A stretch of DNA of 59,746 nt, the filler included, from Jimgerdemannia flammicorona (Eukaryota), in the NCBI GenBank assembly GCA_003990765.1. It is 3 parts of 3 records of this genome, joined end to end, with 100 filler letters (N's around TTAATTAATTAA, not from the genome) between each part and the next. Parts side by side here need not be neighbours in the genome. Positions count along the whole stretch, not along the records: positions 19,954 to 39,805 come from RBNJ01001832.1; 2 more parts are not named here. One strand, written 5' to 3'. The notes below the pieces were generated by a model that worked only from the letters and a program-made list of their open reading frames with translations, searched no databases and was not told the DNA's origin. A program made the translations under genes and the position numbers. Below are positions 1-59,746 of this stretch, piece by piece. Numbering within the stretch: position 1 is the first letter of the stretch; the number at the start of each line of letters is the position of its first letter.

Positions 1-440
1 TTTGCCCGTTTTGCCCGTCTTGCCCATGTCGCCTGTCTTGCCATCTTGCCCATGTTGCCCGTGTTGCCCGTTTTGCCCGTTATGCCCGTCTTGTCCCTTA
101 TGCCCCTCCTGCTCATTTTGCCCATTTTGCCCATCTTGCCCATCTTGCCCGTCTTGCCCGTCTTGCCCATCTTGCCCATCTTGCCACTGTCGCCCGTCTT
201 GCCATCTTGCCCGTCTTGCCCGTCTTGCCCGTATCTTGCCCATCTTGCCCATCTTGCCCGTCTTGCCCGTCTTGCCCATCTTGCCCATCTTGTCTGTGTC
301 ATTTTGCTGGTTTTGCCCGTCTTGCCCATGTCGCCCATCTTGCTGTCTTGCCCATCTTGCCCGTCTTGCCTGTGTTGCCCATGTTACCCATGTTGTCCAT
401 CTTGCCCATATTGCCTGTGTCATTTTGCCAGTCTTGCCCT
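1..440. repeat. 9-bp tandem minisatellite, unit TCTTGCCC(A/G)
   Basis: Continuous degenerate copies (tcttgccca/tcttgcccg) from the window start. Confidence 0.95.
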
Positions 441-1659
441 GAAATTCTTGAAATCCTTGTAACTTGCTGAAACTAGAAGCTATGGCTATGCCGAAAAGAC
501 CAGGTGGGACTTCTATACCTAAGGGATGAGGTACACCTGTTGGCACTCCTTGGAGCCTATATTTGTGGCCTCCAAAACTTGAGAAGCTCACCATCCTGGT
601 GGCTTAGACGTGGAGCCAACTGTTTGGTCCAAGTGAAAGATGTCATTTCAAATCTGGCCTCTATTATCTCCTCTCTTCAAGGTATGGATCAAAACATCAT
701 GACTGAGGTGAATCTTCTGATTTTTGCAGTCTCAGCAGTCTGGGTGTCTTCTATTGTTATAATATCCTATTGCTCAGAAATGATATTCCTGATTGTTGAT
801 TTTTTGTTATCTCAGGAATTAGTACCCAACTTGGTCATAAGTTGGAGGAAGAGTGGATAAGGGATATATTTCTGTTCAGATAAAGAAATCTTGTCCTTTA
901 AATCGACTCTACAACTTGGTGGTAACTTCTTGGAAGATGGTTAACTGTGCAAGTATATTCATGGGTTCTGGTCTTTGGGGTCTCTGTCTTTCTTGCTGAT
1001 CTAGTAGATGGCACTGATGGCAGTAGTCTTGAGTAGAGTGTAAGACCATTGGTGTGGACATCTTTCTAGCCAAAATGCCCTCTCTTGATGAGTTTCTTTC
1101 TTGAGAATAATGGGGGTTGTACTGGGTTCTTCTTCTATATTCCAAGGATCATTGTCTTTGGGTGGTATCCAGCGAGAGTCATCCCAGGGAATGAGTTCAG
1201 GGACCTCTTCTTCTTCAGGTACTTCTTGTTCCGGAACTTCTTGGTCAAAAATTTCTTCTTACTTGGATGATTCTTGTCCCCAGATTGCTTATACTTCTGT
1301 AGCTTCAGCTACAGGTATTACTGAAATATGTCTACATTTCTCCTTCTTCCTTCTGCACTCAGGGCAGGCTGTGCCAGACAAATTCCTTGTCTCAATGATC
1401 TTGAAGGAGTGCTTGGGGCACTTGTATTTCTTGAGGCAGGTGGGGCATCTTTTGATTTCTCTTACAATGGCTCTGATGGTAATGGGGACAGTGTTCATGG
1501 CCCATACATTGTCTTCTGGTCTGTCATCCACTAGGTTGATCCTGGGATTGAGTCTGGGATCATTTCTATCTTCAGATTCTTCTTCTTCCTCTATAGTAGA
1601 TTCTTCACTGCTGCATATTCTTTCTAGATGTTAACCTTCTTCTTTTTTGTCAATTACTC

Positions 1660-2040
1660 ATAGCTGGTCACCTTGACTTTGTACTTCTTGCCTCAGTAGT
1701 CAAACTTGAGTACTTGTTGACCAATATTAACAACTGCATTCATTTCCTTCATCCAGTTAGTGCCAATGATCATATCATAGATGACAGTTTTAGTAACAAT
1801 AGCTTTTGAGATAGAGAACTGAATATGTCCCAGGGAGATGGTGATGTTTTGTACTTCTCCAAGGGATTGAGTTCAGGCTCCATCTGCTACTATAATGCTA
1901 AGGTTGGATGGTCCATCAATGGGCCATTGGAGGGTATTTAGGAACTGTTTGGTATTAACATAGACAGCTATTCCTGTATCTATGACGATTTTCGCCTTTT
2001 GTCCTCCAATATCTCTATATAGGTAAGTGCTGACATGTCT
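1660..2040 (-). pseudogene. Retroviral-like aspartic protease of a decayed LTR retroelement
   Basis: Manual translation: YRDIGGQKAKIVIDTGIAVYVN...SIIVADGA*TQSLGEVQNITISLG...YDMIIGTNWM. DTG at 1972-1980, plus ADG flap and IIG.NW motifs; stops are TGA (from CGA). Confidence 0.85.
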
Positions 2041-2084
2041 TTCTGCAACTTGGATAGGAATGGAGGCTGGCAGGCCACCTTTCT

Positions 2085-5000
2085 CCTGTACAATTCACAT
2101 TATACCAATCTCAAGCAACAGTTTTTAACATACCTTGGAGAAAAGGTACTATTATAATATCATCAAGCAAGAGTTCCAATGGGCATACAGGGTTAGGGAG
2201 ATCTGGGGCTTTCAGCTGGCAGAATGTGGGGAGGGGTTTTGACCTAGAGATGGGGGCCTTTGGAGGATCGAAGAGTGGTGAGGGCTCTGGAGAGGACTGG
2301 TATCAGGTGGTAATATGGGAAGGACTGGCCTCCCAAGCTTTGCAGACAAGGTGAAGGGGAGTGGATGGCTGACTGGAGACAGGGTTGGTGCTGCTGTGGG
2401 GAAAGACAAGATGAGTTTTGGGAGGGGGAGAGGTTCTCTGGCAGGGGGTATGAGTATAGGGTCTGGAGGTGCTGTGGCTGGGGGTGGGACTGCTGATGGA
2501 GGTGTGATGGGGAATCAGGAGAAAAAAAGAGATGTGATGGCTGATGGCAGAGGGGGACTAGGGCTACTGATTTGGAAGGGAGACCTGGCCAATAGTGTGA
2601 TGGGGCTAGTGGTGGTACCATTACTCAAGAAGTTGGTTTCAGAGTTTGCAGCTACCTTGTGCTTCTGGGGCTTAGCAGTGATGGCAAGGATGGTCTCTGG
2701 GGCTTACCTCGCAGCAGATAGCTGGGGCAGCCTTGGTGAAGTTCCTGAAGGAGCTGTAGGTAGTGGAGGTGGGCTTTGAGGAGGCAGGTCTACTAGATGA
2801 GGCAATGAAGACTAGAGTGGTGGTGGGTGAAGTGGTGGTCCCTATGGTGTGCTGCCTTAGGTGGGACCCCAGGATGGTACAGCTGCTGGTCAAAGAGATG
2901 CCTATGGTGTTGAAGGTTGAGACTAGGAGGAGGGTAGAGGAGGTGGTAGCAGAGTATGGCAATGTGGTGGATATCAGCTTCCAGGTGTGGAAGGGGACAG
3001 CAATCAGGACAGGTGATGTTGATGTCAGAGTTTGGCTGGTAGAGAGAGAGGCCACAGAAATGATGAATGACTGGCCTTCAGTATTGATGTAGGGGGCTGT
3101 TGTCTGTAGGGTGTCTAGGGTGAAGGGGAGTGAGGAGGAGGAGGAGGACTTGTTGGAGGCACTAGAGGAGTTGAGTGGTGTAGTTGAACAGAGGGTGAAG
3201 GCCTGGAAGCTCTATGAGGAGTTGATGCACCTGGAGGTTGTGGAGGGGAAGTGTATCCACACTGACAAGAGGCAGTGGGAGTAGGCCCAGGGGTGCTTAA
3301 GGCAGAGGGAGCTTTTGGCTAGTATGAAAGGAGGGATGAAAAAGGAGGTGGTTGGGGCTGTGGTGTCTGGGGGCATTGAAGCTAGTATCTGGGCTAATAA
3401 AGGAGGTGGGGAGGTTGGGGCAACCATGGAAGGGGCTGGGAAGGTGCCCTGCAATGACCCCCATACAGATGGCACATTTGAAGTCTGAGAACAAGATCTG
3501 GATGATATCTCCCCCCCTCTTATCAGGAGGGATCTGAGTTTGAAGAGAGGGGCTGTGGAGGATGTGAGGATGCAGAGAGCACAGCATGTATACTTTGGGG
3601 TCCCTGATGTGGCAAAAGGGAGCCAGGTGGTGGCAGTAGGCAAGGATGAGCTGGTGGATGTCGCAGAGGAGGAGTGGGATGAGGCTGCCAGTACCAGAGC
3701 AGATACCACGATGCTGGATGCAGGGTGGCTGAGGACTCTGGGAGGGAAGGAGGTGGGGAACCCACTGGAGATGAGCAAGGTGATGGACAATCTTGCAGCT
3801 GAGGAGCTGGGGGAAGTGGACCTGAGGGTGATGCCAGAGGAGCATTGGGTATGTATTCTGTATAGAGATGGAGTGGTAGAGGTACTGAAGATGGGGATTC
3901 TCACAATCTTTAAGGAGGAGGAGGGATATGAGATTGATAAGGTGAGGGAGGCAGAGCTGGCAGTGGTTGCTGGGGAGTGGGCTGCCTACTGCTGGGTAGA
4001 GCATTATGGGCTGTAGCTCTGGCAGGAGGCCTGTCTAGAGTACCATGAGGACTTTGAGGAGAAAGAGGATGGGGCAATAGCTGAACTTCTGGAAGAGTTG
4101 GAGGCTCAGGAGACTGAAGAGAGGGAACTGGCTACAGAATATGATTTGGACTTGGTAAATGTGGATTTGTAAAGGAGGAGTTCGTTAAATTATTTTATTT
4201 TCTATGAACAGTACAACTAACATTTTTTCTCTGAATATGAATAGGTTATGGGGATCTGGGAGGTGTAGGAACATTTTTACTTAGCTCAAGGATTTGGAGG
4301 CTGATCTCTTTCTACTGTAGGATGTGCAGTGTGAGGATGAGGATGATAGGGTAGAGTGGACTAGGGAATGGGGTGGAGTGACTGCCTGGTTAGGTAAGGT
4401 GGTGATTCTGGTGAAGAAGGGTTGAGGAGACTTGGGGGGAATTAGAAGCTGGAGTGATCACTTGGTTTGGGGAGACTGGTATCAGCCTGGGTGAGAGTTG
4501 GTAAGGGTTGGCTCCTGTTACTGCCCAGCAGTTAGGGGCAAGAGGATTGTATGGATTAGGGAGCTGCTGGAGGAAGATGTTCTCTTGGAGGAAGGGGTTG
4601 ATATTCTCAGTGGGGACTTTAATATGGTTCAGGATCAGTGAATGGATAGAACTGATGAAGGAAGGAATACTGGGGGAAAGAGTGGTGGGCTGGATGCCTG
4701 GGAGGAGGTAGAGAATCTTAGCTCCTTAGGGGATATGGGAAGAATGTAGTGGGGTGACACCAGGGTCTACACACATTGGGTGAATAGCTTGGTTATGAGG
4801 ATTGATTGGATTCTGATGGCTGAATGTTGGGGTGTGGATGTTTGGAAGACATTGGAGGTGTAGTGGTGCCTATGGTCTGATCACTGGAGACTGTTGGGGC
4901 AGAGGTAGTTTGGGGGAAGTGGAGATGAACCCAGATATTAGTGCCTTAACTCCTCCCTGCTGGCTGAGAAGAGGTTGTGGAACTCGTAGGTAGAGGACAT

Positions 5001-5556
5001 CCAGGTGAAGGTCTCTATTTGGAGGCATGAGGGTTTATTTGTGGATGTCTATTGGATGAGATTGAAAAAGGCAGCAAGGGCCTATTGGGGAGGAGCTGGT
5101 AGAGAAGCTGGGAGTCAGAGGAGGAAGTGTACACAGTGTGCATCTAATAGGCTGAGGAGACTGTAGATGGATTGGGCAGATTTGCTCACTTCTGATGGGA
5201 GGGAGAATTGGAGGATAGAATGGGCAAAATTGGAGGTAGTAGAGCTGCAACAGGTGTTAAGAGAGGAGGAGGAGTCTCATATGCAAGGAATAGCTGCCAG
5301 GCTATGGTGGCAGGAGCTTGAGGAGGGTGAGCAGTCTACTAGGTACCTGTCAAGACTCCTCAAAGCTAGGAGGGTGCAACATTGGTGGGATGGAGTCTTA
5401 GATGCTGAGGGGGACATGGTACATGGCACAAAACAGGTTTTAGGGGTTTTGAAGGAGAGATGGCAGGGTCTGTGGAGTGAGGAAGAAGGGGGTGTAGATA
5501 GGGCTGTGATTGAAGATACATTAGAGAAGTGGAAGCCACCATAAGTAGAAGGGCTC
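2085..5556 (+). mobile_element. LINE family 1 (L1/Tx1-like) copy A: ORF1 + APE endonuclease, 3'-truncated
   Basis: Collinear with copy F (54185 onward). ORF2 starts MNSTTNIFSLN at 4204, with GDFN, RIDW and SDH motifs. Ends before RT, no poly(A). Confidence 0.9.
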
Positions 5557-5955
5557 ATAGGATGCTACTGCTTATATTTCTCTAGCCAGTTGTAAATTTG
5601 GATCATTTGCTGTTCAGTGGAAAATTCCTCTGACTGGTTCTCTGAGCTGGGTTTTATAGATAGTGATTTTTCTTTTATCTGAGAGATTCCTCAGGGCTGT
5701 GATTCTTTCAATTCCATCAAGGAATTCTCTGGGGTCTTCCTCTGGATATCCTGCAAAAGTTGGCAATAAGGTGGCCATTTCATCCTCACTTTCTTCTGAT
5801 TCTGGTTCTGGTCCAGATTCTGATTCAAATTCTGACTCTGATTTACTTTCTGAACTATCACTGGAGATGGAAGTGCTCAGGTACCTTGAGGATAGTGTTC
5901 TGGACCTTGGACAAAGTAGAATGAGCCTGGGTATTCTTGTAGGAGCTACTTCCAA
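5557..5955 (-). pseudogene. Gag N-terminal fragment of the same LTR element
   Basis: LLPTFAGYPEEDPREFLDGIERI...LREPVR is a typical gag capsid-start motif (F.G...EDP..FL); lies downstream of the LTR and PBS on the minus strand. Confidence 0.75.
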
Positions 5956-6320
5956 TTCTGTAAGGGCTGGTGGTAAAGGTTCTATAGGTGAGATTGGTGA
6001 GACAGGTATGGAGTGTCTGGCTGTAAGATCTCAGGCTTGTATAATGAGATCTTCTAGTTCTTGTGCAAGTTCTTCAAGATCTCCAGCAGGGCCACCTGTA
6101 TTGTCTAGTTGATCTGGTTGGAGATTTCAGGCTAATTTCTGGTTGAGATCCTTCTGATGCTGGGTAGTTAGTAAGTCTTGAGGTGATTACTTCTCTTCCT
6201 GACCAAATGCTGGTGATAACTGGTTCTCCTGTGGTGGCAGAGATTGGTGTTGTATTAAATATATCTAGTTTGACTGTAGGTTCTTGTGAGCTGAAAAGTC
6301 ACATCAATTTTGAAAATCTT

Positions 6321-6337
6321 TCCCAGTTGATCCCTCA
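6321..6337 (-). promoter_or_regulatory. Putative primer-binding site (tRNA-Pro-like, decayed)
   Basis: Minus strand reads TGAGGGATCAACTGGGA 2 nt after the LTR end ...TTACA; resembles the Pro-type PBS TGGGGGCTCGTCCGGGA. tRNA identity is inferred. Confidence 0.4.
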
Positions 6338-6339
6338 AA

Positions 6340-9300
6340 TGTAATGTGTCTGGCTCAATAGAGGCAAATTATAAGGTTGGGGGTTAGTGTAGTTTGGCTT
6401 GAGCCCCTAGTTACTTTGTCAAAAGCAACAAAATGTTCTAAGATTGCTGGGGTCCTTGGTGGTGTTTAGTGGTATAATAGTCAAAGCTGGATATCTGCAA
6501 GCGATTTGCATGTTGATTTCCTAATTGGGACACAAGTATAGCAGCAATTTGTATATCTTTCCTTCCTGGGTCAATCTGGGAATTGGTAGAATTTCGTATT
6601 TAGCATGATGATCTTGGCATGATGATCTTGTGTAGCATAGGTTCCTTATATGTGATGGTCTGGCAATTTGATGGCATTTCTTCTTGAGTGATGGGTGATC
6701 TCTGTGTAGTGTGGCAGTTTCCTAAAATGGTGGCTTACTGGGAAATATACTGGTGGAGAGTTCTCTGAATCGGGCTCACTGGGAACAGACAAACAATTTT
6801 GGCAGTAGATAACTCAGATAGCTTGGATAACTCAGATGACTCAGATAACTCAGATGTTATAGATTCATCTTAATCAGTGGCTCTCTGGGAAATAACTTGG
6901 ATGGTGTGGATTCTTCTGAATTAGGCTCTTCTGGGAATAATAACTTGAGTGTCATGGATTCTTCCTGAATTGGCAGAGTTCTCTAGAAATGTGAATAACT
7001 CAGAAATAGTGGCTTCAGCTGAGAAAGGATCTCTTGGCAAAGTTACATTAAAGACTGGCTTTGTTTGCACAAATTGATTCACTGCAAAGTTGTGTCAGAA
7101 ACTAGCTTGAGCAAGGTGGCTTTCTCTTTAGGTGGCAGGAACTTAGGCTCTTCAGGCTTTATCTGACAAGTGAATCAAAATGTAGTGACTTATTCCTTAA
7201 GTAGCAGATTACTTAAAAGGTGGCAAAGTTCTTTCTTGAACTTGGGCAGCAAATCTTCAGACTTATCTAGCAAGTGAACCAAAAACATAACAAACTCTTC
7301 TTTGTATCAGAAAGTGGACCAGAGTGGAAAAGTAAGCTCACAATCTCCTAGCAGTGACTGTAGAGTTCCTCTCAAAGTGTGGTAGGCAGACTTGTCTTTT
7401 GCTTTGAATTTCAGACTCTTCTTTATATCAGAAAGTAAACCAGAGTTGAAATGTGTTCTGAATTTCAGACTGAGGTTTATTCACTCTTGTCTCTGGAGTA
7501 TTTTATACAGTTGTGATTGCTATCTGGTTACAATATTGCTAATTATAGATTGCTATTAATGGCAAGTGTACAGGTCTTGCACAAGTGTACAGGTCTTATA
7601 CATGTGTGTAGGTCTTGGTGAGGATGAGCTGGTGGATGTCCCTGAGGGGGAGTGGGATGAGGCTGCCAGTGTGGGTGCTGATACCATGATGTTGGATGCA
7701 GGCTGGCCAGGGACTCCAGGAGGGAAGGAGGTAGGAAACTTGCTGTAGATGAGCAAGGTGATGGATAACCTTGCAGCTGATGCATTGGGGGAAGTGGACC
7801 TGCAGGTTATGCCTGAGGAGCACTGGGAGCAGATTCTGCATAGTGAGGGAGTGGTGGAGGTGCTGAGGGGGGAGATTCTTGTGATCCTCCTAAAGGTGGA
7901 GGGATATGAGGTCGATGAGGTGAGGAAGGCTGAGCTGATGGTGGCTGCAGGTGAGCAGGCAATATACTGTTGGGCTGAGCAGCATGGTTTGCAGCTCTGG
8001 AGGGAGGCCTGTTTGGAGTATCATGAGGAATTTGAGGAGAGGGAGGATGAGATGATGGTAGAACTTCTGGGAGGGTTGGAGGCACAGGAAGCTGGGGAGA
8101 GAGAACTAGCTGCTGAACATGAATTGGACTTGGTACAGGAGGAGCTAAATGTGGACTTGTAGAGGATGGGATCACTTTTTAACATTATTCCTTATGAACA
8201 GTACAACTAACATTTTCTCTTGAATGTGAATGGGTTGAGGGGTTCTGGATGGTATAAGAACATTTTTACTTGGCTCAAGGGATTGGAGGCTGATCTCTTT
8301 TTACTACAGGATGTTCAGTGTGAGGATGAGGATGATTGGGTGAAGTAGACTAAGGAATGGGGTGGGGCTACTGCTTGGTTTGAAAAAGTGGCAATTCTGA
8401 TGAGGAAGGGTAGAGGGGACTTGGAGGGAATCAGGAGCTGGGGTGACTGATTGGTCTGGGGAGATTGGCAGTGGCCAGGGTGGGAGTCAGTGAGGGTTGG
8501 CTCCTGCTACTGCCCAGCGGTTAGGGGTGAGAGGATTGCATGGATTGAGGAGCTGCTGGAGGAGGGTGTTCTCTTGGCAGAAGGGGTCGATGTGATTGGG
8601 GGGGACTTTAATATGGTTCAGGATCAGCATCTGGACTGCACTGATGGTGGGAGGAGTGCAGGAGAGAGAAGTGGAGGCCTGGATGCATGAGTGGAGGTGG
8701 AGAGGCTGAGCTCCTTAGGGGATATGGGTAGAACATAATGGGGTGACTCCAGGGTCTACACATACTGGGTGAATGGCTTGAGTACAAGGATGGACTGGAT
8801 TCTGATGGCAGAATGCTGGGGGTCAGATGTCTGGAAGGTATTGGAGGTAGAATGGTGCCCATGGTCTGATCACTGGAGACTGCTGGGACAGGGGCAGTTT
8901 GGGGAGAGTGAAGATGGACCCAGACATTGGTGCCTCAACTCCTCCCTGCTGGCTGAGAAGGGGTTGTGGGATTCATGAGTAGAGGACATTCAGGTGGAAA
9001 TGTCTTAATGGAGGTGTGAGGGTTTGTCAGTGGGCATCCGGTGGTTGAGATTGAAAGAGGCTGCAAGGGTCTATTGGGGAGAGGCTGGGAGAGAAGCTGG
9101 GAGATGGAGGAGGAAGCATATGAGGTATGCTTCCAGCAGGCTGAGGAGATTGCAAATGGATTGGACAGGTTTGCTTACTTCTGATAGGGTGGAGGATTGG
9201 AGGTTAGCATGAATTAAATTGGAGATATTGGAACTGCAACAGGTGCTGAGAGAAGAGGAGGAGGTGCATATGTGAGGTATGGCTGCTAGGCTATGGTGGC

Positions 9301-10680
9301 AGGGGCTTGAGGAGGGTGAGCGGCCTACTAGATATTTATCCTGGCTGCTCAATGCTAGGAGGGTGAGATATCAGTGGGATGGAGTCCTCGATGCTGATGG
9401 GGACATAGTACATGGCATGCAGCAACAAATCCTAGGGGTTTTGAAAGAGAGATGACAGGGTCTGTGGAGTGAGGATGAAGGGGGTACTGATGAGGTGGCT
9501 GTTGAAGATGCATTAGGGGAATGGAGGTCACTGCAAGTGGCTGGGCTGGAGGACTTGGCCTTGCTGGTACAAGGTGAGGAGGTCCAGAGTGTCCTTGCAG
9601 CAACTAAGACTGGGACAGTGCCAGGGGAGGATGGACTACCATGGGACTTCTGGAAGAAGATGGTCAAGGTCCCCAGCATTCTGGGGGAGATGACTGCTCT
9701 CTGTGATCATATTCTTCAGAGTGGTGAGTGGGTTGGAGAGCAGGACCTTGGGCTGGTGGCTTTATTGTACAAAGACAAGGGGAGGAGAGAAGACTGGAAG
9801 AACTGCTGACCAATCATACTTTTGGACATGGACAGGAAGATGGTAACTAAGGTGGTTGTTGCAAGGCTGCAGAAGGTTGCCCAACAGGTGCTGGGGGAGG
9901 AGCAGCAGGGCTTTGTTGGAGGCAGGCTTATTAGAGATGGGACTGCTTGGGTGTATGGTGTCATTGAAGAGGCCTGGGCTTGTAGCCTGGATGGAAGGCT
10001 GGTCTTTTTGGATCAGGAGAAGGCCTATGACCAGGTCCGGAGGGTTTGGCTGGGCAAGGTATTGGATCATATTAGTGTTTCTCCTGGATTTTGGGCCTCT
10101 ATGGTGAATCTGCTTGAGGGCAGTTGGGCAGCACTGATGTGTAATGGTCATCATGGTCAGGCATTTACCTTATGAAGAGGAGTTCCTCAGGGGGATCCCT
10201 TGTCCCCTATTCTTTATACTCTCTCATTGGAACCATTAATAGATAGGATTTGCCAGAAGATAGTGGGGCTCTCTATCTATGGCATAGTGTGGAAGGTGGG
10301 GACCTTTGCAGATGATATGGTGGTTGGCCTTGGGTCTGTGGCAGATGTTGAGACACTTAAGGAGACAGTGGAATAGTATGAGGTTCACTCTGGAGCAAAG
10401 CTCAACTGGTATAAGTGTGAGACTATGGTGCTAGGGAATGGACTGGTGGGTGGGGATATCATTGGAACAATTGTCCCTACTGGTGAGGTGGTACGGTATC
10501 TGGGCATCTTCCTGTATGCAGGTCTTATACAGGTGTACAGGTTTTGCATAGGTACATATACCTTATCTGATAGTCTGGCTATTTATACAGTTTTCTGTAA
10601 CAATGGTCGCTATATTGAGTTACTATGCTATGTCATCTGGCTAAGGTATAATTCAGGTGGTATGTTTTTGGTTTGTTACA
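6340..10680 (-). mobile_element. 5' LTR of the gag-protease element, split by LINE copy B (LTR parts about 6340-7612 and 10513-10680)
   Basis: Begins TGTAATG and ends GTTACA; homologous to 10989 and 25401 copies; internal GGATAACTC repeats. Confidence 0.75.
7613..10512 (+). mobile_element. LINE family 1 copy B: internal fragment (ORF1 end, endonuclease, RT)
   Basis: ORF2 ATG at 8194; GGDFN, SDH, LDQEKAYD, GVPQGDPLSP, FADD, VRYLGI. Both ends are missing. Confidence 0.92.
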
Positions 10681-10988
10681 ATATATAGACTTTATAAGTA
10701 TAATCATCAATGAAAGTAATAAAATATTTCTTCTCAAAGTATATTGCCAATCATATAGGGTCATAGATATTTATATATATATATCAAGAATACTGGCCAC
10801 TTACTTTATCTATACCTGAAAAGGTCACTAGGAAGCCTTGTTTACCATATATCTATCACAGAAGCTAAAGTCTGGTGATATATTGTTTGGTAATCTGTAT
10901 ATAGTTTTACTCTTTGTCATCTGTTCTAAGCTTATCCTACTAATATATTCTAAGTATTTATACTATATATACCAGAGATTCTCTCTAG

Positions 10989-12269
10989 TGTAATGTACCT
11001 GGCTCAATGGAGGCAAATTATAAGGTTGTGGGTTGGTGTAGTTTGGCATGAGCCCCAGTTACTTTGTTAAAAGCAACAAAATGTTCTTGGTGTTTAGTGG
11101 TAAAATAGTCAAAGCTGGATATCTTTGGGCCATTTTCATATTGAGATAGTTCTCTGGGTGTAGTAGTGATTTGTATATCTTTTCCTTCTTGAGTGACAAT
11201 CTCTGATTTCTGTGAGACAATCTCTTATATAGTGCAACAGGTTCCTTATGCATGATGATCTGGCAATTTGACAGTTTCCTTCTTGGGTCAACTGGGAATT
11301 GGTAAAATTTCGTGTGTAGTGTGAATGGCTTCCTTCTTGAGTAACAGTCTCGAAAAGTATACAATTTCTGAGCATAGTGATCTTGTGTAGCACGGTGGTT
11401 TCTTAAAATGGCGGCTTACTAAAAATTATACTGGCGGTGGGTTCTCCGAATCGGGCTTACTGGGAACAGATGAACAACTTGGTGGTGGATAACTCAGATA
11501 ACTCAGATGTCACGGAAGGTGGATAATTCAATAACTCAGATGACACAGATGTGGATTCTTGGCAAGTTACATCAAGACTGGCTTTGTTTGTATGGGGTTA
11601 CATTGTAGACTGGCTCTACTGCGAAGTTGCATCAGAAGACTGGCTTGTGGCAAGAATGGCGGGCTCTCTGGAATACTGTGATTAACTTGAAAATGGCGGC
11701 TTATTCCTTAAGTGGTAGATTACTCAAATGGCAGTGAAGTTCTCCTTGAACTTGATGGCAAACTTCAGGCTTATCTGGCAAGCAAACCAAAAACGGACTC
11801 ATTCTTTGTATCAGACAGTGGACCAGAGTGGGAAAGGGGCAAAGCTTACAATCTCCTAGTAGTGGCTGTAGAGCAGGCATTTCTCCTAAGTGGTGCAATC
11901 CTTCCTAGATTAAGTGGCTTTTGGCAGATATATTTCTCAAAGTGTAGTAGGCAGACTTGTCTTTTGCTTTGTGTTTTGGAACTGAGGTTTATTCACTCTT
12001 GTCTCTTGGGTATTTTATACATTGTGGTTGCTATCTGGATAATTATAGATTTACCATTTCTGGTAATGTTTCGGTGTATCCTTAAGACATGAGTGTGGCC
12101 ACAGGACATGAGTATGTCTGCTATACACAGGTGTGTCCTCAGGACACAGATAAACAACCCTGATTCAGTATCCTAGCTAATTATAAGTATAGTATGCATG
12201 GGTAACTATACTATACTGGGTTCATATCATCTGGCTATATTATGCTATTTGCTTGTTATGTTAGTTATA
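10989..12269 (-). mobile_element. Solo-LTR-like copy of the 6340/25401 LTR family (right end approximate)
   Basis: Same start TGTAATGT.CCTGGCTCAATGGAGGCAAATT and collinear similarity to about 12050; no clear TSD. Confidence 0.75.
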
Positions 12270-12749
12270 GCAGAATATACAGATGATGTACTACTTAGTA
12301 TATCATTGATTACATATAGATTCCTCTTTTTTAATATATATATTAACTTCTTATTATTAATTAAATTAATTACTATTATACTGTTTAGTTATATATTTAC
12401 TCTTCTATCTTCTCAAGCTATCATCTGGTCTATTGACAAATAATTCTTACTAATATCTGAAGTATATAGTATATTCATAAAGGTGCCTGAGGGTTCATCA
12501 GCTTTCCTATATAGATATATACTGATATTTCTCTTATCTAGAGTATTAATAATATTATTATTATCTAGTCTGATAGATATGAGATACTCAAACTTCTTAT
12601 ATATAGTGAACTCCTCATAGTGAGCTATTATGTACTCAATTTACTGGAATCCATAAGTTAGATTTCTTTACTGTATGTATAAGCACTTAGAATATAACTT
12701 ATATTTATAGTACTTAATCAATATTTTTTATTCCTATAACTCCTTTTAT

Positions 12750-15700
12750 TTTATTTTTTTATTTTTTTTTTTTATAGTCTCTTGTACTGCCCTTTATTAC
12801 TGACATCTATAGTATTAACAATACAATATCACCCCCACCCTCAACCAATGCCCTGGGGAGCCAACCCCTCCCCCTCAACCTCCCCCTACCTGAGTACTAC
12901 CCAATTACCAACTACCCGAATCCTCTCACCACTCTTCCGGGAGATATACTATACCAGACCCCTGCGGTTCCCCCCACCTATACCCCAGCCTCACCACCAG
13001 CTATTCAAAATGTCCAATAGCAACCATTCCCAATAGGCTACCTTGTCACTAACCCCGATCTGACACCCATCTTCAAAGACATGAACCCAGTGTCCAGCCA
13101 ACCCAATCCACATAGCCAAAGCCCAACCAAGGGTCAGCCATTTGTCCCTGACCCCACCCACCAGTCATCTGTGAAGCTCTCCCCATCTCCCCCCTCTCTC
13201 TCCCTCCAAGACACCCAGCCCCACTCAGTCCATAATATATCTCCAGAACTCCCCCAAAACCTCACATTCACCAAGCCAATGTTCAGGCATTTGGACCACT
13301 CCTCCCTCCTGACCAACATTAAAACAATCCTCGCACTCGAATACTCCACCATCCACCAAGTATTCTGATCAATAGTTCAGCATCACGTTCTGCCATAGGA
13401 CCTGCCACTACACCAACCAGAACTTGGGGGGCAGCCACTGCCTCACCCATTTGCTCCATATCCAGAGGCCATTCCAATCCCACTCCTCACCAATTCCAAC
13501 CCTCTGCCAGGCTTCTGGCCACAGGTCTCCACCTAGGCCTTGCAGATACTCCAGACCCTTGCCAAGCTGAAAGCTCTCCACCAGAATATCACCCAGTAGA
13601 AGCCTGTCCCATCACTACATCTACAGGCCCCAAACCTCCTCAGCTTCATCACCTTGCCACCAAAGTCCGATTCTCTTAGCACCATCCACCACTCCCTACC
13701 AGAAGCCTGTAAACCGCATCCTCTTACTCCCCTCCATGGCCACCATCGCAAGCAGGTCACCAGAGCCATCACATGGGGAGTACCGAACCTCCCACAATTG
13801 CTGCATGAGTGGCACCCACTCCCAACCCCTAAGCTTGCTCACCCTTCACAGCCACCAGGCTCTCAGACAAAGAAGCCACTTAGTAAAGTCCACTAAGCCC
13901 AGCCCACCTCTCTCCAAGGGCAATGTGAGCACCTTCCAACCAACCTGGCTTCGCCACCCTCTCCAAATCCATGACCTCACCATCTTCAATAGCCCCTTAA
14001 CCACCCAGGTTGGGAAATCCAAATGATATCCAATGTACTACAACTTTGGCATCCAGTACACATTCAGCACCATCACTCTTCCAGCTAGGGACATATGCCG
14101 GCCTCCCCAATGCAGCAAAACATTACTCCACTTCAGAAGTTTACAGTTCCACCATGCCCAGGGAAGAAGAGATCCAAACACTAAGAAGTAGATCTCTAAG
14201 TAACACACTGGTTCACCAGCCGGCACCACTGTTCCAATGACATTGCCACCAACAATTCCAGTACTCAGCACCAGTGTCTCACACTTGTGCCAGTTGAGCT
14301 TAGCACCAGAACCCCTCTCATACCATTCCACTGTCCTCTGTAGCTCTCCCACATCCACCAAGGAGCCCAGCCTGACCACCATATCATCAGCAAATGCCCC
14401 CACCTTCCAGTTAACCCCTAAAATGTCCAAACCTCCAATCTGATGCCGAATTCTGTCCAGCAGTGGCTCCAGGGAAGGGCATACAATATGGGTGACAAGG
14501 GATCCCCTTGTGGTACCCCATGTCCCAGGGGAAAGGTCACCCCCCTGTGGCCATTGATGACCAATGCCACCTGACTATCCTTCAAGAGGCTGATCAACGA
14601 CCCTTGGAACCCTGGGGGGATACCAATCCATTTCAGCACACCCTCCAGCCATATTCTCCACACTCTATCATAAGCCTTCTCTTGGTCCAGAAACACCAAT
14701 CTGTCATCCACCCCTGTCACCTGGGCACCTTCAATCACTCTATGAACCCAGGCTGTCCCATCTCGAATCAACTGACCACTTACAAACCCATGCTGTTCCA
14801 CACCAAGCACCTGCTGAGTGATTCCTTGCAGCCTCATCACCAAGATTTTTGTCACCAGCTTGCGGTCCATGTCGAGAAGCATAATTGGCCACCAGTTCTT
14901 CTAGTCCTCTCACCTCCCCTTATTCTTATAAAGCAAAGAGACTAGCCCCAAGTGCTGTCCCCCAATCCAAAAACCAGACTGAAGAACTCCATTGCACATA
15001 GTGGTCATTTCCTCTAGCACCTCACCCACCCCAGTCATCTTCTGCCAAAAATCCCAGAGAAGTCCATCCTCCCTCAGAGCTGTTCTCTTACTAGTTGAGG
15101 CCACAACCCTGCAAATTTTCTCGCCACTCACTGGGTCCCCCAACACCCCAAGTGCCATCACAGAGTTCAGGTGCCAATCCCCCAGCTGCCTTTCAACTTC
15201 CAGAGCATCCAATCCTCCTTCCTCCTCACTCCAAAGATTCCCCCACTGGGTTCGCAATAGGCCCAGAATCACCAGAGTCCCCACAATCAGCTCGCCATCC
15301 TCGTCCAGAACTCCCCCCCACCACTGCCTCATATGCCGGGCTTGTAACAACTGTAACAAGAACCTAGTAGGCCTCTCCCCCTCCTCAAGCCCCTGCCACC
15401 GCAGTCAGGCCACCATTCCCTGCAACTGCTCCTCCTCCTCTCTTTGTAGCACCCCTTTAAGCTCCACTACCTCCTGCCAGATCCTTACAATATGCCAATC
15501 CATCCTGTCCCCATCCTCCAGCACACCTGCCCATCTCTCCATGAGTGCTGCCAGATGCCATGAGGCCCACTATACCTGCTGCCTTTGCTGGGCACCCTTT
15601 CCTTTCCCAGCTTCCCTACAAAACCTCTGAGTATTCGCCTTCAGTCTTCTCCACTGGTCCCCAATCTTCAGTCCTTATTTCTGCCACCTGCCAATATTAC

Positions 15701-18533
15701 CAACCACCTCCATTTTCCAACCCTCCCACAACACCCTATCCTCCAACAAGGAAGAATTCAGCTGCCAATGTCCAGGCCCATTCTCATTTCCCCCAAACCT
15801 CTCCCCTCTAAGCAGCCCCCAGTGATCAGACCATGGACACCATACAACCTCCAGCCCCAACTAGACATCTGCTCCCCAACACTCTGCTGTTAGAACCCAG
15901 TCAATCCTAGAGCCCAGCCCAGCTGCCCATTGGGTGTACACCTGCCAATCAGCCCAAAAGTATCTTCCTAAGTCCACTATAGAACTCAACCTCTCCATCT
16001 CCAACCAATCTCCCAACCCACTACTCTCACCCCACATGCCTCTCCCTCTATCCGTTCTGTCCATCTTCTTATCCTATACTATGTTGAAGTCACCCCCCAA
16101 ACAGTCTAGCCCAACCTCTCCCAAGACACCAGCCTCTTTCAATTGGCAAATCCAATCCACCCTCTCCCCTCTCTCGGCTGGGCAGTAACAAGACCCAACC
16201 ATCAGTGGGCCCCATCCAGGCCTCTTCCACACTCCCCACACCACCCGAGACCCCCAATGTCCAATGTTCTCAATGTCCTCCATTCCCTTCCAAACAAGAA
16301 TACCCACTTTCTCCCTCAAAACCACTGCACCCCCATTGCTTTGTCCAATCCTGTAAGTCCACATCCACCTCATAATGAATATCCTGCAACAAAAAGAGGT
16401 CTGCATCTAGTCCCTTAAGCTAACCAAATATATACTTTCTCCTAGCCACCCCCCATAACCCATTAACATTCAATGAGAATATCTTAGTTGTACTGTTCAT
16501 ATTGAAGAAATGTTATAACAGAGACCCCAACCTATAATTCTATACTCATCTCATCTTCTGCCAGATCCAAGCACTATTCAGCTTCCAAGTCACCCTCTGC
16601 AATATCCCAAGCATCCAGTGCCCCCAAGATTTCCTAATATTCCACCCTGTCCACTTCCTCTATATCCACCTAGTAGTCCAAGCAGACTGCGTGCCACTTC
16701 TCCAGTCCCTTCCTTGAGTTCTACAAGAAAAGTGACCTGTCACTTGCAATCTTCCTAAGTTTCTCCTCCCACTGATCATCAACTTGATATTCAACTGACT
16801 CCAGGAGGACATCCAGGATCTCATTCCTCATCTTCCTCAGCACCTTCTCCCACCGAAGAATCTCCTCCCAGTGCCTCTCCTCCATCACCTGGAAGTCCTC
16901 ATCCCCAAGCTCTTCCACTGCTACCCCTTCCAGGGTCTTCTACATCCACTTCTCCTCATCCACTGCCTCCACTGCACCCTGAGCGATTTGACTCCCATCC
17001 ACCTCAGGGTCCACCAGCATGCTCCTTCTCCTGGACTCATCCCACTCTTCATCCAGCACATCCATCAGCTCCTCCTCCCCCTCCACTTCATCCAGAACAC
17101 CATACTGAGGGTGCACACTCTCACCCATTTCGGCATCCACCTCCAAATTGCCCTCCCACTCCTCCCCCACTCCAACCTGAGCCCCACCCTGGGCCATCAC
17201 TCCCCCCTCAGCCCAGGTGCTCTCCTGCAACCCTGTAACTCCCTCCCCCAAGCTTCCACTGGCCCTACCCCCACTCAAATTCACCAACAGCTCCTTCTGG
17301 ATCCTCCTCCCCTGCATCTTCTCCCAGACCCCCTTCTCCATCCAGACCCTCTTCCCATCCACCTCCCCCACCACTGTCCTGGCCTCCAACTCCTTCCAAG
17401 CCAATCTCCTCCTTGCAACTACCTCTTCCAGATCCTCCAGAGCCTCCAACAGGTCCTCCTCCTCCTCCTGGGTCCCCTTCACCCTTGTGACCTTATACTC
17501 CACTGGTCTCCACCTCAATGTCACTGGCCAGTCCCTTGACTTCCCCATATTCTCCTTCCCAGCCAGCCTCACCCTGACATCAACATCATCAGTTCAAAGC
17601 TCTGTTCCCTCCCAGACCTTGAACCCCACATCGACAATCTCGCCATACTCCTTGATTGCTGCCACAACCAACTCCCTGGTCCTCTCCCTCGACATGGTAG
17701 GGAGATCCAACACTGTCAACTGTACCACTTGGGGGTCCCAGCACATGCACTGGGCCATAGAGACCACAACCCCACCAACTATCACCCCCTTCTCCATGGC
17801 TGCCAACAAGGTATCTTCCTCCTCAAACCCAACCTCAACCCCTTCCTTTCCCCTCAAAAACTTCACCAATGCTGCTCCCTTAGCCTCCTGTGCCACCAGC
17901 TCCAAAATCATCCTCACCATCACCACCAAGCCTCAGAAGCACAAGGTGACTGCAAATTCTGACCTCGACTTCTTAAGTAACAGGGCCGACACCATGCCTG
18001 TCACCCTATCTGCCAGGTCCTCGGGCCTCATGCCCATGCCCAGTTCTAAATTGCCAACCACCATCACATCTGGATTTTTTTGCCATATCCCCAGTCACAG
18101 CCCCATCAACAGTCACATCTCCAGCCCCTACTCCCACTCCTCCCCTGCCACCTGAGACTCCCCTGGGTACACCTCCCTGTCCCCCTGCAGTAGCTGTCGA
18201 CGCTGCCCCCAGGCCCAGCCAACCATCAAGGCCTGAGGTCATCTTGCCCATTCTGACCTTGTCAGCAAAGGTTGACCTCTCTCCTCCTCTCTGCCTCAGC
18301 CCACCCCTCCCTCCACCACCAGGACCTCGGCTAGCCATTAAGGCCCCTGGCATCCCCAAACCATCTCCCCTCCTCCCCACCTGCTGCCAGCCAAAGGCAC
18401 TGTCACCCCCCTGGCCAGTATGCTCACCAGTTCAATCAATACCATCCATGTTGCTAGTTGCTAAACACTGAAAACATAGTAAAAGTGTCGTCTGAGTCTT
18501 GTATTACCTGAATGTTACTGGTGAAAGGAGTCC
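12750..18533 (-). mobile_element. LINE family 1 copy C: full length, poly(A) and 13-bp TSD, inactivated
   Basis: T-tract at about 12750-12773; TSD TAACTCCTTTTAT at 12737-12749 and 18534-18546. ORF1 ATG 18449, ORF2 ATG 16500. EN, RT (GAFADD) and C-terminal zinc-finger region present, with many stops. Confidence 0.95.
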
Positions 18534-18800
18534 TAACTCCTTTTATATATAGATAGGTTACTGCTTCTACAAAAAACAGATCTCTATTATTTCTATTATT
18601 TTTATTATTACTGTTAGTATCCATAATATTTATCTGTCATTATCTATATTACTCACTTTGATCATTCTTTTCCTTTTTCTTATAGTTGCAGTTTTGCTCA
18701 TAATGTCTATACTTATTATAGTAGAAGCATTTAATATCAAATTATATATATTACTGATCTTAGTTTCATTCTTTACTCTGTTTGTCTTTATCTTATCTAC

Positions 18801-19853
18801 ACATACAGAGGTTGTGGGAGATTCAGTATTCCCCTTGTAGTGACTCTGGTGATCTGCTTGCGATGGTGGCCATGGAGGGGAGCAGGAGGATGCAGTTTAC
18901 TGACTTCTGGTGGGGGGTGGTGGATGGCACTAAGAAAATTGGACTTCGATGGCAAGGTGATGAAGCTGAGAAGAATTGGGGACTGCAGATATGGTGGTGG
19001 GACAGACTTCTACTGGGTGGTGTTCTGGTGGAGGATTTTCAGCTTGGTGAGGGTTTGGTGTATCTGCAGGGCATGGGTGGAGACCTGTGGCCCAAAGCCT
19101 GGCAGCAGGTTGGAATTGGTGAGGAGTGGGATTGGAATAGACTCTGGCTTTGGAGTAAATGGGTGAGGCAGTGGCTGCCCCCCAAGTTCTGGGCGGTGTG
19201 GTGGCAAGTCCTATGGTGGAATGTGATATTGAACTTTCGGTCTAGGCACTTAGTAGATGGTGGAGTATTCAAGTGTGAGGAATGTTTCCACATTGGTCAA
19301 GAGGGAGGAGTGGTACAAATGCCTGAACATTGGCTTAGTGAGTGCAAGGTATTGGAGGATTTTTGGAGATGTATCATGGACCAGTTAGGGCTGTGGGCCT
19401 TGGAGGAAGGGGAAGGGGGGAGATGGGGAGAGCTCCACCGGAGACTGGTGGGTGGGGTTGGGGATGAATGGCTGATCCTTGGTTGGGCTCTGGCCATGTG
19501 GGTTGGGTTGGCTGGGCATTAGGTTCATGTATTTGAGGAGGGATGGTGGGTTGGGGTTGGGGACAAGGTGGCACATTAGGAATGGTTGTTATTGGACATT
19601 TTGAATGGCTGGTGACAAGGGTGGGGGCTGGGTGGGAGGGATCGCAGGGGTTTGGTACAGTGTATCTCCTGGAAGAGTAGTGGGAGGGTTTGGGTAGTGG
19701 GTAATTGAGTTGTGCTCAGGCAGGGAGAGGTCAAAGGGAGAGGGTTGGGTCCATGGGGCATTGGTTAAGAGTTTGGGTGACATTGTATTGTTAGAATTAT
19801 AGATGGCAGTAATAAAGAGCAGTCCAAGGGACTATAAAAAAAAAAAAAAAAAA
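18801..19853 (+). mobile_element. LINE family 1 copy D: 5'-truncated 3' end
   Basis: CEECFHIG...PEHWLSEC zinc-finger-like region, AATAAA, then poly(A) up to the gap. Confidence 0.92.
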
Positions 19854-19953
19854 NNNNNNNNNNNNNNNNNNNNNNNNNNNNNNNNNNNNNNNNNNNNTTA
19901 ATTAATTAANNNNNNNNNNNNNNNNNNNNNNNNNNNNNNNNNNNNNNNNNNNN
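19854..19953. other. Artificial contig-joining spacer
   Basis: 100-nt N block containing TTAATTAATTAA (stops in six frames); identical to 39806-39905. Confidence 0.95.
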
Positions 19954-20299
19954 AAAAAAAAAAAAAAAAAAAAATGAATCTTGCTATAGTATTTATAGTA
20001 TAGTATATAAAGTGACTATCTATAGGAGTGTGGGCTTTCTCAGCTTTGGCAATTCTCAGCAAGCTAAATAAGCAATGTTACTAAATTAGCAGTCTTATCT
20101 TACCTCTCTTCTTCACCTATACTTTATGTTTGATAGATTCAAATTTTTATTAACTACAGAAATATTTACTATCCAGAAATATTTATCTAGAAAGATATAT
20201 TCAAAAAAAATTACATTCATATATCTAGAAAAAATTACATTCATATATTTAGAAAAAATTGCATTCATATATCCAGAAATATATATCTATTAATATCTG

Positions 20300-22100
20300 A
20301 CAACTGATACATTTTGGCCCATTCTACTAATCTGACTTTTCATCTTCATCTATTGAGATATCCAGATCTATAATAACTTCTGATTTCTTAGTACTCTGCA
20401 CCTCAAACAAAACTATCACATAGAAGTCCTGAAGATTCAACCAGCTAGCTTCAATATGCTTCTTGATCTGTTTTGTATAGTTTCAGTATATTTTGTTATC
20501 ACTCACAGAAAGAAAGTTCTCTGCAGATATGATAAAGCTAATGCAAACAAACATTTATCTGATAAGTTCAAAAATATATAAAGATAAATAACTAAAGATA
20601 ACAAAACTGGATATACTAGAGTACAAACAAATACAATCTGAGAAATTGTAAACTTATCTACAAGAATCTCATTCCACTCAGCATAATTCTCTAGAAAGAG
20701 CATATGGAGAGCATTTTGAATATATGGCCCAGTGAATGGATTTTTTGGTTTCTGGATGAATACTGAATTACTCTAGTTATTCTTCATAATGTTTTTATTA
20801 ACATCATAGTTGAAAATGAGTAGTTTTCAGATAAAGTAGTCATTGATCTAGAGATCAGCTAAAGCTTTTGAACATGATTTTTTAATCTCAGAATCACTAA
20901 TAGAACCAGTAGAGTCAAACTTATAGTCAAAAAAAATACATACCAAGTAACTCTGGATATATTCTTTAGACTTTCTACAGATCTGAGAATGTTTATAATC
21001 AAACTTAAATTTAAAAGAGAATTTTAATAATTGAAATATTTAGATAAGATCAGTCTGACTCAGATACTTACTTTAGAAATAAGATCTTTATCATCACTAG
21101 CATGAAAATATTTTTAGATTACTGAATCAACTATTTGTACTTATTTCTCATATGAAGAAAAGACATTAATAAAGAGGGTGAAATACTGGATCTCTAGAAT
21201 AAAATGTTTGAGCTGCTTGAGATTCATTCTATGTTTCTGATAAATATTACAGCAGATCTCAGTATCTGTTTTCCTAGGTTTCTTCTTATATGGAGAGATA
21301 CTGTGGAAATTTGTACTAAATATTAAGATATCATTATTATATTATTTTGGCTTAGAGATACTGAAACAACTGAAAATTACAATATATCTAAAATTTTATT
21401 TGAATGCACTGACATAAAGAGGACCAGTATCTGAGTCTTTATTCTCACTGAATTGTTTTTCTATATTGCTATCGTCATCCTGAAATTCTAAATCTTATAC
21501 TATATCATTTTGAATAGTAGGTTAGATGTCTTCATCACTATCAATAATTTGGTGAGAACGTCTGGTAGCCCTCCAGAGGTTAAGCTACAGCTTCTTGTAA
21601 CTCTCAATGGTTTGGTAAGAAGATCCAGCAGTCTGGTGATTAGATTTTGGCTCATTTGTTTGCTGTTCTTCATCACTCTCAATGGTCTAGTAATAAGATC
21701 CAGTATCAAAGTTATCTCTATAGCTTTCAACAATCTGATGAGAAGATTTAGTAATCTTTGATCTTATAACCTTTAGACTTGTAACCTTTGGCTTAATAAC
21801 CTTTGGCCTGGTAACCTTTCATCTAGTAACTAGACTGATCTTTAACTGAGTGATCTTTGGACTATTGATCTTTAGGCTATTGACATTTGGGCTATTGACC
21901 TTTGGACTGTTGATATTTAGGTAGTTGCACTTTAGTTCAATGGTGTCACCATCTCTATTAATAGGACACTTGATATTTCTTTATTTATGAGTAATTTTAT
22001 GTGATCCCTGATGAGCAGTTTCATGTAATTTCTAAACCTTATTCAAAATTTCTTGATTGTCCAATTTTGGGTCTTTCCTTATGTTCTTATATTAGCTCAT
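20300..22100 (-). pseudogene. Decayed intron-containing gene divergent from the Plavaka transposase, possibly DUF6532-like
   Basis: Low-complexity N-terminus with 15-bp repeats, then KKKPRK and KNPFTGPYIQNALHMLF...FTISQIVFVCTL. Many TAA/TAG stops. Family assignment is from recalled motif similarity only. Confidence 0.45.
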
Positions 22101-22174
22101 TTTGTCTTAACAGTTTTCAGTATATGGAGTATAATGAGTGGTGCAGTGTACAGAGTAGTATATAGTATTCAGTA

Positions 22175-23860
22175 TGGAGATCTTAGCAAAAGTGTGAAGG
22201 AGATTTTGGTAAAGAGATGCAGGGGATCTCAGGGGATCTTGGTGATAAGTCAAAGAAAATCTAGACAGATCTCAGTATGGTAAGAAAATCTAGATGATAA
22301 AGAGAATATTGGCAAAGGTGTGAATGGGATATCTTAGTGAAGGTATGAATGAAATCTTGGCAAAAGATCTTAGTGAAGGGATACAGGGAATCTTAGTGAA
22401 GGCTCATACAGTAGTACTCTGTATAGTGTACAGCATGTGTTCTGTGTGATATAAAGTATGTGATATTCAATATATGCTCTGTATATTGTGCAGCATATAG
22501 TATATAAGGAGCTGTTTATATTTAATATATGGCAAAAATATAGAGTACAGTAAAGAGGTGAAGTGTGGTGAGCAACAAAAAGGTAGTAGAATATATAGTT
22601 TAGAAAAATTGTGATTGTATTAAATCACATATGATCACATATAATATCAATATCTTAATAATTATAAAGAAATATAATAAGCTCTATCACTCTTTATAGA
22701 CAAGGATAACAGCTGCACAAGTTCTATCATCTTATTATAGGAAATCATAAAGAATATAGCTTCACTCCTTATTCAAGATCCTCTGCATTCCTTCACTGAG
22801 ATCTCCTTTATATCTTTTCCAAGATCACCTACACTTCTTTACCAAGATCCCATTCATGTCTTCACCAAGATCCCCTGCACTCCTTTACTGAGAGCCTTTA
22901 CCAAGATTCTTCACTAAGACCCCATTTATACTTTTGCTAAGATCTCCTATAAGATCTCATTTATATCTTTACTGATATTTTCTTTATCATTTAGATTTTA
23001 TACTGAGATCTATTTAGATTTTCTTTGGCTTTATATCAAGATCTCCTGCACTTCTTCACTAAGAACCTTTGCTAAGATCCTTCACTGAGATCCCATTCAT
23101 ACCTTTGTCAACATTCTGTTTGCTATCTAGATTTCCTTTAGCTTATTACCAAGATCCCCTGTACCTCTCTTATATCTCTTTTACTAAGATTTCTTGTACT
23201 TTTGCACTAAGAGCCTTCACTAAGGAGATCTCATTCACACCTTCACTGATATTCTCTTTGCCATCTAGATTTCATACCAAGATCTCCTACACTCTATTGC
23301 TGAGAGCTTTCACTAAGATCCCCTGTATCTCTTTGCTAAGAATCTTTACTAAGATCCCCTATATCTCTTTGCTGAGAGCCTTTACTAAGATCCTTTACCA
23401 AGATCCCATTTATACCTTTGCTGATATTCTCTTTGCCATCTAGATTTTATACTAAGATCTCTCTAGATTTCCTTCAGCTTATTACCAAATTCCCTATACC
23501 TCTCCTATATCTCTTTTACCAAGATTCCCTGTATCCCTTCACTAAGAGCCTTTGCCAAGATCCTTTACCAAGATCCCATTCATACCTTCACTGACATTCT
23601 CTTTGTCATCTAGATTTTATACTAAGATCTGTCTAGATTTCCTTCAGCTTATTGAGATCTCCTATATCTATTTACTAAGATCTCTTTCATACCTTGGCCA
23701 AGATTCTCTGCATCCCTTCACTGAGATCTTCTGCACCCCTGCATCTTTATCAAGATCCCTTATATCCTTTGCCAACCTCTTCATACCTTCACCAAGATCC
23801 CCTGTACTTCTTTATCAAGATCTTCTTTATGCTTTTGCCATTATTGCTAAGATCTAAGAT
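22175..23860. repeat. Two oppositely oriented arrays of short degenerate repeats (core C[AT]AAGATC)
   Basis: 22175-22410 reads GATCTT(A/G)GTGAAGG; 22770-23860 reads its reverse complement CCTTCAC(T/C)AAGATC dozens of times. Confidence 0.85.
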
Positions 23861-25097
23861 AGGTAAGAAATCAATATCAATTCAACAACTATGTCTCATT
23901 CCAAGTCTGTGTACAGACTCAAATGTCTAATCTGCCACAGTGTATTCAAGTAAGCCTTAGAGCTGAGCCAGTACAATAATAGCCATTATTATTATATCTC
24001 CAAACATTCAAGCTCTCTTCCAATTGATGGTAAAAATCTTAACAGTTCTATCTCTACTTCTACTACTGTAATTAGAGTACCTCCAGATATTATAGACCTC
24101 TTATTATTATTGTCTAATATATCAAAACAAACAACAGAGACTTATGATTAGATATCTATAAGTGAAGATTTATGTAATATTATGTCCAGCAGTTCACAAT
24201 CTGAATATGATTCTGATGATAATGTGAGCTCTGAGATAGAATCAGTAGATATTGATCAAGACTTTGCTGCAAGTCTCTCAGATCTGATAACACATAGTGA
24301 GGTTCTACTACATCATCAGGCTGACTATATATATCAAATGGAAGGTTCTGCAGCTCTAGTTTTCGAAATTCAGAAGAATCTGCATGAATAAAATAGACAT
24401 CCATATCATCCTTAGTTGAATAAAGATGAGCTCTGGCTTATCAACTTTTTGTTTTCAAAGTCTAAAATATCAATAAAATCTATTGACTATTTGCTGAATA
24501 GATTTTGACACCAGAGAATATCAATGTCTGCTGGTCTATCTTTTAATACATATAAGCAGATGTTAGAGTGCATTGATCAGGTACCATTTCTTCAGGTATA
24601 GTAATTAATATTTACTAAAGGGTAATTATTTATCTATATAGAATATTATTTAATTAATATTTATCTATTTTAGACATTCTCTCATATAGTTATTACTATA
24701 AAGCATAATGCTGAGTCTTGGAGTGGAGACTATATTCTATGGTATTGAGATCCTTTAGATGTTATCCAGAGCCTGTTCAGTAATACTATATTCAAAGAAC
24801 AAATGGTTAATGCTCCTGAGAAACATTTCTCTCAAGATGGACGTCGATTATACTCAGAAATTCGCTGGTCAGATTGGTGGTGGCACATACAGGTATTATA
24901 TATATAAGAGTCAAGTATTAATATATATATATATATATAATTTTATTAGGACACCTTACCAGATGGAGCAACTCTTATCCCAATTCTTTTTGGCATTGAT
25001 GAGACACACCTCACTCATTTTGGAAGAATTTCATGCTATCCACTATATCTGAGTATCAAAGGTTGCATGGCGTACATATGGAGATCATGCATATGCA

Positions 25098-25185
25098 TAG
25101 TGCTCCGAATGAGTTGATCCGGATAGGATTCAATCCGAATCAATCCGAATCCAATCCGGATTAAATTGACTCGTTAGGAGCACTA
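25098..25185. mobile_element. 88-bp hAT-type MITE
   Basis: 17-bp TIRs TAGTGCTCCGAATGAGT / ACTCGTTAGGAGCACTA (2 mismatches); 8-bp TSD CATATGCA at 25090-25097 and 25186-25193. Removing it restores GDHAYALVAYFP. Confidence 0.9.
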
Positions 25186-25400
25186 CATATGCACTTGTAG
25201 CCTATTTTCCTATTCTGGAGGGCTCAGGACGAGATATGGATAAACTATCATTTACAGAGGCTAAAAGAGTTCTGTATCATCACTGTATGCAAAAGATCTT
25301 AAAGCATTTGGATGATGCAACACAAAGGTAATTATTATCAATATATATATCTATTTTTATATATAAATAATTAATATTTAATTATTAATTACATATATAT

Positions 25401-26746
25401 TGTAATGTGCCTGACTCAATGGAGGCAAATTACAAGGTTGGGGGTTGATGTAGTTTGGCTTGAGCCCCTAGTTACTTTGTCAAAAAGAAACAAAATGTTC
25501 TAAGATTCCTAAGTTCCTTAGTGTTTAGTGGTATAATAATCAAAGCTAGATATCTGCAGTCGATTTTCTTATTGGGACAGGTTCTTGGGTGTAGCGGCGA
25601 TTTGTATAATTTACTTCCAAAAGTATGCGATTTCTGGTGTGACGATCTTGGCGTGACGATCTTCAAAAGTATGCAGATAACTCGATTTGGCGCGGATTCT
25701 TCCGAATCGGCGTGCTTCTTGAATAATGGCGGATAACTCGGATAACTCGGATGATGCGGATTCTTCTTGAATCGGCTCTTCTGGGAATAGTGGATAGTGC
25801 AGATTCTTCTGAATCGGGCTCACTGGGAATGGATAAATAACTCGGATGGCGTGGATAACTCAGATAGCTCGGATGTTGCAGATTCTTCCTGAATCGGCGA
25901 GCTTCTGGGAAATGTGACTCAGATGGCGTGGGTAACTCAGATTCTTGGCAAGTTACGTCAAAGACTGGCTTCATTTGCGCGGGGTTACGTCGGAAGGACT
26001 GGCTCCACTGCGAAGTTGCGTCAGATAGACTGGCTTGTGGCAAGAATAGCGGGTTCTCTGGGAATGGCGGATTCTTCTCTTGGCAAAGTTGCGTCAAGAC
26101 TGGCTTTGTTTACGTGGAGTTACGTCGAATGGACTGGCTCTACTGCGAAGTTGCGTCAACAGACTGGCTTTGTGGAAAAAGGCAGATTTCTGAAATAACT
26201 CGGATTCTCTTGAAAACGGCGGCGAAGTTCTTCCTTGAACTTGGTAGATTTCTCGGATTCTTCAAGCTTATCTGGCAAGCGAACCAAAAACGTAACAAAC
26301 TTTCTTTGTATCAAAAAATGGACCGGAGTGGGGAAAAGGGGACCAATGCTCAATCTTTAGAGGCTTCTTTGGTTTGTACTTCAACTTTTCAGACTGAGGT
26401 TTTATTCACTCTTGTCTCTAGGGTATTTTATACAAGTTGGTTACTACCTAGTTGCTACATGGCTAATTATAGAAGGCTACTTATGGCAGGTGTTTCTGGT
26501 TCTGTACAAGTGTTCAAGTCCTGTACAAGTGTTCAGGTCCTGTACAGATACCTTTTCTGGTATGTCTGGCTAATTATATAAGTTGTCATGACAAAGCAGT
26601 CCTAGCTGTCCAGACATGTTTGACTGTCTTTTTGTGCGCCCAGACATGTTTGACTGTCTTTTTGTGTGTTTGACTGTTTTTTGTATGCCCAGTATGATAT
26701 ACAGTTATAATGTTTTTTGGTAGTACGATTTCTGCTGCTTGTCACA
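25401..26746 (-). mobile_element. Solo LTR (young, CpG-retaining copy) in Plavaka intron 3
   Basis: TGTAA...TCACA termini; ATAT on both flanks; homologous to the 6340 LTR; internal 9-bp and 30-bp tandem repeats. Confidence 0.88.
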
Positions 26747-28677
26747 ATATTATTATATTTAGTGGATGATTCTGGAAAGGACCTGATACAAAAACACACA
26801 ACTGCTATCCAGTAGTACTATCTTTTCATGTGGATTAACCAGAAGCATGTTTGCTGACCTTAACACGTCAAAATCAAACCTGCCCAATTTGCATAGTGCA
26901 AAAATGTGATTTTGCTGATCTTAGTAAGAAACATCTCAATCGTACCACACAAGAGATGTCACAAATCTTTTATCATGGAGAAACAAGGAGATATCAAAAA
27001 AGCACAAGAGTTACTTCAGCTAAATGGACTTGTTAATGTACAGGTATGTATAGATAAATATTATCTCCCTGCCATCTTTATTACTATATAATTCTTCAGC
27101 CCATATGTAATTCTTCAGCCTATATTTCTTCAGCCCATATGTAATTCCTCAGCTATATATTACCAACTTATATCCATATTTAGTTTATAAAATATTTTAC
27201 TAATATTGCTAATTTATTTATTTAGAATCAATTATGGAAAATCCCTCGATGCAACATATATGCAACTATTATGCCAGATTTACTTCATCAACTCAAGAAG
27301 GGTGTTTGGTCACATTTATGGATTGGTTCCAATATCTTCTGCAAGATATCTATGATGCTCAAAAGGCAAACCAATATTTGGATAAGTTTGACAAATGATT
27401 TGCATTTATTTCATGCTTTGCAAATATCAAACAATTCTCTAAAGAAATTCAGCATACGGAATATATTACTGCTGGTGAATATGCAGATATTATGAAGGTA
27501 TTTATAATATATTTTTATATTATATAATATTTTAGTATATATATATTTAATATTTATTATCACTATATCCATTATCTCATCTGGTTCCCTATTGCCTTTC
27601 TTGCCATCAATATGCCTATCTATCGACATGCCTATGTCTCTATCATCCATCTCAATCATTCATATGTCTTAATCATATTGTCTGTCTCAATCATTCATAT
27701 CGTCTGGTCCATCTTAACCATATCGATATAATTCTAGATTTTCTTACCTTGTGCTAGAGGCTTTTTTACCAGCAGTAGAGAATTGTTAGCTCTCAATGCA
27801 ATTCGATTCTTTGAGAACTGGTATATGCTGATATCTATACCAGTGCAATCTGAAGAATTGCTGAAGAATGCATCACAAATTCTGGAGAAATTCAATCAGA
27901 GCAAAAGGATATTTGAAGATATACCAAGGTATTCTGTCAGCATCCCCAAGATTCATATACTTCAGCATTATAAACAGTAGATTATGGATTTTGGAACACC
28001 AGACAACTTTGATACAGAATACACTGAGCATCAACATATTACTGATGTAAAACAACCATATCTTCACACCAACAAGTGCAATCATATTTCTCAGATGATT
28101 CAATATATGCAGTGCAAAGTTACTCTGGAGATGAAGCAGCAATATCTGGAGAGTTTGAAACTCTCTAACTCTATTGAAGATATATGCCATCATCATTCTT
28201 TGGGCTCTTGGACAAAAAACTCTCCAAAACTTATATCTTCAGTAGATATTCAATATGGTGTAAATCTGAAGCTATGTATTCAAAACTTTCTTCATAATCA
28301 GCTATTTCAAGATGGAGAAGGAAGCCAATATAGAGTAAAGAAGTGCAATCTTCTAGAGCTGAAAAATTTACAGGTATATATTTAATTTACTATTTAAGCA
28401 ATAATTATTTAAAATATGATACTTATTATTACTATTATTATTATTATATAGATTTCTATTTTTCAGTTATTGAACCTTTATATACCTACTATCTTTGGAG
28501 ATAATACAGTCACCCATCATATATGCCAATGCAACTCTAGGTTTCATAGACAGCCACAATATGACTGGATAGCTCTTCTCAATAGCCGAATCAAAGAAAA
28601 ATCTGGTGATGTCTCTGACTTTAATATTGCACAATTGAAATTATTGTTTACATATTAGTATGAGAGTAAAATATTTT

Positions 28678-29839
28678 TTTTTTTTTTATTTTATAGACTC
28701 AGAGTCCTGTCGATTTTTATTAGAAGAGAACCTAGACTATATAGACCAAAACCCTCTCCCACCACTCACCAAGCACTGCCCCCCCATTAACCTAGGCTAG
28801 CTATTGTCCAGCAGCTTGACCATACCAGGTGCAGCAGGGCCTATGGTAGCCTGCACCTCATTCTGCACACCATGCTCTTCCTACCACCAGGGGGAATCCA
28901 GCCATATGTCAACAACTGAAAGTGCATGCCCAAGACCCCAATATATGTACAAGGTCATACCTGAGCTGAATAGAATAGTCTCTGCCACCCTAAGAAGAAT
29001 GACAGGCAAAAAAAAACTCTCATCAAAGTACATCATGGTGGATAGGGCCTGGTTCTCCTAGTCAAGGTGAGTAAAGGACTTATACATGAGGTGGGAGGAG
29101 ACCTCCAATACCCCACTACTCAAGCCTGTGGGCCTTGATCACATTGCTATATCAGCTCCTGGTTCTAGTTGAGTGCAGCCAAGATGCCTGAAATAGGTAG
29201 CCTCAGGCCCCCAACCTGCCAAATCGCCAAAAGAAACTGAGAGTGACACCTACTATCTAACTGCTCCACACTAATCAAAAGGCCCCACTGAAGTAACACC
29301 CACCCCAGCCCTAACAACTGCATCCAGTCTGGCACTCTACTGGTTCACCATAATTGCCCTTCCTCCTATCTGTGATGGCCATCTCTCCTTCCATCCCAAC
29401 AACATCTGAAAAACAGTCACCTATGCCAGAACCATGCTCACCAGGAAGCTTACCAAAGCCAGAGGGCCCCACCACAGGCACTGAGGACCTGCAGGTAATC
29501 TACACTGGGCACTTGACACCCAAGGTTGGCCAACTCCCTATATAATCCATGACACACCAAGACAGCACCTTGTTGGTGATGGCAAAGGAAGAAGGCACCA
29601 CACCAAAACAGATGCACTCCAGATGCAGCCAAAGGCACCAGAAACCATGAAAAAGTAGAGAAGATACTGATCAGATACTGATAAAAGGGCAACCCATCAC
29701 CATTGCATCCCTCCCACTGCCCTACAACAAGTACAGCAAACCAACCTGAGGTAGAGAGGGTAATAATTGTGGAAAGTGGACTCAGAAGGTTGCCTACCAA
29801 ACCATTGTGACTGGTAAGGTAGTGGAGAAAGGGGCCTCA
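28678..29839 (-). mobile_element. LINE family 2, 5'-truncated copy in the last Plavaka exon
   Basis: T-tract at left end; TSD AGTAAAATATTTT at 28665-28677 and 29840-29852. Removing it restores YESKIFYLACIQHF. 3' end matches 45775-46014 in reverse complement. Confidence 0.88.
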
Positions 29840-30130
29840 AGTAAAATATTTTATCTTGCTTGTATTCAGCACTTTAAAATGCTCAGTGTATGTGATCCAG
29901 ATACACATATGGTAATGTTAGAATGTACAGAATTATTTGAGGTTGTTCAAATTAGTGATATAGTACGTAATGTTCATTTGATTCCATATTTTGATAGTAC
30001 TTCTACTGCAAGCAATGCTTTAAAGGAAAAAAAAAGATGTTTATAGCTTTGAGAAATATCTTCTTAATTACTATAGTGACAGATATGCTTACTTCAAGTT
30101 CAATTAACTCCATATATTGTATCATAATAT

Positions 30131-30928
30131 TGTAATGCACAATGGCTCTCAGGGAGCAGATAACTAGTTGCAGTTGGTGTTTAGTAGATAATTCTAGCGA
30201 GTGCCAGTGGTAGATTCATCAATAGTTCCACCAGATTGATTTCTAGTTCCCAGTTGAGCAAATTACAGGAAGACCCACTCCCAGTCAGAATGACCCCAGC
30301 AAAGATCCACATACCGAAATTCAACCCGAATTCGGTACCTCAGTAAAATCAAGTCAAAACCGGAGACCGGTTCCCACGCTTTGATCGAATTGTTCGGGCT
30401 CAGTTCGAACCCTATGGATCTTCCCTTTGGAACAGAGCATGCCAAGATTCTTAAAAACATTTTCACCGAGTTTAATTTGATTATAACTCCTTTCCGCGGA
30501 GATATACACTAAAACGTCAAGGAGATACCTCAAAATACACTACCGTGAGAAACTAGCCCATATCTAGAGAACCACCAAGGATCCCCGAGAGCAAACACCT
30601 CCCAAAAATCGCCAGAGACCTCAGCTACAACCTATCCAAAGCTGAAGACCATTCCCCAATCCATTGACAAGTTATTCAAGTTCTCCCAAAGCCTTGATCA
30701 AAACTTCAAGTCCAAATATCTCCACAACCAAGAGATATTTCAAGAAACAGAGGTCAGAATAATTTTCTAGCAATTTGAGGCTATCTCCATGCGAAGTTTC
30801 AAGAGGATAGCTCTATTCCTTAGAAATTTCACGCTGCCCTCTTGAAATCAGTCAGTATAGAGAAATCCGGATTTGGTTTGCCACCAAATCAAGCCGTCCA
30901 AGCCACCTGAAAAGCCACGTTCGTCACA
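30131..30928. mobile_element. Solo LTR of a second family
   Basis: TGTAA...TCACA termini with ATAT at 30127-30130 and 30929-30932; non-coding. Confidence 0.7.
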
Positions 30929-30989
30929 ATATACAGCTCTATGATGATATAAGTATATTTTTAGTGACTTCTGTATGTTATATTGTAAG

Positions 30990-31146
30990 ATACTGGAGAC
31001 GGCTGGAGACTACTGGATAACATTGGAGACACTGGAGATAGAGATGTTGGAGATGGATATGCATGGAGACACTGGAGATGGAGACGTTGGAGATGGATAT
31101 GCCTGGAGACACTGGAGATGGAGACGCTGGAGATGGAGATCCGTGG
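30990..31146. repeat. TGGAGA(C/T) repeat array, probable subterminal repeats and right end of the Plavaka element
   Basis: Array ends in GATCCGTG (reverse complement CACGG, CAC-type terminus); CpG-normal sequence starts right after it. Confidence 0.55.
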
Positions 31147-31602
31147 GAGATTGCAAATAAATTTCGTGATGAATCTCACATGCGGCTGTTCGATTCATTA
31201 TAAAAATCCATAAAAAAAAAACTCAGTGTTTGGCCATAGTAACACAGGGCGTCAAAATCATTCGAATCTATAGAGTGCTGGCAACGTGATGACTGGGATA
31301 AAAAAGAAGAGGAGCGTTTGCATCCAGTCCGAAAGTGCATTGTTGGTCGTCAAGGCCACCAAAGTGAAGTGGGTGGTTGTCGGTTGTCAAGGGTTCGACC
31401 TGCTTCGCGTCAATTTGCTCGAGATTCGTCGGAAATTGAAGGTCAGTTTTGATAGCGTTTTGTTGGAAGTTGATGTCGCTTATTCCAATTTGCTCATCGG
31501 GAAACCATTCGGAAATGACATAGTGTACTTTCGAAAGGAAGGAATCCCCGTATCGTTCGAGAAGTTGGAGCTTTTGTAAGCCACCATAATCTTTAACGCA
31601 TT

Positions 31603-32328
31603 TCAGGTAGCGGTTGACGACATTTTTCGCGAGTCTTTTGCGACGCCGGGAGTTGCTGATCCGAAGCTCCGCGTCGCCGGTGCAAGAATATTCTGCAGAT
31701 CGTGGATCTCCTCCATAACTTCAACTTCGTCTGTGGAGGATAACTGATCGCACCGAGATTTGATGAGAGTATGGTAAGTTTTGTCGTTGAAGCAAGGCCT
31801 GCTATGCTGGGTGCAGCGGAAGCATGGGAAAGATCCAAGACATTGCTTTTTATCGACGTTACACCTAGCACACGCTGTTCCGGGAGAAGCCCGCTTTGGT
31901 GTTTTTATAATGGCGTGGTTCCTGCATACGCGTTCTCTATGCGGTACATGCTGATTTATAAAGGCTGGCGGTGACAGAAATGTGTTGGTGGGGGCAAGAT
32001 TTTGAATAATGGAAAGTGTATTTAGGGTATTCTCGTGGGATTTGAAATGGGAGACCGAGTCGAGGTGGGCTGGTTCGCACGATGCGCCACTTTGTACCCT
32101 CGGCTGGGTGCTGGCGTGGTTGTCCGAATTTAAGTGAACTGGAAGGCCGCCCATGTCCCCGAAGACCTTCAGGCATGTATTGTAGGGACAGAGGATGTAC
32201 TTTGGTATACTGATGTGAACTCCCGAGTTGATGTGAGCTAGGAAGTTTTCCATACTCTCAGTATGGTCGACCCAGCAGCATGCAGGAAAGAGACAGCGTA
32301 GGTAAGAGGTATTTTGATCAAGAGGCAT
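31603..32328 (-). CDS. Putative transcription factor: two C2H2-like fingers + Zn(II)2Cys6 cluster (3' end uncertain)
   Basis: CLFPAC...HINSGVH, CPYNTC...HLNSDNH and ACARCNVDKKQCLGSFPCFRCTQHSRPC; TATA-like TATAAAG upstream on the minus strand; CpG-normal context. Confidence 0.8.
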   Translation of the reverse strand: MPLDQNTSYLRCLFPACCWVDHTESMENFLAHINSGVHISIPKYILCPYNTCLKVFGDMGGLPVHLNSDNHASTQPRVQSGASCEPAHLDSVSHFKSHENTLNTLSIIQNLAPTNTFLSPPAFINQHVPHRERVCRNHAIIKTPKRASPGTACARCNVDKKQCLGSFPCFRCTQHSRPCFNDKTYHTLIKSRCDQLSSTDEVEVMEEIHDLQNILAPATRSFGSATPGVAKDSRKMSSTAT

Positions 32329-33816
32329 GTTGTTGGATTATAGGTTTGAAATCTTAGGACGATTTCTTTATATCTAAATTTTGTTAACTGTCCCCAGCAA
32401 TCGAATGCCAAGCTCACCTGATATCGATATCCGCGTTGTTTTTGTTACGGAATCAGTGGGCGAGTTTAATTTGGCACTTTTTTCCAGTAATGGGTCGGCA
32501 TTTTGAAAACGCAGGCTATCGTGTAATTACATAATGGTCAATGATCAATATATGCACAGTCGTTATATTTGTGAGCTTGTCAGATCTAGGGAAAGCCTGT
32601 GAAACCGAAAGCAGCCCATCGCACCCGGCAATTCCGTCCGGTCAGCTCCGTTCGCCAAATATGTTCACAACAGGGATGTCCTCTTCACCAGCCATATATA
32701 TCGCACAGGAAGGCATTATATCTTCGTTCTACTATGCTATTTCCCCATATCATGCTATCACAGCGCAGGGTGCGGCTCTCAAGGAGCTATATATTTTTAA
32801 AGGTGACCGTTCAATAATACGAAAAGAGTGGGAGATAAAGAGTCGATTCCCTGCCGAGATGGCACTGAAAAAAAAAAAAAAAAAAAAAAAAAAGATTCGG
32901 TTCCCTGGTCACATATGTATGCTAGGGCTGAGCGTGGTACAGCGCTCGTGCCTGCGATTTCACGGAAAAGTAGTCCGAAAGGTGAAAATTGAAAAGGAAG
33001 GATGATCAATAAAGACAGTCATTGTGACCGACAGCGTCTGGCTTGAAACTGCCTTGATGTCAGAACGCCGGACATTATTCCCGCGAGTTCACATTTACGA
33101 GAACTCGCCTTCTGCAGATCCATTTTACGAATGTCAGTCGGATACACCAAACCGCCTTCAACACTGAACTGAGCACACTGTGGAATGCACACCACGCCAG
33201 AACAGAAGCTTTGTTTTGAGCAGTCATGTATCGCGTTGACATATAGCCGAAGGAAGGAAGATGCCGGACAACGACAATGCTCAAATACCCCAGCTCCGGC
33301 AAGTTTCTTCTGTTGTGTGTTCGTAACCACGTCCAGTCCGAAGGCCCGTGGGGCGAAGGCGTTGAAGTGGAGAACCCTAACGAATAGGAGTAAAGAGCGC
33401 GAGAATCCACAAGCATAGCCCGTGGGTTATTCTCACTTCAACATTAGTTTCAATGGGACACGAAGCATCGTGAAAAACGTCTTCTGGTAGTTTCAGATCC
33501 ATCTTCCAGGACTTCCCGACAAAATAAGGGGCTTGAATCATTATGTCGCAGCAAATTGTAAGAGCACGTCTCTCAAAATTGACGCGTCCAAATCCAGGAT
33601 TCGTAGAATGATGATCTAGAACCGCTCTGAAACGGTTCTACGCAGGTTGAAACTGCTAGAAATACATCATCATATACATTGGAAGTCTGTGTAACAAAAT
33701 TTCATAATCTCTCGCCGCCGTCGTCGTCCTATTATGCAGAATCAAAAGGGCAGAGAGGTTTGTAAACCAGATGGCGAGGGCCTTAAGTTTTCATTGTTAT
33801 TGCGATTGCGACATCA

Positions 33817-33864
<48 letters not shown>

Positions 33865-35213
33865 CTGGTGAAAGAGACGTGTTTTGTGCATTTTTCATTT
33901 GTTATGCCCGAAAGGAGAGAAAAATACATTAAATGAGGGATTAGCGGGTGCATGCTGTCATATTCTTCATCAGTACAACCCCAAGCAATTGTGAGAATGT
34001 CTCGCTGATGCTTTGTGCTGGGACAGGTATCGCCACCTGTCGTAGGCGACTGACGTGAAATCCGTATATTCAATCTCGAATTATATATGCATCTTTGCTC
34101 ACTACATTCACGCATCCGCACCATTCCGCTTCCACTCCCCTGTGTCCTGACCTGGGTTAGGTGGCATGCTTCGACAATATCATAGAGATAAATATCGCCC
34201 ATACCCGACATCCCCGCTCTTCTCCCAACGCCCAGCCATCAACAGACATAGCAACTGTGGATGGATCAATTCGGAGTCACAGAACCCAAGAACATTGTAA
34301 GCGTTGACACCTCTGGGAAGTCGTTGAACAGAGGCGATGTCGTTCGCCACTCGATGGACTTGTTAAGGGGTTCCTTAACAGGTGCGATGTATAAGTCGCG
34401 ATGTCGCTGTTGGATAGATTGCTTGTTGCGCTTTCATAGAATCTGGAAGATAAAACATATCAGGCCTCCACTGCTGTTTGTCCATGCCGGTTCCTATATA
34501 TTGTGCCGCGGGTAAATTCACCACGCGCTTGTGGGATTAAACTTCGCCACGACATTATCGAACCAGCGTTTTCACTCGAAAATCGGTGAGAATGGGGGCA
34601 TGAAGCGTGTAACGGATTGAAACGGAGAACAGCACATTGCTTTCGACCGAAATATTTGACTATACCAGGATAATGCCACCTTGAGGAGATAACCGAGTAT
34701 AGCGTGATGCGACTTGAGGCATGATCTCGTTGGCGACACAAAACACGTGAATTATATTTTGTTTGATTTTTTTTTTTTTTTTTTTTTGATGTACATAACC
34801 CATGGATACAGGAGGGTAGTAGGTTCCTTTCACTATTCGAACTGTGGGCGCGGGTAAAAACTGGCATAACCCACCTTCACTGACAACCACGCCTGCTCCA
34901 TTGGGCCAACATTTTCTGATATCCTGCGGGTGATATTCTAAGTGTGATTTAATTAAGTAAATTCAGCTTTGACCGCTCGCTTGAGTAGGTCTTAAACATT
35001 TCTCGCATCCATTCGAATCGCGTTATATTTCGGCAACATGTGGTCGAATATTTTACTCATTCCGACCAAAGTTTTCAAATGCGAAGTGCGAAGCCATGGG
35101 AAGTCGTTTCTTACCCTTAAATGATTTCGAGCAATGTATATATATATATATCATTATATACTTACAGAAATCGCCGGTGAATTTATATAAATTTAATCCC
35201 ACCGTTTTCTCAC

Positions 35214-35422
35214 CTTAAAGAACGCATCAATGACTTCTGAAGAATACCTGCGACCGGTGCCAGATTGATTGTCTGCTCTTCCCACGTTGTCTTTTGTAAT
35301 TCAATTACAATCGACTGCAATAACCAATCCCGTATAATTACCACGTCACTTGTCCCCAAATAATAGTCGACTTCCGTAACCGCGACAGCCATACTCTATT
35401 TGACTTCGAGAATTGCCTGCTC
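35214..35422 (-). pseudogene. Isolated exon-like fragment, unknown protein
   Basis: CTGAC..TACAG acceptor and AG/GTGAG donor around EQAILEVK*SMAVAVTEVDYYLG...; one in-frame stop. Confidence 0.25.
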
Positions 35423-38247
35423 CTGTATTTGCCTGGGTCAGGGTTCCCACCAATCCAATGGCTTCTACGACCTGGTCATATAAGTTTTTACCTCAGAGTA
35501 ATGAGGTCCGCAACCCAACTCTTGATCGCTAGACCGAACGTGGGTATCGTAATATGGCGTTACATCGTCTTTGTGTAAATTGGTTGCATTTTGTGAATTT
35601 CGCCTGCATCATGTAAACAAAACCCGTGGAAAAATACACATATTTCGCTATCAATGCTTTGCCGTTAGAAGTGAATCGTTTCTTAAGTTCAGTAATGTGA
35701 AATGAGAAGATTACGTACAATGTCAGACAACGACAAAATGAGTTCGAACGCAACTTTACAAATTGAAAAATAAAGATATTGGCCACGTAAATTCGGTCGG
35801 CTCTGAAAAATCTCAATGCAAACATAGAGTGCACGTTTTATTAAAGTTGGAAATCCAAATCGGTGATCACCTTCAGACAATCAATACTGCGGGCAGTACT
35901 TGACGACCAAGAAGCACGTGCTGTGCTACGAGTTCGAGCAGAGCTCCTACCATATCATTTTGTCATGGCGACGAAAATGGCTACAAGTTTACGACAACTA
36001 ATTACAATGTCTCGCCAACTTGAACTCGTTCCCAATACACATGCATAACGAAATCAAACCAATCCCCTATCTCCAGCTTCAGAATGGCAATGTCATCTCT
36101 CGCGAACTGCTCATTTTCCAGAACCCAATGGTCAGCAAGAACCCTCATGAAAAAACGTGTGCGAGGAGCGGGCGAGAGTATTGCGGGCGCTTGTGGAGAA
36201 AAAGGCGACATGTGCCGGGGAAGGTGGTGCGATAACGTGATTCTGGTGGAGGAGTATCCGACATGCAGGCGGTCGGTAAGGGCGATCGGTGGGATACATG
36301 TAGGTGGTCGATGGGGGACATGTAGGCAGTCGTGGTACATACGGGACATGGTGATGCCGCTAGACAGAGTTGTACGCTTCTGGGGGGGGGGAAGGTACAT
36401 CAAAGTGGAGCGTTCGGCCGTTGGAGAGCAGGTGAGGACAGAGGGTTTGTCACGACATCGTGCGGCCCGCATTGAAGTCCATCAATCAGGGCGCTGGGTA
36501 CCAGTACCAGAATCTCGTGACGCCCGAGCTGATGAGCCCGATCTTGTATAAGACAAGGCCGTACCTTTTCTTCTCAGCGATTACTGCAAAATCCGGCACA
36601 TCACGACAAAATCGAGCTATCGGGGATTGGCGCCGTCGAAGTGACGGTGAATACGCATGGCGCAGGAGGTGCGCTAACCAGGGTACACCCTTCTTAGCCT
36701 GTTCGATCCAGGTAACTCGCCCTGGGAGGAGCCTGTCGACGGGGGGACGCCCACGTTCGTGCACACATAGTGTCTACGGACCAGTTGGTCATGTTCGCCG
36801 GGTACGGAGTCATGGCGGAGTTAGATTCTGGGTGTTACTGTCGCGCAATCTCGAGCTGGGTGGATGCGCATGATGGGGGATCGGGAGGAGTTAGAGATAC
36901 TGCTGTTTTACGGGGCGCAGGAGGGCAGGTGCAAGGGCGACGAGGAGAGGAGGGTGAGCGTGTTCAAGAGGAGAAAATTTGGAGGACGGTCAGGGGAGGT
37001 CGCGGAGGTGGCATGTGTATGTTGGTATTTGTGGCGTGGTCGGTGGTTTGGTGATTCTTTACTTTATGTGGAGAAGGGAGGAGGACATTATATTCAAATG
37101 GTAGTGAGATATAATTGTATGTTATTATGACTTTGTAAGCTTTAACTTGTAATTGTAATATTTTTAATTTTTCGTTGCTTGCAAGATTGCCACAGCATCA
37201 CCGTGACATTCAAACCCTTATCTGTCCGGCTTTCCTATAACTCAGACCAATCCTTTCACCGACTCTATTCTACATTTACGTTTTCCTATTTTTTGATTTA
37301 TTTTTCCTCCAACGATCCATGTAGAACCCCTAAACCATGCGCCATTGTCCGACACATAATCCGGTCGGGAATCTTGGCGGCCTGGTAGTTCCCATTGCCA
37401 TGCATACAACGCGCCGTGCGACACGATCCGCCGAATGATTTTTTGTCTGACCCTCGAGACCCTTAGTATTAGTCAGAGAAAATTATATAAATAGTGTATG
37501 TTTGCCAACGACAATAGAGCTCAGGTTTGAACTATTCGAATTCCGGCGCGTACAAGCAAGAAGTGCGCTATCAGAATCATCCGCGTCATTTTTTCAAGTT
37601 TGACGCGTCTCATTTAAGGTTGTGGAACGATGGCGTTGAACGACCACACGGGAGGTCCATCGCTCTACGCACTCTCAATGGGACGTAGCCGATAGCATTA
37701 GTCAGAGAGGCGGAAAGTGGCTGTATAATAGGATAGGGTGCAGAAATAATAAAGCGCAGCTTTGAGGATTTGGACTATCGGTAAACACGTTCATTCATGC
37801 ATGAACATACAATCAGAGGAATCCGCGTATAATAGGTCTCAACAGGTTGCTTTACTAAGCAAAGGCGTTCCTGTAGATCCGACAGGACAAATTTCTGGTG
37901 GAACGTCACTAGAAACAAGCCACCGATTGTTTTATAATGGCGATTCTTCACATGCAATTCTCTTGGAAAAGTTTCACACAGATGACAATGATGATACAGC
38001 AGTGGTGGATATTGGTGTTGAAAATGAGAAGGTAGTGGAAGTCAATATTTAAGATATTGTTTATAAATATATATATATATTAATCATTAAGGCCAAAATT
38101 GTGACTGGTCACAATATCAATTATAAAATAGTGAAAAAAACTACTTTTATTAAAATATTATATGTAATAATAGAAAAAAACTCTTCATTAGATTAAACTT
38201 GATTAAGTACATTAAAAAGGAGTAGAGTATAAGTACTGTGCAATACA

Positions 38248-38328
38248 TAAAAAAAAAAAAAGAAAAAGAAAAAAAAGAAAAAGAAAAAAAAGAAAAAGAA
38301 AAAAAAGAAAAAGAAAAAGAAAAAAAAA
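38248..38328. repeat. A-rich (AAAAAG)n tract
   Basis: Directly visible; may be a decayed poly(A) tail. Confidence 0.85.
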
Positions 38329-38967
38329 TATAATTCGCGTGTTTTGTGCCGCCACCTCAAGTCTACCTTTGCGATCCCGTCGAAACCAACTGATAATTTT
38401 GTATGGGCAGGCCAACATAATCAATCATTTGTGCATATTGTGCTTGTATGCCTTACTCAACAAGTCCAGACCCTGTAATCTGACAATCTGACCACATTCA
38501 AGATTTAGCCGTGTCCACCCTTATCGTCATATAGAATTATGTCGTCACTGGCAAGCCACAAAAAAAAAAAAATTCTATTGCCACGCCGTGTCCATATTTC
38601 CACCCAAACTTCTTTTTTCAACCCCCCCAATCATGAGTACTTAACACTACCACTCACTGTAGCCGCCTGTTCGACTTGAGGTAGAGACGGTGAAAGCAAG
38701 TACCCGGGGAACGCCAGTAGCCTAAAAAGTGAAAGCAATTACCTGTTGCGGGAAGTAAGCGTGTAAACTTTCTTTCAAGAAACTCATGTACAGGGCGCCC
38801 ACCACCTTCAGGTTCATCTTGTCGGTGGTCCTCTTACAAACCCCTCAAACCCCTATCAGTGCCCGTGATAAATATTAACACTCTCTTTCAAGGTCCGCAT
38901 GCAGGCGGCCCCTACAAGGGCCCTTCAAAGATAAGTAGTCTTTCATAGTTCTCTCAATGTTCTCAAC

Positions 38968-39040
38968 ACTATCGTTCATTTGGAAAAACTCCTACTAACC
39001 GCCAACTGACGAGCCCCTTAAAAAGGTGCGGAAGATAAGT
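38968..39040 (+). ncRNA. Degenerate type III hammerhead ribozyme
   Basis: TTGG...GCCAA, CTGACGA (39006-39012), GCCCCTT/AAGGTGC stem II, mutated GGAAG in place of GAAAC, residual stem III ACTATC/GATAAGT. Confidence 0.55.
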
Positions 39041-39119
39041 ATATACGCCTTTATTTTCTGTTTGTTTTCAACACTTTATTGAAAATCTTTTACTCACTAT
39101 TTTTTGACCGGTTCCTTAT

Positions 39120-39179
39120 ACCGGTCTTGGTTGCTTCTTATGCCAACTGATGAGCCCCTTGAGCAAGGGCGAAACCGGT
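39120..39179 (+). ncRNA. Type III hammerhead ribozyme, apparently intact
   Basis: Stem III ACCGGU/ACCGGU; GUC site (cut after 39126); stem I UUGGU/GCCAA; CUGAUGA at 39147-39153; stem II GCCC/GGGC; GAAA at 39171-39174; loop1 UGCUU complementary to loop2 GAGCA. Confidence 0.88.
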
Positions 39180-39805
39180 CTATGTCATAGTTACATTAGT
39201 TATATCTTATACATAGTTTTATAATATAGTCATACCAGTTTGGAATAAAATATTATATTAAAAACAACACCGAAATATGATAAAGTGTGAAAAGAGGTGG
39301 CGTCCTGCACATATCACGCGACCTGTCCATGCGGGTTCAACATGGTCGCTTTTGGAGAGCCGAATCCGAGCCCACAGTTCACCCGTGCACTCACACACGC
39401 ATACACGCGTCTCAACCATGGACTCGAGATACCCTATGACCGCAATGACCGGTAGGAGACGCTGCAATCGTCAGTCTGGACTACGCAAGAATACGATTCT
39501 GGTGGAGGGGTATGACAGGTACCGATATACAGGTATGTGTGGGATACGGTAGTACTAGACCAGGGTGGGAGGAAGCTCTATACTTGTGAGAGCGTTGTTC
39601 CCCATTCGGCTGCCAGAGAGGCAGGTAGAGACGGAGGGGTTTACCAGATGAGCGAAGAGATTGGGGTTTGGGGATTGCCGGGACATTCCAGCACACCACA
39701 CTCACTCCTGCGTGAACTTTGCAAAAACAGCGAATCCACGAAGCCTGCTGCTCTTGATCTGTTGGATGATCATGGTGTTGCAATCCATCGATCTTATATG
39801 GGGGG

Positions 39806-39905
39806 NNNNNNNNNNNNNNNNNNNNNNNNNNNNNNNNNNNNNNNNNNNNTTAATTAATTAANNNNNNNNNNNNNNNNNNNNNNNNNNNNNNNNNNNNNNN
39901 NNNNN
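39806..39905. other. Artificial contig-joining spacer
   Basis: 100-nt N block containing TTAATTAATTAA. Confidence 0.95.
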
Positions 39906-42900
39906 TTTTTATAGTCACTTAGACTCCACCTTTATTACCAGTCTACGAATAAATATACATCAATCCGACCCACTATCCAATCCCCACAGGGGGGCCCCTC
40001 CCTACTTCCTCATGACTGAAAATCACCCTTTCACCAACTACCCCCACTCTCTCCCCACTTTGTCCACAGATTTTCTCCACCAAGCGGCACCTCCGACCAC
40101 CCCGCATCCCCCAACCCAGCCACCAGCCTGTTAAGGTATCTTCCATAAGCCTATGCCATCGCAGCAGCCAGTCCCCCAAGCTCTGCCTCCTCCCATCCTC
40201 AAAAACAAATAGCCAATGACTGGCCAGCCCCATCCAAATAGCCAAAGCCCAACCTAAAGTAAGCCACTCCTTCCCTATCCCCCCTACCAATCTAACCCTC
40301 AAGTCCTCCCATTGCCCCTGTACTTCATCACTCCTACCCCATACCCTTAAGCAATCTCCAATTGTCTGCCAAAAATCCCCCAACACCTCACACTCTCCTA
40401 GCCAATGTTCTGGCGTTTGTACATAACCCCCCTCCTGCCCTACATTATGGTACTCCTTACAGTCGAAGCAACCCCCTACAACCAGATGCCCTGAGCGAAA
40501 ATTGAGCATAACATTCCTCCGCAGTATGCACCACCAGACCACCCAGTACTTTGGTGGCAGCCATGCTCTCACTGCAGCACTCCAGGTCCAAACACTATGC
40601 CAGTCTCACTCTTCGCCAATTCCAACTCCTTGCCAACCACTAGGCCACAGATCCTGGCCTGGTCCCCTTTGGCATTCCATTCCATCACCAATGTCGAACT
40701 CAACTAAAGGAGCACCACCCAGCAGTATACAGTCTCATCTCCACATCGCTGGGTCCCAATCCTCCTCACCTTCATTCCTCTGCCAATGAATACCAATGCA
40801 GTGCACTCCTTCTGCAATTCTCCACCAAAATCCTTTATATTGTAGTTGGGCAGTGTTCTGAAGCCCAACCAAGGAGAGGAGATCACCAGTTGAGCCCCTT
40901 GGCGATACCCACCTCTCCCATAACTTCTGTAACAGAGGAACCCATCCACCTCCTCTCAACTCTACTGCCCTCTTCAGCCATCATGCTCTCAAGCAGTGTA
41001 ACCATTTTGAGAAGTCAACCAGCCCAAGACTGCCTCTTGCCACTGGTAGGGACAAGGTCTCCCAACTAATTTGACTCTGCCTGCTAGCCCAAATCCATCC
41101 CTTCGCCAACTTCATCAATCTCTTCACTACCTAGGCTGGGAAGTCCAGATGATACGCCAGGTACCACAACTTTGGCAGCCAGTAGACATTCAAAATCGAG
41201 ACCTGCCCTGCCAGAGAAAAATGTCTTCCCCCCCAACTCCGCAGAGCCTCCTCCCAGATTCCAATCCTCTGCTCCCACCAAAGCTTGGGCAGAACTGACC
41301 CATAGACTGACAAGTAGATACCTAAGTACCACACCGCTTCACCAGTGGGGACAATTGTTCCTATAACCTCCCCTCCCACCAGGCCGTTACCAAGTACTAT
41401 CATCTCACACTTATGTCAATTCAGCTTAGCTCCAGAATGCTCCTCATACCACTCCACAGTCCTCTTGAGCTCCTCAACATCAGCAATCAAACCCAAGCCC
41501 ACCACTATGTTGTCAGCAAAGGCCCCAACCTTCCATCCTATGCCAAAGACAGAGAGCCCCACTATCCTTCGCCTAATTCGGTCCATAAGTGGTTCCAGGG
41601 AAAGAGCATACAAAATGGGGGACAATGGATCCCCCTGGGGCACTCCCCTTCCCAAGGGGAATGCTACTCCTCTATGTCCATTACACATGAGTGCAGCCCT
41701 ACTTCCTTCCAGTAGGCTGACCATTGTTGACTGGAATTGATGCAGTACCCCCATTCTATCCAAAACTTTCTCTAGCCAGACTCTCCGCACCCAGTCATAT
41801 GCCTTCTCCTGGTCCAAGAAAACTAGACACCCATCCAGTTCACATGCTCTCGCCCCTTTGATGATGCCATGCACCCAGGCAGTGCCATCCCTGATGAGCC
41901 AACCACCCACAAATCCCCTCTGCTCAACACCCACAACTTGCTGGGCCACCTTCTGTAGTCTTGCCCCACCACCTTAGTTATCAACTTTCTGTCCATATCT
42001 AGCAGCATTATCGGCTGCCAGTTCTTCCAATCCTCCCGCCTTCTGTTGTTTTTGTAGAGCAGCGTCACCAGCCCAAGGTCCTGCTCTCCCACCCACCTTC
42101 CTGTCTATAGAATAAGGTCACACAATGCTGTCATCTCTCCCATCACCCCTGGGACTTCAACCATTCACTTCCAAAAGTTCCAGGGCAGACCATTCTCCCC
42201 AGGTGCCATACCAGACATTGTCGCAGCAAGAACCTGGTGGATCTCATCCTCCTGTACAGGTATCACCAGGTCCCCTAGCCCTTCGACTTGTGGTGGGTGC
42301 CAATCCTCCAATATTCATTCAATTGTAGCAGCATCTGCCCCACCCTCCTCCTCACTCCACAATCCACTCCATCTCTCCTTCAGTGATCCAAGAATATTCT
42401 ATACACCATGCACCAGTACACCATCAGAGTCCAATACCCCTTCCCACTGTTGCTGGACCCGCCTCGCCCTAAGGGCCCTTGTAAAGCTTGGAAAGCCTCT
42501 CTCCTTCCTCCAGATCCTGCCAACGAAGCCGTGCTGCCAAGCTCTGTACCCTTGCCTCTTCCTCCTCCTGCAGCACCTGTTGAAGTTCCCCAACCTCCAT
42601 TTTCGCCCTCATTAATCTCCAATCTTCTTCTCCCTCCAACATCATCAGCCTTGCCCACTCCTCCAGAAGCCTCATCAATCTAGCAGAGGCCCAGCACACT
42701 CTTTGTTTTCACTGCTTCCCTGCCTCCTTGCTAGTCTCCTTCCAGTAAATCCTGACCATTTCTTTCATCCTCATCCACCAAGTCCCAACTGCAGCCCCTT
42801 CCTGCCTCCAGTTCTCCACCCTCAGCTGAATGTCTTTAGTCCACTCATCCCACCAGGTCTTGTCATCTAACAAAGAGGAATTGAGGTGCCAATGTCCAGG

Positions 42901-45770
42901 CCCATCCCCACTTCCCCCAAAGCACCCCTGTCCCAAAAGCCCCCAGTGATCCGACCATGGACACCATTCCACCTCCAATGATTTCCAAACATCTAGTCCC
43001 CAGCAACAGGCTGTCAAAATCCAGTCAATTCTAGTCCCCAGACCCCCTGCCCAATGTGTATAGACCCTCCTACTCTCCCAGCACTCTCTTCCAGCATCCA
43101 ATAGTGCACTTAGCCTTTCTACTTCCTCCCATGCCACCAGCCCTCCACTCCTGCTCTCAGCACCTCATCCTCCATCTGATCTATCCAGCAGTATATTCCT
43201 AACCATATTGAAATCTCCCCCTAGCACATCCACCCCAGCCTCCACAAGTAATCCACTCTCCTGTAAGCCTTTCACCCAATTGACCCTCTCACCCCATACC
43301 ACAGGGCAGTAGCAGGAGCCAACCATAACTGGCTCCCAGCCTGCCCGAATCCACTCTCCCCAGACCAGCCTTTCCCCCCAGCACTGCACATTCTGTATCT
43401 CCCCTCTGCCTTTCCTAACCAAAATCCCAATCTTGCCCTTCCAAATCGCTGCACCTCCTCATTCCTTTGTCCATTCTAACCTATCAGAGTCATCTTCGCA
43501 CCGGACATCCTGCAAGAGGAAGAGATCAGCTTCCAATCCCTTCATCCAAGTAAAAATGTTCCTACATCAAGAAGTGCCCTGTAACCCATTCACATTCAAA
43601 GAGAAAATGTTGGTTGTACTGTTCATATTGATGATATATATGATGTCATCAATCTGCCTCTACTGCTCCATGCTCATCTCCTCCCGCGCCCTGTCCAAAT
43701 TATGTTCCACAGCCACCTCCTCCTCTTCAGCCCTCTGAGCCTCCAATCCAGCCAGCAGTTCATTCATCTCACCATCAGCCTTCTCCTCAAACTCCTCTCG
43801 GTATTCGATACATGCTTCCTGCCAGAGCTGTAGTCCATGTCGCTTATTCCAGCAGTATTCAGCCCTTTCTCCAGCAACAACTGCCATCTCCTCCTCCCTC
43901 TCCTTATCCACCTCATATTCTTCCTCCTCCAGGTATACCGCAAGGATTTCCACCTTCAATGCCTTCATTATGCCATCCCCCTGCAGTATTCCTGCCCAAT
44001 GCTCATCACTCATCACTCGCAAGTCCACTTCCCCCAACTCTTCCACTGCCAGGTTATTCATCATCCAGTACATCCAAAGCAAGTTCCCCACCTCTTTCCC
44101 CCCTGGAGTCACTGGCCTCCCTCCATCCAATATTGTGGTGTCAGCTCCAGCACTTGCAGACTCATCCTATACTTCCGGGACATCCACCAGTTCCTTCTCA
44201 CCATCCGCCGCCACCTGTCCCCCATATGCCACCTCTGGAACTCCGAATTGCACCCTCTGGGCCCCTCGCATTGGCACATCTTCCACCACCCTATTCCAGA
44301 AAGCCGGACCATACCTGATGAGAGGGGTAGGGGTAGGGGAGCCCACCCAGTCCTCCTCCCACACCTCTAGTGTACCATCTGCATATGGGTCCTTCCCAGC
44401 CTTCTTCTTGTCCTCCCCCACCTCCTGCTTGTTCTTCCCCTCCCCCTCGCTGGCCCAGACACTTGCTCCAGCTCCCCCTGTGCCCTTCACCTTGCTCGCC
44501 TCCCCCAGTGGTCTGCTATCCAGCTTGGCCAGCAACTCCTTCTGTCTCTTACGCCCCTGAGCCTTTTCCCACTGCTCCTTGGTCACTCGAATCCGCTTTC
44601 CATCCACCACTTCCAAGTGCGTCGCCTCTTCAAAAGCCTCCCAAGCCTTTGCTCGCCTCTCCACAGCACCCCCCAGCTCTTCAAGTGCTTCCAGTAAATC
44701 CTCCTCCTCCTCTTCACTCCCCTTCACCCTTGTCACCTTACACAGGATTGCTTTCCAGACCATTGCTGAAGGTCAATCTCTTGCCTTCCCAGTGGCTTCC
44801 TTCCCAGCCAGCCGAATCCTCACATCCATGTCACCAGTCCTGAGCGAGGTTCCTTCTCAGACCCTGAACCCGATATCCACCACCTCGCCATATTCCGCCA
44901 TGAAATCCTCAACTCTCTTCCTTGTCTCCATTGCTGTCACCATCGGCACTCCTTTTACCAGCAGTTGGACCACCCTGGGGTCCCACTTCAAGTACTGCGC
45001 CATTGGAACACACACCTCCCTAACCACCAATCCAACCTTCAGCGCCTCCTCCAGCAGTGCCGCCTCCTCAAAACCCACCTCCACTCCTTCCAGTCCCTTC
45101 AAAAACTTCACAGATGCTGCACCTGCCACCTGCTTAGTGATGAGCCCCAGCACCATTTTTGCCATCACCGCCAGGCCCCAGAAGCATAGCGTGACCGCAA
45201 ATGCTGAAATCGATTTCTTGAGTAACGGGGCTACTGCCAGACCCGTTACACCATCTGCCAAGTCCCCTTGTCTTCTAAGCCTCAGCTGCTCAGCCTCACT
45301 ATCAGCCATCACATCTGGATTTTTTTCCAGATTGACAGTCCCAATACCATCAGCAGTCACACCCCCCCCAGCCACTCTCCCGCAGCTCCACCGCCCCCCC
45401 TTCCAAGGGCCGCACCCCCTGGCACCATTGCCTTCTCGGTCTCCTTGCCCTTCTTCAGCCAGCCCTCCAGCCCTGATGCCTGCTGTCTCTCCTTCACCAT
45501 CTCTACAAAGCTTGCCCTCCCAGATCCTGATCCTCTACCACCTCCTCCACCCCTTCCACATCCACCCGCCAGTAGGCCCCTCATACCTCCCCCCAGGCCT
45601 GGACCCCTCCCCACCTGCTGCCAGTCGAAAGCACTTGGGCCGCCCTACCCAGTATGCACCTCAGGTTGCCTGTCGGTTGCCATGTTGTTAGTCTCTTTTT
45701 GCTGAAAATGATATTGAAAGTGCCTTCCAAAGGTTGTGTAACCTGAATGGTACTGGAAAAAGAGGTGCTT
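39906..45770 (-). mobile_element. LINE family 1 copy E: full length, inactivated
   Basis: T-tract at the gap; ORF1 ATG 45683, ORF2 ATG 43626; GGDFN, SDH, QGDPLSP, FADN, CKEY...EHWLGEC; 5' motif CCAGTACCATTCAGG shared with copies C and F. Confidence 0.95.
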
Positions 45771-45774
45771 GGCT

Positions 45775-46014
45775 GTGGGCTGGCTGGGTTTCCCCTGGTG
45801 GTAGGGAGAACATAGTGTGCAGAATGAGGTGCAGGCTACTTTGCCCTACTGTGCCTGGCATAGTTGAGCTGCTGGATAATAGCTAGCCTAGGTTAATGGG
45901 GGAGCAGTGCTTGATGGGTGGTGGGGGAGGGTTTTGGCCTATATAGTCTAGGTTCCCTTCCAATAAAAATCTGTGAGACATAGAGTCCATTAAACAAAAA
46001 AAAAAAAAAAAAAA
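45775..46014 (+). mobile_element. LINE family 2, 3' end with AATAAA and poly(A)
   Basis: Reverse-complement match to about 28690-28910; interrupts the Gypsy integrase HHCC region. Confidence 0.88.
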
Positions 46015-48155
46015 GTTCCAAGGTGACCAGCTAGTGGGAAGTCATGGTATTCATGAAGAATCTTATGCTGTAGTTCAGGGTTAGTAGGAATATATACTTT
46101 GTCTTGATAGTATATGAGGTTATCCTTGATGGTGTACTTTTCCTTGAATTCCTTGGTATTCCTTTGTAGAATCAGAGAGTCTTGTTCATATGCCTTCTTG
46201 ATCTGATTGAGGAATTTGGGTGCCATGGTGACTTGTAAAATTGCAGCAAGGTCAGGTCTTCTTGAAAGTGCATCTGGTATAACTAGAGTTTTGCCAGGCT
46301 TGTAGATGATGTTTGGGGTGAAGGTCTGAAGTAGTTGACTCCACTTGGCCTGTTGGCAAGAGAGGGTTGGTTGAGTGTTGATGTACTGAAGGGATCTGTG
46401 ATCAGTGATCACATCAAACTCAACTTCTTCTAGGTAGTGTCACCAGATCTTGAGGGCATGTATGATTGCCAGGAGTTCCTTTTCATGAGTAGCCAGCTTT
46501 TATTCAGCTGGGGACAATTTTCTTGACTTAAAGGCAATAGGTCAGTGTCCTTGACCATCATCTTGAGAAATGACTGCACCAATGGCAAAGTTAGATGCAT
46601 CTATAGTGACCATGAACTTCAAGTTTGGGTCTATGTTTCTAAGGACAGGTGCATGGGTCAGGCAGTTCTTGAGTTCTTGAAAAGCTTGTTGACAAAAAGC
46701 ATTCCAGATGTAGGGCAGAGTTGGGTTTCTTTTGCAGGAGATTTGTCAAAGATTCTGCAATGGCAGAGAAGTTCTTGACAAATCGATGGTAGTATCCAGC
46801 CAGACCAAGAAAGGACCTGAGTTTGGTGAGGTTTGCTGGTACAGGCCACTGTTCAATGGCTTGTATTTTCCTTGGGTCTACTTGAATTCCTTTGGCTGAT
46901 ACAATGTGTCCAAGGTATTTGACTTGATCCTTGAAAAATTCACATTTCTTAAGCTTTGCATAGAGTTTGTTCTTGTGGAGGATCTTGAGGACTTGTTCAA
47001 TGTACTTGAGGTGTTCTTCTTCAGTGCTACTGAAGATCAAGATGTCGTCAATGTATACAAGTACAAAGATATAGAGCTGATCCTTGAAGACATTTTGCAT
47101 GAGATCTTGAAAAGTTGCTGGCATATTAGTGAGACCAAAGGCCATGACTAGAAATTCATAGAGTCCGAAGGGTATTATGAAGGCAGTCTTGGATATGTCT
47201 TCTGGCTTAATTCAAATTTGGTGATACTCAGAGGTGAGACCAATCTTGATGAAGTACTTTGCATTTTTGAGAGCATCAAAGATTTGATCTATAAGTAGTA
47301 GTGGATAATGGTTCTTGACTGTGATCTTGTTGAGTACTTGGTAGTCTATGCACATTCACAGAGTATCATTCTTTTTCTTGACAAATAGAACTGGAGAGCC
47401 AAAGGGTGACTTGCTTGGCTGAATGGCTCCTTGCTTGATGAGCTATTGAGTTCCTTCTTAACTGCTTCAATTTCAAGTAGAGACATACAGTACATTTTCT
47501 TTTTAGGTATAGCTGTATCAGGTACCAACTTGATTTTGTGGTCATGATCTCTTGAAGGTGGTAGACCAGGTAGTTTGTCCAGGAAGACATCCTTGTACTT
47601 ATTCAGTAGTAACTTGATGCTTTCACTAATTGATAGCTTCTTGTCTTCTTTCTTTGGTCAGATCAGTGCCACAAAGGCACAGGTAGCTTTCTTGAGGGCC
47701 TTCTTGAACTGGATTGCTAACAGGGTAGCAATTAGGGTTTTTGTCTGAGTCTTGTCTGGCCTGATGGCAATGTTGGTTCCATCCTGAATCAGGGTGACTT
47801 CATTCTTGGTTCAATCAATCTGAGAGTTGTATCATGTAAGCCTGGGTTTACCTAGGATCAGGTCATGGTCTCCTAGTGGTGCTACCTCAAAATCTAAATG
47901 TTCCCAGTACTTCTGGATCTTGAGAGAGAGTTTAGTGGCAATTGGGTCAATTGATAAGATGGTGCCATCTGTAGTGACAACTCCACCATTCTTGCTGGCT
48001 AGTTTGGTGAGAATCTTGAGCTTATCAATGAGGTTCTTGTTGATGAAGTTCCCAACAGCTCCACTGTCTATGAGAACATCTAGCTCTTGTCCCTTGACTA
48101 GGCCCTTGAAAATGAGCATTGAATTGGCTTGGTTCTCAGCTATGCTTGTAACTTT

Positions 48156-48566
48156 ATCAGTGTTACCAAAGTCTTTCTGATCTCACTTAGTTGAAGACAG
48201 CTTGGTGACCTCTTTGATGACTGGTAGGGTGACTCACTCCAGAATGAGCTGTACAATTCTGTCACCTTTATTGACAGTATATGGTTGGTTCTTGTGGTTG
48301 ACTAGCAGGACTTGCATTTCACCTCAGAAGTCAGGGTCAATGACTCCAGCACCAACATCCAATGAGTGCTTAAAACTGAGGCCAGATCTTGGTGCAATTC
48401 TTGCATAATGTTCCTTGGGAATTTCGACTAAAAGGCCAGTTGGAATGAGCCTTCTTTTATGTGCAGGAATAGTGACTTGTTGTACTGCTTGAAGGTCTAA
48501 ACCAATGGCTCCTTCTGACTGTACTTGAGGGATCTGGGCCTTGGAGTTGACTCATATGAAATTGAG
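48156..48566 (-). pseudogene. Trimeric-type dUTPase domain within the Gypsy polyprotein
   Basis: All five motifs: AIGLDL, RIAPRSGL, GVIDPDF*GE, GDRIVQLI, TK*DQKDFGNT. In frame with NC and protease; stops are TGA at Arg positions. Confidence 0.93.
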
Positions 48567-49629
48567 TACAACTTCATATTCAACTGGTTGATCTTGGGTG
48601 TCTTTGGACAGAACTAAAATCCTCTTTGGTTCAGCAGTTTTCTTGGGACATTTGGTTGCAATATGACCAGACTGATAGCAAAAGAAGCAAGCTCCAACCT
48701 TCTTAAGATACTTCTTTTTCTTGAATATGAGCTTGCCTTTCTTGCTCTTATCAATTGTATCTAGGTCCATGAGAGCAGGTCCAACAGTTCTGACTTTGGG
48801 TTCCTCCCTTTTGTGGTTGTTATTGAAAGGTGGTCTCTTTTGTTCAAAGCAGTGACCATAAGTGATGATATCAAATCTATCAGCAATCTTCATTGCTGTA
48901 TCTAGGTTCTTGAGTTCTTCTAGTTCAACATTGATCTTTCAGACCTCAGATATACTTGTTGACCTTCTCGTCTTCAGTGATATGTGGTAATTCAAAGTAG
49001 GATTGATAGGAATTATGTATTGTATATTTACACAGACTTGAGTTGTTTGACATTTGGTAGATGGTCTTGTGTAGTCTTAGTGCTATTGACTGGTTTGAAT
49101 TGATCTTGAATGGTATCAGAGAATTTATTCCAGGTCCTGATCTGGCCAGCAAATCTGGTATTCTGGACATGGTTTTGCTGCCAGATTGCAGCATTTCCTT
49201 GGAGGAGTGTGGTGGTGAATTGGACTAGTGTTGCTTCTTCCAAATTGCTCAGTTCTCCATATTGCTCCAATTGGAAAAGCCAGGCATCAGTAGACAGTCC
49301 TCCTCTTTGACCATCAAAAGTATTGGGCTTCTGAGGCTTGATAGTGACTGCTGTCAGATGTATTAATATCAGTAGAGGTGCAGAGGTATGAGCAGAGGCC
49401 TTGCTTTCCTTTCTTTCTATACATTCTTGAAATTTGGCAATCTGAGCTAATACAGTCTGCAAAAGACTCTCAATGACTCCATTTGACTGAGTAGGGTTTT
49501 GCTGTTCCTCTTCTTATTGATTGTATGAGACATTGTCTGGACCATAGGTACTATATGAAAGATTCCATCCATTGTCCTCTATAGTGTTGTAACTGATATC
49601 TTGAGAGGTGTCTTAATAAGGCTAGGTAT

Positions 49630-49647
49630 AACCACCCACTGCTACCA
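49630..49647 (-). promoter_or_regulatory. Primer-binding site, initiator tRNA-Met-like
   Basis: TGGTAGCAGTGGGTGGTT 2 nt after the LTR end; TGGTAGC is characteristic of iMet PBS. Confidence 0.75.
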
Positions 49648-50053
49648 AGTATAACAGTTCTAGTTTCTAAATGAGGAAGCAACTAGTTCTGGTAATTCTA
49701 AGTAACTTGAAGAGATACTTAAAGATTCAAGTATTCTTGAAGGATTTCTGGGAGAAAATATTCTGAGCCTTTATTCATAAGAACAAAGGGGATATTTATA
49801 CAAGATCTGAAAGAAGGATCCAGAAGGATCTGAGAAATCAAAGGAAAATGCCAAGAGGAAAGTTCTCAGCAAAGATGACAAATGATGATAAATAAAGTTC
49901 TACAAGTTTCCAGGACATTCAGTGACTAGCTAAATAAGTACTAGAGGATGCTCAGTACCAAGAAAGGATTTCTAAGCATTCAGAAAGTACTGGAAGGTTG
50001 TAGAATATTGAAGAAAGACAAAGAAAAGAAATAAACTATGCTAAAATGTTATA

Positions 50054-52920
50054 CTCAAGAACTGTTTGAGGAATTCCAGGATATATTTCAGAATCCCCAA
50101 GGACTTCTACCCAAGTACCAAATTCAACATGAAATTGATCTCATTCCAGAATCTGAACCTCTATACAAGAGTATCTATCAACTGGCCTAACCCAAACTCA
50201 AGACCCTCAAGGATGAGTTGACCAAACTATTGGTCTAAGAATATATTGAACCCAGCCATTCTCTATTTGGAGCCCCTATTCTGTTTGTTAAGAAGAAGAA
50301 TAGCTCTCTGCAAATATATATTGATTATAGAGCTCTCAACAAGATCACCATTAAGAACTAGTATGTCTTACTCAGGATTGATGAGTTATTGTACCAAATC
50401 TTCAAGGCCAAGACCTTTTCCCTGCTAGATTTGTGAAATGGCTACCACCAGATTCTCATTGATGAGAAGGATATTGAAAAGACAGCTTTCCAAATATGGT
50501 TTAGACACTATCAGTTCTGAGTTATACCTTTTGGTTTGACCAATATACCAGCAACATTTCAGTATCTGCTAAATGATATCTTTGGACTACTTCTCAATAT
50601 TTGTGTCCTTATATATATCAATAATATACTAATCTACAGTAAAACAGTAGAGTTATACTACACCCACCTCAGACAGGTACTGATCCTTCTGTGAGAATAC
50701 CAGCTCTATACCAAGATGAGCAAATGCAAGTTTTATCAAGACTAGATCAAGTATATAGGATATATCATCTCTGCTGAAAGTATCAATGTAGACCCCTAAA
50801 AAGTATCAGCTTTCAAGGATATTCCCTCCCCACTACCCTTAAGCTACTTCAGTACTTTTTGGGTATTACTGGTTACTACCAAAGATTTATCAAAGGATAC
50901 TCTGCTATTGCAGCTTCACTGATCAGCCTGGCCTACAAAGGAGTAAACATTAAGACTGAATAGACCCCTGAGTATACTCAGACTATGGACCACCTCAAGA
51001 GACTCCTTACTGAGGCCTCAGTGCTAATTGCACCTGACCCTACTAGATCATTCACTCTGACCACAGATGCCTCTGATATTGCTATTGGGGCAGTGCTCAG
51101 CCAAGAAGATTGCCCAGTAGCTTACCTTTCCCAAAAGCTTAAGCTAGCTGAGACCTGGTATACTATCCATGAGAAGGATCTCCTGGCCATTGTTACTACA
51201 CTTCAAGAATGGTACCATTTCCTCCTAGGACAACTATTTATAGCCTACACTAATCACTATACCCTGTGGTATATTCATATACAGCCCATGCTGACTCACA
51301 GATAAGTCCACTGAATGGAAATCAAGTATATCCTAGGCAAAACCAACTATGTGACTGATGGTTTCTCCAGATATATAGAAGATAAACTAGTCTTCATTGT
51401 TAAGGTAATTGGAGAACTTACTCAGATAATCAAAGATAGCTACCAATAAGATAGTCCCCTGGTGAATTTTCTTCAATTCTGTCAAGACCCAGAGGCCAAG
51501 GTCTCAGAACCCATGAGACAAATGTCCAAAAGATTCACTTACTGTGATAGACTTATCTACAGAGATCATAACAGAGTGGTTGTACTTAACAATAATACTC
51601 TGCAACTCAAGATCATGCAAAAACTCCATAATACTCCTGCAGTAGGATATTTTGGTTTTGAAAAGACCTACAATCTCCTCTCAAGAGAGTTCTACTGGCC
51701 CAAGATAACTAAGGATATCAAAGATTTTGTGGCCTCATGTGAGATATGCTAAAGATTTAAAAGTAATAACAAGCTACCAGTAGGACTTCTGCAACTCCTG
51801 CCTATTTTGAGTCATAACTGGGATCAGATTGCAATAGACTTCATTGTCCAGCTCCCCAAGACTAAGGCAGGATGGGATACCATTGTAATATTTGTAGACT
51901 GTCTAAGTAAACAAGTCCATTTTGCACCCACTAAGACCACCATAACAGTACCCAAGATTGCTAAAATTTTCCTTAACCAAGTATTCAAATTATATAGTAT
52001 ACCTAGTACTATTGTGTCTGATCAGGATACAAAGTTTACAAGTAACTTCTGGAAGACATTCTTCTCTCTCTATGGAACCAAGCTGAAGTTCTCTACTACC
52101 TACCACCCCCAGACTAACAGTCAAACTGAGCAAATTAATAAGACTCTCAAACAGATACTTAGCATCTTCTACTGTTATAAGCAGAATGATTGAGATAAGT
52201 ATTTTTCCCATATCAAATTTGTCTATAACAATAGCTAGCAAACCTCTATAAAGAAGACTCCATTCTTCTTAAACCATGGTCAACACCTGAGGACCCCAAG
52301 TACTACTGCAAAATCAGCAGTCCCAGCAGTCCAAGATTTGGCTGAGACCATTTCTGATCTTACTCAAATAATAAGAGATACTCTCATAGAAGTACAGGAC
52401 TACTAGACCAAGTATGCAAACTTGAAGTAAAGAGAAGTCTCTTATAATATTGGCAACATGATCATGCTTAGAACAGACTATCTCCACCCAGATACTCTAG
52501 CATAACAACTAGCCAAGAAAATTTGTACTAGAAGAATTAGATCATATAAGATCATAGAAAAAGTCAGTGAAGTCAACTATAAGTTGTAACTTCCCCATAA
52601 TATCTGAGTATACCCAGTATTCTATATAAGTCAACTGGTAGACTACCATGAGAACCTATTTCCTAAGCATACAGTTCTACCACCACCCCCAATTAGGATC
52701 AATGATCATAAGAAATTTGAAATTAAGGAAGTACTTTATCATAAGGTTCACAAAAATCCCAAAACAGCCAAGCAGTTTTTTCTCATCAAGTAGAAGGGTT
52801 ACCCAACTAATGATACCATCTGGAAAAAAGAAGAAGCTCTGGAGAATATATGTGAAGCCCTTCAGGACTATATGGAAATACTTACTCCCCAGCAAAGAAA
52901 GGAACTGCAGCTCTTAAGCT
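50054..52920 (+). mobile_element. Ty3/Gypsy chromovirus G2, pol remnant (RT-RNaseH-integrase-chromodomain)
   Basis: [69 protein letters not shown]; chromodomain FEIKEVL...FLIK*KGYPTNDTIW. Confidence 0.92.
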
Positions 52921-53548
52921 TAGAGCATACAGTAAAGAAAGAAGGCACCATATAATTATCTGGAATATACAATATCAAATATTACAGAAAAAAGAATACT
53001 ATATCTAATTAATAAGAAAGATACTCAGGCAAAGGACAACTCAGCATGATATAGTAAAACACATTTGAACAACTCCATTTTATACTATCTATATTATCTC
53101 TGCTAGATGATGACAGATGCTTTATATGGAACCTAGAAAGCTAACAATATTGAAACCAATCTAAGTCTATCTATATAATAGATATTATTACTAAGAATTG
53201 CCTTAGATTATAAGAAATACTATTTCCAAGAGGTTTGAACTCCCAGCCATAACAATGGGAGCCCTTGCTCTAGATAAGGATGGCCAATCCTTACAAATAC
53301 ACCAACCAGACAAAAAAAGAGGACCAAGTTCCATCAACCCTGTGTAACTACAATTACAATATCTTAGAAATTAGAATTTTCTCATATGACCAGCACATGC
53401 CCTGCTTACAGTAATAGGTCATATATTTTGTAGAAAAGTATAATCAAATTATGGTTACACTAGGCAGGTGAATAAGTATAAATATCCAAGGTAAGAATAT
53501 ACTGCAACTTTTATCTCCCTCTCCTCACAAAGAAAAGACAAGACAAGA

Positions 53549-54181
53549 ATGCCTGCTACCTACCACCAAACTGCCTGCCATAGCCAGCCCATCTCAAGCC
53601 AGGTTGACCACCTCTTTGGACATATCCAGGTTGCTATCTAAGGAAGGAACTACCACTCTGAGACTCTTAACCTCTCTAGCCAGGACTTAGAACATTATAT
53701 TCTCAACTGCCAGAAAGTTATTGAAAGGGCCTATCTTGCTACCAGCTACCTAGAGATCTGGCATGAATACAAAATTGATCACCAACTCTACCAACAGACA
53801 AAAGACCTACCCACTGACCAGGTCTCAGACTAGACTCACCTGAACAGGTATGAGCAAAGACTTATCAAGAAGGTCTATCAAATCATATGCCATACACTCT
53901 TTGTAATCCCCAATATCAACTATATACAACTGAAGAACTTCCAGAACCTCTCTTTTCCTGAGGTTGATGAGCTAGAGATCAAGGTAGCCCAAGAAGCCAA
54001 CTCCTGGATTATCCTCAAGTCCACTGACTGTGATCCTCACTAGAGCCCCCTCCTGAATGACAACTCAGACCAATGGCTCCAAGGTCTCTCTGACCTCTTT
54101 AAAGGACCACCTATCCAAATGAATATCCCCATACATAAGGATTAAGAACCCTACTTGGATGGCCCCAACTGTATTAGATAG
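53549..54181 (+). pseudogene. Decayed ORF of unknown function downstream of G2
   Basis: About 210 codons in one frame from ATG 53549 (MPATYHQTACH...LEHYILNCQKVIERAYLATSYLEIWHEY...) with four internal TAA/TAG stops; cut by LINE F. Confidence 0.55.
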
Positions 54182-54184
54182 AGA

Positions 54185-57100
54185 ACTCCTATCCCCACCA
54201 GTAACATTCGGGTGACACAAGACTCAGACAACACTTTTACAACGTTTTTGGTGTCCGACGGCTAACAACATGGATGGCAACGATCGAACTGGTGAGCATA
54301 CTGGCCAGGGGGGTGACAGTGCCTTTGGCTGGCAGCAGGTGGGGAGGAGGGGAGATGGTTTGGGGATGCCAGGGGCCTCGATGGCTAGCCGAGGCCTGGG
54401 TGGCAGAGGAAGGGGCGGTCTGAGGCAGAGAGGAGGGGAGAGGTTGACCTTTGCTGATAAGGTCAGAATGAGGAAGATGGCTTCTGGGCTAGATGGCTGG
54501 CTGGGACTGGGGAAGGCGTCGATGGCTACTGCTGGGGGCCAGAGAGGTGCACTCCAGGGTACCTCTGGTGGTAGGGAAGGGGCTGGAGTAGGGGCTGGAG
54601 ATGTGACTGTTGATGGAGCTGTGACTAGGGATCTGGCAAAAAATCCAGATGTGACGGCAGTTGGCAATTCAGGACTTGGAGTGGGCATGAGGCCTGGGGA
54701 CCTGGCTGATGGGGTGATGGGTATGGTGTCGGCCCTGTTACTCAAGAAGTCGAGGTCAGAATTTGCGGTCATGATGTGCTTCTGGGGATTGGCAGTGATG
54801 GCAAGGGTGATTTTGGGGCTGGTGGTGCAGGAGGCTAAGGGAGCAGCATTGGTGAAGTTCTTGAGGGGAAAGGAAGGGGTTGAGGTGGGATTTAAGGAGG
54901 AAGACGCCTTGTTAGCAGCCATGGAGAAGGGGGTGATGGTGGGCAGAGTTGTGGTTCCTATGGCCCGGTGCATGTACTGGGACCCCCAAGTAGTGCAGTT
55001 GATGGTGTTGGACCTCCTGACTGTGTCAAAGGAAAGAACCAGGGAGTTGGTTGTGGAGGTGGTCAAGGAGTATGGTGAGATTGTGGATGTTGGGTTCAAG
55101 GTCTGGGAGGGCATGGAGCTCCGAACTGGCGATGTTGATGTCAGGGTGTGGCTGGCTGGAAAGGAGAATACAGGGTAATCGAGGGACTGACCAGCAGTAC
55201 TGAGGTGGGGACTGGTAGAGTGTAAGGTCACCAGGGTGAAGGGGTCTCCGAAGGAGGAGGAGGACTTGTTGGAGGCACTGGAGGACCTGGAAGGGGCAGT
55301 GGCGAGGAGGAGGTTGGCCTGGCAGGAGTTTGAGGCCAGGATGGTGGTGGGAGAGGTAGATGGGAAGAGGATCCAGATGGAGAAGGGGGCATGGGAAAAG
55401 ATGCAGGGGAGGAGGATCCAGAAGGAGCTGTTGGCGAAGCTGGGTGGGGGTGGGGCTGGTGGAAGCTCAGGAGAAGGGGTTGCAGGGTCACGGGAGAGCA
55501 CCTGGGCTGAGGGGGGAGAGATGGCCCAGGGCAGAGTTCGGATCGGAGGTGAGGAGGGGAGGGAGGGCAATTTGGAGGTGGATGCCGAAATGAGTGAGGG
55601 TGTGCACACTCAGTATAGTGTTCTGGATGGGGCAGAGGGAGAGGAGGAGCTGATGGATGTGCCGGACGAGGAGTGGGATGAGTCGGTGAGAAGGAGCACA
55701 CTAGTGGACCCCGAGATGGATGGAGGACAAATTGCTCAGGGGGTGGCGGAGGCAGTGGATGAGGAGAAGTGGATGTGGAAGACCTTGGAAGGGGTAGTGG
55801 CTGAAGAGCTGGGGGGTGAGGACTTCAGGGTGTTGGAGGAGAAGCATTGGGAGGAGATCCTATAGGGGGAGGAGGTACCGAGGAAGATGAGGAATGAGAT
55901 CCTGGCAGTCCTCCTAGAGTTGGTTGAGTATCAGGTTGATGATCAGTAGGAGGAGAAACTTAGGAGGATTGCAAGTGACAGAGTGACTTTCTTGTGAAAT
56001 TCGAGGAAGGGACTGGAGAAGTGGCATGCTGTCTGCTTGGACTACAGGGCTGATATGGAGGAAGTGGACAGGGTGGAATGTCAGGAAATCTTGGGAGCAC
56101 TGGATACTCAGGATAATGCCGAGGGTGAATTGGAAGCTGAGGGGCACTTGGATCTGGCAGGAGATGAGATGAGTATGGAATTATAGGTTGGGGTCTCTAT
56201 TGCAACATTTCTTCAATATGAACAGTACAACTAGGATTTTCTCATTGAACATTAATGGGCTACGGGGGTCAGCTAGGAGGAAGTATATATTTGGTTAGCT
56301 TAAGAGACTGGATGCAGACCTCTTCTTACTGCAGGATGTTTGTTATGAGGCAGATGTGGACTTACAGGATTGGACTAAGGAATGGGGGGGTGCGGCAGTT
56401 TGGAGGGGGAAAGTGTGTATTCTCATTTGGAAAGGGATGGGGGACATTGGGAATATTGGACATTGGGGGTCTTGGGTGGTGTGGGGAGTGTGGAAGAGGC
56501 CTGGATGGGGCCTGCTGATGGTCAGGTCCTGTTACTGCCCAGTTGTGAGAGGGGAGAGAGTGGAATGGATCTGCAGATTGAAAGAGGCTGATGTGTTGGG
56601 AGAAGTTGGGTTAGACTGTATGGGGGGTGACTTCAACATGATATGGGATAAGGAGCTGGACAGAACTGATGGAGGGAGAGGCATGCAGAGTGAAAGTGGT
56701 GGGTTGGGTGACTGGTTGGAGATGGAGAGGTTGTGTTCTCTAGTAGACTCAGGAAGACATTTTTGGGCTGATCGGCAGATGTACACCCACTGGGCGGCAG
56801 GACTGGGCTCCAGGATTGACTGGGTACTAATGGCAGAGTGTTGGGAAATGGATATCTGGTCGGCACTGGAAGTCGTATGGTGTCTGTGGTCTGATCACTG
56901 GGGGCTGCTTGGAGGGGGGAGATTTGGGGGTAATGAGGATGGGCCTGGACATTGGCGACTAAATTCTTCCCTGTTAGAGGATAGGGTGTTGTGGGAGGGA
57001 TGGAATCGGAGGTGGTTGGAAATATAGGCAGGTGGCAGGAACAAGGACTGGAGATTGGGGACCGCTGGAGAAGACTGAAGGTGAAGGCTCAGGAGTATTG

Positions 57101-59746
57101 GAGGGAAGCAGGGAAAGGGAAGTGTGCCCAGCAAAGGCAGCAGGTGCTGTGGGCCTCGCGGCATCTGGCAGCACTTATGGGGAGATGGGCAGGTGTGCTG
57201 GAGGATGGGGCTGTGACTGATTGGCATATTGCGAGGATCTGACAGGAGGTGGAGGAGCTCAAAGGGGTACTACGTAGGGAGGAGGAGGAGCAGTTACAGG
57301 GAATGGTGGCCCACCTGCGGTGGCAGGGGCTTGAGGAGGGGGAGAGGCCTAGCAGATTCTTGTCATGGTTGTTACAAGCACGACGAATGAGGCAGCGGTG
57401 GGAGGGGGTTTTGGATGAGAATGGCAAGCTGGTAGTGGAGACTCTGGCGATTCTAGACCTACTGTGAACCCGGTGGGGGAATCTTTGGAGTGAGGAGGAT
57501 GGGGGATTGGATGCCCTGAACATTGAAAGACAGCTGGGGAATTGGCACCCAGACCCTGCAATAGGACTTGGGGCATTGGGGGACCTGGTGAGTAGTGAGG
57601 AGATTTGCAGGGTTGTGGCCTCAATGAGTAAGGGGACAGCTCCGGGAAAGGATGGGCTTCCCTGGGATTTTTGGCAGAAGATGACTGGGGTGGGTGAGGT
57701 GCTAGAGGAAATGACTGCTATGTGTGATGGGGTTCTTCGGTCTGGTACCTGGATTGGGGGACAGTGCTTAGGGCTGGTCTCTCTGCTCTTTAAGGACAAG
57801 GGTAGGCGAGAGGACTGGAGGAACTGGCAGCCAATTATGCTTCTTGACATGGACTGCAAATTGGTGATGAAAATCTTGGTGATGAGGTTGCAAGGCATCA
57901 CTCAGCAGGTTCTTGGTATGGAACAACATGGGTTTGTCGGTGGTCGGTTGATTCGAGATGGGACAGCCTGGGTTCATGGAGTGATTGAAGGTACCTGGGT
58001 GACAGGAGTGGATGGCAGATTAGTGTTTCTGGACCAAGAGAAGGCTTATGATAGAGTGTAGAGAATATGGCTAGAGGGGGTGCTGAAGCGGATTGGTATC
58101 CCACCAGGGGTCCGAAGATCATTAATCAGCCTCTTGGAGGACAGTCAGGCGGCATTGGTCATCAATGGCCACCAGGGGGTGACCTTTCCCCTGGGCCGTG
58201 GGGTACCACAAGGGGACCCCTTGTCACCCATATTGTATGCTCTTTCACTGGAGCCACTACTGGACAGGATTCGGTACAAGATTGGAGGCTTGGACATCTT
58301 AGGGGTGAACTGGAAGGTGGGGGCCTTTGCTGATGATATGGTGGTCGGGCTGGGCTCCTTGGGAGATGTGGGAGAGTTATAGAGGACTGTGGAATGGTAC
58401 GAGCAGGGTTCTGGTGCTAAACTGAACTGGCACAAATGTGAGACACTGGTGCTGGGCACTGGAATTGTTGGTGGCGATGTTATTGGGACGGTGGTACTGG
58501 CGGGTGAACCAGTGCACTACTTGGGGATCTACTTCTCGGTGTTTGGATCTCTTCTTCCCCGGGTATGGTGGGACTATAAACTTCTAGAGTAGGGTAATGT
58601 CTTGCTGAGATGGGGAGGCCGGCATATGTCCCTTGCCAGAAGAGTGATGGTGTTGAATGTGTACTGGATGCCGAAGCTGTGGTATGTTGGATATCATTTG
58701 GATCTCCCAACCTGGGTGGTTAAGGAGTTGTTGAAGATGGCGAGGTCATGGATCTGGGGAGGGCGGTAAAGCCAGGTTGGTTGGGAGGTGCTCACACTGC
58801 CCTTGGAAAGAGGTGGGCTGGGCTTAGTGGACTTTACTAAGCGGCTTCTATATCTGAGAGCCTGGTGGCTGCGAAGGGCGAGCGAGCTCAGGGGGTGGGA
58901 GTGGGTGCCACTCATGCAGAGGTTGTGGGAGGTTCGGTACTCCCCACGTGGTGGCTCAGGTGATCTGCTTGCGATGGTGGCCATGGATGGGAGCAGGAAG
59001 ATGCGGTTTATGGGCTTTTGGTGGGGAGTGGTGGATGGTGCTAAGAAGATGGGACTTCGGTGGTGAGGTGATGAAGCCGAGAAGGTTTGGGGACTGCGGA
59101 TGTGGCAGTGGGACAGGCTTCTATTGGGTGGGGTCCTGGTAGAGGACTTTCAGCTTGGTGAGGGCCTGGAGTGTCTGTGAGGCCTAGGTGGGGACCTATG
59201 GCCAGAAGCCTGGCAGAGGGTTGGAATTGGAGAGGAGTGGGACTGGAATGGACTCTGGCTTTGGAGCAAATGGGTGTGGCAGTGGCTGCCCCCCAAGTTC
59301 TGGGTGGTGTGGTGGCGAGTCTTATGGCGGAATGTGATATTGAACTATCAGTCTAGACACTTGGTGGATGGTGGGGCATTCGAGTGCAAGGACTGTTTCA
59401 ATGTTGGTCAGGAGGGAGGAGTGATACAAACACCTGAACATTGGCTTGGTGAATGTGAGGTTTTGGGGGAGTTTTGGAGAGGTATTATGGACAGGGTAGG
59501 GCTGGATGCCAAGGAAGGAGAGGAAGGGGGGCAATGGGGAGTGCTCTGCTGGCGACTGGTGGGTGGAGTTGGGGATGAATGGCTGACCCTTAGTTGGGCT
59601 TTGGCTATGTGTATTGGACTAGCTGGGCATTGGGTTTATGTATTTGAGGAAGGGTGCCGGGTTGGAGTTGGTGACAAGATGGCCCGGTGGGAATGGTTGA
59701 TGTTGGATATTTTGAATAGCTGGTGGCGGGGTTGGGGGATGGGTGG
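54185..59746 (+). mobile_element. LINE family 1 copy F: near full length, runs off the window end
   Basis: ORF1 54270-56186 (one frame, several stops); ORF2 ATG 56218; EN, RT (GAFADD), ERGGLG, CKDC...EHWLGEC. Confidence 0.95.

Follow-up and report, generated by a model that had tools for sequence, protein, structure and literature searches.

Hammerhead motif at the end of the middle piece

The stretch of DNA analysed here (the window; 59,746 bases) consists of three ~19.85-kb pieces joined by two linkers (19854-19953 and 39806-39905), each consisting of TTAATTAATTAA between two runs of 44 N; stretches on either side of a linker are therefore not genomic neighbours. A hammerhead ribozyme motif was identified at 39120-39179 on the plus strand, in the middle piece (19954-39805) and ~630 nt before its end; nothing past 39805 is therefore a neighbour of the motif. 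Its component features are listed in Table 1. Sequence reading of 38900-39400 and the list of base pairs both agreed with an earlier description of the locus from sequence alone (the sequence-only reading), which had reported that all core nucleotides are present and that all three helices pair. Helix III comprises 6 bp, the innermost being the conserved A15.1-U16.1 pair (39174 with 39125), whilst helix I has four Watson-Crick pairs and one G.U, and helix II has 4 bp. The features that define a hammerhead structurally are all found here, namely the CUGAUGA and GAA core, A15.1-U16.1, a non-G cleavage site and three helices. In the Rfam alignment, loops close helices I and II and helix III is open, which is the type III topology. 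An AATAAA hexamer, also seen previously, is present at 39244-39249, 65 nt 3' of the motif.

Table 1. Features of the hammerhead motif and of related sequences in the middle piece of the window
Feature	Position	Strand	Basis or remark
Decayed direct copy of the whole ribozyme	38970-39034	+	Repeat search, local alignment, nhmmer
Competing hairpin (predicted), 39106-39112 with 39120-39126, 7 bp	39106-39126	+	Minimum-free-energy fold of 39095-39200
Helix III 5' strand, ACCGGT (palindrome)	39120-39125	+	Pairs with 39174-39179; Rfam alignment and pair list
Predicted cleavage-site C (position 17)	39126	+	Rfam Hammerhead_3 alignment; predicted cut 39126/39127
Helix I hairpin, stem 39127-39131 with 39142-39146, loop 1 at 39132-39141	39127-39146	+	Rfam alignment and pair list
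Loop 1 segment able to pair with loop 2	39131-39136	+	Six contiguous pairs with 39161-39166
Conserved core CTGATGA (positions 3-9)	39147-39153	+	Sequence reading, Rfam, core pattern
Helix II hairpin, stem 39154-39157 with 39167-39170, loop 2 at 39158-39166	39154-39170	+	Rfam alignment and pair list
Loop 2 segment able to pair with loop 1	39161-39166	+	Pairing test of both loops
Conserved core GAA (positions 12-14)	39171-39173	+	Sequence reading, Rfam
Helix III 3' strand, second ACCGGT	39174-39179	+	Pair list

Significance of the match

A covariance-model search, proposed as a check in the sequence-only reading, gave a divided outcome. The Rfam Hammerhead_3 model (RF00008) was matched over its full length (positions 1-54 of 54) at 39119-39180 on the plus strand, with E-values of 1.6e-7 for the 601 bases searched and 1.6e-5 for the whole window, but the score of 41.1 bits falls below the curated gathering cut-off of 48.5 bits. 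This shortfall is accompanied by 7 inserted nt in loop 1 and by an outermost position that is unpaired; every core position of 39120-39179 agrees with the model consensus. A default Rfam scan of the window listed no matches, the motif being absent from it because its score lies under the gathering score. With E-value reporting, the same search returned 39119-39180 as the sole hammerhead, and the sole ribozyme, in 59,746 bases. A simple core pattern likewise matched once in the window, against 0.04 matches expected. The score under the gathering cut-off could be taken to indicate a chance resemblance to a hammerhead, as could a folding z-score of only -0.66 for the isolated 60-mer. Set against this are the window-wide E-value and the presence of a near-identical motif in an unrelated contig (L156) and in many contigs of two sequencing runs (X1 and X2), both described below. 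The probability of a chance resemblance is negligible, and the hammerhead motif at 39120-39179 is real.

The loop segments given in Table 1 could form five Watson-Crick pairs and one G.U, one more than the 5 bp of loop 1-loop 2 complementarity reported in the sequence-only reading. This complementarity holds as sequence, but when both loops were shuffled 50,000 times at least 5 bp were reached in 36% of cases and at least 6 bp in 11%, so that taken alone it is not above chance and provides no evidence of a contact. Two observations lean towards a loop contact: the variants listed for other copies of the motif spare 39131-39135 but affect 39136-39142, and the sixth pair is altered on both sides in L156, from U.G to G-C. 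One leans against it, as the same strand in L156 pairs with an upstream AGCAA and thereby lengthens helix I. A kissing loop at 39120-39179 is possible on these sequence comparisons.

Genomic setting

Open frames were scanned across the middle piece (66 of 66 frames of at least 75 aa) and the outer pieces (107 of 159 frames of at least 80 aa, the other 52 being left out without a fixed length rule). None of the 66 frames in 19954-39805 encoded a reverse transcriptase, in keeping with the earlier remark that no such gene is visible nearby. Two marginal domain matches were obtained in the middle piece: a Zn(2)-Cys(6) frame (Zn_clus) at 31606-32337, ~7 kb from the motif (21.1 bits, cut-off 21), and a Plavaka transposase fragment at 27226-27492, ~12 kb from the motif (27.6 bits, cut-off 26.3). 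Plavaka elements are typical of agaricomycetes. These two marginal matches are what points to a fungal, probably agaricomycete, host. The only further match in these frames was a sub-cut-off Peptidase_C1_2 hit ~1 kb upstream of the motif. Long terminal repeats were not found near the motif in the middle piece, where the sole direct repeat was a 33-nt stretch of ribozyme core, and the tRNA scan gave no matches. A 12-nt primer-binding-site motif had eight matches in the window against 5.9 expected, none of them within 6 kb of the ribozyme. No element boundaries were seen.

The observed/expected CpG ratio was 0.81 for 38300-39805 and 1.0 for 30000-37200, compared with 0.02-0.29 in the transposon blocks of the window; the earlier description of the locus as CpG-normal was thus close to the mark. 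The outer pieces hold LINE-like remains, with endonuclease and reverse transcriptase, and Ty3/gypsy remains (107 of 159 frames). Diverged LINE-like copies were seen at 2000-10500, 12974-18534, 40000-46000 and 54182-59746, all with an extreme strand bias in which G exceeds C on the coding strand (GC skew ~0.45-0.55) and with an observed/expected CpG ratio of 0.04-0.29; two of these copies were 85.5% alike, and 640 of the 804 substitutions between them were transitions. The Ty3/gypsy remains at 46000-52200 lie on both strands and include gag, protease, reverse transcriptase, RNase H and integrase, with observed/expected CpG of 0.02. In the middle piece, long A-rich tracts were noted at 38249-38328, 33816-33864 and 34731-34786, including an array with a 15-nt period (AAAAGAAAAAAAAGA, 5.3 copies), and these may be the tails of retroposed sequences.

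A decayed copy upstream of the motif

Upstream of the motif and in direct orientation lies a decayed copy of the whole ribozyme. Identity is clearest over the 33-nt core stretch (26 of 33 nt, spacing 141 nt), the alignment reaches the 5' strand as well, and nhmmer assigned the copy a window-wide E-value of 0.054. Its core reads CTGACGA, a tolerable change, but GGAA stands where GAAA is expected and helix III has been lost; for these last two reasons the copy should be catalytically dead. Rfam did not recognize it. The window therefore carries two ribozyme-like copies, 141-149 nt apart and directly oriented, one of them dead by this sequence assessment. Outside the two copies the spacers gave no alignment by local alignment or nhmmer, so a tandem array is not demonstrated at the window locus, and Tandem Repeats Finder reported none there.

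Other candidate repeats near the motif were discarded. A third copy at ~38890-38940 upstream and another, ACCAGTTTGG, at 39233-39242 downstream were dropped as not significant alone; the latter, 113 nt downstream of the cleavage-site motif, resembles a decayed ACCGGTC-TTGG junction. Interpretation of 39046-39106 as a ribozyme core mutated by transitions was rejected by eye, the purine/pyrimidine pattern being mismatched.

Folding in isolation and in native context

With tertiary contacts uncounted, the isolated 60-mer has a hammerhead fold of -15.9 kcal/mol against a minimum of -17.1 kcal/mol. In its native context (39095-39200) the gap is wider, with the active fold at -16.4 kcal/mol and the minimum at -28.3 kcal/mol. 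The competing hairpin in this minimum has a pair probability of 0.78-0.79, against ~0 for helix III, and a third ACCGGT at 39107-39112 forms part of it. As predicted, the hairpin would sequester the cleavage site along with the 5' strand of helix III, and it would be transcribed ahead of the ribozyme. Within the helix I stem, the pair next to the junction (39127-39146) had a probability of 0.25, and the remaining four pairs had 0.77-0.85. The predicted folds in native context thus disfavour the active form. Other copies of the motif differ in their upstream flank, and so this handicap need not hold for them.

Two further observations concern the immediate flanks. The downstream flank at 39181-39200 is nearly complementary to the catalytic core strand (~39146-39155) and is paired with it in the minimum-free-energy fold, which could be either chance or a built-in off-switch. 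The upstream hairpin at 39106-39126 resembles the helix I hairpin (39125-39147), with most differences judged by eye to be transitions, among them two stem pairs in which both partners have changed (CCGG/CCGG versus TTGG/CCAA). This likeness, as judged by eye, suggests a partial duplication of the 5' part of the ribozyme.

Copies of the ribozyme block in public sequencing runs

Five public runs, none of them on record as RNA, contain parts of 38500-39760, and four of these (X1 to X4), all made up of assembled contigs, were compared with 37800-39805 at 85% likeness. X1 and X2 are filed under one organism code, either the organism of the window or a close one, and whether they derive from DNA or RNA is only guessed. 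Across the 2,006 bases, 78 contigs were placed from X1 and 105 from X2, as opposed to eight and one from the soil-metagenome runs X3 and X4, respectively. A single 151-nt soil-metagenome contig covers 39144-39180 with three differences at a depth of 2, which is too thin for use.

Several lines of evidence indicated that the ribozyme is multi-copy in the X1/X2 organism. A T>A variant at 39141 was found in 12 (X1) and 11 (X2) distinct contigs, and a 1-nt deletion at 39137 in seven and four, respectively. At least ten contigs begin to match the ribozyme block at 39121-39123 after unlike sequence, and in at least 14 the match stops at 39177-39178; the flanks around the block have a consensus agreement of only 0.53-0.57, and there are 71 further loose ends beyond those listed. 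Listed differences within 39121-39177 are all confined to 39136-39144, that is to loop 1 and to a single C>T in helix I which leaves a G.U pair; the core, helix II and the helix III CCGG are free of listed variants. Both runs also contain contigs that agree perfectly with the window over 96-129 nt on each side of the motif, indicating that the window locus, or a near-identical one, is present in X1 and X2. Summed word depth over the motif reached 7,030 (X1) and 7,658 (X2) compared with 0-150 and 0-40 in the three bins on either side, but this figure is not a copy number, and the multi-copy claim therefore rests on contig counts. The ribozyme block at 39121-39177/8 thus occurs in at least a dozen sequence contexts in the X1/X2 organism, and the part shared between them is the ribozyme itself. 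The earlier description of the locus as non-repeat DNA has to be abandoned, given the decayed copy upstream and the presence of the block in at least 12 (X1) and at least 11 (X2) distinct contigs. Diverged versions of 38637-38887 and 39424-39805 were also seen in X1 and X2, with joints that skip or replace 198-340 nt, from which it follows that the surroundings of the ribozyme are themselves repeated in this organism.

These data bear on whether the window copy is a silent relic, namely a dead insertion, untranscribed or trapped in an alternative fold, that has kept its sequence because it is young. Such a relic would suit the predicted folds, in which the upstream hairpin and downstream flank out-compete the active form, as well as the decay of the partner copy and the lack of any recognized gene or promoter context in 66 of 66 frames of the piece, bar the distant Zn-cluster and Plavaka matches and the sub-cut-off Peptidase_C1_2 match. 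It fits less well with the fact that the motif still has all three of its CpGs while transposons of the same genome are strongly CpG-depleted (observed/expected 0.02-0.29), or with the other copies, which hold the core and helices unchanged while their flanks differ and so argue for constraint on the module. On balance we regard a silent relic as rather unlikely; it would in any case be compatible with membership of a family and say something about the window copy only.

A second possibility is that the host forms RNA ends with stand-alone hammerheads, for example by cutting read-through or non-coding transcripts. That the conserved unit in the other copies is the ribozyme alone (39121-39177/8), between unlike flanks, is in line with this, as is the AATAAA 65 nt downstream. 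Numerous copies with unrelated flanks and a tandem-repeat relative nevertheless fit a mobile family better, and there is no known conserved gene neighbourhood. The sequence-only reading had offered a domesticated self-cleaving RNA as one of three options; with many copies and no gene context it found no support here, and we consider it improbable.

A tandem-repeat relative and the type I to type III permutation

A family-specific pattern, composed of the helix I strand, core, helix II and GAAACC, had one match in the metagenome collection, the 1,294-nt contig L156, and none in viral contigs or prokaryote genomes. L156 is identical to the window at 39 of 40 nt over 39142-39181 and at 16 of 16 nt over 39120-39135; the rest of the window gave no further match to it. 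The two matching stretches overlap by 8 nt in L156, meaning that a single ACCGGT is present there compared with two in the window. Accordingly, its order is GAA, one ACCGGT and the cleavage C, followed by TTGGTTGCT as after the window cleavage site. The L156 hammerhead is of type I and of the dimer type, with a helix III that is merely a palindrome, and its best Rfam model is the type I model HH9 (23.6 bits, E 0.004). Two copies of the ribozyme lie exactly 530 nt from each other, in a perfect tandem of two 530-nt units, and the monomer unit folds with helix I closing it. In each 530-nt unit a weak match to Plant_SRP, corresponding to the Alu-domain end of signal-recognition-particle RNA, was noted on the minus strand (L156:468-644 and 998-1174; 22.1 bits, E 0.0007), and the unit might be a 7SL-derived, SINE-like body carrying a hammerhead.

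Relative to L156, the unit body between the helix I strands has shrunk to a 10-nt loop in the window and a second ACCGGT plus C stands ahead of it. With ACCGGT on both sides of the window motif, helix III forms in cis, and as L156 carries the same ribozyme in type I arrangement, the type III form of the window is a permutation. By sequence, 39120-39179 is the same ribozyme as that of L156 in rearranged form, which places its kin among tandem-repeat and Penelope-type hammerheads and not among viroids. The earlier type III assignment is therefore retained for topology, whilst the link drawn with viroids and plant retrozymes is not, the sequence kin being the type I tandem-repeat hammerhead of L156; the label alone implies no kinship with viroids. 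According to PMC4209133, type I hammerheads with a helix III of 1-2 bp and a palindromic cap act as dimers in tandem repeats and Penelope-like elements, the canonical animal-type architecture shows no monomer cleavage and forms an extended helix III between two tandem copies, and the change from type I to type III by way of a palindromic helix III has so far existed only as a laboratory construct.

A generic core pattern was uninformative in viral contigs, where it retrieved more than 123 phage loci; a type III version of the pattern retrieved 32. All are unrelated phage hammerheads. These 32 phage-contig loci (L124-L155) fit the pattern GGTC...core...GAAACC and share the core and a GCCC/GGGC helix II with the window motif, but differ from it in helix I, the loops and helix III. 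One contig carries three such loci within ~3 kb (L126, L127). Beyond the common core, these loci are unrelated to the fungal family.

The type III topology of the window is also what an integrated DNA copy of a viroid-like or ambivirus-like fungal circular RNA might display, since infectious circular RNAs mostly carry type III hammerheads (PMC13725137). Such an RNA, raised in the sequence-only reading as an integrated circular RNA, is not supported by the search of the window, which revealed no second ribozyme, of opposite polarity or otherwise, on either strand, and by the failure of the family-specific pattern to match any viral contig. Compared with 200 shuffles, 17 of which fold equally well, the 149-nt stretch separating the two copies shows no unusual structure (z -1.58), and the closest relative, L156, is a DNA tandem repeat in type I arrangement. 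An origin from such an RNA is thus very improbable.

Comparison with known hammerhead elements

Genome-encoded hammerheads tied to retrozymes are of type III in plants and of type I, often dimeric, in animals. Non-LTR retrozymes are described as tandem repeats with type I hammerheads (PMC7229834; bioRxiv 10.64898/2026.07.22.740005). With these and with metazoan satellite tandem repeats bearing type I hammerheads (PMC7229834, PMC4209133), the family shares the core, a 4-bp helix II and a helix III made of a palindrome that needs a second copy, and L156 is similarly an exact tandem of 530-nt units with one such ribozyme each. The window differs from them in carrying the palindrome twice in cis and in having a closed helix I, yielding a monomeric ribozyme of type III topology, and in having only two ribozyme-like copies, one dead, with unalignable spacers in what is apparently a fungal host.

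Among fungi, one relevant comparison is with endonuclease-deficient Penelope-like elements, such as those of Serpula lacrymans, whose hammerheads are genome-encoded, retroelement-linked in basidiomycetes and active as monomers (PMC4209133); self-cleavage of the window motif is predicted. That paper (Cervera and de la Pena) assigns the fungal Penelope-like element hammerheads to type I, with a helix III that is large and closed and without recognisable loop-loop contacts, and reports one from Serpula lacrymans as active. The window motif is unlike them in its open helix III, closed helix I and pairable loops. A Penelope-like element would also be expected to bring a telomerase-like reverse transcriptase between hammerhead-bearing repeats, and none of the 66 frames of 19954-39805 matches a reverse transcriptase, although the piece ends ~630 nt downstream and an element lying farther away would be invisible. 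Plant-type LTR retrozymes, characterised by a ribozyme in each long terminal repeat, a primer-binding site and a polypurine tract, are similar in their type III topology and in having two ribozyme copies in direct orientation, whereas the window has no LTRs and no match to the 12-nt primer-binding-site motif near the ribozyme, a spacing of ~149 nt compared with several hundred, and a sequence lineage of type I repeats. In sum, the window motif does not qualify as a plant LTR retrozyme, as a Penelope-like element (within its piece) or as an integrated viroid-like RNA.

The fungal record in the literature covered consists only of Penelope-element variants, repeats in Yarrowia and unexamined Rfam matches. 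Hammerheads in interspersed repeats of Yarrowia are reported by Perreault et al. (PMC3088659). For an assembly of the agaricomycete Pleurotus ostreatus, PMC5040776 lists five 55-nt Hammerhead_3 matches without analysis, three of them within ~10 kb of one scaffold; these resemble the window motif in being type III hammerhead matches. The words fungi, fungal and fungus are absent from a 2020 review of ribozyme-bearing RNA circles (PMC7761336). Our literature search retrieved no description of a retrozyme-like hammerhead repeat family in fungal genomes, a weak negative as most subscription journals were outside its coverage. The motif belongs to a known kind, and stands out by the way in which a palindromic helix III turns type I into type III and by its uncommon host group, the fungi.

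Proposed mechanism and implications

Taken together, 39120-39179 is probably one copy of a dispersed, multi-copy hammerhead family of the retrozyme/Penelope-element kind in a fungus, probably an agaricomycete, a reading that we hold with moderate confidence. Direct support comes from the sequence with its helices, from the range of contexts and from the relative in tandem repeat. Of the three options raised in the sequence-only reading, the retrozyme-like or Penelope-like one is thereby favoured, on account of the same ribozyme occurring both in the 2 x 530-nt tandem of L156 and, as a block, in many contexts.

We infer catalysis, transcription, mobility and a source of reverse transcriptase for this family as follows. 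By descent the ribozyme would be a canonical type I hammerhead whose helix III is the palindrome ACCGGT only and which requires dimerisation for cutting. In the window version, a 10-nt loop closes helix I and a second ACCGGT stands upstream of the cleavage site, allowing the palindromes to pair in cis and giving a monomeric, type III-looking ribozyme. Once a plus-strand transcript had folded, the 2'-OH of C39126 would attack the next phosphate and the RNA would be cut between C39126 and T39127, leaving an upstream RNA with a 2',3'-cyclic phosphate and a 5'-OH RNA from 39127 that keeps almost the whole ribozyme. Where two live copies flank a unit, unit-length RNA could be freed, circularised by a tRNA-type ligase and copied by a resident reverse transcriptase, a cycle of release, ligation and reverse transcription that corresponds to the model proposed for retrozymes (PMC7229834). 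At the window locus this cycle would be broken by the death of the upstream partner copy. Given the dead partner and the competing hairpin, the window copy itself is most likely a decaying insertion that would at best cut read-through transcripts.

If this reading is true, a fungal family with an animal-type core, comprising a dimer-type tandem and a cis-closed monomer, would extend retrozyme-like elements to a third kingdom, and would offer a case from nature in which a palindromic helix III allows type I to be permuted into type III. A more far-reaching version, which we think distinctly unlikely, is that fungi have their own retrozyme-like elements in which the palindromic helix III of a dimer-dependent type I hammerhead was duplicated, yielding a cis-active module of ~57 nt that stands alone and is itself the copied and conserved unit. 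Were the ~57-nt module the unit that is copied, it would be either the smallest retrozyme yet or a host-recruited cassette for forming RNA ends, and the window and L156 would represent a natural series of hammerhead topology interconversion.
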